A DNA stretch of 64,000 bases from contig CM062276.1 in NCBI GenBank assembly GCA_031216635.1, positions 7,427,185 to 7,491,184 on the forward strand. The letters run 5' to 3'. The notes under the pieces are model-generated. The model did no database searches and had not been told where the DNA came from. It saw only the letters and a program-made list of their open reading frames with translations. Positions within the stretch are counted from its first letter, which is position 1, and each line of letters opens with the position of its first letter. This document shows, piece after piece, positions 1-64,000 of this stretch. The DNA is from Dissostichus eleginoides. Its lineage: Eukaryota. The position numbers and the translations under genes are program-made.

Positions 1-1585
1 AAGTCTGAAGAGTTTCTCCATTGACTTCCATGTTAAAAATGTGATGAATTATGGGATATATCTCTGGAATTATGAAAGTTATGAATGAGAAAAGTAATAG
101 CCATCGATTCCCGACCGAGCTGAACGTTTTGATGTTTGAACGGAGTTTCTGCGATGTGGAATGTGGGAGCAGAAGAGGCGCAAAATAACCCGGCGGAATA
201 ATAAAGAATTCCGTGCGTCGAAGAACAAGATAAATAACTGGCTTTCAAGTGTTGTACATTACGTGAACATTGTTGCTAGGCAACTGACAACAAAATGTGT
301 TTATTTATTTCTTAGTTATTTCATTGTTTAGGAATGGGGAAATAAGTAAAGCGAACGCGCCAGCAAGACGACCCTTCACCTGGCCTCCTTTTGGTTGAGG
401 GATTTTGAAATGGTTGTTGCACAGAAAAAATCTGAGCGCTGAGTAGAAATCTGAGAGCGGACATTTGACTAGCGCAGTCAGCTCACAGAAGCAGCCTAAG
501 TGCGAGGAGAAGGTTTTAAACTGGAAAACAGGAAATCTGTGCAAGCAGCAATATATCTGAGTTTAAGCGTACAGTTTGAGCAGAAGCAGAGCAAATCTAA
601 GCGCAAGGACAGGGTTTGACTGAAAGAAATACAAAATCTGAACGTGAAATCAATAAATTATGCTCTCAAATTGAAAGGACACTCTCTTGAATAAAGATAG
701 GGAATACCTCCATAATAAAGTAGTTTTAAAAAACGTTTTATAGAGTAGAAAACAACATTAAGCTCACTGCGGGACGTTGCAGAAATGTGTGTCCACTCCC
801 CACCACGTAATGCTGTGTTAAGGAGTCGTGTTCATTTCACGTATTTCGGTGAGACCAGGTTGCTATGCGACTTCCTGCCCGTTGAAAACTGACGCTCGAG
901 GGGTACCCAGTGTGTAATAGGGTGACGTGAAGGGGCCCTGACCGATCGTCAATATGTGACGAGTTGGTAGTGAGAATGTGATAGTGACGTTTCTGATAGT
1001 GCAACCTCCACTATCAGAAACGTCACTATCAGAAACAATGCCTGACGTGTTTTTGACGTAATATGGTCTTTGTTTACATTAGCAAGCATCGCTAACACTC
1101 AGAGCTAACCTGTACTGCAGAGAGTTTGTGTAAAAAAGCAGGAAATAAAAAAAGGAACTCACCTTGTGGTAAACCCGCAAGAAAAAAACATTTGAGCTCC
1201 ATACTGTTTCAGAAATAATCCTTGATGTGGTTTTGAACATGATATGGCGTTTCATCACGGCAGCATTTAGCTGTATCTGAGCAGAGCAGACGGACAGCTC
1301 ACCACAGAACGTGTGCCTGGTGCTCAAAAGGGGGCGGGCCAGCTGAGAGTCAGCCGTTCTCTAACAGGGCTGGAATAGAGGGATGTGAGGGATGTCTATG
1401 TTATATGTGATGTTTGGTATTTTGAGCTACGTAATGCTAAACATGTTTTTTATATATTTGTATATATCTGAGACCCATAATATATGCCTAAAAATAGCAT
1501 GATAGGAGATCTTTAAACTATGCAACCAAAAAGATTTTTCAGAAGATATTTGAGATGTTTAATAAAGTGAATGTTGTGCCTGCAG

Positions 1586-1714
1586 GTTTTTGTCACCTTT
1601 AGCTTGGGGTACGTGTTGGGAACCATCGCCTGCTTCCACAGCACATACGATGTCATCGTCACTATCGGAGCCATGCTGACCATCACTGCTGCCATCATTG
1701 CCTTCTCTGCACAG
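1586..1714 (+). pseudogene. TMBIM/Lifeguard-family exon (equivalent to exon 3 of the downstream copy), intact 129-nt exon of a degraded upstream tandem paralogue
   Basis: Acceptor ctgcag|GTT and donor CAG|GTGAGA. It encodes VFVTFSLGYVLGTIACFHSTYDVIVTIGAMLTITAAIIAFSAQ, the same length and phase as 25412-25540. Confidence 0.6.
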
Positions 1715-1758
1715 GTGAGACAACCAAAGAGCGCCTTTTCAAAATGCTTCCTGTAAAC

Positions 1759-2320
1759 CAGGGGTGTCCAAACTGTTTTCACCGAGGGCCGCATACAGAA
1801 AAATATACGAAGGGCTGGGCCACTCACTAGAGGTATTTTGCCTCATAGGCTAAGTTTTAAGACAGCAAACTCAATCAAATGTAGGTCAATTATGCTTGTT
1901 ACTTGAAAATGCTTTAAGAAACAAAACAGCACACAGCTCTCCATAGGGCTTCATTTATTATGTTGGCAGCTCATTCCCTAAAACAGAAGCCTCAGATTGC
2001 TTATTATTAGGGGAAATATGAAGGGTCTATTTCACGCTTGTTATACAAATAAGTTATTGGGCTTTTTTCTTATCAAGTTAGATTTGTTAGGAAATGTTTT
2101 CAAATGTAATTGACTGAAATTATTTAAAAGTGGGCTTATTAACACATGAATACTACTGTGTAATATATGTTTACATATATATTTAAGAAGTACAATACAA
2201 GACAAGCACAAGTTTCATTTGTGGGCCATATTCCACTATACTTTCAGAATTTGCTGAGGGCCGATTCAAAATGGTTCACGGGCCGCATTTGGCCCCCAGG
2301 CCGTAGTTTGGACACCCCTG
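1759..2320 (+). mobile_element. hAT-like MITE family A (TIR CAGGGGTGTCCAAACT...AGTTTGGACACCCCTG), copy A1, 8-bp TSD CTGTAAAC/CTGTATAC
   Basis: 16-bp terminal inverted repeats, 8-bp flanking duplication, and no coding capacity. Sits 45 bp after the TMBIM-copy-1 exon. Confidence 0.8.
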
Positions 2321-2744
2321 CTGTATACAGACATCATGTTCTGTGTTTATTATAAACAAAGGGATGCGCAGCCTTATGTATCATTTAAAAAATTAAAGCT
2401 TTTAACAGTTTCTTGTAAGGCGAACCATATTAATTAGGAGGAATTTTAAATGATGTGCTGTAAGATTCATGCTGGCATTTGCTTGAAGCTGTAAAACTGA
2501 ATGATGTAACGATAAACAACCAAAGATTTTATAGATGTGAAGTAAGAAAACTCATATGCATAAGGATATATTCGCTGTGTGGGTGGGCTGTGCAATTTGT
2601 CAGGATTATAAAATGTATTTTGTTTGCATGTTAGTGACGCATTTTCATAGACGGATAAACTGGTCATGTCTGTGATTATTGTTTTTTTTAATGTAATTTT
2701 CTTATTCTGATCATTTATTTTACTTCTCCTTAAAATAATTTAAT

Positions 2745-3900
2745 AATTTATTGATAATTTACTTTATTGATCCCAATTTGGGAAATGTTTGCATTGCAGC
2801 AGCATAAAAAGACAAGGCATTGTACATTAGAGCAGCGGTTCCAAACCTGTGAGCCGCGGCCCCCTAGTGGTCCGCGAAGGCATTGCAAGTGGGCCGCCAA
2901 ATAATTATTTTTAAATGTTATATTTTTTTATTTTGTACAGGCTAAAGACAAAAACATGGACATAACAATAACATATAGGGGATGACATTCCCATCTCAGA
3001 CAAAAACTAAAACAGAAGAAATAAAGATACAGTCAGTAGGATCACTTCAACATTTCACAAACAAAAATAGGTTGACAACCAAATACCACCAAAAACACAA
3101 CATGCTAAGCATATTTATTGTTCCTTTAATCTCACTCTTCGTTAGAGCTAATTATTTCCCATTTCATGGCGTGTTGATCCACCCTTTGATTTTTTGTGGC
3201 AATCATTTTTTCTAAAAGAAATTGTATTTTCAAACATCTACTCTTCAAACACCTTAAATTAAGATGACTCCTTGATTGACTTTTACAAATATGTATTTTA
3301 GCCAGAAGAATAGTTGTATTTATTAACTGTGTGCGGTCTTCATCTAAAAGCCCAAATAAAATATTAAAGGGTGTAAATGTAAATTCAATATTTGCCGCCA
3401 AAAATACTTTGCGAAACATTATGATTTGTGTGGAAACATTTTCATTATTAAGAATTTTTATTTTTTGAACCTCTTTTCCTTTCTCTTTCTCGATCCTCCT
3501 TAGTAACGGTCATTACAGTCCTTCACAGCGGTCTGTACTACTGGATTTACAACGTGTCACATGTTCTGAATCGACTTGAATCAGAACTTTAATTAGCCTC
3601 CGTATTGTTTATGGTTGAATGTGGGCCGCGAAAAATGTTTTGATTCTTAAGTGGGCCCTGAGTTGAAAAAGGTTGGGAACCGGTGATATAGAGAAATTAA
3701 AACCCAAGAAATAAACAATCAATAACGTAAACATCTCAAATTGAAATAAAATAGCATTAAAAAAGTAGAAAATATACATGTTGAAATACAAATTTACAGT
3801 AAAAACATTTAATGCAGGATATTATATATATAGTGTGTACGGAATGGAATATTAAATGTTAAATTGAACATAAATGTAAAATGTAACAGGTCATGTCTGT
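2745..3900 (+). repeat. Interspersed repeat family H (copy 1, carrying the nested MITE), flanked by about 90-bp direct repeats (2655-2745 / 3893-3990)
   Basis: 2745-2835 plus 3682-3900 are colinear with 19185-19460. Confidence 0.55.
2836..3681 (+). mobile_element. hAT-like MITE (TIR CAGCGGTTCCAAACCTG ... GGTTGGGAACCGGTG) nested in an interspersed repeat
   Basis: Terminal inverted repeats. It interrupts a repeat that is contiguous in the second copy (19185-19460). Confidence 0.65.
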
Positions 3901-4011
3901 GATTATTGTTTTCTTTAATGTAATTTTCTTATTCTGATTAAAAAATGTTTTACTTCTCCTTAAAATAATGAATTAATTCAACATACTCATTTATGCCTTT
4001 GTTGTTTGCAG

Positions 4012-4151
4012 ACTTACGATTTCACCATCTGGTACGGCGTGAGGCTGATTCTGACCGTGGACGCGATCATGTTTGGGTTCTTGCACGTTCTACTGCTCCC
4101 ACATCAATAACATGTCGTATCTTCCTCCACCCGCTGGGGAGTGACTGAAAC
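4012..4151 (+). pseudogene. TMBIM-family exon-4 equivalent of the upstream copy, frame-disrupted (140 nt against 144 nt; premature TAA at 4108-4110)
   Basis: TYDFTIWYGVRLILTVDAIMFGF then a shifted frame. An alternative frame gives CTFYCSH..., matching FSTFYSSY of the downstream copy. Confidence 0.5.
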
Positions 4152-4654
4152 GGTATCCACAACATACATGTACAGACACACATTCATATTCTTTTTTATA
4201 TAAACAAAAAAACAAATACAAAAAAAAGTTGTACTGTGTTTTCTGTTTTGCTGTGGATGTTCACCCTTCTCTTGGATCATTTCCAATCTTTTACCCTCAA
4301 CACAAGTTCAATTAACTAACTATATATCAAAGAACACTATAGAGCTCCACGATATACGTCTGTACCTAATCCATCTGCCGAATATATCATATATATTATA
4401 AAAAGTCCAAAGAATAGACGCTGAAATAAAGATTATAAAAAAATGTAACTCTAAATTGTTCAAGCTCAAAATTCTATATAGTTTTTTTTTTATCGGAACA
4501 AGGCTTCATGACCCAGCAGCATTGTTTTGGGTGACTCGAGGTCAAATTTGGCCCAATCAAGATTCATCTTTGACTTTAGACGCCCCTCCCCCACCCCCTT
4601 CATCAACTGTAACAATCATTTTCGCAACATGCTCCTGGTCTCCCCTCCCTCTGC

Positions 4655-4735
4655 CCCCCCTCCCCCCACAGGAACTCGACCTTTCACAAAGAATATGTAC
4701 ACTAACACTTGAACCTGAACGTGTGCCGTAATGTG
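4655..4735 (+). pseudogene. degenerate remnant of the TMBIM-family last exon (upstream copy)
   Basis: Polypyrimidine tract and cacag acceptor. Residual nucleotide similarity to 26550-26620 (...gacgtaatg...). The FLMIDCQLMMGAMSY part is deleted. Confidence 0.35.
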
Positions 4736-6885
4736 TTTTGGAGGCCATAACATTAAATTACAACAGGATTGTACGGTTATGAATGCATAATAAGTTAGTT
4801 ATGATTTAGTTAAAACAATATTGGATGATAGTCATTTTTTTTTTTGTTTTGGACTGAAATAAATCATGGGTCAAAATTGAACCGCGAGCACCATGAACGG
4901 TAACAGCTTTCGAACACAACATAAGGGTTAAAAAGATACAAAGAATAATAACATTATTTACATTTAAGATCTCTTAAAAAAAAAAGGTAATTAGCAATTC
5001 CATTAGTCCTTTTGGACTTAACATTTTAGCACAAATTTAAAATGGACAAGACAAAATGGGATATTAAACATCGCTAATTCTTGAAAACTGCTCTTACCAT
5101 TTAAAGCTGCAGTTTATCTACTGAGTGGACCTGATGGTAAGATGTTGTTTTGTAATCTGTTATTTTAAAAACGTCATATCTCAAAAACAAAAAGTAAAAG
5201 CCTTGCTCTTCATGCTGTGTACATTTGGAAAAACAATACCTGATTTCAGAATCATAATCGGGTTTATTGCTGCAGGTAAGTTCACACGTACGAGGAATTT
5301 GACTTGATGTCATGGTGTGTGCCTGAATTGCCATTTAGTTTCACTTTCATTTGGAATTCTTTGAGAAAATCTGAGATGTATGGCAACAATGGGAGGTCTG
5401 AAAACTAGCTACACACTTTTCACTCTAATTTCTGCCTGGCAACAGCTGACAATAAAAAAACGTTGGTCAAATATTCCCAAATTTGATAGCGATATGTCCT
5501 AAAGGGTCTCATCTTTGATGTTGTGCTGAGCTGTGACCTGGAAGTCCCACTATGGACGACCTCGGGCCAAATGTGAAGCAACGGGGGAGTTTCCTATTTC
5601 CTCAGACAGGAGTTCTATTTTTGTCTTCACTTCCCGCTGTCAGGAAGTGAAACTCTCCCAGCTGGGTAAAACAAGTCCAAGCGATCACAAGTCAACACGT
5701 TTCTTTTTGGATGTGCTCCTCTCACAGCAAGGTGTGGTGTCAAAAACAACGGTAATCTTCCACAAAAGGTATGTCTTTTTATTAGCCTCTATTATGTATT
5801 CTTTACTTGTTCTGTGTGAGACATAAAAGCAAATATCCAGGTGTTAACTCTGCTTCATTGTAGAATTTAGTGGTACTTTCAACAAGATAACAAATATAAT
5901 TGAATCCTTTAAATATTCTATTATTCATTCAGATTACAAACAAATATATGTTGATATTTGCTCCTGCTATTTTGTACTCATGAAGATGAAGCATAATGCT
6001 TTCCCTTTTTTCCTCGGTTCTCGCTCAGAATGAAATATTCAAAATGTTTGCCATTTTTTAAACGAAAAGAAAATATGATACATTTTTTGTAAATTATGTC
6101 TATTGACCAGAAAAGGAATTGTAACTTGAAATATTGAGTTAGAATGAAGTTGCCTTAAAAGCTGTGACAAAGAATTGGGTGATGTTTTATCATAAATGCT
6201 TTATAAACACATGCCATAGAATAAGGAAAATATTTAAATGTGTTGTATTATCCAAATGCCCAATTTTGCTTTGGTTTACTGCAACCAGAAAATCCTTTAA
6301 GATTGAGTTGTTTGATAAATCACTGAATTTGAACCAATGAAATAAGGACGCAACAGAGTCCCAACCCAAAGAAAAGAACATGCCGTTAGAAACAACTTAA
6401 CTAGGAAATATTAATTTCAGCTCTTTCAGGAAGATACACAAAGGTTACAAAATAGTTTTTTTTAAATCAACGGTTATATTAAATTGATGGATATAGTCTG
6501 TTAAAGAATCAGTTTAGTGATATTCTGTATTTTCTTCTAGATAGGAAATATAAACAACTTTACTAGCAACATTTGACCCCTTTTAGGAAGAAACAAGTGC
6601 AGGACACTAAATATTATATGAATCAACAGTTAATGAGAAATAAACTCGGAATAGATTTTCAATAAAATATACTTTATTTGTTCTTTCACAAATGTAACCA
6701 GGTGCTTTTCAATAAAGGCTATCCTGAACCCAGATAGCAAAACAAATCAATAACTCAAATATAATTAGTACTTGAATTTCTCTTTGTAGTTGCCTTGTGT
6801 GAAGTCTTTAAAAACAAACACATTGTTGGTTTTGTTGTGCAAATTGTCCCAACTGCCCATTCTAACAGTATAATTTAAGGTTCAG

Positions 6886-6891
6886 GTTTAT
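6886..6891 (-). promoter_or_regulatory. AATAAA polyadenylation signal (minus strand) about 25 nt past the ERCC6L stop
   Basis: Plus-strand tttatt at 6886-6891, immediately 3' of the stop at 6916. Confidence 0.4.
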
Positions 6892-6915
6892 TTTTTACGT
6901 ATCAGGATTGTTTTG

Positions 6916-9900
6916 TTAACTTCTCTGGCTCAGCTGCCGGTACAGTTGGATGGTCATGAGCTGAACTTCAGGATCTCCAGGTTGGATGTCGATAGCTCTG
7001 AGGAAGCAGCTCAATGCGTCGTCAGGCTTGCCTTTGCTCTGGTACTCCTTCCCTCTCCTGACCAGGGCTCCGAAGCTCTCCACCTCGGACAGGATGCCGT
7101 TACTGCTCAATTTGACTCCATCAGCCGTGCACTGATCCATTTGTTCGTCGGAGGCTAGCTCGGGCTCGCTGGCCGACTCCTCCATGTTGCTGGTCATTTC
7201 CTGTTCGGACTCCTCAACATCATCTACTGACTCTGAGTACTCCTCATCATCCTCCTCTCCTTGTACATCTGCCTCCTCTTCTTCCACATCCTCCTCGCCC
7301 TCTGTCTCAAGGGTCTCCTCCACCTGAAGCTCATCATGAGTCAAACCAATGAGGTCCTCTTCTGCTTCGTCAGAATGCCTTTCTGAAACATCATCTTCTT
7401 CTTCCTCCTCCTCACTGGTAATTTCTTGGTTGTCTTTGATTTTCTCCATATCTTTGACGATGGATAGAATGACGGATCGGCATGAGGCCACGGAGGTGTT
7501 GCCTCCGACGCTCTTTCTTGACCGAAGAGGAGTGCGGACAGATGACACCAATTTAGGTGTGGAGGCGCCAAGAACCTGAAAGGAATTGTCCAGGTGACTC
7601 CTGTCATCTTGATCACTGCTGCTCTTTTTTTCTTCTTAGTCACAATGGAATTATCCATTGAATTGTCCATTACAGAGCTGTTGCCGTTGAAGCTTTGGCT
7701 GACTGCTTTCTTATGTTGTTTCTCAGAAAGAGATTTATTTATGTTAAAACTCCCCTCCATCTGCAGCTGTGACAGCAGCTCCCTCTCCTCTTATTCAGTT
7801 TCCAGATTATCCAGATCATCGTGGTCTGAGAGCATGTCACTATCTTCAAGCTGTAAATTGAAGCTGCCTCCAAAGGAATCAAGCCCTGTGCTGACGTTGG
7901 ATGATGTGTCTGCTTTGAAGCTTGAAGTGGAAGCTTGCAAGACAGAAAGTGTTTTATTCTGCAGGGCTGTTAAATGTGAGAGGCCCAAGTCCGTCTTGGA
8001 AACGTTTCTTGAGTGTGAAGTTTTGTTTGAAAGTTGTTGGTCTTCATCAGCTGCTGTAACGTAGGCCATGCTGCCGTCACTTGCCGAATCATTAGCAGCT
8101 CCACACAGAGAAACCTCGTCTCTTAGTTTTTGATTGGAGGCATCTGCCATTTCACCTAATTCAGCATCACTTGTATCAGAGACCAGATCAGAGAGGAGAA
8201 TTCATCGGCTACCAAGTAACTCCTCTCCTGTTTAACAGACACTGTTTTGGAGAATAAAGGTTCTGCTCAACAAGCTTGTCCTGGCTTACTTCTACGACAG
8301 GATGTTCTTCTGACATACCCTAATCTGCATTAAGATCAATAACATGGCCTCTCAGATTCTGTTGGGCGTCCTCCTCATCAGAACCAGACTGGTCCAACTC
8401 TATCACGACTGGTGACCCGTTAGAGTTACTATCATGCTGTGGATGGGAAGGACTTGGTTTTGGATTTCTTGTTTTTTTCTCATGAGTCTGCTCTCTGATG
8501 TGGTTGTCCGCTGGTTGTCTGAGCCAGGCTGGTTCTGTGTTTGATGTCAAACTTTCTGCCATCTGCATCTGTAACTCTGACTCAGCCTTCATCAGCTCCT
8601 GGGCCTTCTGCACTCTCCCTTCAATGTACTGATGGGCCTCTTGGTCTTCAGGGTCATCATCGTGGTTGACATCGAGGGAAAACATGAGGTCATGGTCAGA
8701 GATCCCAAAAATCTCCATGGTCTGGAGTTGGGCAATGTGTTCGTCCAGTTCAGCGTCTGTCCTTCGGTGTCTGGAGTGCAGGGATTGAAGTTGCAACTGA
8801 GTGCATGAGGACCTTGTGTCCTTGAGGAGGAAGAGCTCTTTCAACTCCTGCATGCTGAAGTACCTAAAAGGGTTTTTCTTGTCCCCGGTATTTTGTCTAA
8901 TGAGAGAGTCTTTGAAGACCTGCCTTCTGTAGATCTTCTCCTCTACTGTGCCGCAGGTGATTAGTCTGTAAACGACAACATTTTCGCTCTGCCCAATGCG
9001 ATAAGCCCTGTCAACAGCCTGGGCGTCTGTTGCTGGGTTCCAGCTAGGATCGTAGATCACGACTCGGTTTGCTGCCGTCAAAGTGATACCAACCCCTCCA
9101 ACCTGGTTGGTCAGGAGGAAGACAGAGTAGCTTTTGTCTGTCTGGAACTTAGTGATTAGCCTCTCTCTCTCTCTGCAAGCTGAATTATTGTGCCATCCAA
9201 TCTCAATACTTTGAAGCCTCTGTTGCCCAGGATGCGCTCGATGATGTCGAGCACTTTCCTGTAATGAGCAAAGACAAGCGTGCGGTGACCTTCTTCTCTG
9301 AGCCTTTGGAGAAGTGCAAACAGAAAGACGAGCTTCCCTGACTCAGATATTAAGGTCTCGTCTGGAATGTTGGCGATGGTGCCTGTCTCCATGTTATCAT
9401 TCTGCTGACCTTGAGCTGTACTTTCTTCTAAGCCTAACTTGGCTATGTCTGCAGCAGAGAGCAGTCTTGGATGGTCGCACAACTTTTTCATTATGTTCAG
9501 TTCAGCTAGAGGTGATCTGGTTGTCATGAGCAGCTCCTTGATGTGGTCAAGTGAAAGGACCTGCCTGTAAATATCTTCCTGAACAGGACTAAGGTAAGTC
9601 CAGACAATTAAGTCGTTCTTTCTAGTCAGTGTTGGCATGACTGCGCCAGAGTCTTTTGGAATATTTTGGACTTTGCCGTCCTTGGTCTCTGAATCTTCCT
9701 CTTTACAAGGAAGTTGGCCTTCCTTATTGTTTTTCTGCACTTCTGCTTTTGTCCTGCGGAGGAAGTAGGGTTTGATTATGGCCATGAGGTTCTCAGACAT
9801 TCGAGACCCGAGGGCCTTTTCCCCTGGAGTGGTGTCCTTCTCTCTGGCCCGGGTGATTGGGTTCTCATACTCCGTTTTGAAGGTTTTAGCTGTGCCTAAG

Positions 9901-10668
9901 AGAGTTCCTTGGCAAGCAAAGTCAAAGAGAGCCCACAATTCCTTCAGGTTGTTTTGGACTGGAGTGCCAGTCAGGAGAACTCTGTTTTTTGAAGGAATGG
10001 CGTAGGCACTTTTGGCTGTTTTGGTAGTTGAGGATTTTATCTTGTGTGCCTCATCTAGGATCATGTAGTCCCATGTGAACTCTTTGCCATTGTAAGATGA
10101 CAATTGCTGCCAGTTATTCATAAGCATTGTGTACGTGGTGATGATAACACCACTTCTCCTCTGAATTTTCTCCAAATTCCTGGTCCTCTCCTTGCTCGAT
10201 CCGTGAAACTCCTTCACCCTCATGCCAGGAGTCCATTTGGCAAACTCCTTGGTCCAGTTTGTGATGAGAGAAGTTGGCATGACCAGCAGTGTGTGCTTAG
10301 CCAGCTCGTTGTCATACATGCTTGAGAGGAATGATATCACCTGGATGGTTTTACCAAGGCCCATGTCATCTGCCAAGATCCCACCTTTACGTCCATCTCT
10401 GCAGAGACTGTACAAGAAGGCGACTCCATTTCTTTGGTAGTCATAAAGCTTGTCATACAACTCTTTGAAAAGCATTAAGCCGCTGCCGTTAACATTCACA
10501 AACTCTTCATCTTCTTCCTCTGAGTCATTCTGAGCAAGAAGTTCTTCAATTGTCTTTATCTGGCTTTCAAGTTTTTGACTCTGGTGAATTTTGTACGCCA
10601 GTTTGAAAAACTTCAGCGCTTGGTTCATATCGCCTTGTCTGGCAACATCTTTTCCCTCTTGAATGAAT
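6916..10668 (-). CDS. ercc6l: ERCC6L/PICH-like SNF2-family DNA translocase, main coding exon (N-terminal TPR, SNF2 ATPase DEAH box, helicase-C, long acidic C-terminal region ending in a TPR-like motif); reading frame interrupted several times
   Basis: A 513-aa intact ORF (9156-10697) carries GILADDMGLGKT, DEAHKIK and LLTGTPVQNNL motifs. The 8320-9081 ORF carries the helicase-C motif YRIGQ...VVVYRLITCGTVEEKIYRRQVFKDSLIRQ. The C-terminus ...CFLRAIDIQPGDPEVQLMTIQLYRQL is colinear with human PICH. A splice acceptor ttgttcttccag at 10669-10680 defines the exon start. Stop codon at 6916-6918. The reading frame is broken at a (GA)n run at 9159-9174, around 8150-8320 and at an A8 run at 7622-7637, and there are in-frame TAG (8320-8322) and TAA (7791-7793) codons. 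Confidence 0.85.
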
Positions 10669-10812
10669 CTGGAAGAACAAAAAAAAGACAAGAACATCAG
10701 AGAATAATTAATTAAAAAATAAATGTAGTCTGAAGAAGAGCTGCTACTAAGTATTTACAAATGTTAATTTCAATACATAGTAATTTGACAATTCATAAAA
10801 TGTATGCATTTA

Positions 10813-10838
10813 ACTTCAATCAATCAATCAATCAATCA
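10813..10838 (+). repeat. (AATC)n tetranucleotide microsatellite
   Basis: caatcaatcaatcaatcaatcaat. Confidence 0.85.
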
Positions 10839-10930
10839 ATGGCTACCAGATTTATATAACCATAAAAACACATTTACATAACCATATAACAGATCAAAAC
10901 ATTATTTAACATAAATTGATTATTTATATA

Positions 10931-12508
10931 TACAGGTGCATCTCAATAAATTAGAATATCGTGGAAAAGTAAATTTATTTCATTAATTCAATTCAAAAAG
11001 TGAAACTCATATTATATGGATTCATTACACACAAAGTGAAATATTTCATGGCTTTATTTGTTTTAATCTTGATGATTACGGCTTACAGCTAATGAAAACA
11101 CAAAAATCAGTATCTCAGAAAATTGGAATATTGTGAAAAAGTTCAATATTGTAGACTCACGGTGTCACATTCTAATCAGCTAATGAACTAAAAACTCCTG
11201 CGAAGGTTTCCTGAGCCTTTAAATGGTCTCTCAATCTGGTTCAGTAGGCTTCACAATCATGGGGAAGACTGCTGACTTGACAGTTGTCCAGAAGACAGTC
11301 ATTGACAGGGTAAGCCTCAAAAGGTCATTGCTAAAGAAGCTGGCTGTTCACCGAGTGCTGTATCCAAGCATATTCATAGAAAGTTGAGTGGAAGGAAAAA
11401 GTGTGGTAGGAAAAGGTGCACAAGCAACAGGGATAACCGCAGACCTGAGAGGATTGTCAAGCAAAGGCCATTCAAAAATGTGGGGGAGCTTCACAAGGAG
11501 TGGACTGAGGCTGGAGTCAGTGCATCAAGAGCCACCACGCACAGACGTATCCAGGACATGGGCTACAACTGTCGCATTCCTCGTGTCAAGCCACTCCTGA
11601 ACCAGAGGCAACGTCAGAAGCGTCTTACCTGGGCTAAGGAGAAAAATAAATGGTCGATTGCTCAGTGCTCCAAAGTCCTCTTTTCAGATGCAAGTACATT
11701 TTGCATTTCATTTGGAAATCAAGGTCCCAGAGTCTGGAGGAAGAGTGGAGAGGCACACAATCCAAGTTGCTTGAAGTCCAGTGTGAAGTTTCCACAGTCA
11801 GTGATGATTTGAGGAGCCATGTCATCTGCTGGTGTTGGTCCACTGTGTTTTCTCAAGTCCAAAGTCAACGCAGCAGTCTACCAGGACATTTTAGAGCACT
11901 CCATGCTTCCTTCTTCTGACAAGCTTTATGGAGATGCTGATTTCATTTTCCAGCAGGACTTGACACCTGCCCACACTGCCAAAAGTACTAAGACCTGGTT
12001 TAGTGACCATGGAATTACTGTGCTTGATTGGCCAGCAAACTGGCCTGACCTGAACCCTATAGAGAATCTATGGGGTATTGTCAAGAGGAAGATGAGAGAC
12101 ACGAGAGCCAACAATGCAGACGAGCTGAAGGCCGCTATCAAAGCAACCTGGGCTTCCATCACACCTCAGCAGTGCCACAGGCTGATCGCCTCCATGCCAT
12201 GCCGCATTGATGCAGTCATTCATGCAAAAGGAGGCCCAACCAAGAGTTGAGTGCATACACATGAACATACTTTTCAGAAGGCCGACATTTCTGTATTAAA
12301 AATCCTTTTTTTTATTGGTCTAATGTAATATTCAAATTTTCTGAGATACTGGTTTTTGGGTTTTCATTAGCTGTAAGCCGTAATCATCAAGATTAAAACA
12401 AATAAAGTCTTGAAATATTTCACTTTGTGTGTAATGAATCCATATAATACATGAGTTTCACTTTTTGAATTGAAATAAATTAACTTTTCCACGATATTCT
12501 GATTTATT
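10931..12508 (+). mobile_element. Tc1-like DNA transposon copy 1 (defective; right TIR truncated) in ERCC6L intron 1
   Basis: Left TIR TACAGGTGCATCTCAATAAATTAGAATATCGTGGAAAAG and an inverted partial right TIR at 12484-12508. Internal transposase homology. Confidence 0.85.
11259..12250 (+). pseudogene. Tc1 transposase coding region, copy 1 (internal deletion or frameshift near the N-terminus and an in-frame TGA at about 11810)
   Basis: MGKTADLTVVQKTVID... then ...KKCGRKRCTSNRDNRRPERIVKQRPF...SVMI*GAMSSAGVGPLCF...DLNPIENLWGIVKRK... gives the DDE(34E) signature. Confidence 0.8.
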
Positions 12509-12593
12509 GCGATCGATCGAAAGGTTAAGCAGAAGAGAAACCTTAGAAGATTTCCATAAAAAGGTGTTTTTTTTTTTTTGCTGGCAAGGAACG

Positions 12594-12645
<52 letters not shown>

Positions 12646-12676
12646 CTCTCCTCTCTCTCTCTTCTCTCTCCTCTCT

Positions 12677-12709
<33 letters not shown>

Positions 12710-12746
12710 CTCTCTCTCTCTTCTCTCTCTCTCTCTCTCTCTCTCT

Positions 12747-12843
<97 letters not shown>

Positions 12844-12893
12844 CTCCTCCTCTCTCTCCTCTCTCTTCTCCTCTCTCTCTCTCTCTCTCTCTA
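12594..12893 (+). repeat. About 300-bp compound (CT)n/(CTCTTCT)n polypyrimidine microsatellite in ERCC6L intron 1
   Basis: An uninterrupted pyrimidine strand for about 300 bp. Confidence 0.95.
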
Positions 12894-14753
12894 AAGTACT
12901 GAAAATAATGCTGATTTCACCCAGCCCATTGTAATGTATTCCCATTCTTGATACTTTTAAATCAAAAAGGTAGTTAGGTTCCCATTTACTCGCATATGAC
13001 AAAAGAAAAGCATCAAATTCAAACAACATTCGAAGCTGGAACCATCAAATGCTTGGAATTCTTGCTTAATAAAAGCTCACCCAAACATACTCACAATCTA
13101 ATTAGATAAATTACATTCAACTGATCAGTGTTTGACCTTGTTATTGTGTTTAAACTGTTACTTACATTGTGTTCCACTCTTACTCGGTTGCTGCTATAAT
13201 ACCTGAATTTCCCAACGGGGATCAATAAAGGTCTATCTTATTTTTATTGATTTCAATTATTTGCGTTAGGCTTAAGTACAGACACTCGATCGCTGAAGTT
13301 GACTGTCAAATAATTGTAATATCACTATTAAATGATTAAAATGATTTTAATCATTTTTGAGGTTGCTAATAGCTGTTTAGGTTAGTATTTACTAATTCAT
13401 TTTCTAAAAAGAACAACTTAGTCAATTCTTGTAATTAGCACAAGTCTTTATGATAAGGTTCAGGTGGACTTGCCTTTACCACATTTTCACACAAGTACCC
13501 TGATAACTGCTGGTCAATATATTTCACTACACACAAAGTGAGCTGTCAGAGGACACTTCAAATTTAGGCAGAACCAGTTATCCTTTGAGATGAAACAGGA
13601 TTTGTCAAATAAAAAGGAAGCTGTTAGACAACCTTTCCAATCGGCACTGACAATCTATGAAACTATCACCCTAGAGAAATGAGGAGGGGGTAACTTTATT
13701 GGTTAATCAAATAATAATTTCAATTTGAGCCTTAGTGCTAGGGTGGACAGTTGAAACTTAATTCATAAAGCTGTCCTAAGTCAACATTCAAATGGTGTGC
13801 AACTTTATTTTGAGGTATTCAATTTAAGCTTTACACGTGTGTTGTCATACTTTACGGCATCATTATATTTGTAAAAGATTGTGGCAAAAAACTGTTTTTG
13901 TAATTGTGGTTATATCATTGTAATTTATGATGCTGTTAGATCACTGCAAGACAGAAAATATATAATAATAATATTATTTTTGAAAGGCTCAACATAATTT
14001 TGGATTGAAGAAGAATATTAAGTTTGATTAAAAACCTCAGAATTGTAGTTAATGACTACTTTTGGATGTTCTTTGGACATTACCATGCTCTGGCAGTTGC
14101 TGGAATCTAAGTCTATTATATAGAAAATACAATTATTATTATCATACAAGTGTAGCCTTAGCCTATGTGTCCTACCTTGACTGAAATAAAGAGCGGTTCT
14201 GCTTATGTAATAATTTTTTTAAGTAACATGATATCAGACTAAAGGAGTTTTACGGAAACACCTCCACTATTCAATTTCCTTTTGAACCACTGTATTTATA
14301 ACAACTTTTAGAGCAACTATTAAATGTACAATTTAAATAAACTCAGGACGGTAAATATTTTAACAATGTGGCATGTATAAAGATCTGCATTATTTTTTTA
14401 CTTAGTGTTACCTTTGGTAGGTTTCCATCTTGTCTTCTGTATCCATGGACCTTTTGAGACAAAAACAGGGTTAGAAACACCGTCACATATCAGAATCAGA
14501 ATCAAGTTTATTGCCAGGTAGTTTTTCACATACTAGGAATTTGCTTTGGTATCTGGTGGTGCGAACATAAACAATCTAAAAAAATAAGTTGCAAAGAAGG
14601 TAGAAAAAAAGAAATATATAAGGATAATAAAAAATAAGTATTTTAAAGAAACAATTTAGCATTAAAAAGGGATGCTAAAGACAAGTATTTACACCAAATG
14701 TAAATGTAACTATACAAATAACCTTAAAGCTAAAAAACAAAAACACCTAGGAC

Positions 14754-15619
14754 TAGTGATGTGTCGGTCGCGAACGAGCCGATTCTTTTGAACGGCTCTT
14801 TGGTACGAACGAGGGGAACCGAGTCGTACTTGGTGAGAGCCGTTCTTGTTATCGCTCAATCGTTGGTCCGCACTCACTGCCTGCCAAAATCCACTCGCCT
14901 TTTAAAAAGCTTGATTTTGTTCCCCAAACGTATTCTGTGAAGACCCCCCCCCCCTACTCTGATTGGTAGGTTTCAGCACGAGGAGTGAGATGGGGTGGGT
15001 CTTAACGGAATACGCGCGAGAGAGAATTCATAACACGTGGTACAGGACAGGTAGACGACGTGTTTTTCGGATGGAAAATGAGCCAAACGCGAAAACGCAG
15101 CAGCCTTTGGAGGCACTTCAACCAAAACCCAGGCAGTGATAAAGCGCACCATTTGTAAAGGCTAAATATCCTTTAAAGCAGGGTCAACAAATAATCTCCA
15201 TCGCCACTTAAAAACACAGTATTGTAGTGCCGTCCGTGTAGCAACCTATCCCACAGGTGAATTATGTTCCACTAGGTGTCACCACAGTATCTAATATTAA
15301 GAGTTGCGTGAATTTCATTCAAGGCAAGGCCACTTTATTTACTTAACACATACAGAGGGTAAATTCAAAGTAGTACATTCACTGACATGAATGACATGGA
15401 TATGGCGCCACCTTGTGTCATGTTTACAATGCAGATTATTGACATTAGGTCTGGCAATACAGTCAATCATTATCCTGGTGATTATTTCGCAGATAAACCT
15501 AGTAACCCCGCCCCCCTTAAAAAAAACGGCTCTTTTGAACAGCTCTTTTGAACGGCTCTTTGAAAGGAACGGAGCCATAAGATCCGGCTCCCTTCAAAGA
15601 GCCATAATTCCCATCACTA
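14754..15619 (+). mobile_element. TIR DNA-transposon family C (termini TAGTGATG...CATCACTA; subterminal GAACGGCTCTTTG repeats), copy C1 with 8-bp TSD CCTAGGAC/CTTAGGAC
   Basis: 866 bp. Inverted termini with internal subterminal repeats. hAT-like TSD length. In ERCC6L intron 1. Confidence 0.75.
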
Positions 15620-16460
15620 CTTAGGACAATGAGTATATATGGCAAACTACAGTGTATTATATTTTAAAGAATACTGTTGACACACCTGTAATTTATATAT
15701 AATTATCACATGTATATACAGGGTTTCCCACAAAGACTTTACTTGGGCGGGCCGCCCAGGTATATTAACGGCCGCCAAAGTCTGCCTCACACAGGGTGAC
15801 AGGCTGTCAACATGATGTGGCCTGCCGACATGGCCACTGTCATACAGATCATAAATCAAAGCCCTTAGGCGCTTTCACACCGGAGTACTTTTCCCCGTAC
15901 TTTTCCCGTTTAGTTCCTGGGATTTTGCGTTCACACCAAAAAGAGAACTTGGTTCATGAGAACTTTTACCCCCTTTTTAGTGCCTGCTAGCGAGGTGGTA
16001 CTTTCCTGGGGAGAAAAAAGTTCCAATTTCTGATTGGCTGGGCGAATTGCAAACCATGCCCGTAAAACTCGGAAAAGTTTTGTGAAGCCGCCATTGTATT
16101 TGCTGACATTAGCATTATTAGCATTAGCCCCGCGCACCAACGGAGAGAGAATAACTTATGGCAACACAAAAAAAACATGGGAGGTGGAGTGATACGAAAA
16201 AAATTAACATAAAAGTGGCTAGACTTTGAGTAATGTTAACCTGTGGGGCGTTAGCACTGATGCTAAGTATGCCATCCGGGACACCGACGTTAACTTTACT
16301 CACTTTTCTAGTTTCTTGGAAATCTCCTCAAATTCGCCGTTGTGTTGAGTTATCTATCCTGTGTGTTAGTTTTTCCACGAATAACAAACACAATTCGGGA
16401 ATTTTTCGGTAGAAGAACCGCACAACACACCGATAGCTGCTGCTGCTGAGAGGAGTTAAC

Positions 16461-16495
16461 CTCCCCGCCAAATAGTGACTCTGAAGGAACTTCAT
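16461..16495 (-). CDS. ercc6l: candidate ERCC6L exon 1 (MKFLQSHYLAG, phase 2 donor AG|GTTAAC) joining exon 2 to give ...HYLAGRFIQEGKD
   Basis: ATG followed by 11 codons and a GT donor. The phase completes the AGA codon at the exon-2 acceptor. HYL-R aligns with human PICH ...AAHYLRYVKEAKE. The assignment rests on this short alignment plus phase fit only. Confidence 0.4.
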
Positions 16496-17822
16496 CTTCT
16501 TCTTCTTCTTTGTTTAATGGCGAGTCGCAACCACTTGGAGCATTATCGCCACCTACTGTTGATTTATTGAATCTTCAAGTTAAATCTTTGTCCTCAGACC
16601 AGTGTTTTTGAGAAACTTGAAGATCAGTTTGTGAACTTCATTTCTTGAGTTACTTGCAAATATTGACTTGAAATTCATGTCCTTAATGTTATGTTGTTCC
16701 ATTGCAGTTTTCAGAATGAGTCTTTGCCTTGTATATTCCGGGCAGCTAAAAAATACATGATTTATTGTCTCTGATTGTTGGCAACCATCACAATTGCCAG
16801 TTGAATGTTTTCCAATCAGATGCAGTGATGAGTTTAATCCGGAGTGACCAAATGTATCCTTCTGATAATGTTCTGTTCTCTTCTATTACTCCCCCAAGTG
16901 CTTTCCATTCCTACTTCTCTTTGTATCTGGTATAAATGTCTTCCTTTAGTGTTACTTTCCCATAACTTTTGCCATTGTTGCTTGATAATAACTTTCGTAA
17001 ATTATTTTACTTCTGCCCTACTGATAGGTAGGCTACTGTTAATTCAATCTAATTGGCTTTCAATCCATTTTTTGCCAGTTGATCCACTACCTCATTACCT
17101 CTAATACCCACATGCGCAGGAATCCACACAAACTGAACAACAATTCCCAAATGTACTACTAGACCAAACTAAGTTTAACAATAGTTGCAATTTGACTGGA
17201 AAACAATACAGAAGTTAAGTAAAACAGTAACCGTCTGTACACACAAACTGAAAGATTGACAATAAAGTTGACTTTGAATTGACTTTGAACTTCCTAGTTT
17301 ATCTGCTTGACATAAGTCATCCCATGAAACTAATGTTTGCATCACTTCCCTTTTTCTTTGACTGAACTTCTGTGTTTGACCCAAATTTTCCTCCAGCATG
17401 TCCGATACAACAGACCCCTCACATCCAGATACACACAGGTCTCTCAACAGGAATAAAATCCAACCTAATTTCTCAACTGTCTTTTTGAATGATAAATAAA
17501 GCAGGTCAAGCTCTTCTCTGTTTCTTTCTGATGCTGGCCATGCTGCTTCTTGTTTCTGACCTCTATCTACTTTCTTGCGTTGGCTCCCGCTAACAGCAAA
17601 CAAGGATACTTTTAACTTTACTGCAGGTGGTCAAAACATTAACTGCTGATCAAACAGCTCCACAACTTAATGAGTAAATGATATACAATAGATGTTAGCA
17701 GAAAGTACTTCCCATTTCCCACTTCAGCTGCTGAGCAGAATTGATCCTTTTTGACTAATGTTTGCATCAGTTTCCTTTTTCTTTGACTGAACTTCTGTGT
17801 TTGACCCACATTTTCCTCCAGC
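16496..17822. promoter_or_regulatory. Putative bidirectional promoter interval between ERCC6L exon 1 (minus) and the TMBIM gene start (plus)
   Basis: Head-to-head gene arrangement only. No motif evidence beyond the gene orientation. Confidence 0.3.
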
Positions 17823-17890
17823 ATGTCCGATACAACAGACCTCCTCACATCCAGAGAAACACAGCAGGCTCCTGGTGATGATGCATCCTC
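17325..17890 (+). repeat. Local tandem duplication of the TMBIM 5' UTR and start region (copy a 17325-17460 degenerate, copy b 17752-17890 contains the real ATG)
   Basis: About 130 bp at 95% identity, including ...TTTGACCCA(A/C)ATTTTCCTCCAGCATGTCCGATACAACAGAC.... Copy a reads MSDTTDPSHPDTH... and terminates early. Confidence 0.75.
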
Positions 17891-18086
17891 TCTACCAACG
17901 CCCTACCAAGGAGAGCAACCTCCACCCTACTCTGCAGCCAAAACAGACACAACTTGGACAAAACAGTCTAGCACTGGGTACGAGTCTTTCCGGGACATCA
18001 TCCCAGAACGTCTGTCGGACACAACTCCACTGATCGCCTCGTCTTCTTTCGATGACAAGATAGTGAGGAGAGCGTTTGTTAGAAAG
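17823..18086 (+). CDS. TMBIM/Lifeguard-family protein (FAIM2/GRINA/TMBIM1-like), exon 1: Pro-rich N-terminus with PPPY motif, ending ...FDDKIVRRAFVRK
   Basis: ATG at 17823, 88 codons, donor AAG|GTTTGT. RRAFVRKV matches the conserved RRxFIRKVY motif of FAIM2/GRINA. Confidence 0.8.
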
Positions 18087-18330
18087 GTTTGTCCGATTCA
18101 GAGTTTAAACTTTTCGCTACTATTTTTTATTTGTATTTGTTTTATTTTACCTTTATTTAACCAGGATAGGTCTCATTGAGATTACACATTTCTATTTTTC
18201 AAGAGAGTCCTGGCCCAAGAATGGTAACAGCACAGTTACAGACAATTTTAAAACACACAATCACAACACAGTCATACACCAAGTTTAGCCAAAGCATTTA
18301 CAGCCACAGCGGCTTCAAGGTCAGTTATGG

Positions 18331-19047
18331 CGCATTTCCACTACAGCGCGGAGCGCGGTTTAAGCGTGCCGTGCCCGGCCCGTTTTTGGTTGCGTTTCCA
18401 CTAGGCGTAGTTCCGGCTAGCGGGTACTTTTTCACAGTTTTCTGGCTCTCCAAAATCGAGGTTCTTTCCGGGCCAACAACCGGGCTGAGTATGCTAAACT
18501 AGTGAGAGAATCGCTGGCAACTACAACAAAATGAACATATTTGACCGTGATTTAATTGTAATACACGTTTCTAAATGATGCCGAAGTAACAACATACTGA
18601 TACCGGTTAGTAAAAACCATGAATTAATGCTGCAGACAGACGGCAGGCGAAAAACCTTTTAAAATGCGTGTTTTCTGAATGGAGATTGGCTAAGCTAACG
18701 CAGTATATGCTCCGACCGTCCACACTCACAACAACGGCCTACAGACATAAATAAACCAGCGACTGTATACGCCATGACACAGACAGTCTGTGGTTTGTAC
18801 TTGTTTAACTTTTGTCTAGTTTCTGAACAGATATGAGGAGCTGTGAGCTCTGAGGGCTAACAGCTAACGGCTGTTGGTTTTGTGTTTCGCATTGAAGATG
18901 ACGTCACGGCTCCGCCTACACTGCGTTACTATAGTTACTACCCTAGTTCCTAAACTGTAATGGAAACGCAGCATAAAGTGAGCCTGGCCTACCAAGGCCT
19001 AACTATACCGTACTAAGCCGTGCGAGGCCCTGCAGTGGAAATGTGCC
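18331..19047 (+). mobile_element. Related TIR repeat (GCGCATTTCCACTACAGCGCGG ... CCCTGCAGTGGAAATGTGCC) sharing terminal and internal blocks with 37103-37706
   Basis: Shared CATTTCCACTACAG termini and the block TACACTGCGTTACTATAGTTACTAC...CTGTAATGGAAACGCAGC. Confidence 0.5.
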
Positions 19048-19184
19048 ATTAGAGTCGCTTTTAGTCTGTTTAATGAGACCAGCTCTCTGAGTTTCAGCTC
19101 AATTTGAAGATGGTTCCAAGCTTCAGGAGCAGCGTAACGGAACGCCCTCTTCCCCAGTTCAGTACGGACTAAGATAAGAAGTAC

Positions 19185-19460
19185 TTTATTGATACCAATT
19201 TGGGACATTTTTGCGTTGCAGCAGCATGACAAGACAAGGCATTCTACATTAGAGAAATTAAAACCCAAGAAATAAACAATCCAAAATGTAAACATCTCAA
19301 ATAGAAATGAAATAGAATTAGAAAAGTAGAACATATACATGTTGAAATACAAATTTACAGTAACAACATTTAAAGCAGGATATTATATATACATTAAGAT
19401 TGTACGGAATGGAATATTAAATGTTAAATTGAATGTAAATGTGAAATGTACAGTTTGATT
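19185..19460 (+). repeat. Interspersed repeat family H (copy 2, uninterrupted) in TMBIM intron 1
   Basis: About 85% identity to 2745-2835 plus 3682-3900. Confidence 0.55.
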
Positions 19461-19966
19461 TGAAGTCTCACGGCGTTGCAGTGACTGATGGCAAATGACT
19501 CTTTGAGACAAGTGTTTGTTTTGATTTGTGAACAGTATTTGGGGTGTTACTTATCCTTCACCAGATGTTTCCCAACCTCGTGTTGAGACCCTCTATATGG
19601 GTCGCAAGATACATTTCAGGGTTAGAAAACGTATTAACAGGAAGACAAAAGCCGATTTTTTGGGTACATTTAAAGATAAATGTCCCGGGGGGCAAATAAC
19701 TTTTGTCCTTGGGCTGAGGCACAAAATTGTTCTTCAAAGGGATAGTATCTTATAATCAAACAAATTAAACTATTTTGATACACAAATACATTGTCTAAAT
19801 CAATAATAATAAAAAATTAGACGCATACTAGCTAAAAATGTTTTAATAAATCTTATCGAACTCGAAAAATGTAACTATTTTCTTAATATGATTACTCTAT
19901 ATTGTAACAGTCGGTGTTTATCTGGAAATATAGATTTATCGCTTCCTCAATAAATTCACCAGTAAC

Positions 19967-20540
19967 CAGAGGTGGGAAGTATTGGAGTACAAATACTTCT
20001 TTACTGTACTTAAGTACATGTTTCTGGTATCAGTACTTTACTCCACTACTTATTTTCCTGACGACTTTTTACTTTGACTTCTTACATTTTAACACAAATA
20101 CCTGAACTTTCTACTTCTTACATTTTCAAAACAGGCTGGTTCCTTTAGTTTGAATGTGTGTTTGGTGGTGATCATTATTATTTAGAGTCATTGCGTGCCT
20201 ATTGATTTGAACACGATCCGTGTATCCATCATTTCCTGGTCTTCTCTAAAGAAGAGGGACCAATGAAAACGTTGTCATGTTGCCGTTGTTCAGCATGGAA
20301 ACATTCATTAGCTAACAATGACATTATTGTTCTATTAATATAAAGGGAGGTCAGGTACTCTTTAAAACAGCTGCTAGTTATGGGTACTTTTTACTTAAGT
20401 ACATTTCAAAGCCCATACTTATTTACTTCTACTTGGGTAAAGAAGTTTAGTCAGTACTTCTACTTTTACCAGAGTATTTTTAAACACAAGTATCTGTACT
20501 TCTACTTGAGTAAAGCATGTGTGTACTTTTGCCATCTCTG
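19967..20540 (+). mobile_element. hAT-like MITE family B (TIR CAGAGGTGGGAAGTA...TTGCCATCTCTG), copy B1, TSD CCAGTAAC/CTAGTAAC
   Basis: About 575 bp, terminal inverted repeats and an 8-bp TSD. In TMBIM intron 1, ending 46 bp before exon 2. Confidence 0.8.
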
Positions 20541-20585
20541 CTAGTAACCGATAGCAACATGCTTGTTCTTTGTCTTCCCCTGCAG

Positions 20586-20784
20586 GTGTTCAGCATCCTG
20601 ACCCTCCAGCTGTTGTTCACCTTCAGTGTGGTGTGTGTTCACCTTCTCCAGCGTGGTGAAAGATGCGGTGCAGACCAGCCTGGGGGCCTACCTCAGCTCC
20701 ATCATCATCTTCCTCGTGGTCTCCCTCGCCCTCAGCTACAGCAGAGACTTCAGCCGTCGTCACCCCTGGAACATCTTGGGACTG
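20586..20784 (+). CDS. TMBIM-family exon 2 (TM1-TM2: VFSILTLQLLFTFSVV ... RRHPWNILGL); 199 nt, with a frameshift at a (TG)n run
   Basis: Acceptor tgcag|GTG and donor CTG|GTGGGT. Both halves match FAIM2 (LLVTLAVVALFTF / RRHFPWNLILL) but in different frames. One extra TG at 20626-20638 would restore the frame. Confidence 0.75.
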
Positions 20785-22394
20785 GTGGGTCACACGTACA
20801 GGAGCATAAACCCCCAAATATCTACTGTTGTGGGGAAACACAGTTCACACAATAAAGAGAGTGTCACAGATATTTTAAATCTGAAATGATAAAATAACTA
20901 ACGGCTTTGCAGTATAAAAGAAGGAATAGTTTGCCATGCAACTGAGGTCACAGAGTAGCATCCTAAAAAGTAAAATATTTTGAAGGTAAGGTAAGGTACG
21001 TTTATTTATATAGCACATTTTCAGACACAGAGGCAATTCAAAGTGCTTTACATCATCATTAACACTTAAATAAGACAACAGAAAGGAATACAATAAATAA
21101 ACATAATGGAATTAGATTCATAAAAAACATGCATAAAAGATACAGAATAGTTTAAAAACAACATTTTAAATACGGTAGGTGCTAAAAACAAGTTAAAAGG
21201 TTAAGGGTATATGTCTAAAAGCTACATATAAAATATATCCCAGTACAGTAAATACATTAAAGAATTAGTATAGATAAAACATTTTGCAAACATTTGTAGT
21301 TCCTGCTTGGTTTTCTGCACCATTTAGACCTAGTTTTAAATTTAACTAAGAACTTAGAATCTAGTACATTTTTGATTTAGTCTAAAATGTAAGTTGCCTT
21401 TGAATTTGTGTTCACGTGCCATTTGATTGTGACTGTTGAGGTTTTGTTAGCTTTTTAATTAAGGAGAGACTCCAACTGTTTTGGGAATTTCCTGCACTAC
21501 TTGAACCAATATGTTTTTATGTCATTTTCCCTTTATGTCTTAATTAAATTGTATGTTGCTGTTGGAGGATATCTAAATTACACATATCTAGTAAAAGAAC
21601 CGTACATTTTTATGTATTGAAATGTTCTTCCTCTACCAAAAATGGTCACTACCGAAACATAGTACATACACGGTAGTAAAAAAGTGTTATATTAACCTGT
21701 TAAGATTGTTTTACCTTCCCTTCTCAAAATAGTATTCTAACAAATATTTCTTGAGGGTTTTCACAATTAAATTAATAAAAGTGAATTTTTAATAAAATGT
21801 CAAAGTTCAATTTATACAATTCATAAAAATCATAATGCAAACTTTCTTTGTAAAATGCATAATACTGATCATATTGATTCCAGAGTTGATGATTGTTGAA
21901 ATTGAACATACATTAAACCAATCAGTATCATATCATTTTAGTTGATAACTCAAGATACTTTATTTTTTACAAAACATCCAGAGTTTCGGTAGACCACAGT
22001 ATTTTGTTCTCAAGGTTGTATCATATTCCCTCAACCTTATTGCTTAAAAAGACCCACTGAAGTGTGCGACGGTGCATGATCTTTTATGCTAATACGTATA
22101 GTAATGACCAAAATTGTCCATTGGAACCCATATCAAAGATGTTGGAATAGCAACGAATTTGACGAGTTTGAATTTTCCGCTGGGAAATTCGCAGTCGACC
22201 TCCGCCTTCGTGGGCGTGGCTTGCGATCTACTGCGTGACGTCAGAAGATGGGCCAAGTCGAAGTGTTTACATTCACCACCATTCATTTTGTCTCTATTTC
22301 AAAGTCGAATTTACCAACGTTTTTGAGCGAGTATTTGATTGGAAAGTGTTTCGCAGTCGACTGGAAGTGATTGCCAATCGAGAAAAGCTGACAA

Positions 22395-22511
22395 TGGAGG
22401 CGACAGTGACGAAAAAGGGAGGAAAAACACACGGGAAGCGATGCATTGCCGCTGGCTGTGGTAATGTGAAGTCTGCCGAAGTGGCGATGTTTCTGTTCCC
22501 AAAAGATGAAG
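22395..22511 (+). CDS. THAP-domain-encoding exon fragment (MEATVTKKGGKTHGKRCIAAGCGNVKSAEVAMFLFPKDE, donor G|GTGAGT)
   Basis: The C-x2-C ... F-x-FP pattern of a THAP zinc finger N-terminal half. A good donor follows. Confidence 0.4.
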
Positions 22512-22600
22512 GTGAGTGGCTGGTGTCATTGTTTCGTAGATTCGTAGATTGTTTATGAAAAATAAACGCCACTGTGTTTGTGTTAACTAACAAGACTATC

Positions 22601-22870
22601 ATGGCGGCGGCAGAGCTCAAGTCGAGTTTCTCCGCCTGGAGATATTCTCACTATTTCACTTTTGTCGAGCACAAAGAAAAGAAGGTTTTAGTTAAATGTA
22701 AGTTGTGTCTTGGCGGGTCAAAGATCCTATCGACTGCCCAAAACAGCAATTAAAATCTGTTGAAACATCTGCAGAAAAAACATGCTGGGACGAAGCTAGT
22801 AGCGAAGCTAGTAGCTAAGACCACAGACCCAGACTCATCCGACGCCATTCCACCTCCACCTAAGCAACAG
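22601..22870 (+). pseudogene. BED zinc-finger (hAT transposase N-terminal type) fragment with an in-frame TAA (22751-22753)
   Basis: MAAAELKSSFSAWRYSHYFTFVEHKEKKVLVKCKLCLGGSKILSTAQNSN*NLLKHLQKKH fits the BED pattern W..F......C..C....S.SNL..HL..H. Interrupted by a stop. Confidence 0.45.
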
Positions 22871-24363
22871 CGGCTGGATTGGCACTTTGAAACATATCTT
22901 TGTGTTTGTGTTTGTATAGACCACATTGCTTAGCAGAGTTCAGTGATGCAAATGCATGTCAAGTTGATCAACAGGTTGTATTATTCTCCGATGCAATAAC
23001 AGTACTGAAATGAAGGCTACAGTATAAGGGCATTAATGGGTGCCCTTTTCTAAGTAACTAAGAAGTTACTTTTCACAGTAACGCATTACTTTTTGGTGTA
23101 AGTAGTGAAGTAACTAGTAATTGTAACTACTTACTGGTTTTCAGTAACTAGCACAACACTGCATGTGAACATGAATGTTGCATCATGCTATGAACAGATG
23201 AATGTATGATCAGGTGACGGCCAATCCTGTGTGTAGATCTACTCTAGATCTATGACAAAATATTGTCCTCAACTAAATTGACTTCCATGGCCACTTTCCT
23301 CATCTATCCTGTCCGAAAAGCTGTCAAAATCACTCATTTCTCTCGCACCAGTATCACTTTCCGAAGGCTCCGCCATGTTTACAATCACAACTGGGCCCAT
23401 CTTGTGACGTCACAGCCGCTATCGTCTGCAGCAGCGGTAGGCTCAGACTCTGAAAAATTTGCGATGTTTATCTCGTCCCTCGCACTTCCTAAAAAATTAT
23501 TTTAGCCATGAACAGGTACAATTATATGTAAGAAATGAAACTGCCATTTCACTTTGGCGCAAAAAAATGCACTTCACTGGCACTTTAATCTTAACTCATA
23601 ACATGCCTTATGTTGAAGTGTGAATGTTTGAAGCTACTGACCCAGAATCAGCACTTTAGTAACAGGCTGAAATAGAGGGGAATGAGGCTAGAATGGGCGA
23701 TCTGTTTGGTATTTTGAGCAAAACACTTCATAGACATGTTTTTTATATATCTGAGACCTATAATATATGCCTACAAATAGTATAATAGGAGACCTTTAAA
23801 GGGCCCATGTCATGGCCATTTCCACTGATCATAATTCCATTGTTGAGGTATACTAAAATAGATTTATACTGTGCATTTTTCCAAACTCACATTGGTTTCG
23901 CATACAGCATCTCTGTAAAGTAAGTGTATTCAGCAGTATTCACTCTCTCCACTAAACGGCCCGTTGCAGCTCTTGCCCCCCCTCCCTGTGAGCACAGTGT
24001 GCTCTGATTGGTCGGGACGTTGTGAATCGCGCTGAGCTCCGTGGAGGTGTGGTTTCCTTGTTTAGCGATACACAGCGAAACACAGCCAAACTCATCCTGA
24101 GCACACACAAACTCACAGCCGAAGTAAAAACAATAAGTGTGGCTTGATATTGAGTAAGAAAAAGGTTGATAAACGCTGTGAGAATGGGTCTGCAGAGAGA
24201 ATTTCGCCGCGATCCCAACTGTCTGTTATCAGCCTGCAGCCAGGGATGAGAAATCAGCAGAGCTGCCTGCACTGAGTGTGTGTGTGAGGAAGTCCGTGGA
24301 TTGGTCAATTTGGACCAATCAGCAGAGGCTTAACGTAACGGCTCCGCGGACGTAACGTAACGG

Positions 24364-24443
24364 CTCCACGGATTGGTCCATTTGGTTCCGGGTACGAGCT
24401 GACGTCAGCTCGTACCCGGAACCAAACGGACCCATCCGTGGAG
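24364..24443. repeat. 80-bp near-perfect palindrome centred on TGACGTCA, preceded by a 22-bp perfect palindrome GATTGGTCAATTTGGACCAATC (24296-24321) containing two CCAAT/ATTGG boxes
   Basis: The left arm CTCCACGGATTGGTCCATTTGGTTCCGGGTACGAGCTGACG is the reverse complement of the right arm with two mismatches. Confidence 0.8.
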
Positions 24444-24762
24444 CAAAGAAAGAAACTGAGAAATCTCCAACGAGGCATTTTGGGGAGGAATTTTCTATGT
24501 TAGAGTTTTACTCGCTACAGGGTGTACTTTGAGGGTTTGTGACTCTGCAGACCGTTTACATGCATAAAAACCTACATAACACACAAGGGGATGGGTAATA
24601 ACCAGAAAAGCATGACACCTCTCCTTTAAAGTAACACACTGATTTTCAGACTTTAAAAACACATTTATTTCAAAACTATGGGATTTACCTGCTTACCATT
24701 CCATTTTGTCACTACCGAAAACGATCACGTCAATTACCGAAACGTATCCATATGTTTCGGTA

Positions 24763-24807
24763 GTAACTGTTTCGGTAGTAACTGTTTCGGTAGTGACGAT
24801 TCTAGCT
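24763..24807 (+). repeat. 3 x 15-bp tandem repeat (TGTTTCGGTAGTRAC) with inverted copies nearby (CTACCGAAAC at 24711-24750)
   Basis: Direct triplet. The motif recurs at 21650, 24940 and 25090. Confidence 0.7.
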
Positions 24808-25411
24808 AAAATTGAGCATAACTAAAGAATGCTAGCAAGTACATGGCTAGCATACACGTCTTTGAAGAGGTTTACACACATAAAAACCTAATACTTTGCA
24901 TAAAACCCCGAAAAAGTTTACTTAATTGAAGATAATAATGTGTTCGGTAGTGACAATTCTTAAGGTTACACGCCGATTTTCAGATTTTGGATTTTTGTGT
25001 TTAAATAGACCATAACATATTCTTAGTAAATATCTATGTCTGAATACTCAATTGTTTTGTTAAATAGTTTTTCTTGTTGTGGGACCGCACTTTACTAATT
25101 CGGTAGAATGCCCCATATACACAATCAAAAGACACATTTATACATATGCACACATTAAGACCTAAATAAAAGCGAAACAATCAATATACAAAATAACAGT
25201 CACTTCAATATCTTTGAGAATGTACATTAGTGCAAGACTGTCCATAGCAGCGTAAAAAAAGTTTCTGGTGCTCCGTAGTTATTGACAATCTAGCATTTGA
25301 ATATTGATTGTTAAATATTTTATGCAATGCATTAAATGTGTCTGCAAAATATGGAAAAAGCTTTTTAAAAGATACTTGAGATGTTTAATACATTTCGTTT
25401 TGTGCCTGCAG

Positions 25412-25540
25412 GTTGTTGTCACCCTGAGTTTGTCCTACATGGTGGGAACAATTGCCTCCTTCCACGACACCACCTCTGTGGTCATCACTATGGGAGTAAC
25501 GCTGGCCGTAACCGTGGCAATCATCGTTTTCTCTGCACAG
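25412..25540 (+). CDS. TMBIM-family exon 3 (VVVTLSLSYMVGTIASFHDTTSVVITMGVTLAVTVAIIVFSAQ)
   Basis: GT-AG bounded, 43 codons, colinear with the FAIM2 TM3-TM4 region. Confidence 0.85.
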
Positions 25541-25852
25541 GTCAGAAACCAGGCAGTGCATCCTGTTCTGTGTTTACCAAAGGCAAAGAAACGTGCAAAC
25601 TGTTAAACTGCTTTACATATCAGTTTTGAAGTTATAGCTCTCACCTTTTATTTGTAAAGAAATTGAGAATTTGACTTGTACTAGAATCAGAGGAGGCAAA
25701 ATGTGAATGTAAGCATGAAAAAATGTGTCGATAAATTGATAGAAAGAAGATCAAATGTAAGTAGTAGATAAGAATAGGTAAAAAGCTTTCAATATACTGA
25801 CCAAAAGCTCTTCAGGATGTAATGTACCTATGTGTTCCTGTTTTTACTCCAG

Positions 25853-25996
25853 ACTCGTTATGATTTCACTGTTTGCTACGGTGTCCTGCTGATTCTGTCC
25901 GTGGACCTGATCATGTTCGGGATCTTCTCGACCTTTTACTCCTCCTACCTCGGTGACATCGCCTATGGATGTTTTGGTGCTCTGCTGTATTCACTG
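25853..25996 (+). CDS. TMBIM-family exon 4 (TRYDFTVCYGVLLILSVDLIMFGIFSTFYSSYLGDIAYGCFGALLYSL)
   Basis: Acceptor ccag|ACT and donor CTG|GTATGG, 48 codons. TKFDFTSCQGVLFVL... in FAIM2 is the equivalent region. Confidence 0.85.
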
Positions 25997-26511
25997 GTAT
26001 GGGAGAAAATAACCATTTCTATATGTATAGTCATTTAAATTGATTGTGTGTTGAATTTGCATTATCCCCCTTTTATTGCACAATCTCATCGTTGTACCTT
26101 TAATCTAAATGTATTTTTTATGTATTTTACTGGTAACTGTATGCTGTGTGATATACATTTTCTGTGAAATGTCTATGTGAAGCACATTGAACCGCACTTA
26201 TTGTATGAAAGGTGCTATACAAATAAAGATTATTATTATTATTTACTGGAAGTACCTCGTCACCTTCTGTCTAAAACCATTAAGAGCCCAGTCTGCTATG
26301 ATTGGTTAGCTGGCCGTCTGTGTTCTGATTGGTTGACTGCAATTCAGCCATCATTGTTTTGATTATTTACCTGTGCTTTTTCTTCTGTGACATGTCAAAT
26401 GTCTTCCATGACAACACTGTATTATAACACATTTCATGATTTACTATTAGTTATCTGGTGGTGCTCTCTCACCCAGTCCTAACTCTTCCTCCTCCTCCTC
26501 TTCCCCTTCAG

Positions 26512-26646
26512 TTCCTGATGATCGACTGTCAGCTGATGATGGGGGCGATGAGCTACCGTCTGGATCCAGAGGAATACATCAACGCTGCTCTCAACATCTA
26601 CCTCGACGTAATGCTCATCTTCCTCTACCTGCTGGGGAGGAGGTGA
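26512..26646 (+). CDS. TMBIM-family last exon (FLMIDCQLMMGAMSYRLDPEEYINAALNIYLDVMLIFLYLLGRR, stop)
   Basis: Acceptor ttcag|TTC, 44 codons plus TGA at 26644-26646. It matches the Bax-inhibitor/Lifeguard C-terminal signature (DTQLLMG...SPEEYIFGALNIYLDIIYIF). Confidence 0.85.
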   Translation, partial: FLMIDCQLMMGAMSYRLDPEEYINAALNIYLDVMLIFLYLLGRR

Positions 26647-26650
26647 AACT

Positions 26651-26815
<165 letters not shown>

Positions 26816-28034
26816 CTGTACCCACATGTACTTTATTATTGTGATTACTATGTATATACTGTAAATCCTATTTTAACTGACAATGAAAGAATGATTATTA
26901 TTGTTTTAAAAACTGCATACACAAAATACATTTACACACCGACACACACACTCCAAACTGTAACCACATGTAAAATGTACTTTATTATTGTGATTACTAT
27001 GTATATACTGTAAATCCTGTTTAAACTGACAATGAAAGAATGATTATTATTGTTTTACATAAACACGTTTTTTTTGTACAATTGTAACAGTATCTGTTAT
27101 TTTTTCACACATACAGAAATTTGACTCGACAATTATCAAAACAGATGAAAACGTTTACTTCCAATTAGATGCATTCACTAGAATTTAGGTAATTATTCAG
27201 TAGAAATGCTCACGTCCAACTTGCCTAAAGAAACTTCCAGATCATTATGTTATAAAAGTCAGACGATGATACTCCAATAGATCCACATAAGGCCATTTGT
27301 GTTTCATGAGCAGCACACATTGCAAACAAAAACCCACATAGATGTGAGGACGTACGTGATATAAAGAAATATAGACAAAAGAGTAGTGCAAAAAGTCGAG
27401 CATATCTTTTCTTATAACGTGAACTTATTCTCTTCTTTTTGACTTATCAAAGTTAATTGGACTAACAGTCAGCATATATTTGACAGGGTCTCACATCACT
27501 TTCTTTAAAAAGATCGAAGATGCAATGTTGTATTCAGAGAGAAAACACAATGTAGAAAAAGTAGCATTTTTCTTACTTAAATTCAAAATTAACATTCAAA
27601 TGTACTTTTTGTGTCTGTTGTTTAAGCATTGCTTGTATTACACTTCATTCAGGATGTTAATGTAGGGATGCAAATAATTCATCTGACAATCGTGTGAGCT
27701 TTAAATCCAAAAAACGGTCTATAAAATGTCAAACTGGGAAGAAAATGCAAAGTCTAAACATTCAAAGCCGTAAAACCCACAGATATAACATATGAGAAAG
27801 AAAAGCTTCAATCATTTTCAGCATTGACGAAATAAACAATATCTTTTTGGGATAGTTGCCAACGGACAAATATTTGCAGCTCTCCATCACAAAATAAACA
27901 TTCCCCGAGTAACTGCAAAGCTTCACGGTGTCACATCCTAAACCAAAGAACCAGAATATAACTGTAAATGAACAATGACTGGAGATTTGTGGAGAGAAAA
28001 CCTCCAGATTTCTTCATCTCCTTTCTGTGTTGCT

Positions 28035-28194
28035 TCACCAAAGGGACGAGTAGTTGAACTTGATCCGCAGCAGGTACTTCATGCGGGTCTGGGCGGGGTT
28101 GTAAACGATGAACTCGTTGTACAGGAGGTGGTAACGGCCGTCGCTGCTCGCCCCCGTCTTCCCCCCCGGACCCATAGGCACCGTCATGCCGTCC
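28035..28194 (-). CDS. parp2: PARP2 orthologue, last coding exon (…DGMTVPMGPGGKTGASSDGRYHLLYNEFIVYNPAQTRMKYLLRIKFNYSSLW, stop)
   Basis: Acceptor tttctcag. The C-terminus closely matches human PARP2 (...YTLNYNEYIVYNPNQVRMRYLLKVQFNFLQLW), including the catalytic Glu of the HYE triad. Confidence 0.85.
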
Positions 28195-29429
28195 CTGAGA
28201 AATAGAGAGGGACACAATCAAAACTAGAAAAAATGCATTTCCTGCTGAAAATGCGTGCGAATGCTGTAAGCCGTGTACATGTGTTGCTGAACTGAAAGCT
28301 GAATATTTTAATAGCTGAATGGTGTCTGTAGCTGCATTTAGCTACACACACACCAAGTAAGTGTGTTGCTGAACTCAGCGGAGAAATGCAGAAAAGTGAA
28401 ACGATTTGCTCAGCATTCGCACTAAATATGCATATAATAATAACAATCATCAATTTGATTTATAAGCACACTTTTCATTTCAGTAAACAAAACTCAAAGT
28501 GCTACAGAGTAAAATGGTTGAAACAAAACAACAAAAATAATATATATATATATATATAATAAAGTAAACAACAGAATAAAAACAGTGACGTTTAGGCTGG
28601 CATGGCAACAAGTGGGGGTTTTAAAGATCTAGTAAAAGGCTAGATATATATTTAAGGACCTCTCTGGTGGTTTTAAATAATAATTGCAAGTTGCCTTCCC
28701 TTTGTGATACTTATTCTCTCAGAGTTTCCAGGTTCAGTCCATGTCAGCATGCAACAACAATTATTTATATTATCAATGAGTGCAATACTTCTGTTTTTCT
28801 CAGTCAATTGATTAATCGTCAGGTCGAGAAAACTTGTGGAAAAGGAATCCCTTTTTGTCGCCTTTTAATATAAATATTAGAGATTTTGGTACCACAAGAT
28901 TCTGGCTGGGAATGACTGACAATAGCCAATTCATTTCCTGATTAAGATCTTTTGTAGGTAATGGGCTAAAACAGGGGCTGCAACTAATACTTTTTTTTTA
29001 ATAATCTGCCAGTTATTAATGGTTTGGTCTATAACACATGAGAAAACAGTGAAATAATGCCTGTACAGCTAAAGGAAATGTCTTTAAATGTCCAAAAATA
29101 TTCAGTTAACCATCAGGTTCAGAACATTCTCACATTTGAGAATGCAGAACAATTGAATGTTTGTCATTTTTGGCTTTAAAAAAGTGTCAGAAGTCCATTA
29201 TTATGTTTCTAAATGTTAAAAATTCTGAATGTAAGGTCTACCATAATGTACACAGATAAAAGTCACTATATATTGTTTCTAATCTAATTAATTAGTTAAT
29301 TACTCACTGTAGCTGTAGCTAAAACATAAAATGCAGCACTCTCTGTTGAGGATTTGAAGGGTGACACTTCATGAAATGTTATGCTTCATGCTTAGGGAAC
29401 TGCTCTCTATATAGAAACAGTATATGTTC

Positions 29430-31310
29430 CAGTGGCGAGCCGTCGGGGCCCTCTGGGCCCTCTCTGAGGGCCTAAGATATTCTAAAAAATAATATTTGAA
29501 AACATAAAAAAACAAACATTTAATTTTTTTTTTTTTTTAAATATTTTGTTTTAAATATTTTTCATTAGTTTTACCTAAATAACTTGATTTAATTGTATTT
29601 AAAATAACATTTCCGAAGAAATAAATCTTTCGAATCTGCCTGTTCAGTTTCTGTTGGAATGTGAAGGGTTAAATGCCGTCTCTGCGAGTTATGTGAAGAC
29701 GGGAGAGCTTGTTGGTCCCTCTGTATAGAGAACCGCAGTGACGCGTCCTAAAACCCGGAAGTAAGTTAGCATTTTTACCACTTCCGGTTCCTTCGTCAAA
29801 AAGCAATGCAATTTCTCCATAGGGTTTTGGAAAATAGCTCCAAATAAGGTCTGTGTTTGACACAAAATTAAGATATAGATCACGTTTTGTTCTACCACAT
29901 TAAATACATCAGCAGTGACCCCGCTGGTGATTTCTGAAGAGTTTACGTGTCGGAAAAACGATGGTTGTTAACAAGTGGCATTAGTGGACTACAGAAATGG
30001 TCGAGGCCGTTGTACGTCATTACGCCGATTACGTAAACACTCCCGCTAAATTTCTTTCCCCCTGTGTTCTGCTTGAAAGAGAGTATATGCCTATCTTAAG
30101 TATCTGTAGTATCTTTAGTATCTATATCTTTATCTGACCATCATCATTTATAGTCAGTTGAGGCGATCTTAAGTTGGCGTGACGTTGAGTAGTGCGACCC
30201 TGCCGTTCTAGCTTGTAGTTCCTTTATAGCATAACGTTAGCATTTTGCTTCTGGCGACTAGATTTATGATTCGAAAATTATAAAAGTAGCGTAGATATGT
30301 GGAGATTATCTGGCTGAACAAAACGTGATCCCTCTCTTAAATGTGTTTCAACCACAGACCTTATTTTGAGCTATTTTCCAAAACCCTATGGAGAAATTGC
30401 ATTGTTTTTTGACGATGGAACCGGAAGAAGTTTACTTCCGGGTTTTAGGACGCGTCACTGCGGTTCCCTATACACAAAGGACCAGCTATAGTAACTGGAC
30501 GAGAGAGTAATGTCAAGTGAAATTGACCAATTGACCAATCATATCTTCCCTCTAAATGGGTGGGCTTCATTTTCGCGGACTTTATGACAAGTTCCGCCCG
30601 CTGTGAAGTCTATGCAAGTGGTGCAGTGACGCGTCCTAAACCCCGGAAGTAAGCTGCTGGTTTCCTCGACAACAAAGCAACGGGATTTCTCCATAGGGTT
30701 TTGGAAAATAGCTCGAAATAAGGTCAGTGGAAAACGAACCTGTTAGATAAATGCACGTTTTGTTCAGCCGGATAATATCCACATGTCTACCCTACTTTTA
30801 TAATTTTCGAGTCATAAATCTAATCGATAGATTTCTGATTAGCATAAGTTCGTTCATGATGGCTCACGTCAGTGATAGTGATGAAATCGTTGCGAAATTA
30901 TTAACCAAGTCATTTTCAAGATTGAGTTACAATGATAAATTGGAGTGGCAAAGGATCAGCTGCATGACCCGCCATCAAGTGCTTCATCCAAAAGGACAGG
31001 AGGATGGACTTTGTGTTTCAGTGATTTGATCATCAAAGGTAGGCCTGAGTCATTTTCAAAGTGGGCCGCCGTGCCGACTTAATTTATTTTTAATTGTTAC
31101 TTGGCTGTGGGTGCCCTGTCATGATAGGTGTTTAGATAAATGGTGTTGTTTTGTGTGGTAGAGGGTCGCTGTCATTGATGCGTTTTGCACCCCGGACCGC
31201 TGTTTTGATATTCCGTTGAAGTATACGCTGTGACGTAATAACTCTTCTTTTTTTTCGAGGGAAGGGGGGGGGTCAGAGGGCCTAGGTATAAAAGTCACGG
31301 CTCGCCACTG
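29430..31310 (+). mobile_element. Non-autonomous hAT-superfamily element (1881 bp) with termini CAGTGGCGAGCCGT.../...ACGGCTCGCCACTG and a perfect 8-bp TSD ATATGTTC; the interior is built from long inverted and direct sub-repeats
   Basis: ATATGTTC at 29422-29429 and 31311-31318. Internal about 200-bp arms at 29690-29890 and 30290-30500 are reverse complements, and a third direct copy lies at 30620-30800. Confidence 0.8.
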
Positions 31311-31935
31311 ATATGTTCAGACTGTGAAATGTACAGAGAGAAGACGCATCAGAGCTGAACACAGGGGGTCAAACCAGGTCAGTCCATTAGTCTGAGTCGC
31401 AGACAGAGTTCACTGTTCAGTGTGTGGACTTTCAGCTGAATGGTTTTACTCCAAAGTGCCTCTTTCTGGAGCAAACCCATGTGACCTTTCTATGGAGTGC
31501 TTGAAATAACTGTAAACAGTAAAAAGCTTCGGTAGTTTGTCATCACTCTGAGGATATTCAAGTCCCTGAGCTTTACGTACTGCTCTGAATGATGCCTTGT
31601 TGTAAAACATATATAACAAAAGTCTGTGCATTATTATGTGACATTAATAGGAAAGCATCCCTTTTGCCATTTACAAACATAGAAACACAGTTGTAATTTC
31701 CTATTTGTTCACATAGGAAATTAGATTGTAATTCAACAATATGATGCTTTATTCTATATTAATTATTGTATTGTTTGTTCTAATATTACATGTGTTCCTT
31801 CGTGTCTTTTATTTAATTGTTCTGAATACATTCTTGGTTAATGTAATCAACAAACGTCCTCTCTCAGATGTTTTAAATATGTTGTTGTGTAACGTGATTG
31901 GCCTGTATGAGATGTATGAGTGTAATGAGACGTAC

Positions 31936-32060
31936 AGAGTGACAGCGTTCTTGGGGTCGGGTCCGGTCTGTCCGAGGCCCTTCGTGCTGTGTTTCCCAGC
32001 TGGAAGATTTTGGGCTTCGTAGTCGGCCATCACCAGCTCGTTACAGTCTCCCAGGGCGAC
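31936..32060 (-). CDS. parp2: PARP2 catalytic-domain exon (VALGDCNELVMADYEAQNLPAGKHSTKGLGQTGPDPKNAVTL)
   Basis: Acceptor gtgtgcag and donor CT|GTACGT. Aligns with human VALGQCNELLEANPKAEGLLQGKHSTKGLGKMAPSSAHFVTL. Confidence 0.85.
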
Positions 32061-32062
32061 CT

Positions 32063-32090
32063 GCACACACACACACACACACACACAACA
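32063..32090 (+). repeat. (AC)n microsatellite abutting the PARP2 exon acceptor at 32060
   Basis: cacacacacacacacacacacaa immediately 5' of the exon on the minus strand. Confidence 0.85.
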
Positions 32091-33085
32091 CAGACACTGC
32101 TGCATTAAATCTAAGCAATGTGGCGTCAAATCATGTTGGTTTTACTGTTAATATGAGTATTGGCAGCTTTAAAGAGTCTGCTGTAGGAGCCACATGTTCA
32201 AATGTATGATTTGATATATTGTGTGTGTATATATAGATATAGTTGAACATTGTAATCATTTGTTAATATTATTATATCAGTTATTTAAACCAGCCGTCGT
32301 AAAATTGACGTCACTGCAGCTGCTGGTAATTAGAAGTGAGAAGGAGAAAAGAATCACGGAGCAACATCGTTTTTTGACCTTTGAAAATATGTGTTTGTAC
32401 GGATATCTTTTGTTTAAGTAAAGAGTCAACCAAACTTTCCTGAGACGTATTTTTGTTGGAGTCAAGCTTATTCATTTTTGGATTAGACGGAACTACATGA
32501 GTATTGGCAGCTTTAAAGAGTCTGATATAAACCCGTTAGCATCAACTACTGGCACAATTGGTTCCTGGAGCTTTTTTTATAATCAAATACATTTTCTAGG
32601 AGCTTAAATTCAGACTATACAGCTTTATTTATAACGCACTTTAAAACCTCCAGACCAAAGTGCTGTACAGTCAAATAAACAAACAAACAGCTCAGCTCAC
32701 ACACCATAAAACAAGTACAAGTAAAAACAAAAGAAAATTTAAAAGCAACAATCTACAAGATGTCAAAACTCTCAGGAGAAGAGGTGGGTTTTAAGAAGCG
32801 ATTTAAAAGCAGACAGTGACACGTTACTTTTTCCCTTCATTTAATCTGTTGTTCTGGCCTGAATGTGACGTTCAAATCATGTTGGTTTTACTGTTAATAT
32901 GAGTATTGGCAGCTTTAAAGAGTCTGATATAAACCTGTAGGCACCAACTACTGGCAACATTTCTTCTTGGAGCTTTTTTTAATTTAAATAAGCTTAAATT
33001 CAGACTACTGACACGTTACCTTTTCCCTCCATTGAATCTGTTGTTCTGGCTGAATGTGTGTAAATATGATGTGAAACCAACTCAC

Positions 33086-33184
33086 CTCACTCAGCAGCAG
33101 CAGTCCAGTGTGGTTGTTCTGATTGGCAAAGCAGTAGTTGGCACTCTTTGATGACATGTCAGCAAAGTAGATACCTTTTCCAAA
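33086..33184 (-). CDS. parp2: PARP2 catalytic exon ([33 protein letters not shown])
   Basis: 33 codons, donor GAG|GTGAGT. Near-identical to human [33 protein letters not shown] and contains the catalytic Tyr. Confidence 0.9.
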
Positions 33185-33811
33185 CTAGAGGCAAGACAAT
33201 CAGGAACATTAAGAGCACTGGAATACAAATATAGTGCTGTATTCATAGTTTAAAGTGATATACAGACGCCTAAATGCAGACAATGCATTATTTTTGACTT
33301 GTGACAATGCACTTTTTTAAATAATAAAGGCAGAGGACTTGAGAATAAACTGAAATACAGTATATGTATGTGTTGGGAAAATACTGAATGTACTCTTCCA
33401 ATATCAGAGTACACATGATAACAAAGGCCCTACGTAGCTGTGTACATGACAGGATGTATGATTACCTAGAAGAGCATCAGGACTGTTTTAGGCATATGAT
33501 AGCTATGTGATTAACATGATGATTCAGCCTCTATGGAGATAAACATATGACAAGCAGGATCATTTCTGACGTGGAGCTAATCTGAACTAAACATTGAATA
33601 CTGCTTTCTATTTCTCCATCTTGTGACTGTGTAACTCCCTCTCTTGTATATCAGCATGTGAAGGACACTGTTCAGGAACTAGTTGATGCTCTGTATGTGA
33701 TGACTACTTCCATTCTTGAGAGGATCATAAATACATGGATCCTGATATTGAAGCTCAAGCCGGTGACGAGTGATATTTTTCTAACAGTATGAATCTGTGC
33801 ATCCCTCCTAC

Positions 33812-33911
33812 CATGTATCCAGTGACGGGGGCTTCGGGGGGGGCCACTCTGAGCCCCTGACTGAGGATGCCGCACCAGTTAGAGAGACGGGACCCATGCC
33901 ACAACAGAGTC
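33812..33911 (-). CDS. parp2: PARP2 catalytic exon ([34 protein letters not shown])
   Basis: Acceptor tctcaccag and donor ATG|GTAGGA. Aligns with [33 protein letters not shown] (catalytic His). Confidence 0.9.
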
Positions 33912-33949
33912 CTGGTGAGACAGAACGAATAAAGTTATATCATCTAGAG

Positions 33950-34445
33950 CAGGGGTGTCCAAACCTTTTTCACCGAGGGCCGCATACAGAAAAATATACG
34001 AAGGGCTGGGCCACTCACTAGAGGTATACTGCCTCATAAGTTCAGTTATAAGTCAGCAAAGTCAATCAAATGTAGGTAAATGATGCTTAATACTTGAATA
34101 TGCTTTAAGAACAACAACAGACTACATCACAGCTCTCCAGAGGGTTTCATTTATTGTGTTAGCAGCTCATTCCTTAAAACAGGAGCCTCAGATTGATTAT
34201 CACAAGAGGAAATATGAAGGGTTTATTTCAAGCATGTTGTGAAAATAAGTTATTGGGCTTTTTTCTTATCAACTTAGATTTGATAGGAAACATTTAACTG
34301 ACTGACTCTGTTTGAAAAGTGGGCTTCTTAACACATGAATACTGTGTAATATCTGTTTTCATCTATATTTAAGAAGTACAACACAAGACAAGCACACGTT
34401 TCATCTGCGGGCCGTACTCCATTATACTTTTTGAATTTGCTGAAT
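33950..34445 (+). mobile_element. MITE family A, copy A2 (3' end truncated)
   Basis: Begins CAGGGGTGTCCAAACCTTTTTCACCGAGGGCCGCATACAG and is colinear with A1 for about 490 bp. Confidence 0.7.
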
Positions 34446-35153
34446 TTGCTGAAAATCAGCATGGCACACACAGCGATAGGCTGCTGCATCCCCGCTGTCT
34501 CACGGAGAGATACCGCAGGTCTTTCCTTCCTGCAGCAGTCAGACTATACAACCAGCACAGCCCCTAGTTGACCCCCCCCACACACACACACCACAACACA
34601 GACTATATCACCCCTTGCTGCTAAATACCAACAAACTATGTGCAATATATAAATGCCGTTAATAACTGTAATATATACCTGGCTGCTAAATCCTCAGAAC
34701 TGTTACAAGGTGTGTATTTTGTATTTTGTAAATTGTGTAACTTGCTGCTGTTAAATACCATCCACCTATGTGCAATGTGTGCTAGATGTGCAATATATAT
34801 AGATGCCGTTAATAACTGTGTAATATATACCTGGCTGCTAAATCCTCAGAACTGTTACAGGATGTGTATTTTTTTTAAATTATGTAACTTAACAAATTTT
34901 TTATTATATTTTTTATTATATCATAACTTAGTACTTTTTTTTTTAAATGCATGTCACATATTTAACATATGTAACATTAAGCTGTCTGTGGCTCTTTTTC
35001 CTGCTGTAACTACGCACATTTCCCCTCCGTGGGACTAATAAAGGTATTCTGATTCTGATTGTATCCAAGTCAACATGAATCAGTAATGATATTTGATCGA
35101 AGCCTCAAGGTGTATTGAGAGTTGATTGAACCGTTCAGCCGGCTGTGGATCAC

Positions 35154-35280
35154 CTGTTGTGCATCTGAGAGAGGAAGTTGCTGGTTCCCCGGCTCGGTCC
35201 ACTGAGAAGATGTCGAGGACGGTCATGGTGTAGTCGTTATGGGTGGTGGCGTGAGTGGACTGAAGATACTTTTCTACCAC
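35154..35280 (-). CDS. parp2: PARP2 exon (VVEKYLQSTHATTHNDYTMTVLDIFSVDRAGE | SNFLSQMHNR), 127 nt with an apparent 1-nt deletion
   Basis: Matches KVIEKYLQSTHAPTHSDYTMTLLDLFEVEKDGEKEAFREDLHNR. The two halves are in different frames, and one extra A in ggggaacc (35184-35191) restores the frame. Confidence 0.8.
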
Positions 35281-35662
35281 CTTCACACAGAGGAGAGGAA
35301 AGGTTACAAGGAGACATTAACAACACTGGATACAGAAACAATCTTCAGATTAGTGAAGCTTCAGTTTCACCCGGTTTACTGTTTTGCATGGTTGTAAATC
35401 ACAGGTTTCATCACAACCATTTTAGTTCCATACTTTTGAAAGAGACTTCCACAATAGGATTTTGATTAAACTCATAAGGTCTATGAAAAGATATCAGCTG
35501 CCCATTTAAGACAATCACTTACATTCATATCACATAACAAAACACTACAACATGATTTGGCTATTTTGTCAAAGCGCATGTGAGATTTACAACCGATTTA
35601 GTCCAGACTCATGAATCTTTCTATCATTTTGCATTATAAGTTAAAAGTGTTTAACCGCTGAC

Positions 35663-35797
35663 CTGGAACTCGTTGGTGCCGGAGTCCAGAGGCTGCAGCT
35701 GGCACTGGAGCGAGGAGTACTGCCGGTCCACAGGATGTTCCTCACTGTCTCCACTCGACTGGACCATCTTCACCGCTATCTGAATTTCACTCAGAGC
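35663..35797 (-). CDS. parp2: PARP2 helical-domain exon (ALSEIQIAVKMVQSSGDSEEHPVDRQYSSLQCQLQPLDSGTNEFQ)
   Basis: 45 codons, GT-AG. Aligns with ALGDIEIAIKLVKTELQSPEHPLDQHYRNLHCALRPLDHESYEFK. Confidence 0.85.
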
Positions 35798-35824
35798 CTG
35801 GAAAAATAAAGAGACCACCAGATA

Positions 35825-36885
35825 TTACAGTATTTTTCACTGAGGGCCAGATACAGAAAAATATACGAATGGCTGGGCCACTCACTAGAGCTGAGGCATA
35901 ATGCCTCATAAACAGAGATGGCAAAAGTACACACAGCCTTTACTCAAGTAAAAGTACAGATACTCGTGTTTAAAAACACTCTGGTAAAAGTAGAAGTACT
36001 GACTAAACCTCTTTACTCAAGTAAAAGTAAAGAGGGCTTTGAAATGTACTTAAGTAAAAAGTACCCATAACTAGCAGCTGTTTTAAAGAGTACCTGACCT
36101 CCCTTTATATTAATAGAACAATAATGTCATTGTTAGCTAATGAATGTTTCCATGCTGAACAACGGCAACATGACAACGTTTTCATTGGTCCCTCTTCTTT
36201 AGAGAAGACCAGGAAATGATGGATACACGGATCGTGTTCAAATCAATAGGTACGCAATGACTCTAAATAATAATGATCACGCCACCAAACACACATTCAA
36301 ACTAAAGGAACCAGCCTGTTTGGGAAATGTAAGAAGTAGAAGTAAAAAGTCGTCAGGAAAACAAGTGGTGGAGTAAAGTACTGATACCAGAAAAATGTAC
36401 TTAAGTACAGTAACAAAGTATTTGTACTCCAGTACTTCCCACCTCTGCTCATAAATTAAGTTATGATTTAGCTAAATCTACCAAATGTAGGAACATTTTG
36501 CTTGATAATTGAAAATGCTTTAAGAAAACAAACAGCCTACACAACAGCGCTCCATAGGGTTTCATTTATTTTGTTACAAAAAGTGTTGGCAGCTCATCCC
36601 TTAAAACAGAAGCCTCAGATTGCTTATAATAAGGGGAATTATTAAGGGTATGTTTCAAGCTTGTTATGCACATTTTGGAAAATGTTTTCAACTTGAATTG
36701 ACTGAATTTATTTGAAAATTGGGCTTATAAACACATGAATACTGTGTACATATATATTTTGAAGAAGTACAATAGGTTTCAGGTGTGTGCCATATTCCAT
36801 TATACTTTTAGAATTAGCTGCGGGCCGATTAAAAATGTACCATGGGGCTGCAGCTGGACCCCGGGCCTTAGTTTGGACCCCCCTG
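35825..36885 (-). mobile_element. MITE family A, copy A4 (reverse orientation, 5' end diverged) interrupted by a nested family-B MITE
   Basis: Family-A sequence at 35825-35912 and 36448-36885 (ends ...GTTTGGACCCCCCTG). Family B occupies 35913-36447. Confidence 0.7.
35913..36447 (-). mobile_element. MITE family B, copy B2, inserted into a family-A MITE with a perfect 8-bp TSD CTCATAAA
   Basis: CTCATAAA at 35905-35912 and 36448-36455. The family-A sequence continues on both sides. Confidence 0.85.
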
Positions 36886-36945
36886 GTATAGACAAACATT
36901 TTAGGGAAGACATAAATAAAATAAATTAATGGAGAAGCTGTTTAC

Positions 36946-36991
36946 CTCCAACAGGGAAATCTTTTCTTTCAGCTCCTCTCTGTACGAATGA
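36946..36991 (-). CDS. parp2: PARP2 small exon (G-HSYREELKEKISLLE)
   Basis: Acceptor ctcctccag chosen because it keeps phase with the flanking exons. Donor GAG|GTAAAC. Aligns with QKELSEKIQLLE. Confidence 0.65.
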
Positions 36992-37102
36992 CTGGAGGAG
37001 TTTTCAACCTGGAGAAGGGCATCTGATTAAGTTTCAAAGATCAGTGTCTGCCTGCCACCAATCAGACATTTCTCACAGCGTGAGTGCATCGCTCTAAAGG
37101 TC

Positions 37103-37706
37103 CATTTCCACTACAGGGTTTTAGCGCGGCTCGGTTCCAAGCGAGCTGAAAATATGCTTAGCTAGTGACGTAAAACACTGCCGACTGCTGATTGGTCAGA
37201 GAGAATCACCACAATTTTTGCGCAAGACAGTCCCCAAGCGTAGCATAAGCACCATTTTTAAAACAGACGAGCTACCGTCAGCAAGTATTTCTAATTTCAA
37301 CAAATCCATAAAGAAATGGCAGCAAAATAAGCACGCCGTGGTCGTTTGTCGAGGTACAGACGTTCCTCCATCTCGTTGCGGATGAAAAAATACAGCGGGA
37401 GCTCGACGGCGCAACGCGAAACAAGAAAGTGTACCAGGAGGTCTCTACACTGTTGGCCGCACACGGCTTCACGAGGACTTTCCAGCAGTGTAGAGAAAAA
37501 CAAAAAAAACTGAAGAGTGATTATAGAGCCGTCAAGGACCACAACGGCCGGAGTGGTTCCAGTAGAAAAACATGCCTACACTGCGTGGTTACTATAGTTA
37601 CTACTCTCGTTACTAACTGTAATGGAAACGCAGCTTAAAGTGAGCCGAACCGAGCAAAGGTGAACCGAGCCATGGCGAGCCGCGCTAAAACCTGTAGTCG
37701 AAATGC
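37103..37706 (+). mobile_element. TIR-bounded repeat (CATTTCCACTACAGGGTTTTAGCGCGGCTCG ... inverse) carrying a Myb/SANT-like (MADF/MSANTD-type) DNA-binding-domain fragment
   Basis: The internal ORF ...IQRELDGATRNKKVYQEVSTLLAAHGFTRTFQQCREKQKKLKSDYRAVKDHNGRSGSSRKTC matches the Myb/SANT-like consensus (IQxQLDG..RN..VY..IA..L...G..RT..QCR.K.K.L...YR..KDHN.RSG..RKT). Confidence 0.6.
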
Positions 37707-37743
37707 GGCTTTAAGCTGCTCTAACTGAACACATGTTCCCTAC

Positions 37744-37882
37744 CCAAAGTCATGAGGGATGCGGGTGTAGAACTGGTTGCACGCCTCCAGCAGATCACGA
37801 CTGCTGCCCTTCTTCTTCAGACACTCCTCGATCTTCTTCAGCGCCATGTAGCCTGCTCGGATCTGCTCTGAGGTCAGCTTGC
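37744..37882 (-). CDS. parp2: PARP2 helical-domain exon (GKLTSEQIRAGYMALKKIEECLKKKGSSRDLLEACNQFYTRIPHDFG)
   Basis: Acceptor ctctgcag and donor GG|GTAGGG. Aligns with GKLTVAQIKAGYQSLKKIEDCIRAGQHGRALMEACNEFYTRIPHDFG. Confidence 0.9.
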
Positions 37883-39165
37883 CTGCAGAGAGAAAGAAAA
37901 TTACAGAATTCAAACACTGGAATATTCTTCCACTTGAACTTAAAACCTGTACTGACTGTCACTTGTTCTCTGATGGTGCAAACATATTGATATGAAGCAA
38001 CCAGTCATACCAACATTAATTACACTGTAATCTGAGTTTTTCAATTGTAACTGTATTGTAAATATTATATTTTAACTGTACTATGTATTATTTTATTGAC
38101 CTGTACTTAAATCAAATTTTATAATTGTTTGTGAGATAGAGATGATGCAATGTTTTTGATTGTTATGTGAGCTAATGTGTATGTATATATAGTTATGTAA
38201 ATAAATTGGGGTATAGGTATGTATATACATATTTTATATATATTGTATATCATTTATTTTATACCTCGGGACTGTGGGAAACAGTATTTCGATCTTTCTG
38301 TGTGTACAAACATATTTTGAGATTGACAATAAAGACTTTGACTTGACTTTGACTTTTAGCTCAAATGTGGCATAATCCATCTCTTCTCTTTTCTGAGATT
38401 CATGTATTTGTATGCATGGTCCTTGTAGAAATAAATATAATAATAATAATAATTGGGAACATGAAGCACAACAACGAAAGGTTTGAACATCCTGGTCACT
38501 TGTTCAGTGGTTGCGTTAAGACTTTTTTTTGCTCCTCACAGAAAGAAGAGAAGAGGGGAAGTGTTTCAAAGTTAAAGGTGGGGTAGGTAATTTTGGAGAA
38601 ACCAGCTCGAGTGCGCTAGAATTTGAAAATACACAGCTGGAAAAGATCTGCCACTTCCTTACAGAGCCCCTCCTCCAACACACAAGAACGCGCACATGAC
38701 CAATGAGGGCACGAGATAAGTTTGTGCACAGATGGAAGGCTGACAGGCAGGTAGGCCATCCAGTTATTTTAGCCGGGCCGGCTCAGATGATTGGTCGTGC
38801 TTTTTACAGCGCCACGGCTTCCACAGATAACATTTTTTTATGGATTTTTTGTCAAAGCATTTAATATATTCATTGCTATCGGGATGTTAAGAGCATTCCA
38901 TGGAATATAACAAAAGTGTTCTCGAGCCGGTTTCTCAAACTTACCTACCCCACCTTTAAGGTAGATCCGTTTGAGTCAGTGTTTGCATCTTGTTATTTGA
39001 CGGCTTTAAGATTCTTTGGTCATTATTATAAAAGAAAACGGTCAATGACATTAATAATTTGGATAATGCCATCTCTTCACTTTTCTTTCAACAGCTGAAT
39101 CTCCTCAAAACCTGTTTTATTGCATCAAATAGTAGCAGCTTATATTATTCTAAATGTGTATTTCC

Positions 39166-39737
39166 CAGAGATGGCAAAAGTACACACATCCTTTCCTCAA
39201 GTAGAAGTACAGATACTCGTGTTTAAAGATACTCTGGTAAAAGTAGAAGTACTGACTAAACTTCTTTACTCAAGTAAAAGTAAAGAGGGCTTCGAAATGT
39301 ACTTAAGTAAAAAGTACCCATAACTAGCAGCTGTTTTAAAGAGTACCTGACCTCCCTTTATATTAATAGAACAATAATGTCATTGTTAGCTAATGAATGT
39401 TTCCATGCTGAACAACGGAAACATGACAACGTTTTCATTGGTCCCTCTTCTTTAGAGAAGACCAGGAAATGATGGATACACGGATCGTGTTCAAATCAAT
39501 AGGCACGCAATGACTCTAAATAATAATGATCACGCCACCAAACACACATTCAAACTAAAGGAACCAGCCTGTTTGGAAAATGTAAGAAGTAGAAGTACAG
39601 GTATTTGTGTTAAAATGTAAGAAGTTAAAGTAAAAAGTCGTCAGGAAAATAAGTGGTGGAGTAAACTACAGATACCAGAAACATGTACTTAAGTACAGTA
39701 ACAAAGTATTTGTACTCCACTACTTCCCAACTCTGGT
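39166..39737 (-). mobile_element. MITE family B, copy B3 (TSD GTATTTCC/GTATTTGC)
   Basis: CAGAGATGGCAAAAGTACACAC...GTACTCCACTACTTCCCAACTCTG. In a PARP2 intron. Confidence 0.8.
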
Positions 39738-39860
39738 ATTTGCTCTATTTAAAATGTCGTTACATCAAATTGTGGGTACGTTACTGGTAGAAATGACAGG
39801 GGAAATTCTGATAAAGTTCTGTTATGATGTGATATGTGATGTTGGTTCTGTCAGACTGAC

Positions 39861-40014
39861 CCAGAGGAGCTTTCCTGGTGTCAAACTTCATCTCCAGCAC
39901 AAACTCCTCCATGGCTTTGATGTCACAGATCAGCTCCATGAGCGACTGGAGCTTCTCATTCAGCTTGGAGATCCTCTTCCTGGGTGCAGCATCCACCACA
40001 GCCGTGTTCTCCTC
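39861..40014 (-). CDS. parp2: PARP2 exon (EENTAVVDAAPRKRISKLNEKLQSLMELICDIKAMEEFVLEMKFDTRKAPLG)
   Basis: Acceptor ttccag and donor G|GTCAGT. Aligns with ...RVQELIKLICNVQAMEEMMMEMKYNTKKAPLG. Confidence 0.85.
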
Positions 40015-40087
40015 CTGGAACAGTGAATTACATTAATATACATAATAATAATGGATGATATTTAAGAGAAATATAACTTGTTGGTTG

Positions 40088-40205
40088 TTTGCCTTTTCAT
40101 TGGTGCTGTAGTCCATGTAGACCATGTCGTATTTCCCCGCAACTTTGTCAAAGGTTGCTCGGTGTTCCCACTCATTCTTGGTCTTGTCTGTAAACCTGTG
40201 GGGCG
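40088..40205 (-). CDS. parp2: PARP2 exon (FTDKTKNEWEHRATFDKVAGKYDMVYMDYSTNEKANNQQ)
   Basis: Acceptor cccacag. The donor GTTATA is weak. Aligns with FLDKTKNNWEDREKFEKVPGKYDMLQMDYATN. Confidence 0.75.
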
Positions 40206-40281
40206 AATCAGACACAGTTTCAGAATGTATTCAACCCAATTCAATGAGATGTATCAGAAATGACTTTTTTTTTTATCTCAC

Positions 40282-40357
40282 TTTTTCTTGAAGATATCTT
40301 TGGCTTTCAGCAGGTCTGAACCGCACGCTGTCAGACTGTTTTGACCCACTTTTCCAA
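40282..40357 (-). CDS. parp2: PARP2 WGR-domain exon (VGKVGQNSLTACGSDLLKAKDIFKKK)
   Basis: Acceptor tttttcag and donor AA|GTGAGA. Aligns with VGKMGQHSLVACSGNLNKAKEIFQKK. Confidence 0.85.
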
Positions 40358-40485
40358 CTGAAAAACAATGGAGAAACCATCTTAGTGTTATTAATCAGTT
40401 AGTTCCAATCTATAGGCTTGGGTTGATGTCCTGCGTAAATGCAAATACTTAAATATATTTAAAATAAAAGGGCTTATAAACGTAC

Positions 40486-40582
40486 CTCTGCCCCATCTCG
40501 CCCACACACTGTAAGCCTTGGAGCTGTCGTCCTGCAACAGCTGGATCAGGTAGTATTTGTTGTTGTTGAACTGGAGATTTGT
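40486..40582 (-). CDS. parp2: PARP2 WGR-domain exon (TNLQFNNNKYYLIQLLQDDSSKAYSVWARWGR)
   Basis: Acceptor ttttgcag and donor AG|GTACGT. Near-identical to the human QTNLQFNNNKYYLIQLLEDDAQRNFSVWMRWGR. Confidence 0.9.
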
Positions 40583-40832
40583 CTGCAAAATAAGACGGAA
40601 ATGATTTGCTGCGAGCCTGAAAATCTATTTACGGACATTCCTTACTTTGTAGGAGAAAATAGTCAGAAATGTATAAAAGGGAAGAGGCATAGTCAAATAT
40701 ATTTAGCTCTCAAATCCAACCTGAAACCTGGGCAAACACTTGTGATTGGAATATCTATAAAACTTACTATTTTTAGTCAGTTATTGCTACTCAAAAAACT
40801 AAAAGAAATCATAGAGTATTTAAATATTTTAC

Positions 40833-40883
40833 CTGATTCAGCATCACGTCGTAAACATCCTTTCCTTCACTGTACACATAAGC
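40833..40883 (-). CDS. parp2: PARP2 WGR exon (AYVYSEGKDVYDVMLNQ)
   Basis: 17 codons, GT-AG. Aligns with AHVYCEGNDVYDVMLNQ. Confidence 0.85.
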
Positions 40884-41274
40884 CTGAAGAAGAAATTAAC
40901 CAGTTATTTTAATAAAAGGCAACTGCACCTATCTGCATTTTGTAAACGGGGAAGTAGAAACATGTTATTCCTGAAAAATGTTCATTTCCTTTCTTTACAC
41001 TGTATTTTTTGTTGCATTTTATCAAGTAAAAGTGTTTGTACAAAACACATTTAAATATCAATAACTGCAGTCATACTTCTTGTAGCATGTGCTTTAGCTG
41101 TAAACTGCCCAGTTATTCAAAAGCAAAGTGAGACACAGTCATGTATAGTAAACCACAAATGGTTTCATGTCAACAGGAGGAACTGTAACCGGATGTTTCT
41201 GCAGGTGTTGAACCACTAGCAGGACCAATGTGGATCAAGAGTTTCATATCTGGCGTGTGGACAGAGACGAGTAC

Positions 41275-41345
41275 CTTTCCCAGTTTGGCTTTACATTCGA
41301 TGTCCACTGGAGCTTTTCCCTTCATGACCACCGTCCTCACCACCT
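41275..41345 (-). CDS. parp2: PARP2 exon (E-VVRTVVMKGKAPVDIECKAKLGK)
   Basis: Acceptor tgaacag and donor AAG|GTACTC. Aligns with ALLLKGKAPVDPECTAKVGK. Confidence 0.8.
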
Positions 41346-42415
41346 CTGTTCAGCATCCAAAGATCAGAGAGAAACCATTAATGATGTCAACTGATATTTG
41401 ACTGAAGTACAGGTAAACCATTTTAACCCTAAGGTCTTACTTTAAATATGTTGCTCTGGTGTCTTCACAGGACACACATTTCTACTTCAAAACAATTGCC
41501 ATAATTATTTAATAAGAATATTTTACACTTTCACTGATATATATATCTTGTAACCAACCTCATCACTACCACATATTAATGGATTAAAGGATAATGTAAC
41601 CAGTGGCAGTTTGTTTACATCAATCAAACCAGAGGAGACTGTGAAGTCCACCGCAGACGGACCACTTTTGGACAAAATGTCCTTTCCATTAAAGGCAGCT
41701 CATTGTGGAATAGCCTCCCAACTGAGATACGGGATAGTCCCACTCTCAATAGCTTCAAAGGTCAACTCAAAGAATGGTTGAGAAACAAACAGACGTGCAA
41801 TCACCGCTAAATGCACTTTAACACAGGGGTATCTCCTCTTGCACTTTAGGTAGCTCTTGTATCCTCTCTTGCACTTTAGGTAGCTCTTGTATCCTCTCTT
41901 GCACTTTAGGTAGCTCTTGTATCTCCTCTTGCACTTTACATGTCGTTGCTGCTATATTGTATTACCATGTGGTAAATACTTGTGTATGCTGCTCTTGCTC
42001 TTTTGCACTTTTTGCATATCATGTATTTTGTTTTTGCTATGTTTGTAAAATGTAAACTTCTTAAATGTTTTATGTGAGGGACTGCGGATGGAAATGAGCT
42101 CAAAGCTAAATCAGGCACTGTTACGCTTGACACATTTGAATGTTTTAAGTGTTCATTACCGTGCATTGTCCCTGCCAAATAAACGATTAAATAAAATAAT
42201 CAAATCAAGGTTGTTAATGATATTTTTATATTTCTATATTGTGCTTTTAGTTAGATTTAGATTTTGTCTGAGTGTCAGTATTTTGGCAATACAAATTATT
42301 TCAGATACATTTTATAAAAGAAGCTGAATTTGACCTTGCAAAATTTTAAAAAAAAACTAGGAAGAATAATTCACACTCTTTCAGGAACAATGTAAAAGCC
42401 AAAATGTCTCGTTAC

Positions 42416-42580
42416 CTTCACTTTTGACTTCTTCTTTGGGCATCTTTTGACTTTTTGCCTGACTCTTTCCTCCTCTCTTCTTTTTAGCCACAGGTTGCTG
42501 CTCCGTCTCCTCCTCTTCCTCTTTAACTTCAACTAAAGTCCCATTTTGGGCCGCCGAGTCCCCGGCGTCATTCACACCTT
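42416..42580 (-). CDS. parp2: PARP2 N-terminal basic/acidic exon (EGVNDAGDSAAQNGTLVEVKEEEEETEQQPVAKKKRGGKSQAKSQKMPKEEVKSE); internal exon with no ATG of its own
   Basis: Strong acceptor ctttttgtag and donor G|GTAACG. Lys-rich like the DNA-binding N-terminal region of PARP2. The listed ORF start is a GTG codon, not an ATG. Confidence 0.75.
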
Positions 42581-42953
42581 CTACAAAAAGACAAACATTT
42601 TTAAAACCTTGGTGAAACGTATATTTTTATAAATGTATTTACAATAACATACACAATATGTTTTATCACTTTCTACTGCATACATCTTTGTATTAGTAGC
42701 ATTAAGGAAATCAAATAAATCAGTGGTTAAAGCAATGTGAAATCGGATAACGGTAATTTGTTGGATTTGTTGGATGTAGAACACCGTTAAAAAACTATAA
42801 GACACTTAAGATCCACATGACAAAGTTATTAACTAAATGCAAAGTCTCACACATTGATGGCAACGACAGAAAAAAATGACAACAATTTTAAATAAAATAA
42901 CCTATTTGCAGTTAAACGGATATTACAGACAGATGAAACACAACAACACACAC

Positions 42954-43157
42954 CTGGTTTCCCTGGGTGAGAGCGAATCTTCCTCTTGTACTTGGTGACA
43001 GGATTAATCTGGACCATTTTGTTCAGGTCGACTTCGTACGGCGTCTCCGAGGCCAGAGTGACGGAGGTTTCTCCTGAAGAGACGGCTGAGTCCAACAAGG
43101 CACAGGCTGAAGAAGAGTATGGTTCCCACTGTCCTTCATCTCCTTCCCACTGCCACA
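42954..43157 (-). CDS. parp2: WWE-domain exon (VWQWEGDEGQWEPYSSSACALLDSAVSSGETSVTLASETPYEVDLNKMVQINPVTKYKRKIRSHPGKP) spliced in-frame (phase 1) onto the PARP2 exon at 42580
   Basis: WWE consensus (W-x-W-E...G-x-W-x-P-Y ... V-x-L-xxMxQ). Acceptor tggtcag (an alternative cag lies 8 nt downstream) and donor CAG|GTGTGT. The phase is compatible with 42580 and produces ...SHPGKP-E-GVNDAG.... Confidence 0.6.
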
Positions 43158-43413
43158 CTGACCACAAACAAACACAGAGTAGGGTGGTGAATATCTAACT
43201 TAAAGGGGACCCATTATACTGTTTTTCATCAATATATTATAGGTCTCAGATATATACAAACATCTCTCTGAAGTGTTTGGCTCCAAACACCAAACAGATC
43301 ATTGCAGCATCCCATAATCCCCTCTGTTTCAGCCCTGTTTCAAAAGTGCTGATTCTCTGTCTGTTACTTTAGATGAAAATAAGGAGCCACTCCCCACGCC
43401 CCTCCGAGAGATA

Positions 43414-45022
43414 CAGGACTGTCTCAGAAAATTAGAATATTGTGATAAAGTTCTTTATTTTCTGTAATGCAATTAAAAAAACAAAAATGTCATACATTCT
43501 GGATTCATTACAAATCAACTGAAATATTGCAAGCCTTTTATTATTTTAATATTGCTGATTATGGCATACAGCTTAAGAAAACTCAAATATCCTATCTCTA
43601 AATATTAGAATATCATGAAAAAGTATACTAGTAGGGTGTTCAACGAATCACTTGAATCGTCTAATTAACTCGAAACACCTGCAAGGGTTTCCTGAGCCTT
43701 GAAAAACACTCAGCTTGGTTCAGTAAACTAAATCACAAGTATGGGGAAGACTGCTGATCTGACTGCTGTCCAGAGGACCGTCATTGACACCCTCCATCAG
43801 GAGGGTAAGACACAAAAATAAATTTCTCAAAGAGCAAGCTGTTCACAGAGTGCAGTTTCAAAGCACATCCACAAAAAGTCTGTTGGAAGGGGGAAATGTG
43901 GCAGGAAACGCTGCACAACCAAGAGAGATGACCGCAGCCTTAACAGCATTGTGAAGAAGAGTCGCTTCCAGAATTTGGGGGAGCTTCAAAGACAGTGGAC
44001 TGAAGCTGGAGTCCAGGTATCAAAAGTCACTGTTCACAGACGTGTCCGGGAAATGGGCTACAATAGCCGTATTCCCATGGTCAAGCCACTTCTGAACTCA
44101 AGACAACGGAAGAGGCGTCTGACTTGGGCTAAGGAAAAGAAGCACTGGACAGTTGCACAGTGGTCCAAAGTCCTCTTTTCAGACGAAAGCAAGTTTTGTA
44201 TTTCATTTGGAAGTCAAGGCGCCAGAGTCTGGAGAAAGGCTGGAGAGGAGCAAAATCCAAGTTGCTTGAAATCCAGTGTGAAGTTCCCACAGTCAGCGAT
44301 GGTTTGGGGAGCCATGTCAGCTGCTGGTGTTGGTCCACTGTGTTTCATCAAGCCCAGAGTAAATGCAGCTGTGTACCAAGAGATTTTAGAGCACTACATG
44401 CTTCCGTCTGCTGAAAAGCTCTATGGAGATGAGGAATTCATTTTCCAGCATGATCTGGCACCTGCCCACAGTGCCAAAACCACCAGTAACTGGTGTACTG
44501 ACCATGGCATTACTGTCCTCGATTGGCCTGCAAATTCCCCTGACCTGAACCCCATAGAGAATATGTGGGGTATTGTGAAGAAGAAGCTGAAAGACACCAG
44601 ACCCAACAATGCTAATGAGCTAAAGGCCGCTATTGAAGCATCCTGGGCATCCATAACACCTCAGCAATGCCACAGGCTGATTGCCTCCATGCCACGCCGC
44701 ATTGATGCAGTAATCCGTGCAAAAGGATTCCCAACCAAGTACTGAGTGCATAAATGGACATTTTCAAATGTTTGATTGTGTTTTGCTGTTATAAATCTTT
44801 TTTTTTTACTTGGTCTGAGGAACTATTCTAATTTTTTGAGATAGGATTTTTGAGTTTTCTTAAGCTGTATGCCATAATCAGCAATATTAAAATAATAAAA
44901 GGCTTGCAATATTTCAGTTGATTTGTAATGAATCCAGAATGTATGACATTTTTGTTTTTTTAATTGCATTACAGAAAATAAAGAACTTTATCACAATATT
45001 CTAATTTTCTGAGACAGTCCTG
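43414..45022 (+). mobile_element. Tc1-like DNA transposon copy 2 (1609 bp, TA target duplication, both TIRs present), nested inside a MITE
   Basis: TIRs CAGGACTGTCTCAGAAAATTAGAATATTGTGATAAAG and its inverse, flanked by TA at 43412-43413 and 45023-45024. Confidence 0.9.
43741..44745 (+). pseudogene. Tc1 transposase coding region, copy 2 (premature TAA after MGKTADLTAVQRTVIDTLHQEGKTQK; otherwise a 264-aa intact C-terminal ORF)
   Basis: The 43951-44745 ORF has a full DDE domain (...DESKFCISFGSQGARVWRK...FQHDLAPAHSAKTT...DWPANSPDLNPIENMWGIVKKK...). Confidence 0.8.
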
Positions 45023-46003
45023 TATTTGGTTAAAAAGAACACAAAGGTGCTCTAGGAGGAGATTCAGGTGATAAGGTGGGGGGGGTTACCTTGGTTGGTG
45101 ATTGGCTAATGGTTACACAAGCCATAAAATCGTTATGACATCATAAAGTGGCCAAAATCTGATCAGCTCATTTTCAGACAGATTTTTATATAAATGGATC
45201 AGGACAAAAAGAGAGAGAATCTTTTTCCCTGAAACGTTCAGAATCTCTTTACACAGAGGGGACACATGTTGATGTAGAAGAGACATGAAAAAGTGGATTT
45301 TGCATGATAGGTGACCTTTAAACAACACTTTGAGTTCTGGTAACATGGGACTTCCAAAGCCTTAAAGAGTGAAAAGAGGCACAGATGGTTCAATCATTTA
45401 AATAAATAAAAAACGTTATGATTTAATAATAAATACTTCTGAACTACGTGATACCAACCAAGGATTGTGGAACAACATTTTTATATTTAATATTAATAGA
45501 CTAACTATGTACATTTTACAAGTTGGGACTGATTACATTAACAAACATTTAATGACATTTATTTTCATTGAAACATATTCAGCACAAATACTTAAACAAT
45601 TAATTAAATTAAAATGTATTTAGTGTAGAGCTATACTATATTTTGCAATCTCCATGAAATGACACAGGGTTTATGTTAAACCCATCTAAAAAAAAGAAAA
45701 CACTAAATATTTATGGCAAGAGGTTGTAACTCTATCCCTCCTTTAAAAACTATGCGTGTGGTGTGATTGTTGACAGTGGTGGACATTAACAGGTTTTACT
45801 AACAAGCTCAACTTGTAACATGTATGGTAGCCACTCTGGGAAGAAAGTTGGTTGTTTTCTAAATACTTTGCAACAACAGTAAATCCTGAATAAACCATAT
45901 ATATTACATTATTTATTCCCCTGCTCTCCCTTGCCCAGACTTGTCATCAACTGACGTCGGTGGAGCAGCTAACGTTAGCTTCAAACGGCTAAAGCGCACC
46001 AAC

Positions 46004-46078
46004 CTGTTTTTGACTGAACTTCCTCCGTTTCTTTTGCATCCTGACTTGTTTTACTCCTGGAACTTCTTGTACGCCTCA
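46004..46078 (-). CDS. candidate first coding exon of the WWE-PARP2 gene (MRRTRSSRSKTSQDAKETEEFSQKQ, donor CAG|GTTGGT) in a CpG-rich region shared head-to-head with METTL17
   Basis: ATG plus 25 codons plus a GT donor. Its phase (0) fits only the downstream alternative WWE acceptor at 43150, so the 5' structure is unresolved. Confidence 0.25.
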
Positions 46079-47586
46079 TGGTGGATTATGAAAAATAACT
46101 GGTAGTGAAGTAGGTACAGTAAGAAAGGGACACAACAGAGATGGCGCTAAACTTTCTCCACCACTGTTTCCTGGCCGGTGCCAAAGATCGTGACAAGATG
46201 AATCACTCCGTGGTTAAAACAGAAAACTATTTGGACCTTGGCGCATGCGCTGTACACCTTTATCAAAAATGTTTACAGTTAACATGGTCATGGTATTGAC
46301 AATCAGAATCAGAAATGACTAAGAAATGTACATTGTTACAGTAACGATTGAGTGCCTAACGTAGAATAAAATAAATGTGGAAATAAATACAGGAATAAAT
46401 AAACACTAGAAAAAATTAATAAATAAATGTATAAAATATAAAGTATAAATCATAAAATATAAGTTGAGAATAAAACGGAACACACATATCTTTACATTTA
46501 TTTGTAATAACTAATTAATATATTTATTAATTTCTGTGTCTGTGCGTGTTTCACACAGTGTTGTTCTGCTTGGTAGCCTTGTATTCTCCAATTGTATTTT
46601 CATTTGGAAGTTGTGCACATGTCGTTAACAATGTCTCTGAGTTGCTATAATATTTTATTTCACTTCTTCTGACCAGTCCCACTTTTTTTTGGAAGCTTTG
46701 TTTGTTTCAAGTTGTACACAGTGCAAGGAGAAACACAGTGACTCTTCTCTGTTCAATACATATTTTAAAAGCTTACAGCACCGGGAATTTCCGGCTTATT
46801 CCTGTTTTGTATAAACCTTAAAGCCCCCTGAGACAAAAGTACAATTTGTGATATTGGGCGTATGAAATAAACTTTGATTTACTTTTATTGATGTATTTGT
46901 CGCAAGAAATACACTTCACTTCAGAGCCCTCAAGAGCCATATATAAATGTTTATTGGCGTCAAAAATGGTGTTGCTATTAAAGGTTTTGCTACTACCTAA
47001 AACTCAGTAACAGGAGTTCAATGGATGGCATTTCTAACAAGTTTGAGATTTTTGATTTCGAAGCTCTTCTCCACTATAGCAGTGAGATAACGCACACATT
47101 TAACAAGCAGCACAATACCCACTACGATAAATAAACATGATAACTGCTGGGATTCGTATTGGTGGATGTATTTATTAAAAATAAAAATGACACGTTTCTT
47201 TCATCTTCATATCGTCTCTCGATTTAATAGATATCATTGTTTTCAACCTGTTCCTATTGGTCGGATCCAGCCAGCTGAAAAGGGACAGATCATGTTATAT
47301 GTTGTCACTTCAACAAAAAAGTAAGATTTGGCAATATTTAGTTTGTATTTTGGAAACTTCGGGAGTAAACTAAGCCATAATAAATGAGGACGGAGTGGGC
47401 CCTCCTGTTTGTGCCTATAGCACGCGGAACAGAAATTCGGCACCAAAGGTTCCGTGTAAAGCATTAGTCGGAATTATTTTGTTGACGGAAAAGCTCCTAA
47501 CGTGCCTCCATGCTCATCAGAGTAAGAATGGAACATCAAATAAAAACAATTTGAACACAACAATTGAACTTTCAGGCTCAAAAGAC
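46079..47586. promoter_or_regulatory. Putative bidirectional promoter interval between PARP2 (minus) and METTL17 (plus); CpG-containing (GGCGCATGCGC at about 46240)
   Basis: Head-to-head arrangement. GCGCATGCGC is an NRF1-like palindrome. Confidence 0.3.
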
Positions 47587-47655
47587 ATGGCTTCAAGGAG
47601 ATATGGCGCGTGTGTCCTTTATCAGAGGGCCGCTGTCCTGAGGATGATGTGCAGG
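47587..47655 (+). CDS. mettl17: METTL17 exon 1 (MASRRYGACVLYQRAAVLRMMCR, mitochondrial presequence-like)
   Basis: ATG and an Arg-rich amphipathic N-terminus. Donor AGG|GTGAGT, in phase with exon 2. Confidence 0.5.
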
Positions 47656-48644
47656 GTGAGTGTCATTGAACGCACCATCTTCACCATGGAGGTCAGGCAG
47701 AGAAGATTTTACCATCAGGACTGAGATTAACACACATCTTATCTATAATGTAGCTTTGTTCACAGCTTTATTTAAACACGAGTACATTTTACATTAATAT
47801 GAATGTATTTATAATATTCCTTCAATCTCCAATAGATTTACTGTTTTGCTACTCTGGATTTTGAATCGGAAGTGTACTTGAATGTATTTAAAAAAAACGT
47901 TTTGGTAAAGGTTTACCTGCAGCACATGTCTGAATCTGAGTCTGAATTAAGTGATTATTAAATACCAAACAATGCAAACATGTAAAGCAGTTTATCTTTT
48001 ATATATGGCAACAGGAATATACATTGTGAATTTCTGTATATCTGTTAAAAGTTCATTTTCGATAAGATAGCTATGAATTTATTATTACAAGTTATCTCAA
48101 GTTGAAAATTGCTTTGATGGACTGCAGTTTTTAAATCAAAAACCACAACATTGGCTCTAAAACTATCTAATTTAATTTTTGTCTGTCTATTATTTTTGTT
48201 TTAATCTATGACAGTAAGTAGTTTTGTTGCCCACAAGAGCTCAAATAGGTGGTAAAGAAAAAAAATGTTGTACTTATCATCCAAATCTTATGTATTTGTT
48301 TGTTTATTTGTTTGTTTATTCATCTGTTTATTTATTTGTTGTTTTATGTTTTTGTTTTTCAATAACAAATGCATTTCTTTACGAAAAAAATAAATATATA
48401 TGTTAATAATTTTTGGGAGAAGTGGTGGGATTAAATAAGTGTAAACTTCTTCCCACCCTTTTTCAGATGTGTAATTAAGTAGATCATTTGTTTATATATA
48501 ATTTAGAGTCAGTAATATTTTTGTTTATCAATTTGACACGGCTTAAGTTTGTATAGTATAATAATTCATTTCATTATTATTGTTATTTTTTTGTATTATT
48601 GTTTTACACATTCGAAATAAATCAAATCAAATCAAAATCCTCAG

Positions 48645-48786
48645 GGTATGAGTGCAGCCGCAGACCTGCAGTCCCAGGTGGATTTCCTCAAAGGAGAACC
48701 CCACAGGAATCACCCAGGTGTGACCAACCTGAAGACTCTGCGCCTCCCTGAAGAACTCCAGATGGCTGCACGGTGCATCATTCAAA
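48645..48786 (+). CDS. mettl17: METTL17 exon 2 (GMSAAADLQSQVDFLKGEPHRNHPGVTNLKTLRLPEELQMAARCIIQ)
   Basis: Acceptor tcctcag and donor A|GTACGT. Aligns with human [35 protein letters not shown]. Confidence 0.8.
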
Positions 48787-48798
48787 GTACGTTATGAC

Positions 48799-49364
48799 CA
48801 GAGATGGCAAAAGTACACACAGCCTTTACTCAAGTAGAAGTACAGATACTCGTGTTTAAAAATACTCTGTTAAAAGTAGAAGTACTGACTAAACTTCACT
48901 CAAGTAAAAGTAAAGAGGGCTTTGAAATGTACTAAAGTAAAAAGTACCCATAACTACCAGCTGTTTTAAAGAGTACCTGACCTCCCTTTATATTAATAGA
49001 ACAATAATGTCATTGTTAGCTAATGAATGTTTCCATGCTGAACAACGGCAACATGACAACGTTTTCATTGGTCCCTCTTCTTTAGAGAAGACCTGGAAAT
49101 GATGGATACACGGATCGTGTTCAAATCAATAGGCACGCAATGACTCTAAATAATAATGATCACGCCACCAAACACACATTCAAACTAAAGGAACCAGCCT
49201 GTTTGGAAAATGTAAGAAGTAGAAGTACAGGTCTTTGTGTTAAAAATGTAAGAAGTCAAAGTCAAAAGTCGTCAGGAAAACAAGTGGTGGAGTAAACTAC
49301 AGATACCAGAAACATGTACTTAAGTAGTAATGAAGTATTTGTACTCCACTACTTCCCACCTCTG
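48799..49364 (-). mobile_element. MITE family B, copy B4, starting 12 bp after the METTL17 exon-2 splice donor
   Basis: CAGAGATGGCAAAAGTACACAC...CTTCCCACCTCTG. No clear TSD. Confidence 0.75.
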
Positions 49365-49714
49365 GTGACTAGTGAATCTATTGAGGAAGCGATAAATCTA
49401 TATTTCCAGATAAACACTGACTGTTCCATGCATGCATATAAATACAGAGTAATCATATTAAGAAAATAGTAAAAATGTTCGAGTTTGATAAGATGTATTT
49501 AAAAAACATTAGCTAATATGTGTCTAATTCTCAATTATTATTGATTTAGACAATGTATTTGTCTATCAAAAATAGTTTAATCTGTTTGATTTTAAGATAC
49601 TACCCCTTTGAAGAACAATACATTATATTCATTTTGTGCCTCAGCCAAAGGACAAAAGTTATTTGCCCCCACTTTACTCCCCTAGACCGAGTCTGTATCT
49701 CTCGCCTGAAGCGG

Positions 49715-49824
49715 TAAAATGTAAGAAGTAGAAAGTAAAAAGTAGTGGAGTAAAGTACTGATACCAGAACAATATACTTAAGTACAGTAACAAAGTATTT
49801 GTACTCCACTACTTCCCACCTCTG
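49715..49824 (-). mobile_element. MITE family B, partial 3' fragment (B5)
   Basis: ...GTACTCCACTACTTCCCACCTCTG plus about 100 bp of family-B sequence. Confidence 0.6.
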
Positions 49825-49906
49825 GTTATGACTATAGCTATATCAGTTTGCATATGAACTGTTTCCATAGATGCACTGTGTGACTCTTTGATCTCTCCAC
49901 ATGTAG

Positions 49907-50056
49907 GAGCTGAGGTGCCTCGGCTGGCTGACAGAGCTCACAGCCTCACAAACTTCCTGTGGAGCAGGAAAAGTCCCGTGGAAGAGTCATCTCTGAGGAA
50001 GAGAGCTGTGAAACTGGAGAAAGAACTCTGGGAGAAAGAGATGGATAAGAAAGCAG
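49907..50056 (+). CDS. mettl17: METTL17 exon 3 (RAEVPRLADRAHSLTNFLWSRKSPVEESSLRKRAVKLEKELWEKEMDKKA)
   Basis: Acceptor atgtag and donor G|GTAGGT. Aligns with [31 protein letters not shown]. Confidence 0.85.
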
Positions 50057-50148
50057 GTAGGTGTCATACCAGTTAACCAAATAGTAATGGATTTTAAATG
50101 ATGATATAACGAAGCAGCTGGAGAAGTAAATGTGCTTCTACTTTACAG

Positions 50149-50236
50149 ATATAGATGAGCAGCTACTGGAAGACCGCATCAGGAAAAAAGTGTTCTCGGT
50201 GCTAAAAAAAACCACATATCACTGGAAGACCACAAA
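50149..50236 (+). CDS. mettl17: METTL17 exon 4 (DIDEQLLEDRIRKKVFSVLKKTTYHWKTTK)
   Basis: Acceptor tttacag and donor AA|GTAACT. Aligns with [22 protein letters not shown]. Confidence 0.85.
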
Positions 50237-50390
50237 GTAACTATTTGCTTTTATCTAAAATTATTTTATAGAAATATATGATGTATCCCAGATATATTAA
50301 AATGATAAATGTGATCAGAAAAAACATTAATTGATTAAATTACTTTCAATAATGGAGCATTTATAAGCATTTTTTACCCAAGAGAAGACA

Positions 50391-50790
50391 GTGGGTGTTT
50401 CTCAATGTCGAGGAAGGATGCTCCAGAGCCACTATTTCAAGCATACTACGTCATCGAGTCCCGCCGAAGGACTGTTCCAATGTCCAGCATACTTGGAATT
50501 CTACCGAGGCCGGCGTGCTTTGCAGCGAGAAATTTCGAGGCTGCACATGTGTAGACTCCGCGGTCTTAAAATCCCCACAATGCTTTGCGCACGGACCAAT
50601 TTCCAAATCTTTGGCGGAAATCGCGCTCCATTTAAGGCGGGGCCTCGCATATGACGCACACCTGTTAGCCTGTTCCACCATTCTTTGTTTTCCGAGGCTA
50701 GGAAGGATTCTTGCCTCGCTTCTGAAGCAAGTGACTCGGAAGACATGTGCTACCAAGCAAGCGTCCTCGACATTGACAAAGCGCCCTTTA
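50391..50790 (+). mobile_element. MITE with termini GGGTGTTTCTCAATGTCGAGGA ... TCCTCGACATTGACAAAGCGCCC (CpG-rich interior) in METTL17 intron 4
   Basis: About 22-bp imperfect TIRs. The overlapping sense and antisense ORFs here are artefacts of the palindromic structure. Confidence 0.6.
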
Positions 50791-51064
50791 TGAGTATAAA
50801 TTGTTCCAATGCTGACGAATATTTAACATTTTAAACTATTTATATACCTAATGCACATTGCTAACTTGTTTTAATTTAACATATTGACACTAGCTTTATA
50901 TAAAGTTTGTATATTTATTTTTTATTTCAAATCTTATTTGGGTATCTCATACAGACATAAGCTGTGCGACAGGTTTCCCTCTCTGCTGTTAAATGTTGGA
51001 GGAGGACATTTCTCCTGTTTGATTTTGAGACAAGTTCCTGCACAGCTCCCTCTCTGTGTTGCAG

Positions 51065-51146
51065 GTATGATGAAGAGTTGGGCGTGGTTTACATGGCGTC
51101 TCGGCTGGCTGGGGGCTATGCAGCAGTGAAGAGAGCTTTGAACGAG
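51065..51146 (+). CDS. mettl17: METTL17 exon 5 (YDEELGVVYMASRLAGGYAAVKRALNE)
   Basis: Acceptor gttgcag and donor GAG|GTAAGG. Aligns with [27 protein letters not shown]. Confidence 0.9.
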
Positions 51147-51313
51147 GTAAGGAACAATTGGAGAAGATCAAAGGCTTACTGACGTGTTCATACCAGGGCT
51201 GTCGCACGGAAAAATACAAATAAATCTTGTTATTTGTGAGTTGTGTTTTTCTGGATGTGAGTCAGAGATTTACTTGTTCTGTCCTTAATGTGAATTTGCT
51301 TTAATCATTTCAG

Positions 51314-51387
51314 ATAAAGAAGAAGGATTCCTCTTTTGCCCCTCAGTCGCTCCTGGATTTTGGTTCAGGGTTAGGAACAGTTGTTTG
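51314..51387 (+). CDS. mettl17: METTL17 exon 6 (IKKKDSSFAPQSLLDFGSGLGTVVW)
   Basis: Acceptor catttcag and donor TG|GTTAGT. Aligns with [25 protein letters not shown] (SAM-binding motif I). Confidence 0.9.
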
Positions 51388-51880
51388 GTTAGTATTATTT
51401 ATTTATTTATTCGTTTGTTTGTTTGTTTGTTTATTTGTTTGTTTATTCCACACATGGCAGTTATTTTAAAACAAAACATGTACACTTATACTGGTTGTGT
51501 TGTTTTTAAAGTGCATGGTGGAAAGGAGCAGGGAGAAGAAAATCTTATTTTCCTGCCCCTTCTTATAAAAAAGAAATAAAAATGAAATAACCATTAAAAA
51601 GTAAAAATAAAAGCAATATTCTTTCAGTCACAGTTGCTTACAAATACTGAAACATAAAACCAGAACACAATCAAAAGTCAACTTCATATTGTGTAAATAT
51701 GCTTTCTTTATACATTTTCTTAAACATAAAAATGTTCTCACAGCCCTTTAAATCATTCAGCAAAGAACTCCACTTCTTTACGCCTACTACAGTATGAAAC
51801 ACTGGCGCACCTTAAAAAGAGTTGTAAGATTGTAAGTCATATGAAACCTCTCTCTGTCTCTCTCTCTCTTTGCCCCTCAG

Positions 51881-51975
51881 GGCGTCACACTCGTACTGGG
51901 GCGACTCCTTGAAGGAGATGGTGTGTGTGGACAGCTCGGGGCCGATGAACGTCCTGGCAGAGCGACTTCTCAAAG
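51881..51975 (+). CDS. mettl17: METTL17 exon 7 (ASHSYWGDSLKEMVCVDSSGPMNVLAERLLK)
   Basis: Acceptor cccctcag and donor G|GTGAAA. Aligns with [32 protein letters not shown]. Confidence 0.9.
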
Positions 51976-52246
51976 GTGAAAACACAGACTGTTATATCAG
52001 CTCTGATTTAGTTTGGGCTTTGGTCAAAAAGTTGATGAGACAATCTATTTTATTTTGTATAATTGTTTTAACAGGATGAGTGAGGATAAAATGACAATTA
52101 CATTCAAGATCTCATGATACCAAGAAACTAATTGGCAACAACATATGACTAATTAAAGTAGATAGTACTAATTAATACTTCATCCCCGCTCATTTTTTCA
52201 AAACAAACAAACACTGACCAAACCTCCTCTGACTCCCTTCCCAAAC

Positions 52247-52250
<4 letters not shown>

Positions 52251-52290
<40 letters not shown>
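52251..52290 (+). repeat. (AC)n microsatellite in a METTL17 intron
   Basis: acacac run. A second (CA)n with CAC/GCA variants lies at 52440-52510. Confidence 0.9.
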
Positions 52291-52456
52291 TACTTGTTAG
52301 ACGCTGTTATCCAAAGCGACTTACATACTCAGTACTGTGGACAATCCCCACAGGAGCAATTTGGGGTGAAGTGTCTTGCCCAGGGACACAACGACATGCT
52401 GACTGCAGTGGGGTTTGAACCTCAACCCACTGTGCCACACACCTCCACACACACCT

Positions 52457-52506
<50 letters not shown>

Positions 52507-52680
52507 ACACACAACAAACACGCTTGAGATATTTAAGTGTCCCCCAATGTCCCCAGGTCCTGTGGCTCATCTCCTCTACAGAGCCTCGTAAATGTTGTTC
52601 TATATTTCGTTGAATTGTTTTTCCTTGCTACTGTCTATCTTGACGAGAAAACCTAAGCATGTGTTTTTCGCGTTGAGCAG

Positions 52681-52751
52681 GTGATGAAGAAAGGGCGGAA
52701 CCTCACATCAAACAAGTTTATTTCAGACAGTTCCTCCCTGTCTCTCCTAAG
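52681..52751 (+). CDS. mettl17: METTL17 exon 8 ([24 protein letters not shown])
   Basis: Acceptor tgagcag and donor AAG|GTAAAA. Aligns with [23 protein letters not shown]. Confidence 0.85.
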
Positions 52752-53135
52752 GTAAAACACTTTAGTTTTTTGCAACAGAAAAACACAGTCTGTGTTAAGT
52801 TCAGTTTAAGGGTTTCTGTTTGAACTATCAAAATGTCAAGATCCAAACTAATCCGATTCTTGCTATATATAGGCAAACATTGAGATTAAAGTCAAATGAG
52901 AAGACAGACATGTATTCATATTTTGGAATTTGAGGCAATCGGGCCTGGATAGTAAACTTTCCAATTTAAAAGTCTTTACATTTGATGTTTAAGAATTGTT
53001 GGAACCGTGCAAAGACGTTGCATCGTTAGAATTCCTTCTTTACAGTTAGTCTTGTGTTTATTTTTCCAGTTACAATTATATTACTGTACATCCTTTAAGG
53101 ACAAGGAGCCCTGACAGTTGTTGTTTCTCCTCCAG

Positions 53136-53243
53136 GTGCAGTTTGACTTGGTGGTGGCAGCCTTCACTCTGTCGGAGCTCCTGAATGTGAAGGAGCGAGA
53201 GGACACGGTGTTAACTCTGTGGAGGAAGACCAGCTCCTACCTG
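53136..53243 (+). CDS. mettl17: METTL17 exon 9 ([36 protein letters not shown])
   Basis: Acceptor cctccag and donor CTG|GTTCGT. Aligns with [36 protein letters not shown]. Confidence 0.9.
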
Positions 53244-53440
53244 GTTCGTTAAAATAAAGACTTGACTTCACCTTTAGATGAAGTGAACTATTGTTGTCCT
53301 TGCACATTTAGTGAATATAATCTCAATTTTAGAGTATTTCTGTGTAAATCGCAACTTGTCTTCAAAACTATTCTGGTAACTAGAAACATTATCTTACATA
53401 ATAACATTTGATTGTGCTTTTTTCGTCATTCATTTTGCAG

Positions 53441-53509
53441 GTGCTGGTGGAAAATGGGACTAAAGAGGGCCATCAGATGCTTATGGAGGCCAGAGACACG
53501 TTATTGAAG
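53441..53509 (+). CDS. mettl17: METTL17 exon 10 ([23 protein letters not shown])
   Basis: Acceptor ttttgcag and donor AAG|GTAGTC. Aligns with [23 protein letters not shown]. Confidence 0.9.
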
Positions 53510-53637
53510 GTAGTCAAATACAGTTTACAACATGGCACTTCAAAATCTCCAAGAGGAATTTAGTTTGGCACTTCTCTGTAAATGATTTGATGCAATTAAT
53601 GAAAGCAGAATGATGACCTGCAGTTCTTTGTCTCCAG

Positions 53638-53688
53638 AAACAAGACAAGATTGTCCATGACATCAGACCAGCAGCAGTGTTTGCTCCG
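53638..53688 (+). CDS. mettl17: METTL17 exon 11 (KQDKIVHDIRPAAVFAP)
   Basis: Acceptor tctccag and donor CCG|GTACGC. Aligns with ...DPRPGFVFAP. Confidence 0.8.
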
Positions 53689-53775
53689 GTACGCTCAAAT
53701 CTCAGATGATTAAAACATCACGGCATCTCTCAACCATTTTACAGTATTTTCTCTCTTTTTGTTTTGTCTCTCTAG

Positions 53776-53868
53776 TGTCCTCATGAGCGGACCTGTCCTA
53801 AACTGGCCTTTGCGATCACCACACCGTGCAACTTCAATCAGATGTACCAACCTCTGCCTCTGCCCGGG
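53776..53868 (+). CDS. mettl17: METTL17 exon 12 (CPHERTCPKLAFAITTPCNFNQMYQPLPLPG)
   Basis: Acceptor tctctag and donor GGG|GTAACA. Aligns with [28 protein letters not shown]. Confidence 0.85.
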
Positions 53869-53937
53869 GTAACATCAAACTCTTGACCTCAGTAGTAGAT
53901 AGGAAACGCATATATGGATTCCACTTAGGTTTTATTT

Positions 53938-54447
53938 AAAGGTCCCCTATTATACTGTTTTTCATCAATATATTACAGGTCTCAGATATATACAAAACAT
54001 GTCTCTGAAGTGTTTGGCTCCAAACACCAAACAGATCATTGCAGCATCCCATAATCCCCTCTGTTTCAGCCCTGTTTCAAAAGTGCTGATTCTCTGTCTG
54101 TTACTTTAGATGAAAATAAGGAGCCCCTCCCCACGCCCCTCTGAGAGATATTTGGTTAAAAAGAACACAATGGTGCTCTAGGAGGAGATTCAGGTGATAA
54201 GGTGGGGGGGGGGTTACCTTGGTTGGTGTTTGGCTAATGGTTACACAAGCCAAAACATCGTTACGACATAAAGTGGCCAAAATCTGATCAGCTCATCTTC
54301 AGACAGGTTTTTATATAAATGGATCAGGACAAAAAGAGAGAGAATCTTTGTTCCTGAAACTTTCAGAATGTCTTTACACAGAGGGGACACATGTTGATGT
54401 AGAGAAGACATGAAGAAGTGGATTTTGCATAATAGGTGACCTTTAAT
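53938..54447 (+). mobile_element. MITE family D, intact copy D2, ending about 17 bp before the METTL17 exon-13 acceptor
   Basis: Contiguous homologue of D1 without the Tc1. TTAA-containing ends. Confidence 0.75.
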
Positions 54448-54463
54448 TAATTCCTTTTTTCAG

Positions 54464-54660
54464 CGCAATGAGCGGCAGACGGAGAAGTTCAGCTACCTGA
54501 TTCTGGCTCGGACAGAACTGGGGGGCACAGAGTCTGAAGGCGTGGATTGGGGCAGGCTGATCTCTCCTGTGAAGTGCAGAACGAGACATGTGCACTGTAA
54601 GATGTGCTGCCCTGACGGAAAACTGCAACACCTGGTGGTGACCGCACGGAAACAGAGCAG
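54464..54660 (+). CDS. mettl17: METTL17 exon 13 (RNERQTEKFSYLILARTELGGTESEGVDWGRLISPVKCRTRHVHCKMCCPDGKLQHLVVTARKQS)
   Basis: Acceptor tttttcag and donor AG|GTAAAA. Aligns with EEKFSMVILARGSPEE...[25 protein letters not shown]. Confidence 0.9.
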
Positions 54661-54960
54661 GTAAAAGTCACACATACGTCAAAACTTATCGACAGGAGCA
54701 GCATAAGAGTTTTTGATGGGGAGCCAAAGCTTGGGATCAATTTGTCAGAAGTTTTAACGGCAGCAGCAAATAGCGGGGGTTTCCCTGCCTATGAAACACT
54801 TGTGCAGTGTTTATTATTGGGGGTATTATAAAATGTAAGGTACATATATAGAAAAACGTCAAAAGAAACAAAAAATACTTTTCTTATACTAGTCGCCTAG
54901 TGCCGGGTATTGATTGAATTTGATTTAGTCGGGCCAATGCCTTAAGTTAGTGATACAAAT

Positions 54961-55371
54961 TAGTGATGTTACGTTCGCGAACGATCCGATTTTTTGAACG
55001 CCTCTTTGGTACGAACAAAGGGAACAGAGTCGTACTTGGTGAGAGCCGTTCTTTTTATCGTTGGTTCATTGCCTGCCATAAATCCACTTGCCTTTAAAGG
55101 AACTTGCTTTCCTGAATGCACATTAGCCGTAGATGATGGCATAACGCATGCTGCTTGAGTAGTAGTTTGGCTGCCTGAGAGATGTAGCAAGTTATACATT
55201 TTCTGTGAGTAAAAGTAGTTTCTGGCAATACAGTCAATCATTATCCTGGTGATTATTTAGCAGTTAAACCTATTAGCCCCGCCCTCTTAAAAAAAACTTT
55301 TGAACAGCTCTCGGAAAGGAAGGGAGCCATGAGATCCGGCTCCCTTCAAAGAGCCGTAATTCTCATCACTA
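54961..55371 (+). mobile_element. Family C element, shorter copy C2 (internally deleted) in the last METTL17 intron
   Basis: Both termini are more than 85% identical to C1 (GTGATGTTACGTTCGCGAACGATCCGATTTTTTGAACG... / ...CCGGCTCCCTTCAAAGAGCCGTAATTCTCATCACTA). Confidence 0.7.
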
Positions 55372-55608
55372 ATCAATTTTAAATAACAAAAGAAGCCAAA
55401 CTTTTAAAATGTTGTATAAACACAAACCGCTTTTCAAGAACCTTTGCTAAATAAAATAATTATTTAAATTTGGTCATTTGTCAGGAACTTTGTCGGATCA
55501 AAGTTTTAGGGAACAAGACCACAAATCAACCAAATATTGAATGTTGACGACACAGTTCTGATGGTACGTCTCAAATTAACTGAAAATTGTTTTATTTCCT
55601 TCCATCAG

Positions 55609-55705
55609 AGACGTGTACCGCTGCGCCCGGAGCAGCGACTGGGGAGATCGACTGCCGATGCTTCAGGGAGACGATGAGGACGCAGAGAGTGATTCAGAGC
55701 GATGA
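55609..55705 (+). CDS. mettl17: METTL17 last exon (RDVYRCARSSDWGDRLPMLQGDDEDAESDSER, stop)
   Basis: Acceptor ccatcag. Aligns with RDLYRCARVSSWGDLLPV. TGA at 55703-55705. Confidence 0.85.
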
Positions 55706-55866
55706 TTCAGCTACAAGGAGACTCAAACTTTATACTTTTGAAACAATGGAAACATTCCAAAATTGTTGACGAAAGACTCAGAAATCAGCTTTTAGTTGTA
55801 CAGAACATGTGCGTTTCCTCACTGGATTGTAAATGACTGACTCATTTGACAACCTCTGACTACTTT

Positions 55867-55872
55867 AATAAA
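55867..55872 (+). promoter_or_regulatory. mettl17: AATAAA polyadenylation signal of METTL17
   Basis: Canonical hexamer about 160 nt after the stop. The SDR39U1 poly(A) signal (tttatt on the plus strand near 55911) lies within about 40 bp on the opposite strand. Confidence 0.45.
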
Positions 55873-56376
55873 GAAATCACAACATACTTTACTATGCTTT
55901 ATTGTGCAACACCTTAAACAAATCTGCATCCATGTCTTGTAACAAGTATTCTGCAATTTTGACAGTAATGTGATATTTCAAAAGGCGTAGAATGAGAGGT
56001 TTCCCTTCTGCATGTTTCAGTACTTTGGAATAAAACTCACAGATAATATGGATAATTATCAGTTCACTGAAATAATTCTGAAGTTCAAACACACCATTGA
56101 ATGGGAAACAATACAGAGGGAAGTGGACTATTGCAAAGACCACATTTCAAAATGTTATGATGTAGTGATGTATGCACACCTGAATTTGTGTGCTGAGTAA
56201 CTGATCTCTTTTTAATGCTTAGTATGTACAAACTGGAAAAATCTGATTTACTAACTGGTCTTATTTTCTAGGAATCCTTGATTTGAGCTGACACGATTTG
56301 TTTAAATCTTGTAATCCAGTAAATATGAGCACACATTTACAGAAAGTTCTTAGTCAGCCCTTTCCTTCAACATCTG

Positions 56377-56805
56377 TTAACTCCCAACGATCTCTTTCAG
56401 GGCTGAGGTCAGATCTGGGTACTTGTACTGAAAGCCGGCCTCTTGAGTCCTCTTTGGTATGACTTTCTGTCCCTCCATGAGGACCACGGCCCTCTCAGAG
56501 CCCATTAAGGTGTTCATGACGAAGGCAGGGACAGGGAAAATGGTGGGTCTCCTCAGCACTCGGCCCAGCTCTTTGGTGAACTCCAGGTTGGTGTTCAGAG
56601 CGGGCGCCACACCGTTGAACACTTGTTGTGAAGGCGAGGGGGTGTCGGCAGGGGGCTCCAGAGCGTGGGCGATGAGTCCTGCCAGGTCCGAGACGTGGAT
56701 CCAGGGGAACGGCTGCCGTCCGGACCCCAGAGTGCCCCCCAGGCCGAGCCAAAAGGGGAGCAGCATCTGCTTCATGGCACCACCATCACGGCCTAAAACG
56801 GCCCC
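56377..56805 (-). CDS. sdr39u1: SDR39U1 (epimerase-family SDR) last exon (...GAVLGRDGGAMKQMLLPFWLGLGGTLGSGRQPFPWIHVSDLAGLIAHALE...GQKVIPKRTQEAGFQYKYPDLTSALKEIVGS, stop)
   Basis: Acceptor cctcctccag. A long match to human SDR39U1 ([49 protein letters not shown]...GQKVIPQRTLATGYQYSFPELGAALKEIVA). Confidence 0.9.
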   Translation of the reverse strand, partial: GAVLGRDGGAMKQMLLPFWLGLGGTLGSGRQPFPWIHVSDLAGLIAHALEPPADTPSPSQQVFNGVAPALNTNLEFTKELGRVLRRPTIFPVPAFVMNTLMGSERAVVLMEGQKVIPKRTQEAGFQYKYPDLTSALKEIVGS

Positions 56806-57339
56806 TGGAGGAGGGGGGGGGAGGAATGGATGTTTGAGATGACACATGGCAAGATGTATGTGCATTTAATCAATCAATATACTTTAATATGATCAGAATC
56901 AGAATACCTTTATTCGTCCCACAGAGGGGTTACAGCAGAAAAGAGCCAAATACAGCTTCATGTTAACTAAGAAGCATGCATTAAAAAACATTTAAGATAC
57001 ACAAATTTAAGAAAATAACACAATTTACAAAAATATATGGCTCAATATCAGAAATTACAGATTTAGCTTAGGGGGATTTACAGTGTGTACAGCACTGTGT
57101 GTCCTTACACCCTCGCAGTGTAAAAGGAAACAACTCCCAAAGAAATCCTGCAATTAACAGTGAAATAAATGTTGTGTAAATGGAATAGGAACTCACTACT
57201 ATCCTGCATTTCTAAGTTATTTGTATTGTTTTGTTAACCTGAAAAATGTGCCTGTTTTCTGATTCAATATATGGTTAATGAAAATTAACTTACTTGGTTT
57301 CTACTGTCATTTCATGTCAAATCTGCTCCATTTACGTAC

Positions 57340-64000: not shown

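What the first reader, a model, noticed from the sequence alone, without database searches (positions are those of the whole stretch)
9159..9174. ERCC6L frame breaks exactly inside a (GA)n dinucleotide run within the helicase-C domain
Reading the minus strand, ...QLAERER reaches a stop, while the +1 frame continues [42 protein letters not shown]. That continuation is the expected continuous PICH sequence. Removing one GA unit from gagagagagagagg restores an uninterrupted protein. A length change of one repeat unit in a coding microsatellite is either a consensus error or a genuine microsatellite-slippage loss-of-function allele.
Basis: seen in the sequence. Interest (0 to 1): 0.55.

Follow-up and report, generated by a model that had tools for sequence, protein, structure and literature searches.

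The report
Extra AG repeat in dead ERCC6L duplicate
The frameshift is really in the sequence, but it sits in a second, already broken copy of the toothfish ERCC6L/PICH helicase gene whose intact twin lies elsewhere in the genome, so it is one more scar in a decaying duplicate, not the loss of an essential gene.

Summary
On the minus strand, an (AG)7 run at 9174-9161 shifts the ERCC6L reading frame inside Helicase_C, giving ...QLAERERG + TAA (9158-9156). Deleting one AG restores ...QLAERERLITKFQ..., which is identical to every orthologue.

The context changes the meaning:
- The window is Dissostichus (toothfish) DNA.
- This gene is paralogue "B" of an ERCC6L duplication shared by Antarctic notothenioids.
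- Paralogue "A" sits at the ancestral locus and is an intact ORF of about 1,260 codons in D. eleginoides.
- Besides the AG insertion, the B copy in the window carries two nonsense codons (TAG 8322-8320, TAA 7793-7791), three frameshifting deletions (-1, -19, -22 nt), a 2-nt deletion just after the start codon, and a start codon changed from ATG to ATA.
- Six of these eight lesions are also present in an independent D. eleginoides assembly of the same locus. Only the extra AG and the ATA are private to the window.
- All six other sequences examined have (AG)6.
- B copies in two icefishes carry different disabling lesions.

So this is a pseudogene that has gained one more slippage-type lesion. 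Whether (AG)7 is a real allele (I lean about 0.6) or a long-read consensus error cannot be settled without reads. Either way it has little functional consequence. Interest is low.

The parts
6916..16357 (-). ERCC6L paralogue B (pseudogene), from the former start codon to the terminal stop. It has three coding exons with two introns.
   Evidence: Exon positions come from tblastn and alignment to the intact copy A. A/B homology is confined to window ~16457-6200. The window is 98.8% identical to D. eleginoides locus L001.
16304..16357 (-). Exon 1 remnant. The start codon is ATA at 16357-16355 (ATG in L001 and in all A copies; private to the window). A 2-nt 'CT' deletion at ~16349-16347 is shared with L001.
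   Evidence: Alignment. Translation from the former start gives IDNSTQRRI* in the window and MDNSTQRRI* in L001, against MDNSQHNGEVEEISKKLEK in copy A.
14412..14450 (-). Exon 2 (SMDTEDKMETYQ). It contains an in-frame Met that several annotations use as the start, so the exon-1 lesions could be bypassed.
   Evidence: tblastn; sequence context; P0004, P0123 and P0143 all begin MDTEDKMETYQ.
6916..10668 (-). Exon 3, the large coding exon: N-terminal TPR, SNF2 ATPase, Helicase_C, a disordered region and the C-terminal TPR. In the window it is read in four successive frames.
   Evidence: Three-frame translation; acceptor ttcttccag|A at 10669/10668; single continuous ORF in copy A and in T. bernacchii copy B.
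9696..10439 (-). SNF2-related ATPase domain (N-lobe).
   Evidence: Pfam PF00176, E=3.4e-67, residues 87-334 of the ORF that starts at 10697.
8992..9323 (-). Helicase_C domain, split by the frameshift.
   Evidence: Pfam PF00271 profile positions 6-50 in the upstream ORF and 56-110 in the downstream frame.
9161..9174 (-). (AG)7 run, the subject of the finding. It is +2 nt relative to the conserved (AG)6 and is private to the window.
   Evidence: (AG)6 is present in L001, A_Dele, A_Tber, B_Tber, B_Pgeo and Cottoperca and in D. mawsoni copy A. It is the only indel between the window and L001 in the CDS.
9156..9158 (-). Premature TAA created by the AG frameshift.
9106..9108 (-). AAC codon: Thr to Asn in SNF2 motif V (LLTTQVGG becomes LLTNQVGG), at a residue that is invariant elsewhere. 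Shared with L001.
   Evidence: T in 127 of 127 homologues; alignment.
8320..8322 (-). In-frame TAG nonsense codon (GAG in the other toothfish and T. bernacchii copies). Shared with L001.
   Evidence: The other sequences read GAG, AAG or GAT at this codon.
8243..8244 (-). 1-nt deletion (AAACAC|GTG becomes AAACA|GTG). Shared with L001.
8187..8188 (-). 19-nt deletion. Shared with L001.
7791..7793 (-). In-frame TAA nonsense codon (GAA in the other notothenioid copies; GCA in Cottoperca). Shared with L001.
7608..7609 (-). 22-nt deletion. Shared with L001. The three shared deletions sum to -42 nt, so the frame returns for the C-terminal TPR.
6973..7068 (-). C-terminal TPR motif.
   Evidence: Pfam TPR_1, E=2.2e-6, 27.7 bits against a cut-off of 27.8 (marginal).
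11223..12250 (+). Degenerate Tc1/mariner transposase remnant inside intron 2.
   Evidence: Pfam HTH_Tnp_Tc3_2 and DDE_3 on two adjacent ORFs. Also present in the T. bernacchii B locus.

Best explanation
The window carries paralogue B of ERCC6L (PICH), an SNF2-family DNA translocase.

Origin of copy B. It arose by a DNA-level segmental duplication of the gene, introns included, in the common ancestor of the sampled cryonotothenioids (Antarctic notothenioid fishes). It inserted between two Bax1-I (TMBIM-type) genes. Copy A stayed at the ancestral position next to an ADAM gene and is intact.

State of copy B in toothfish (Dissostichus). It has become a pseudogene. Two nonsense substitutions, three frameshifting deletions and a 2-nt deletion beside the start codon are fixed, or at least shared by two independent assemblies.

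The (AG)7 run. It is one further, haplotype-private lesion. The coding AG hexa-repeat (GCA GAG AGA GAG AGG = A-E-R-E-R) is conserved at six units in every other copy. It gained one unit, most simply by replication slippage, in a sequence no longer protected by selection. This truncates the conceptual product inside Helicase_C, before motifs V and VI.

Shown: the anatomy, the duplication, the shared lesions, and that the AG gain is private and derived.

Inferred: that the extra AG is a real allele and not a consensus error (about 0.6), that the mechanism was slippage, and that the locus produces no functional protein.
For: (1) Two loci exist in one D. eleginoides assembly. L001 matches the window at 98.8%. 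L002 is an intact ORF of about 1,260 codons with 3.5% substitutions against the window.
(2) The tree gives clade A and clade B (B bootstrap 97.5%) inside cryonotothenioids, with Eleginops and Cottoperca outside.
(3) Synteny: B is flanked by Bax1-I genes in the window/L001 and T. bernacchii, with Bax1-I upstream in Pseudochaenichthys. A in T. bernacchii and the single copy in Cottoperca are followed by an ADAM gene. L002 flanks are collinear with T. bernacchii A, and window flanks with T. bernacchii B.
(4) Each lesion is shown column by column against six other sequences.
(5) Only +AG and ATG>ATA are private to the window. The 7 coding SNPs between the window and L001 split 3 derived to 4 derived, as expected for two real haplotypes.
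(6) Relaxed constraint: helicase-core dN/dS is 0.75 for B (toothfish vs Trematomus), 0.27 for A, and 0.12 long-term. Three replacements, F380V, A417D and T530N (motif V), fall at residues invariant in 127-128 homologues.
(7) B copies decay independently in other lineages. Pseudochaenichthys has a -16/-10 nt frameshift that removes the C-terminal TPR. The Chaenocephalus model ends out of frame at 379 aa.
(8) For the AG gain being real: the window and L001 differ by 0.63% substitutions and 57 indels, of which only 9 are homopolymer changes. The error signature seen in a poorly polished CLR region of this gene family is 1-bp deletions, not whole-unit insertions. A and B are almost identical for +-150 bp around the run, so short reads from both paralogues would have voted (AG)6 and corrected a spurious (AG)7 during polishing (inference).
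Against: - No reads or transcripts are available, so the extra AG could be a consensus error.
- The window's source assembly is unidentified. All known toothfish assemblies are PacBio CLR based (PMC10910785, PMC11569150).
- The branch-specific N/S contrast between B and A is not significant (Fisher p=0.11-0.25).
- The coding region is less diverged between the window and L001 (0.19%) than the flanks are (0.63%). That could hint at residual constraint.
- The (AG)6 allele (L001) still has an open frame from the exon-2 Met through the complete ATPase to the TAG at 8322-8320. A truncated protein is therefore not excluded.
- T. bernacchii B is an intact ORF.
Confidence: 0.8

Rival explanations
1. 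The extra AG is a consensus or polishing error of a long-read (PacBio CLR) assembly. The true sequence at this locus is (AG)6, as in L001. The locus is still a pseudogene because of the shared lesions.
For: All published toothfish assemblies are CLR plus Pilon (PMC10910785; PMC11569150). Duplicated regions polish poorly: the D. mawsoni A copy shows 34 indels in 3.8 kb. The SNP:indel ratio between the window and L001 is low (160:57), which suggests that some indels in one or both assemblies are artefacts. (AG)6 is otherwise invariant.
Against: The CLR error signature seen here is 1-bp deletion, not insertion of an exact repeat unit. It is the only indel in 3.75 kb of CDS, so this stretch of the window is otherwise clean. 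If short-read polishing was done, reads from both paralogues would support (AG)6 and should have removed a spurious unit (inference). The window also carries private substitutions, including ATG>ATA, so it is a genuinely distinct haplotype.
Confidence: 0.38
2. Copy B is still a working gene in toothfish. It would be expressed from the exon-2 Met as a truncated PICH-like ATPase, or as the P0001-type product that splices out 8343-7576. In that case (AG)7 is a true segregating loss-of-function allele of that paralogue.
For: In L001 the frame is open from exon 2 through the whole SNF2/Helicase_C core (780 codons). The three shared deletions sum to -42 nt, so the C-terminal TPR is back in frame. 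A deposited gene model (P0001) encodes such a product. The CDS is less diverged than the flanks between the two haplotypes. B is intact in T. bernacchii.
Against: The model's donor CAT|GTTATT is ordinary coding sequence (G-H-V) in the intact copies and is a poor match to the donor consensus. Exon 1 is frameshifted in both assemblies, and P0001 needs an unrelated upstream exon, 'MLEENLG'. On the B_Dele branch the helicase-core N/S is 10:4. Replacements occur at three otherwise invariant residues, including motif V. B decays independently in two icefishes.
Confidence: 0.07
3. The frame change is bypassed by design, through programmed ribosomal frameshifting, transcriptional slippage on the AG run, or a tiny intron.
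For: None beyond the coincidence of a repeat with the frame change.
Against: Every orthologue and paralogue, and the other assembly of this same locus, is in frame with (AG)6. The shift is therefore not a conserved feature. A 2-nt intron is impossible, and both sides of the break are conserved coding sequence.
Confidence: 0.01

Closest known systems
ERCC6L / PICH (Plk1-interacting checkpoint helicase), an SNF2-family dsDNA translocase
   Same: Same domain order: N-terminal TPR, SNF2_N, Helicase_C, long acidic disordered region, C-terminal TPR. Identity to proteins named ERCC6L in teleosts is 72-100%. As in other vertebrates, a single large coding exon holds nearly all of the CDS.
   Different: This copy is a lineage-specific duplicate at a new genomic position. 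It cannot encode the full-length protein, because it carries eight disabling or start-affecting lesions.
Non-processed (duplicated) pseudogenes that arise after segmental duplication
   Same: An intact parent copy exists elsewhere. Introns are retained. Several nonsense and frameshift lesions are shared between individuals. dN/dS is raised. Different lineages show different lesions.
   Different: The duplicate is still an intact ORF in at least one species (T. bernacchii). Decay is therefore recent and lineage-specific, not complete across the clade.
Coding-microsatellite slippage frameshifts, as in mismatch-repair-deficient tumours or bacterial phase-variable genes
   Same: A gain of exactly one repeat unit in a short coding dinucleotide run causes an immediate frameshift and a premature stop.
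   Different: Nothing suggests recurrent or regulated switching. The run is short (6 to 7 units), it is invariant in all relatives, and it lies in a gene copy that was already inactivated.

Membership tests
ERCC6L/PICH (SNF2-family translocase) | SNF2-related ATPase N-lobe | tested here: met
   PF00176, E=3.4e-67, 227 bits against a cut-off of 24.9.
ERCC6L/PICH (SNF2-family translocase) | Contiguous Helicase_C lobe with motifs V and VI | tested here: not met
   In the window the domain is split between two frames at profile positions 50/56. Motif V also carries T>N at an invariant residue. It is contiguous in L001.
ERCC6L/PICH (SNF2-family translocase) | Orthology or paralogy to annotated ERCC6L proteins | tested here: met
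The window falls in clade B of the notothenioid ERCC6L tree.
ERCC6L/PICH (SNF2-family translocase) | Flanking TPR motifs | tested here: inconclusive
   The C-terminal TPR_1 scores 27.7 bits against a cut-off of 27.8. The N-terminal TPR was not detected by Pfam, but its sequence is conserved with orthologues.
ERCC6L/PICH (SNF2-family translocase) | Uninterrupted full-length ORF (about 1,250-1,300 aa) | tested here: not met
   The longest initial ORF is 502 codons in the window and 780 in L001, against about 1,220-1,260 in the intact copies.
Duplicated (non-processed) pseudogene | Intact paralogue elsewhere in the same genome | tested here: met
   L002/P0002 is in the same assembly, GCA_025770515.1, on another scaffold.
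Duplicated (non-processed) pseudogene | Several disabling lesions reproducible in independent assemblies | tested here: met
   TAG, TAA, the -1, -19 and -22 nt deletions and the exon-1 -2 nt deletion are all present in both the window and L001.
Duplicated (non-processed) pseudogene | Relaxed selective constraint (dN/dS approaching 1) | tested here: inconclusive
   Helicase-core dN/dS is 0.75 for B and 0.27 for A. Polarised counts are 10N:4S against 6N:7S, Fisher p=0.25; pooled p=0.11.
Duplicated (non-processed) pseudogene | No functional transcript or protein | not testable with these tools
   No RNA-seq or Iso-Seq access. The only deposited model (P0001) needs an implausible donor and a foreign first exon.
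Microsatellite slippage allele | Length change by a whole repeat unit relative to the ancestral state | tested here: met
   (AG)7 against (AG)6 in seven other sequences.
Microsatellite slippage allele | Supported by primary reads or a second individual | not testable with these tools
   No read data. The other assembly of this locus has (AG)6.
Programmed frameshift or recoding site | The frameshift is conserved in relatives | tested here: not met
   All relatives are in frame.

The most novel reading that the evidence does not exclude
ERCC6L-B could be a functional, Antarctic-clade-specific second PICH helicase. It is intact in T. bernacchii. In toothfish it would survive as a shortened ATPase, made from the exon-2 Met or with the damaged mid-region spliced out. 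In that case the (AG)7 run would be a naturally segregating knockout of that paralogue. The duplication of a helicase that resolves anaphase bridges would then be a candidate for the chromosome-segregation adaptations of cold-living notothenioids.
Probability: 0.06. Interest if true: 0.45.

Novelty: new member of a known kind. Interest (0 to 1): 0.2.

Why it matters
The main value is for annotation. It shows that this frameshift is not evidence of loss of an essential mitotic helicase. It also shows that a deposited toothfish protein (KAI9544328.1 = P0001) is probably an artefactual model stitched across a pseudogene.

A secondary point is that it documents an ERCC6L/PICH duplication shared by the sampled cryonotothenioids. 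The duplicate has decayed independently in toothfish and in two icefishes, yet it is still an intact ORF in Trematomus bernacchii. I found no report of this in the searchable literature. It is a small, clean example of how duplicates from the notothenioid radiation are being lost lineage by lineage.

There is also a caution for assembly work. The two copies are nearly identical around the AG run, and they confound polishing and annotation in long-read assemblies, as the D. mawsoni copy A shows.

Tried and rejected
- Intron explanation for the downstream breaks. The TAG at 8322-8320 sits next to a GGTATGT donor-like motif. I rejected this because intact orthologues read straight through the same sequence as coding.
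- My own first inference, that the window copy is the ancestral locus because T. bernacchii P0003 has the same Bax1-I neighbours. This was overturned. T. bernacchii and Pseudochaenichthys each have two copies. Cottoperca and T. bernacchii copy A both share an ADAM neighbour instead.
- Retrocopy origin. Rejected because introns and about 100 bp of upstream sequence are duplicated.
- Programmed frameshift or transcriptional slippage. Rejected on the comparative data.
- Identifying the window's own assembly or annotation. A search with the truncated ORF returned no 100%-identical truncated model, and an exact look-up of the 513-aa ORF found nothing. Whether the window comes from a second D. eleginoides individual or from D. 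mawsoni remains unresolved. Its 0.63% divergence from L001 fits either.
- Looking for independent read-derived (Logan) fragments across the break. The only toothfish hit was a D. mawsoni fragment of copy A.
- Polarising window-versus-L001 indels with T. bernacchii to estimate each assembly's error rate. Only 10 were informative (7 derived in the window, 3 in L001), which is inconclusive.
- Branch-specific N/S test for relaxed selection. The trend is in the expected direction but is not significant.
- Look-ups of P0005 (Eleginops) and P0123 (second D. eleginoides assembly) returned no DNA.
Full report
**1. The observation**

On the minus strand the window reads ...ATT CAG CTT GCA GAG AGA GAG AGA GGC TAA.... 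The run is (AG)7 at 9174-9161. The 513-codon ORF that begins at 10697 ends ...LRLDGTIIQLAERERG with TAA at 9158-9156. The neighbouring frame continues [42 protein letters not shown]....

Pfam finds SNF2-rel_dom (E=3.4e-67) in the upstream ORF. Helicase_C is split: profile positions 6-50 lie before the break and 56-110 after it. Deleting one AG gives ...QLAERERLITKFQ..., which is exactly what every orthologue reads. The repaired frame runs only 791 codons, to an in-frame TAG at 8322-8320, and not to the end of the protein.

**2. What the locus is**

The top hit is a 1,031-aa Dissostichus eleginoides protein (P0001, ~100% identical). A second D. eleginoides protein (P0002) is 1,295 aa and only 95% identical. 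Both are encoded in the same assembly, GCA_025770515.1, on different scaffolds.

- **L001, the P0001 locus.** It matches the window at 98.8% over the ~25 kb that align in high-identity blocks. It is the same locus in another individual, or possibly in the sister species.
- **L002, the P0002 locus.** It matches only across the gene, at ~94.7%.
- **The P0002 cluster.** It holds near-full-length proteins from eight other cryonotothenioid species. Among them are second genes in Trematomus bernacchii (P0126, besides P0003) and Pseudochaenichthys georgianus (P0128, besides P0004).
- **The tree.** An NJ tree (984 gap-free columns, 200 bootstraps) resolves a clade A of 11 sequences and a clade B made of the window, L001, T. 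bernacchii P0003 and P. georgianus P0004. Clade B has 97.5% support. Eleginops and Cottoperca fall outside both. The species order is mirrored in the two clades, and the B branches are longer.
- **Synteny.** B is flanked by Bax1-I genes in toothfish and T. bernacchii, with Bax1-I upstream in Pseudochaenichthys. A in T. bernacchii and the single gene of Cottoperca are both followed by an ADAM/reprolysin gene. L002 flanks are collinear with the T. bernacchii A locus, and window flanks with the T. bernacchii B locus.
- **Extent of the duplication.** A/B homology is confined to window ~16457-6200. That is the gene with its introns, about 100 bp upstream and a few hundred bp downstream.

Conclusion: a DNA-level segmental duplication of ERCC6L occurred in the common ancestor of the sampled cryonotothenioids. 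A is the copy left at the ancestral locus. The window carries B. Synonymous divergence fits this: dS(A,B) is about 0.053, against 0.03-0.035 for Dissostichus versus Trematomus within each clade.

**3. The state of copy B in toothfish**

L002 (copy A) is one uninterrupted ORF of ~1,260 codons. Aligned to it, and to four other intact or near-intact sequences, the window shows the following lesions.

| # | Lesion | Window position | Shared with L001? |
|---|---|---|---|
| i | Start codon ATG>ATA | 16357-16355 | No, window only |
| ii | 2-nt deletion three codons after the start (MDNSTQRRI*) | ~16349-16347 | Yes |
| iii | Extra AG unit | 9174-9161 | No, window only |
| iv | TAG in place of GAG | 8322-8320 | Yes |
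| v | 1-nt deletion | 8243 | Yes |
| vi | 19-nt deletion | 8188 | Yes |
| vii | TAA in place of GAA | 7793-7791 | Yes |
| viii | 22-nt deletion | 7609 | Yes |

Two of the shared lesions are base substitutions, so they cannot be long-read indel artefacts.

The three shared deletions sum to -42 nt. This explains why the C-terminal TPR is back in register. It also explains why an automatic predictor could build P0001, which declares 8343-7576 (768 nt) an intron and so hides five lesions. The 'donor' of that intron, CAT|GTTATT, is plain coding sequence (Gly-His-Val) in the intact copies. The model also has to borrow an unrelated upstream exon (MLEENLG, ~17.4 kb) to get past the exon-1 frameshift. 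I regard P0001 as an annotation artefact, but I could not test this with transcripts.

**4. Constraint**

- Nei-Gojobori dN/dS in the helicase core is 0.75 for B (toothfish vs Trematomus). The matched A pair gives 0.27, and either copy against Cottoperca gives ~0.12.
- Changes polarised onto branches give 10 non-synonymous to 4 synonymous on the toothfish-B branch, and 14:4 on the Trematomus-B branch. The A branches give 6:7 and 10:7. The direction is as expected for relaxed selection, but the counts are small (Fisher p = 0.25; pooled p = 0.11).
- Three toothfish-B replacements hit residues that are invariant in 127-128 homologues: F380V, A417D and T530N. The last is in SNF2 motif V (LLTTQVGG becomes LLTNQVGG).
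- B also decays elsewhere. The Pseudochaenichthys B copy has large in-frame deletions and a -16/-10 nt frameshift that removes the C-terminal TPR. The Chaenocephalus B model (P0143) ends out of frame after 379 aa. T. bernacchii B is still an intact ORF.

A point in the other direction: the coding region differs less between the window and L001 (7 SNPs in 3.75 kb, 0.19%) than the flanks do (0.63%).

**5. The AG run itself**

(AG)6 is present in L001, in toothfish A, in T. bernacchii A and B, in Pseudochaenichthys B, in Cottoperca, and in the D. mawsoni A copy. The six-unit state has therefore been held since before the notothenioid radiation, because it encodes A-E-R-E-R. The seventh unit is derived and private to the window. 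It is the only indel between the window and L001 in the whole CDS.

Whether it is a real allele or a consensus error cannot be decided here.

*For a real allele:*
- The two assemblies differ by 160 substitutions and 57 indels over 25.3 kb, of which only 9 are homopolymer-length changes. These are genuinely different haplotypes.
- The window also has private substitutions, including the start-codon loss.
- In the one clearly under-polished CLR region of this gene family that I could inspect (D. mawsoni A, 34 indels in 3.8 kb), nearly all the errors are small deletions, most of them 1 bp. None is a whole-unit insertion.
- A and B differ at only two positions within +-150 bp of the run. Short reads from both paralogues would therefore have supported (AG)6 and removed a spurious unit during polishing. 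This last point is inference, because the window's assembly method is unknown.

*For an error:*
- Every published toothfish assembly is PacBio CLR with Pilon polishing (PMC10910785, PMC11569150).
- Duplicated regions polish badly.
- The SNP:indel ratio of 2.8:1 is low enough to suggest some artefactual indels.
- Polarising indels with T. bernacchii gave only 10 informative cases.

I put 'real' at about 0.6. The functional consequence is small either way, because the copy was already disabled and copy A is intact.

**6. Mechanism**

The simplest mechanism is replication slippage adding one unit to a short dinucleotide tract that is no longer under purifying selection. It is the same kind of event that causes frameshifts at coding microsatellites elsewhere. 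There is no sign of regulated or recurrent switching. Programmed frameshifting is excluded because all relatives are in frame.

**7. Comparison with what is known, and novelty**

The gene belongs to the ERCC6L/PICH branch of SNF2 translocases by domain content and orthology. As a sequence, however, it fails the tests of a contiguous Helicase_C and a full-length ORF. It fits the definition of a non-processed duplicated pseudogene on three of four criteria; expression could not be tested.

Full-text searches found no paper that mentions ERCC6L together with notothenioids. The two papers that mention ERCC6L together with 'Antarctic' did not appear relevant from their titles and abstracts, and I did not read them. 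The A/B duplication and its lineage-specific decay therefore appear to be undescribed, but they are an ordinary kind of event.

Noticed in passing
window 8343-7576 and ~17399 (minus strand); L001: The deposited D. eleginoides protein KAI9544328.1 (P0001, 1031 aa) seems to be an artefactual gene model of this pseudogene. It splices out a 768-nt stretch holding five lesions, using a donor that is coding sequence in the intact copies. It also starts in an unrelated upstream exon (MLEENLG).
   Followed up: partly
L007 8837-12543 (D. mawsoni GCA_011823955.1, copy A): The D. mawsoni copy A has 34 indels in 3.8 kb, mostly 1-bp deletions. It also carries B-type bases and B-like deletions around CDS 2340-2690. 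This suggests an unpolished and partly collapsed A/B consensus, or gene conversion. Its annotation splits the gene into 181-aa and 406-aa pieces.
   Followed up: partly
L004 (Pseudochaenichthys georgianus B locus); P0143 (Chaenocephalus aceratus): Icefish B copies carry their own lesions. A 60-nt in-frame deletion in the N-terminal TPR is shared by both species. In Pseudochaenichthys there are also ~417 nt of in-frame deletions and a -16/-10 nt frameshift that removes the C-terminal TPR. The Chaenocephalus model is 379 aa and ends out of frame.
   Followed up: partly
L006 (T. bernacchii copy A), codon 520 of the exon-3 CDS: The presumably functional T. bernacchii copy A has Gln to Leu in SNF2 motif V (LLTTLVGG). 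That position is adjacent to the Thr hit by T>N in toothfish B. It could be a real substitution or an assembly error.
   Followed up: no
window 11223-12250 (+) and 43951-44745 (+): Tc1/mariner transposase remnants (HTH_Tnp_Tc3_2 + DDE_3). One is frameshifted and lies inside ERCC6L-B intron 2; it is also present at the T. bernacchii B locus. The other is a longer 264-aa ORF at ~44 kb.
   Followed up: partly
window 12367-13029 and ~26479-26811: There is a long imperfect GA/CT-rich microsatellite in intron 2 of ERCC6L-B. Its spurious ORFs read ERERER... and SLSLSL.... There is also a long (TG)n tract near 26.5 kb, and several of the window-versus-L001 indels cluster there.
   Followed up: no
window 1-~4000 (+), ~17500-25400 (+), ~26800-27100; 56377-56865 (-): Neighbouring genes, placed by correspondence with L001 gene calls: two Bax1-I (TMBIM/lifeguard-type) genes flank ERCC6L-B, and there is the end of a PARP gene. 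Further along there is an exon with DUF1731 (SDR39U1-like epimerase).
   Followed up: partly
window 7609 region (minus strand): The 22-nt deletion lies between near-repeats of CAGT(A/G)AT...GATGA in the acidic DSDQDD-coding stretch. That pattern would fit a microhomology-mediated deletion.
   Followed up: no

Follow-up and report, generated by a model that had tools for sequence, protein, structure and literature searches.

The window analysed here, 64,000 nucleotides of Dissostichus eleginoides DNA, carries on its minus strand this species' copy of ERCC6L/PICH, at a locus common to all cryonotothenioids. The gene had been named as ERCC6L in a first-pass annotation, and its domains and closest relatives agree. 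Almost all named relatives among the protein-search matches listed are ERCC6L orthologues (fishes, amphibians, reptiles, birds). The helicase is 81% identical to that of stickleback ERCC6L, and ERCC6/CSB was seen just as the distant best PDB match, not as the closest relative. The parts of the gene, in window coordinates, are as follows.

16303–16357, minus strand: ERCC6L coding exon 1, with the canonical N-terminus MDNSQHNGE.EEISKKLEK
14412–14446, minus strand: ERCC6L coding exon 2, MDTEDKMETYQR, which carries the next in-frame ATG
6916–10668, minus strand: ERCC6L large last exon, ancestrally 1265 codons plus stop, in the window spread over four reading frames (ORF list, tblastn)
9696–10439, minus strand: SNF2-related ATPase N-lobe, frame open (Pfam PF00176, residues 115–362 of KAI9544328.1, E = 1e-65)
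8992–9320, minus strand: Helicase_C lobe (Pfam PF00271, residues 488–596 of KAI9544328.1, E = 2e-24)
7552–7569, minus strand: GASTPK, an S-T-P motif read from the sequence, 3' of all stops
6973–7068, minus strand: C-terminal TPR, its own frame still open (Pfam TPR_1, residues 162–192 of ORF 6916–7551, E = 2e-6)

This layout is that of vertebrate ERCC6L/PICH, with nearly all coding sequence in one large last exon and the domain order N-terminal TPR, SNF2-related ATPase, Helicase_C, long low-complexity middle, S-T-P motif and C-terminal TPR. The N-terminal TPR gives a weak match (TPR_12, residues 47–68, E = 1e-3), Helicase_C is likewise matched by window ORF 8320–9081, and the C-terminal TPR_1 is also found in KAI9544328.1 (residues 982–1012, E = 1e-7; window 7068–6973). 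After the helicase, where the PICH family domain (PFD) was expected, no Pfam model matched, and a segment there, YFS.QELKELF...GISDHDLMF, is well conserved among fishes. A PDB sequence search for a PICH structure returned other SNF2 enzymes only, and the middle and C-terminal parts of fish ERCC6L had no solved counterpart in it. The best matches, CSB/ERCC6 and Rad26 (E = 1e-91), share the SNF2 ATPase fold family but belong to a separate subfamily, and no solved chain matched outside the ATPase core. GASTPK, a putative counterpart of human Plk1-docking T1063, is kept in N. brichardi, Pagothenia and D. mawsoni. In human PICH, T1063 has a Plk1-docking role (PMC8565832). The exon 2 ATG is the annotated ERCC6L start in Pagothenia and the icefishes; immediately 5' of it, D. 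eleginoides has a 6-bp in-frame deletion. A processed retrocopy is ruled out by the retention of exons 1 and 2 and both introns, with GT/AG boundaries.

The toothfish gene lies between lifeguard-1 genes, whereas in other percomorphs ERCC6L lies beside an ADAM gene, its downstream neighbour in Micropterus, Channa and Larimichthys. In Cottoperca the order is lifeguard-PARP-Rsm22 without ERCC6L, and in Zoarces the two lifeguard genes have consecutive locus tags. ERCC6L thus came to lie between two lifeguard-1 paralogues (a and b) by an insertion specific to notothenioids. The first-pass annotation had considered a decaying duplicate from the teleost whole-genome duplication. This does not fit an insertion that is absent from Cottoperca, the ADAM linkage in three other percomorphs, the 96–97% identity to the ERCC6L of other cryonotothenioids, or a locus that is annotated ERCC6L in every cryonotothenioid examined, with long open frames in several. 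Within the window, no second ERCC6L copy was found over 50 kb upstream or 7 kb downstream, and the ADAM exons of the three percomorphs had no match. The lifeguard-1 locus gave the sole ERCC6L model recovered in D. eleginoides (two annotations), D. mawsoni, Pagothenia, Chaenocephalus, Pseudochaenichthys, both Champsocephalus species and Pogonophryne. This absence of a further copy carries little weight, as the protein searches returned no match longer than about 1130–1200 aa, so that an intact copy of about 1270 aa would be invisible there; they returned no T. bernacchii ERCC6L protein, although a 1258-aa model is known from the locus.

The stops and frameshifts in the second half of toothfish ERCC6L are real mutations. 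They are listed below with three neighbouring features that bear on their reading.

8320–8322, minus strand: TAG nonsense codon (GAG>TAG), D. eleginoides-specific, in both assemblies
8242–8243, minus strand: 1-nt deletion junction AAAACA-GTG, in both D. eleginoides assemblies and D. mawsoni
8187–8188, minus strand: 19-nt deletion junction CTCTGA/TCTGGT, identical in D. mawsoni
7791–7793, minus strand: TAA nonsense codon (GAA>TAA), D. eleginoides-specific, in both assemblies
7603–7615, minus strand: net 22-nt loss, D. eleginoides-specific, the third real frameshift
7625–7631, minus strand: A7 run (KKKK), not a lesion, the same run being present in species with an open frame
9161–9174, minus strand: (AG)7 run, +2 frameshift, one unit longer than in six of six other sequences including GCA_025770515.1
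7576–8343, minus strand: 768-nt 'intron' of GenBank model KAI9544328.1, covering all five lesions

Both stop codons lie where the first-pass annotation had placed them, and each is one G>T change of a Glu codon. The TAG (8322–8320) terminates ...NLRGHVIDLNAD; its site reads GAG in Pagothenia and T. bernacchii and AAG in the icefishes. Beyond it the unchanged frame runs on for 77 nt (GMSEEHPVVEVSQDKLVEQNLYSPK), and colinearity, which had been said to resume in another frame some 120 nt later, does so at about 130 nt by way of the −1 and −19 deletions. The TAA (7793–7791) breaks ...DNLETE-stop-EERELLSQLQMEGSF, and its site is GAA in all five other species. The 22-nt loss is readable as 13 + 9 nt between short direct repeats or microhomologies, CAGT and GATGA; here D. 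mawsoni and Pagothenia retain GTAATT(T/G)ATGAC(A/G)GTGATCAAGATGATGTTGATGAC. Of the claim that at least three more frameshifts are present, the number stands (−1, −19 and −22) but the positions and causes do not. The supposed A8 homopolymer at 7622–7637 is a run of seven at 7631–7625, through which D. mawsoni and Pagothenia read (KKKKRAAVI...).

All five lesions (TAG, −1, −19, TAA, −22) are present in a second D. eleginoides assembly, GCA_025770515.1. Over 3.9 kb, seven SNPs and a single 2-bp indel set it apart from the window, and the flanks diverge by 0.3–2%. It is therefore a separate assembly, and the lesions are not assembly errors. Two of them are also shared by D. mawsoni, so that the suspicion of real decay at 7600–8330 was well founded. 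The five fall within 713 of the 3750 nt of the exon (P = 0.0055 under uniform placement), and all fixed lesions of the large exon are 3' of codon 781. Introns as the cause of the frame changes were rejected, since the frame runs on through these positions in Pagothenia, in T. bernacchii and in the reconstructed ancestor.

The majority-rule ancestor of the notothenioid sequences has a single open frame of 1265 codons, and therefore all lesions are derived. D. mawsoni has the −1 and −19 junctions and is without the TAG, the TAA and the −22, which places the beginning of the break in the toothfish ancestor. Its assembly has about 25 1-nt deletions in 3.8 kb, so small indels in it are unreliable, and our reading uses only its 19-nt junction, which is unaffected, and its base substitutions. 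On its own, the shared −1 would for this reason be weak evidence. In T. bernacchii, codons 1–1001 form one clean ORF without a private indel, and the RefSeq product at the same locus is 1258 aa long. Long open frames also occur there in Pogonophryne albipinna (1131 aa), Champsocephalus esox (1093 aa) and Pseudochaenichthys georgianus (1071 aa).

These other cryonotothenioid genes resemble that of the toothfish in locus, in flanking lifeguard-1/PARP genes, in sequence (nucleotide identity 96–97.5%) and in relaxed constraint (omega ~0.3–0.55 vs 0.13). They differ in having kept long open frames, with changes that are mostly in-frame deletions. The icefishes have a 60-nt deletion and share with Pogonophryne a 420-nt deletion that removes GASTPK (a 140-aa segment), and in P. 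georgianus the C-terminal TPR is lost through a −26 frameshift. Outside Dissostichus, all indels seen in at least two assemblies are multiples of three (60, 6, 420 and 42 nt), and Dissostichus alone has mid-exon frameshifts that at least two assemblies confirm. Small frameshifts in Pagothenia (+1, +1) and Chaenocephalus (−2, +1) are without counterpart in their closest relatives, T. bernacchii and P. georgianus, and are of the 1–2-nt type typical of long-read errors. A pseudogene that was dead since the cryonotothenioid ancestor is ruled out: no lesion is common to several families, the frames of T. bernacchii, Pogonophryne and C. esox are open, and the multi-assembly indels there are in frame.

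Beyond 7600–8330, further lesions are found in a repeat within the helicase and at the 5' end of the gene. The (AG)7 run leads to truncation at LAERERG and a stop after 503 codons, in the window assembly only. The probable source is an assembly artefact, with polymorphism as the alternative. The artefact reading follows from its absence from six other sequences and from the mis-sizing of a neighbouring repeat: the window is short by 2 bp in a (GT)n run (~20580) inside a highly conserved lifeguard-1 exon, as no other assembly is. The earlier suggestion of a mixture of real and artefactual lesions thus applies to this (GA)n +2, which lies beyond the range then considered, but not to the five lesions at 7600–8330. 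The exon 1 start codon (16357–16355) is changed from ATG to ATA in the window only. Exon 1 is also put out of frame by the loss of 2 bp at 16350/16349, where both D. eleginoides assemblies read ATGGATAA--CTCAAC; D. mawsoni is in frame (ATGGATAACTCTCAAC), a reading that agrees with exon 1 as found in Micropterus, Channa and Larimichthys. Compared with vertebrate ERCC6L/PICH, the toothfish frame is cut by two stops and three deletions, and its canonical start is frameshifted.

With (AG)6 the frame stays open for 781 codons up to its first stop, or for 818 if the TAG is reverted; the N-terminal frame meets 26 stops ahead of the tail. The largest product predicted from the locus would have about 793 aa (12 + 781 codons) and comprise the N-terminal TPR and the SNF2 ATPase. 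It would be without the last ~470 residues (ancestral numbering), including the STP motif and the C-terminal TPR. This TPR is still encoded yet is beyond the reach of translation from the N-terminal frame, and GASTPK is untranslatable from that frame without splicing. The public annotations of the toothfish gene, a 513-aa stub cut short by a probable assembly error and a 1031-aa model, are both misleading. KAK1879004.1 (D. eleginoides) is identical to window ORF 9156–10697. The 1031-aa model hides five real lesions in an invented intron: KAI9544328.1 goes from ...NLRGHV straight to LGASTPK..., with the donor CAT/GTTATT and the acceptor ttcctttcag/GTT.

Constraint on the helicase was assessed from the substitution pattern. 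Between the notothenioid ancestor and Larimichthys or Channa, helicase-core dN/dS is 0.12–0.14. In codons 1–776, the D. eleginoides-specific changes are 13 nonsynonymous (N) and 3 synonymous (S), with P = 2e-5 under an omega of 0.13. This ratio is compatible with neutrality, although the counts are small and the one-sided 95% lower bound on omega is ~0.5. The cryonotothenioid lineages all have raised dN/dS, totalling 80 N : 47 S, or an omega of ~0.5 compared with 0.13 in the long term, and the D. eleginoides ratio is not different from this clade-wide value. The dN/dS comparison proposed in the first-pass annotation thus rejects 0.13 and does not set the D. eleginoides branch apart from the clade as a whole. 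Four replacements in the toothfish lineage (G116S, F370V, A407D and T522N) are at positions conserved in 87–95% of 100 metazoan ERCC6L proteins. G116S is toothfish-ancestral, being common to D. mawsoni, and T522N lies in LLTTQVGGVG, motif V. The coding exon of the window diverges from Pagothenia by 2.5%, equal to non-coding divergence (1.9–3.7%), and the substitution rate of the helicase part (0.69%) is close to that of the decayed part (0.74%). Small as they are, the counts suggest that the toothfish helicase differs from that of other vertebrates in evolving at a neutral N:S ratio.

We propose that the locus was broken in the toothfish ancestor and has decayed further in D. eleginoides, that the extra (GA)n unit is most likely an error, and that the gene is a pseudogene in progress; we put the probability of this reading at roughly 80%. 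The −1 and −19 deletions would have arisen in the poorly conserved middle of the gene before the two toothfish species split, ending translation after ~818 large-exon codons. D. eleginoides would later have gained the two nonsense substitutions, the 22-nt loss and the 2-nt frameshift right after the canonical start. Nonsense-mediated decay would not be expected for such transcripts, as every lesion falls either within the last exon or upstream of the second ATG. We favor a pseudogene in progress over a trimmed working gene because helicase replacements accumulate at a ratio compatible with neutrality on the D. eleginoides branch. Counting against it are the helicase part (2.3 kb), without a fixed disabling lesion in GCA_025770515.1, and the C-terminal 660 nt, which are lesion-free and back in the N-terminal frame (−1 −19 −22 = −42). 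The Pich knockout is embryonic lethal in the mouse (PMC8565832), so outright loss of PICH is a priori unlikely unless there is a second copy.

Such a second copy is central to one alternative, which we consider credible at somewhat less than even odds. ERCC6L may have been copied, not moved, to the lifeguard-1 locus, with an intact copy remaining ADAM-linked and the window copy free to decay as a redundant young paralogue. The essential role of PICH in the mouse would be accommodated, as would the raised dN/dS in every cryonotothenioid lineage. The ADAM-linked position in other percomorphs, together with the gene order in Cottoperca and Zoarces, marks the notothenioid position as a lineage-specific insertion, and gene relocations usually begin as duplications. 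An ERCC6L duplicate with a dead copy does exist in Channa striata. However, the multiple-of-three indels outside Dissostichus argue for selection on the copy at the lifeguard-1 locus, where frames of more than 1000 codons are open in T. bernacchii, Pogonophryne, C. esox and P. georgianus. Moreover, the only ERCC6L model recovered in the listed notothenioids is the one at this locus (in a database that lacks longer proteins), and no other copy appears in the window over 50 kb upstream or 7 kb downstream. It is also conceivable, but in our judgement unlikely, that the gene is truncated and still working, and that a PICH of ~793 aa, with the TPR, the SNF2 ATPase and the conserved post-helicase segment, keeps translocase function while just the disordered middle and the tail are discarded. 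The clustering of the fixed large-exon lesions past codon 781 (P = 0.0055) and the intact helicase ORF of GCA_025770515.1 are what such a gene would look like. Premature stops in a last exon escape NMD, so the mRNA should too, and C-terminal losses are tolerated in relatives (the GASTPK segment, and the TPR in P. georgianus). Set against this are the 13 N : 3 S of the D. eleginoides branch, a ratio that fits neutrality, the replacement of conserved helicase residues, including T>N in motif V, a helicase substitution rate equal to that of the decayed part, and a start region that is damaged as well.

The restored C-terminal frame is what a rescue by splicing would require, in which 8343–7576 would now be an intron and a 1031-aa protein would link the helicase to the STP motif and C-terminal TPR. 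The GenBank model KAI9544328.1 depicts exactly this. Its 768-nt segment is a multiple of three and holds all five lesions, the acceptor ttcctttcag/G is good, and the tail is lesion-free and in the N-terminal frame in the (AG)6 allele. We nevertheless regard this as very improbable. The donor CAT/GTTATT is without the −1G, the +3 purine and the +5G of the MAG/GURAGU consensus, and in D. mawsoni, where the −1 and −19 are already present, AT takes the place of the donor GT. A lesion-free tail beside three lesions in the equally long preceding stretch has a P of only ~0.12. Homology-driven gene predictors routinely invent introns that bridge frameshifts, and the model of the neighbouring gene skips the (GT)n error. 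That the stops and indels are instead errors of the window assembly has almost no chance of being right, even though this assembly mis-sizes dinucleotide repeats ((GA)n at 9161–9174 and (GT)n at ~20580) and the long exon has frame breaks in other long-read fish assemblies (about 25 single-base gaps in D. mawsoni, 4 frame changes in Larimichthys and 4–6 in Channa). An independent assembly with different SNPs shows five of the six large-exon lesions unchanged, which refutes an artefact for the TAG, the TAA, the −1, the −19 and the −22; two are common to two species, and long-read errors do not take the form of G>T nonsense changes or of 19- and 22-nt deletions.

For the pseudogene in progress, one parallel is the tandem ERCC6L pair of Channa striata, in which copy 1 has five in-frame stops. 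It too is a decaying percomorph copy with in-frame stops and several frame changes, and its dN/dS is 0.7–1.1 against its neighbour. The two cases differ in that Channa has its partner copy in the same locus, at a distance of 11 kb, and none is visible within the toothfish 64-kb window. A search of the literature for ERCC6L in notothenioids or for teleost pseudogenes found nothing relevant. Notothenioids have other lineage-specific pseudogenes of conserved genes, icefish globin loss being an example. Like them, the toothfish locus is a gene conserved elsewhere that deletions and nonsense changes have inactivated, as a derived state confined to one clade. Unlike in the notothenioid examples of gene loss, we know of no phenotype or ecological link for PICH.

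PICH coats ultrafine anaphase bridges, helps to resolve them and recruits Plk1 (PMC8565832). A bolder and rather doubtful proposal is that Dissostichus lacks any functional PICH and is a natural knockout for this mitotic DNA translocase, set in an erosion of the gene that spans the Antarctic notothenioids. The erosion series behind it consists of an about four-fold relaxation of helicase constraint, deletion of the Plk1-docking segment (plunderfishes, icefishes), loss of the TPR (Pseudochaenichthys) and relocation of the gene. If a second intact copy exists, the toothfish locus is an ordinary young pseudogene. Should the toothfish have no recognisable PICH locus other than a truncated or dead one, PICH as a whole, or at least the Plk1-docking part and the C-terminal TPR, would be dispensable in some cellular contexts, and truncation or loss of toothfish PICH, if true, would hint at compensating pathways. 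The cryonotothenioids form a graded series of natural deletion variants that can show which parts of PICH matter: the gene is intact in Trematomus, lacks the STP segment in Pogonophryne and the icefishes, lacks the C-terminal TPR as well in Pseudochaenichthys, and is truncated after the helicase in Dissostichus.

ERCC6L, which encodes the mitotic helicase PICH, lies on the minus strand of the window from 16.4 kb to 6.9 kb. Its coding sequence occupies two short exons at the 5′ end and a large final one:

about 16357-16303, minus strand, exon 1
14446-14412, minus strand, exon 2, MDTEDKMETYQR
10668-6916, minus strand, large last exon

The large exon is broken into ORFs of 513, 253, 119, 139 and 211 aa in differing frames. 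The 513-aa ORF resembles ERCC6L of many vertebrates in a protein search (81% identity to stickleback) and is identical at every residue to KAK1879004.1, a D. eleginoides protein from a 34-Mb contig. Pfam domains in ERCC6L follow the order SNF2-related ATPase, Helicase_C and C-terminal TPR. Another assembly of D. eleginoides (GCA_025770515.1) agrees with the window at 98-99.8%. The two are independent samples of one species, because seven SNPs and one 2-bp indel separate them in the 3.9-kb gene region. Intron 2 contains Tc1/mariner-like transposase ORFs (11223-12250, plus strand, split into two frames); the insertion is also found in Pagothenia and T. bernacchii, and a copy about 75% similar to the element lies at 43411-45025. 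The ER-rich and LS-rich ORFs of 118-220 aa on both strands at 12367-13029 were rejected as a gene, as they belong to a long (GA)n-type microsatellite.

The exon was aligned with those of Pagothenia borchgrevinki, Chaenocephalus aceratus, Pseudochaenichthys georgianus, D. mawsoni and Trematomus bernacchii, giving the following lesions:

8322-8320, minus strand, TAG stop after ...HVIDLNAD
8243/8242, minus strand, 1-nt deletion
8188/8187, minus strand, 19-nt deletion, junction CTCTGA|TCTGGT
7793-7791, minus strand, TAA stop after ...DNLETE
7615-7603, minus strand, 22-nt loss

Both stops lie where the first-pass annotation had placed them, and each is a G>T change at a Glu codon. Its count of three frameshifts also holds, but their positions and causes differ. 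The supposed A8 homopolymer is an A7 run (7631-7625), which D. mawsoni and Pagothenia share and read in frame through KKKKRAAVI(Y/D)D..., so it is ruled out as the third frameshift. The 22-nt loss is responsible instead, and is best read as 13 and 9 nt gone between two short repeats, CAGT and GATGA. All five lesions are present in the second D. eleginoides assembly; they are therefore real, and the suspicion of genuine decay is upheld.

The lesions are clustered (P = 0.0055). With an (AG)6 repeat upstream, the frame runs for 781 codons to its first stop, the TAG; with this reverted, it is closed after 818 codons by the 1-nt deletion. The original frame persists 77 nt beyond the TAG before the 1-nt and 19-nt deletions shift the reading, and 26 stops interrupt the N-terminal frame from the TAG to the tail. 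Most simply read, the sequence 3′ of the first frameshift lost its coding role early, and release of the helicase part came later or stayed incomplete. Since 3.4-4.5% of random substitutions in this sequence create a stop, two stops in roughly 25 D. eleginoides-specific changes are unremarkable for neutral DNA.

A sixth lesion, an additional AG unit at 9174-9161 leading to LAERERG*, is found in the window only. The neighboring gene, protein lifeguard 1 (GRINA/TMBIM), shows a similar defect: in its strongly conserved exon at 20527-20760 (plus strand), 2 bp are missing from a (GT)n repeat at about 20575-20590, which breaks the frame. All other assemblies (the second D. eleginoides assembly and three other species) are in frame here, and the GenBank model of the window assembly (P0169) bypasses the spot. 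The (GT)n deletion looks like a dinucleotide-repeat assembly error. Because the (AG)7 is confined to the window and the neighboring repeat is also mis-sized, we treat it as a probable error of the same kind, the alternative being a rare allele. KAK1879004.1 is the 513-aa stub that results from this probable error. The mixture of real and artefactual lesions that had been suggested thus fits, with five real and one probably artefactual. The D. mawsoni assembly (GCA_011823955.1, L008 7427-11250) has about 25 single-base gaps in 3.8 kb relative to all other species; these are spurious, the assembly having a high indel error rate. Its gene models at ERCC6L are fragments of 181 and 406 aa.

Reconstructed by majority rule from the notothenioid sequences, the ancestor has a single open frame of 1265 codons. 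T. bernacchii, with a high-quality assembly, has one clean ORF over codons 1-1001, no private indels, and an annotated product of 1258 aa. D. mawsoni carries both the 1-nt deletion and the CTCTGA|TCTGGT junction; it has GAA in place of the TAA, lacks the TAG and retains the 22 nt. Given its spurious single-base gaps, the shared 19-nt junction is the solid cross-species evidence. From these shared deletions and the open ancestor, the frame was broken first in the toothfish ancestor, with D. eleginoides adding the remaining lesions. Exon 1 is also damaged. A 2-nt deletion directly follows codon 3 (16357-16349, minus strand) in both D. eleginoides assemblies, whereas D. mawsoni keeps the frame at this point and agrees with exon 1 of other percomorphs. 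In the window only, the canonical start codon is ATA, and the D. eleginoides model KAI9544328.1 (P0122) starts at a non-canonical upstream ATG in a shifted frame. In Pagothenia, Chaenocephalus and Pseudochaenichthys, the exon-1 segment (window 16544-16193 equivalent) was not found within 10 kb upstream; the intervals equivalent in position are L001 6905-9245, L002 8263-9113 and L006 5383-6649, respectively. Their models begin at the exon-2 ATG, and this clade may have lost or replaced exon 1.

Over the long term (ancestor versus Larimichthys or Channa), the helicase core has evolved with a dN/dS of 0.12-0.14. The dN/dS comparison proposed in the first-pass annotation, with substitutions assigned to branches by parsimony across seven sequences, gave 13 nonsynonymous and 3 synonymous changes in codons 1-776 on the D. 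eleginoides branch. This rejects an omega of 0.13 (P = 2e-5) and fits neutrality, but it does not set the species apart: all cryonotothenioid branches are elevated (80 N : 47 S in total, omega about 0.5), and D. eleginoides is therefore statistically inseparable from its relatives. Replacements in the toothfish lineage include G116S (toothfish-ancestral, also in D. mawsoni), F370V, A407D and T522N (LLTTQVGGVG motif), at sites conserved in 87-95% of 100 ERCC6L proteins. Between the window and Pagothenia, the exon (2.5%) has diverged as much as the intron and the downstream DNA (1.9% and 3.7%).

The frames of Pogonophryne albipinna (1131 aa) and Champsocephalus esox (1093 aa) run uninterrupted to the natural ...LSQRS end, and P. 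georgianus (1071 aa) is open apart from near the end, where a private 26-nt frameshift removes the C-terminal TPR. Pogonophryne and the icefishes, C. esox and P. georgianus among them, share a 420-nt in-frame deletion of the GASTPK (S-T-P) segment, seen in DNA for the icefish loci (L002 about 14034-14036; L006 about 14990-14992) and in proteins for Pogonophryne and C. esox (P0286, P0288). Icefishes share an additional 60-nt in-frame deletion. Private 1-2-nt frameshifts in Pagothenia and Chaenocephalus are absent from the close relatives of each and may be assembly errors. Most of the clade has thus kept the locus open under weakened constraint, and several lineages are trimming its C-terminal half. 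Dissostichus alone has the middle of the exon broken by lesions found in more than one assembly.

The gene order in the window, common to all cryonotothenioid loci fetched, is lifeguard-1b (C-terminally truncated), ERCC6L on the opposite strand, lifeguard-1a (full length), a PARP gene and Rsm22. The flanking paralogues are:

1-4270, plus strand, lifeguard-1 paralogue
17300-25550, plus strand, lifeguard-1 paralogue

Exons of the PARP-family gene (WWE/WGR/PARP domains in orthologous loci) and the Rsm22-like gene occupy 28035-43176 (minus) and 45964-47725 (plus), syntenic with Cottoperca and T. bernacchii. In Cottoperca gobio, an early-branching non-Antarctic notothenioid, the locus reads lifeguard-PARP-Rsm22 with no ERCC6L sequence there and just a b-like lifeguard gene beside PARP (L009). 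Zoarces has two lifeguard genes with consecutive locus tags. In Micropterus, Channa and Larimichthys an ADAM gene follows ERCC6L; no ADAM exons occur within the window. Together these arrangements show that ERCC6L came to lie between the two lifeguard genes by insertion in the notothenioid lineage, introns and 5′ exons included, through a lineage-specific relocation or duplication. Such an insertion excludes the teleost-WGD duplicate proposed earlier, and the introns and 5′ exons rule out a retrocopy. In Micropterus dolomieu the ADAM-linked gene (L003 15834-17113) lacks ~2.8 kb from the center of the large exon (window 10057-7241 equivalent), and the annotated 402-aa product fuses N-terminus to C-terminus.

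What remains functional in D. eleginoides can be apportioned only roughly. We give a probability of about 0.3 to there being no other ERCC6L copy and no function. The likeliest scenario, if short of even odds, is that this copy is redundant and an intact gene lies elsewhere. ERCC6L duplicates do occur: Channa striata (L004) has tandem copies at 2400-7200 and 14000-18200, 11.6 kb apart, and copy 1, with five in-frame stops, six frame changes and dN/dS of 0.7-1.1 against copy 2, is dead. Among ERCC6L protein-database matches, none is longer than about 1130 aa, so a full-length copy would not have shown up there. It is rather unlikely that no other copy exists and the truncated helicase works. 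At most, the toothfish locus would yield a product of about 793 aa that keeps the N-terminal TPR and ATPase and lacks the STP motif and C-terminal TPR. Human PICH binds partners through TPRs at its two ends, and binds Plk1 via Cdk1-phosphorylated T1063 (PMC8565832). NMD would not be expected, because the premature stops are all in the last exon.

Rescue by splicing is very improbable. KAI9544328.1 (1031 aa) joins ...NLRGHV to LGASTPK..., taking 8343-7576, with all five lesions inside, as an intron. The 768-nt segment has a good acceptor, and the three deletions total -42, which keeps the tail in frame. However, the donor CAT|GTTATT has no -1 G, +3 purine or +5 G of the consensus, and D. mawsoni has AT instead of GT. 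In our view the intron is an annotation device, with a small probability of being real.

In toothfish, the cryonotothenioid ERCC6L locus has genuinely been inactivated in a lineage-specific way, or has at the least been severely truncated, and the window adds one probable assembly error. As it stands, the locus reads as a young non-processed pseudogene; the finding would be notable only if no intact PICH remains genome-wide.

Follow-up and report, generated by a model that had tools for sequence, protein, structure and literature searches.

We identified a gene on the minus strand of the window (the whole 64-kb stretch of DNA analysed here) that is, judged by its sequence, an orthologue of PARP2, and that very probably represents the ordinary PARP2 of a notothenioid (Antarctic-type) teleost in its ancestral, non-mammalian form. 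In this form an exon encoding a WWE domain would be spliced in frame between a short first exon and the part of the gene that is shared with mammalian PARP2, an architecture that is already known and is routinely annotated. Our high confidence applies to this explanation as a whole, including the two splice junctions on which it turns (46004/43157 and 42954/42580), for which the evidence is the sequence of the window together with that of orthologues, among them an RNA contig from another teleost.

Results

Gene model and locus

The PARP2 model comprises 17 exons, running on the minus strand from 46079 to a stop codon at 28035, and its product is 648 aa long once one base is put back at each of two sites. 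Its parts, and the transposon that lies within it, are as follows:

46004..46079, minus strand: exon 1; ATG at 46079-46077 in the context caccATGa; encodes MRRTRSSRSKTSQDAKETEEVQSKT and the first base of the next codon
43411..45025, plus strand: Tc1/mariner-type DNA transposon within intron 1, outside the gene product
42954..43157, minus strand: exon 2; 204 nt, phase 1-1; the whole WWE domain, residues 26-93
42581..42953, minus strand: intron 2; 373 nt, GT...AG; donor CAG/gtgtgt, acceptor ctttttgtag/
42416..42580, minus strand: exon 3; an acidic stretch, then a basic Lys-rich linker (..EEEEETEQQPVAKKKRGGKSQAKSQKMPKEEVKSE)
39861..41345, minus strand: exons 4-9, the WGR domain and linker (exons 4-6 at 41345-41275, 40883-40833 and 40582-40486; exons 7-9 at 40357-40282, 40195-40093, with a GC donor, and 40014-39861)
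37882-37744, 37008-36946, 35797-35663 and 35280-35154, minus strand: exons 10-13; the helical (regulatory) domain and the first part of the catalytic domain
33911-33812, 33184-33086, 32060-31936 and 28194-28035, minus strand: exons 14-17; the ART catalytic domain, ending ...KFNYSSLW and stop

Acceptors are AG throughout and donors are GT except at exon 8, whose GC donor (AAG/gcaaac) is kept in Champsocephalus gunnari. Pfam matches on the 648-aa product were WWE (residues 26-87), WGR (183-262, E 3.9e-24), PARP_reg (297-427, E 6.2e-46, with one G restored per gap site) and the PARP catalytic domain (442-642, E 5.6e-76), and the order along the protein is a short basic N-terminus, WWE, an acidic and basic linker, WGR, helical and ART. 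When aligned to human PARP2 the catalytic triad is present as H493 (LLWHGSR), Y527 (GIYFADM) and E623 (LYNEFIVY). Among the sequences of solved structures, human PARP2 was the best match (E 2.9e-222, 743 bits; residues 126-648), with weaker matches to PARP1 (3e-131, 442 bits) and PARP3 (4e-54, 188 bits). Exon 3 is the counterpart of the N-terminal region of mammalian PARP2 and aligns from residue 66 of the human PARP2 chain. The original prediction of a clean PARP2 downstream of the WWE exon therefore stands with respect to the WGR, PARP_reg and PARP domains and the H-Y-E triad, but not with respect to the reading frame, which is broken by two 1-nt deletions that we consider below.

The orthologous locus of C. 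gunnari aligns with that of the window over each exon and keeps every splice flank. The transposon in intron 1 carries terminal inverted repeats of 202 nt with 99% complementarity and an ORF (43951-44745) that matches DDE_3 (8.5e-18) and HTH_Tnp_Tc3_2 (6.4e-15); it is absent from the orthologous intron of C. gunnari, where the alignment jumps from window position 45026 to 43413 over 2 bases. METTL17 lies head-to-head upstream of PARP2, both in the window and in C. gunnari. In mammals the gene in this arrangement with PARP2 is that of RNase P RNA (RPPH1). A search of the whole 64 kb with Rfam at gathering thresholds found no RPPH1; the place head-to-head with PARP2 is taken by METTL17. A palindrome (GCGCATGCGC) is also present ~165 nt upstream of exon 1, at 46250-46241.

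Junctions of the WWE exon

The WWE exon starts with two nucleotides of a codon and finishes with one, which gives it its phase of 1-1, and its flanks on the minus strand are ...gtttgtggtcag/ and /gtgtgtgt. Its translation is (V)WQWEGDEGQWEPY...KYKRKIRSHPGKP, or in longer form (V)WQWEGDEGQWEPYSSSACALLDSAVSSGETSVTLASETPYEVDLNKMVQINPVTKYKRKIRSHPGKP. That positions 42954-43157 encode a WWE domain had been proposed from the letters alone, with a Pfam search suggested as a check, and this search matched PF02825 at an E value of 9.1e-18 and 64.8 bits, against a cutoff of 21.1, with near-complete coverage of the model (positions 2-66/67); the match holds in the full-length protein. The proposal that the phase-1 donor of this exon completes a codon at the 42580 acceptor was likewise correct, as the final G of exon 2 and the AA that follows ctttttgtag/ make GAA (Glu), after which the frame runs on into GVNDAGDS...AKKKRGGKSQAKSQKMPKEEVKSE of exon 3 (42580-42416).

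The location of the true ATG had been left as a question for follow-up, and we found it in a 5' exon (46079-46004) that joins the WWE exon in frame. Exon 1 opens with caccATGAGG, the protein starts MRRTRSSR, and at the phase-1 donor (ACAG/gttggt) the last G of the exon combines with TG, the first two bases of the WWE exon, to make GTG (Val). Exon 1 shares 91% identity with the C. gunnari locus, where the flanks tccacc and gttggt are kept, and its N-terminus and junction (..SKTVWQWEG..) also occur in models from C. gunnari, D. mawsoni, Ataeniobius and Serrasalmus. The C. gunnari model matches with 95% identity at 100% coverage, and its N-terminus, MRRTRSSRSKTSKDETEEVQSKTVWQWEGDEGQWEPY, contains the same exon 1/exon 2 junction.

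Were the WWE exon part of a separate upstream gene, or an unexpressed relic, PARP2 would have to start downstream of it, and here the sequence of exon 3 and of the intron before it is informative. The open frame of exon 3 extends upstream to 42626 at most and contains no in-frame ATG over that extension; the start assigned to it in the list of open reading frames is a GTG, as had been pointed out, and the sole in-frame ATG of the exon lies 12 codons before its end (SQKMPKEE). Within intron 2 (42581..42953) there is no in-frame ATG leading into exon 3. The annotation of Conger conger might be taken to favour two genes, given that a 'WWE domain-containing protein' model is found beside a WWE-less PARP2 model, but the former spans MRRTR, the WWE domain, the linker and the PARP2 exon KAPVDSECTAKLGK and is thus a split PARP2 model. 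Moreover, exon 1, the WWE exon and exon 3 are phase-compatible and are kept together in more than 15 species as well as in spliced RNA, and the next upstream gene, METTL17, is on the opposite strand. A separate gene or relic is therefore exceedingly improbable, and splicing of the WWE exon onto PARP2 is the reading that we retain.

A different possibility, which would add to this reading instead of replacing it, is that the WWE exon is a cassette exon and that the gene makes both WWE-plus and WWE-minus PARP2. Exon 2 is symmetric (204 nt, phase 1-1), so its skipping would preserve the frame, and an in silico splice of exon 1 to exon 3 does stay in frame (..QSKT-E-GVNDAG..). WWE-less isoforms are predicted in Mugil cephalus (X2) and Phyllopteryx taeniolatus (X3); however, in both of these an alternative first exon joins exon 4 and neither is a simple skip of exon 2, and the one spliced RNA contig recovered (SRR11928275) contains the WWE exon. 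We consider production of both forms rather unlikely, although less so than the other alternatives weighed in this work.

WWE-containing PARP2 in other species

A protein database search was made with the N-terminal 276 residues as query, and a second search added further species. PARP2 models combining PF02825 with PF05406, PF02877 and PF00644 were found in many species, the architecture being deduced from incomplete models that cover the domains, with few or no listed models longer than ~550 aa. Besides C. gunnari, they include the teleosts Oryzias melastigma, Ataeniobius, Prochilodus, Serrasalmus, Albula, Clarias, Xiphophorus and Liparis, to which the second search added Dissostichus mawsoni, Haplochromis and Channa. 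Outside the teleosts they include the bichir Erpetoichthys, the paddlefish Polyodon, the turtle Chelydra and the bivalves Argopecten and Solemya. Comparison with teleost parp2 models, another check that had been suggested, established that the WWE exon and both of its junctions are shared by the orthologous models. Neither of the two protein database searches found a WWE domain among the mammalian PARP2 matches. The number of WWE domains differs among these proteins, with two in tandem in the PARP2 of Polyodon, Chelydra, Argopecten and Solemya and one in that of teleosts, and the single teleost WWE aligns with the PARP2-proximal WWE of the two-WWE proteins.

A Logan contig from run SRR11928275 is 2593 nt long, has 5' and 3' untranslated sequence and is intronless. 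In a single frame it reads MRRARSTRNK...SKTVWSWKGDDDQW...KYKRKIRSQTIKTEAVKENG...KAPVD...WGR...HD...ART...NYSSLW and is the spliced mRNA of another teleost, in which both junctions of the WWE exon are seen at the RNA level. The contig has one in-frame TAA, between KA and LGK.

The original prediction held this arrangement to be an undescribed vertebrate PARP2 architecture. The many database models show otherwise, as do Perina et al. (2014, DNA Repair 23:4; PMC4245714, section 3.1.1), who state that non-mammalian PARP2 homologues have N-terminal WWE domain(s). Earlier surveys missed the WWE domain of PARP2, WWE being confined to PARP clades 2 and 3 in Citarelli (2010) and to PARP subgroup 4 in Otto (2005). 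WWE-PARP2 is the normal form in fish, frogs, birds, turtles and molluscs and is lacking only in mammals. The earlier view that mammalian PARP2 lacks an equivalent of the WWE domain is borne out by the alignment to human PARP2, which begins only at fish residue 126. Within the literature searched we found no functional study of any PARP2 WWE domain, and the 2014 survey is the only source that mentions the domain.

Frame-breaking deletions and selective constraint

The PARP2 ORF of the window is not uninterrupted. The frame is lost at 36979/36978 in exon 11 and at 35186/35185 in exon 13, each site having a 1-nt deletion, and as written the ORF stops after residue 379. At the exon 11 site the window reads CGTACAGA-GAGGAG versus CGTACAGAGGAGGAG in C. 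gunnari (IRTEEELKEK), and at the exon 13 site it reads GCCGGGGA-ACCAGC versus GCCGGGGAGACCAGC in C. gunnari (AGETSNFLSQMHNR). Neither site is disrupted in C. gunnari, Notothenia coriiceps or D. mawsoni. An alternative acceptor within exon 11 (gtacag/A) restores the frame there; we rejected it because its use drops LKTPPVIRT, which is kept by all orthologues.

After correction of the two sites, omega against C. gunnari is 0.20 (dS 0.064, dN 0.013), with a value of 0.22 for the WWE exon, and identity to C. gunnari is 94-100% for the exons (91% for exon 1) and ~90% for the introns. An omega of 0.20 and the greater conservation of exons than of introns imply that PARP2 has been under constraint. 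Because of this value, and because the deleted sites are intact in three related species, we favour residual assembly errors over real inactivation as the source of the deletions, and consider such errors likely.

If the deletions were real, PARP2 would be a recently inactivated pseudogene in the source species and the WWE-PARP2 protein would not be made. Each deletion causes a frameshift that runs into a stop codon, and neither sits in a long homopolymer run. Furthermore, 845 nt of METTL17 coding sequence, used as a control, contain 0 indels between the assemblies where, by our estimate, ~1.7 would be expected, although in so short a sample this shortfall is not significant (P(0) ~0.18). The C. 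gunnari assembly also has two frameshifts in PARP2 that differ from those of the window, 1-nt insertions in exon 10 and at the very end of exon 17, and its PARP2 is split into models of 361 aa and 242 aa. Against these points, the low omega and the far higher conservation of exons than of introns indicate constraint for nearly all of the divergence time, 17 of 17 exons keep their splice sites with no further stop or out-of-frame indel, and the intact state of both sites in C. gunnari, N. coriiceps and D. mawsoni runs counter to inactivation. Recent loss of the gene is thus improbable in our estimation, and we treat the deletions as probable residual errors of the assembly. For genome annotation, the gain is a PARP2 model fixed with its true first exon, its WWE exon, the Tc1 insertion and the two suspect sites.

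Predicted fold and ligand pocket of the WWE domain

By sequence, the WWE domain matches those of the solved structures of DTX1 (WWE2, 1e-12), TRIP12 (8e-9), HUWE1 (4e-7) and RNF146 (0.11). An AF2 model of the domain, made with 17 homologues, has a pLDDT of 89.4 and an element order of E-E-H-E-E-E-E, and the fold that it predicts agrees with the WWE type, a six-stranded half beta-barrel with one alpha-helix as a cap. In a Foldseek comparison with the PDB, the best 24 matches were all WWE domains, led by HUWE1-ADPr and TRIP12-ADP/ATP with TM values of 0.81-0.87 and an rmsd of ~1 A over 60 residues.

The roles of individual WWE residues were taken from PMC11269756 (Munzker et al. 2024) and PMC10877565. 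According to the former, a Gln hydrogen-bonds the adenine, a Trp (Tyr107 in RNF146) stacks, and a Tyr and an Arg contact the proximal phosphate; in HUWE1 the contacts comprise Tyr1658, Asn1669, Thr1672, Asn1674 and Arg1676, and the WWE domains of HUWE1 and TRIP12 prefer ADP-ribose over iso-ADP-ribose. In our alignment, Trp29, Gln75, Tyr66, Arg84, Asn77 and Thr80 of fish PARP2 correspond to W1619, Q1667, Y1658, R1676, N1669 and T1672 of HUWE1, and Tyr82 takes the position of HUWE1 Asn1674 and TRIP12 Thr825. With the exception of that of Asn1674, the contact positions are conserved in every PARP2-proximal WWE aligned (teleosts, turtle and molluscs). Because the contact residues are conserved from fish to molluscs, the WWE domain of fish PARP2 is likely to bind an ADP-ribose unit.

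The kind of unit is suggested by two features in which the fish domain departs from the RNF146-type, iso-ADP-ribose-specific pocket. Its stacking residue is Trp29 where RNF146 has Tyr107, and its counterpart of the distal-phosphate loop of RNF146 is acidic (EGDEGQW). For these reasons the predicted pocket resembles the HUWE1/TRIP12 type more than the RNF146 type, and the earlier description of the domain as an iso-ADP-ribose reader was over-specific.

Some WWE domains have been reported to be poor PAR binders, which counts towards the view that the WWE of PARP2 has been kept as a protein-interaction or structural module and has lost ADP-ribose binding, and the acidic character of the loop at the RNF146 distal-phosphate position would also fit such a loss. 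Nonetheless, the six HUWE1/TRIP12 contact positions (Trp, Tyr, Gln, Asn, Thr and Arg) are conserved across fish, turtle and mollusc, and the model superposes on the ligand-bound forms of HUWE1 and TRIP12 at ~1 A over 60 residues. We regard a loss of binding as unlikely, and it is a domain with a predicted ADP-ribose pocket that we discuss in what follows.

Discussion

The comparisons of sequence and predicted fold point to a role in which the WWE domain would bind an ADP-ribose unit, from either mono- or poly-ADP-ribose, in a pocket like that of HUWE1 and TRIP12, with Trp29 stacking, Gln75 at the adenine, Tyr66 and Arg84 at the proximal phosphate, and Asn77 and Thr80 also involved. The domain could thereby tether PARP2 directly to ADP-ribosylated chromatin or to PAR made by PARP1, and PARP2 may be recruited through it, and possibly activated, in a PAR-dependent second wave. 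Mammals presumably lost the WWE exon(s). Mammalian PARP2 itself reaches damage partly via PARP1-made PAR (PMC6089979, PMC11838041). Chen (2018; PMC6089979) reported that the basic N-terminus of PARP2 binds PAR directly and stimulates branched-chain synthesis, and Lin (2025; PMC11838041) attributed PAR-dependent recruitment of PARP2 to XRCC1. One possible reading, which we offer tentatively, is that the WWE domain is an ancestral in-cis sensor of PAR or ADP-ribose and that mammals passed its job to the basic N-terminus and XRCC1, such that one or two WWE domains would once have driven second-wave recruitment and perhaps PAR-stimulated branching.

Were this reading true, fish Parp2 would offer a natural system for the effects of reader-writer coupling on PAR chains. 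Mammalian PARP2, the basis of almost all mechanistic and drug work, is in any case probably a derived form from which a domain has been lost, and ancestral PARP2 carries its own predicted ADP-ribose-binding module with a fully conserved pocket.

Several known systems bear comparison with the WWE-PARP2 of the window. The WWE domains of HUWE1, TRIP12 and DTX1 are its closest solved relatives, both in sequence (1e-12 to 4e-7) and in fold (TM 0.81-0.87), and share with it the adenine-stacking Trp, the Gln, the phosphate clamp of Tyr and Arg, the Asn and the Thr; they are attached to ubiquitin ligases, whereas the fish domain is attached to a PAR polymerase. The WWE domain of RNF146 (Iduna), the reference iso-ADP-ribose reader, has the same fold (TM ~0.83) with weak sequence similarity (E 0.11). 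Its Gln153, Tyr144, Arg163 and Trp114 have putative equivalents in the fish WWE, but Tyr107, which gives it specificity for iso-ADPr, is replaced by Trp in fish and its basic loop (Arg110) by the acidic EGDEGQ. The clade 3 PARPs (PARP7, 11, 12, 13/ZAP and 14) likewise combine WWE and ART within one polypeptide, but these are mono-ART enzymes or inactive proteins without WGR and helical domains, in which the WWE adjoins the ART, and their WWE domains are more distant from that of fish PARP2 (Foldseek ranks 15-24, TM 0.62-0.71).

Within the PARP2 family, human and mouse PARP2 have in common with the fish protein the WGR, helical and ART domains, the H-Y-E triad and a Lys-rich N-terminal linker. 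They differ from it in having no WWE domain and no counterpart of the first ~125 fish residues, which exons 1-2 and part of exon 3 encode. By contrast, the non-mammalian PARP2 proteins described by Perina et al. (2014) have the same domain order as the gene of the window, which is their direct orthologue, and other teleost models have junctions identical to its own both between exon 1 and WWE and between WWE and linker.

Frameshifts in notothenioid PARP2

The PARP2 reading frame in the window is broken by two 1-base deletions on the minus strand, at 36979/36978 in exon 11 and at 35186/35185 in exon 13, both defined by reference to C. gunnari DNA and to the PARP2 proteins of N. coriiceps and D. 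mawsoni, and the earliest stop in this frame falls directly after ...PPVIRTERS. Such lesions could mark a pseudogene or an error of assembly, and a dN/dS of 0.20 argues for the latter as the more probable cause. The orthologous C. gunnari locus (L001; GCA_036324595.1 CM070433.1) carries two 1-nt insertions of its own in PARP2, in exon 10 (L001 ~15749-15888) and exon 17 (L001 ~24495-24655), one of them the T of AAGAAGAA-T-GGGC and the other an additional C ahead of TTTGGTGA, and the annotation of this species divides the gene into two models of 361 and 242 aa. In total, four independent frameshifts are found in a single well-conserved gene over two notothenioid assemblies.

PARP2 transcripts and isoforms in other teleosts

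The PARP2 frame is also interrupted in a spliced mRNA from another teleost (L002; Logan SRR11928275 contig 349), where one in-frame TAA at ~586-635 divides the ORF into 157 and 465 aa. This site reads KA*LGK, with KAKLGK in other species, and either a sequencing error or a true nonsense allele could account for the TAA. In two predicted isoforms, P0107 (Mugil cephalus X2) and P0119 (Phyllopteryx taeniolatus X3), an unrelated N-terminus leads directly into exon 4 (EVVKTVVMKGKAPVD), and neither the WWE domain nor the Lys-rich basic linker is present; alternative promoters may give rise to these WWE-less N-termini.

WWE domain number across species

Two tandem WWE domains are present in the PARP2 models of Polyodon (P0008), Chelydra (P0021), Argopecten (P0013) and Solemya (P0031), while teleost PARP2 keeps only the WWE domain proximal to the PARP2 core, and mammalian PARP2 has none. 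Since paddlefish, turtle and bivalves thus have two, teleosts one and mammals zero, the distribution among these protein sequences suggests that the WWE domains of PARP2 were lost stepwise.

Introns of PARP2

The intron after exon 8 appears to be of the GC-AG type, with the donor AAG/gcaaac at window 40093/40092. The donor sequence is identical in C. gunnari, and the NEK/EEN junction that it creates is also used in orthologous PARP2 protein models. Several introns contain transposon-derived or repeated sequence:

43411-45025, Tc1/mariner element of 1615 bp in intron 1, whose terminal inverted repeats of 202 nt show 99% complementarity
41818-41961, minus strand, short tandem repeat in intron 3, for which the ORF listing shows reiterated QELPKVQE(R/E)I units
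39737-39166 (intron 9) and 36344-35913 (intron 11), two copies of an interspersed repeat of ~450-570 bp

The Tc1/mariner element has a 264-aa ORF with a GTG start that matches DDE_3 and HTH_Tnp_Tc3_2. Because it is missing from the orthologous C. gunnari intron 1, this element is, by sequence comparison, a recent, lineage-specific insertion. Both copies of the interspersed repeat match a copy within the C. gunnari METTL17 region (L001 7206-7831), and the intron 3 tandem repeat is probably a minisatellite.

Upstream neighbourhood and promoter

PARP2 lies head-to-head with a neighbouring gene, ~1.5 kb from the PARP2 ATG:

47587 onward, plus strand, METTL17 (Rsm22 family), first coding exon 47587-47718, with more exons to ~53509

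At window 46241-46250, ~165 nt upstream of where PARP2 translation starts, is the palindrome GCGCATGCGC, which resembles an NRF1-type promoter motif; its surroundings are otherwise AT-rich (38% GC). No RNase P RNA gene or other Rfam family was matched at threshold anywhere in the 64 kb. With METTL17 as its neighbour, the arrangement of PARP2 in the window differs from that in mammals, in which PARP2 is paired with RPPH1.
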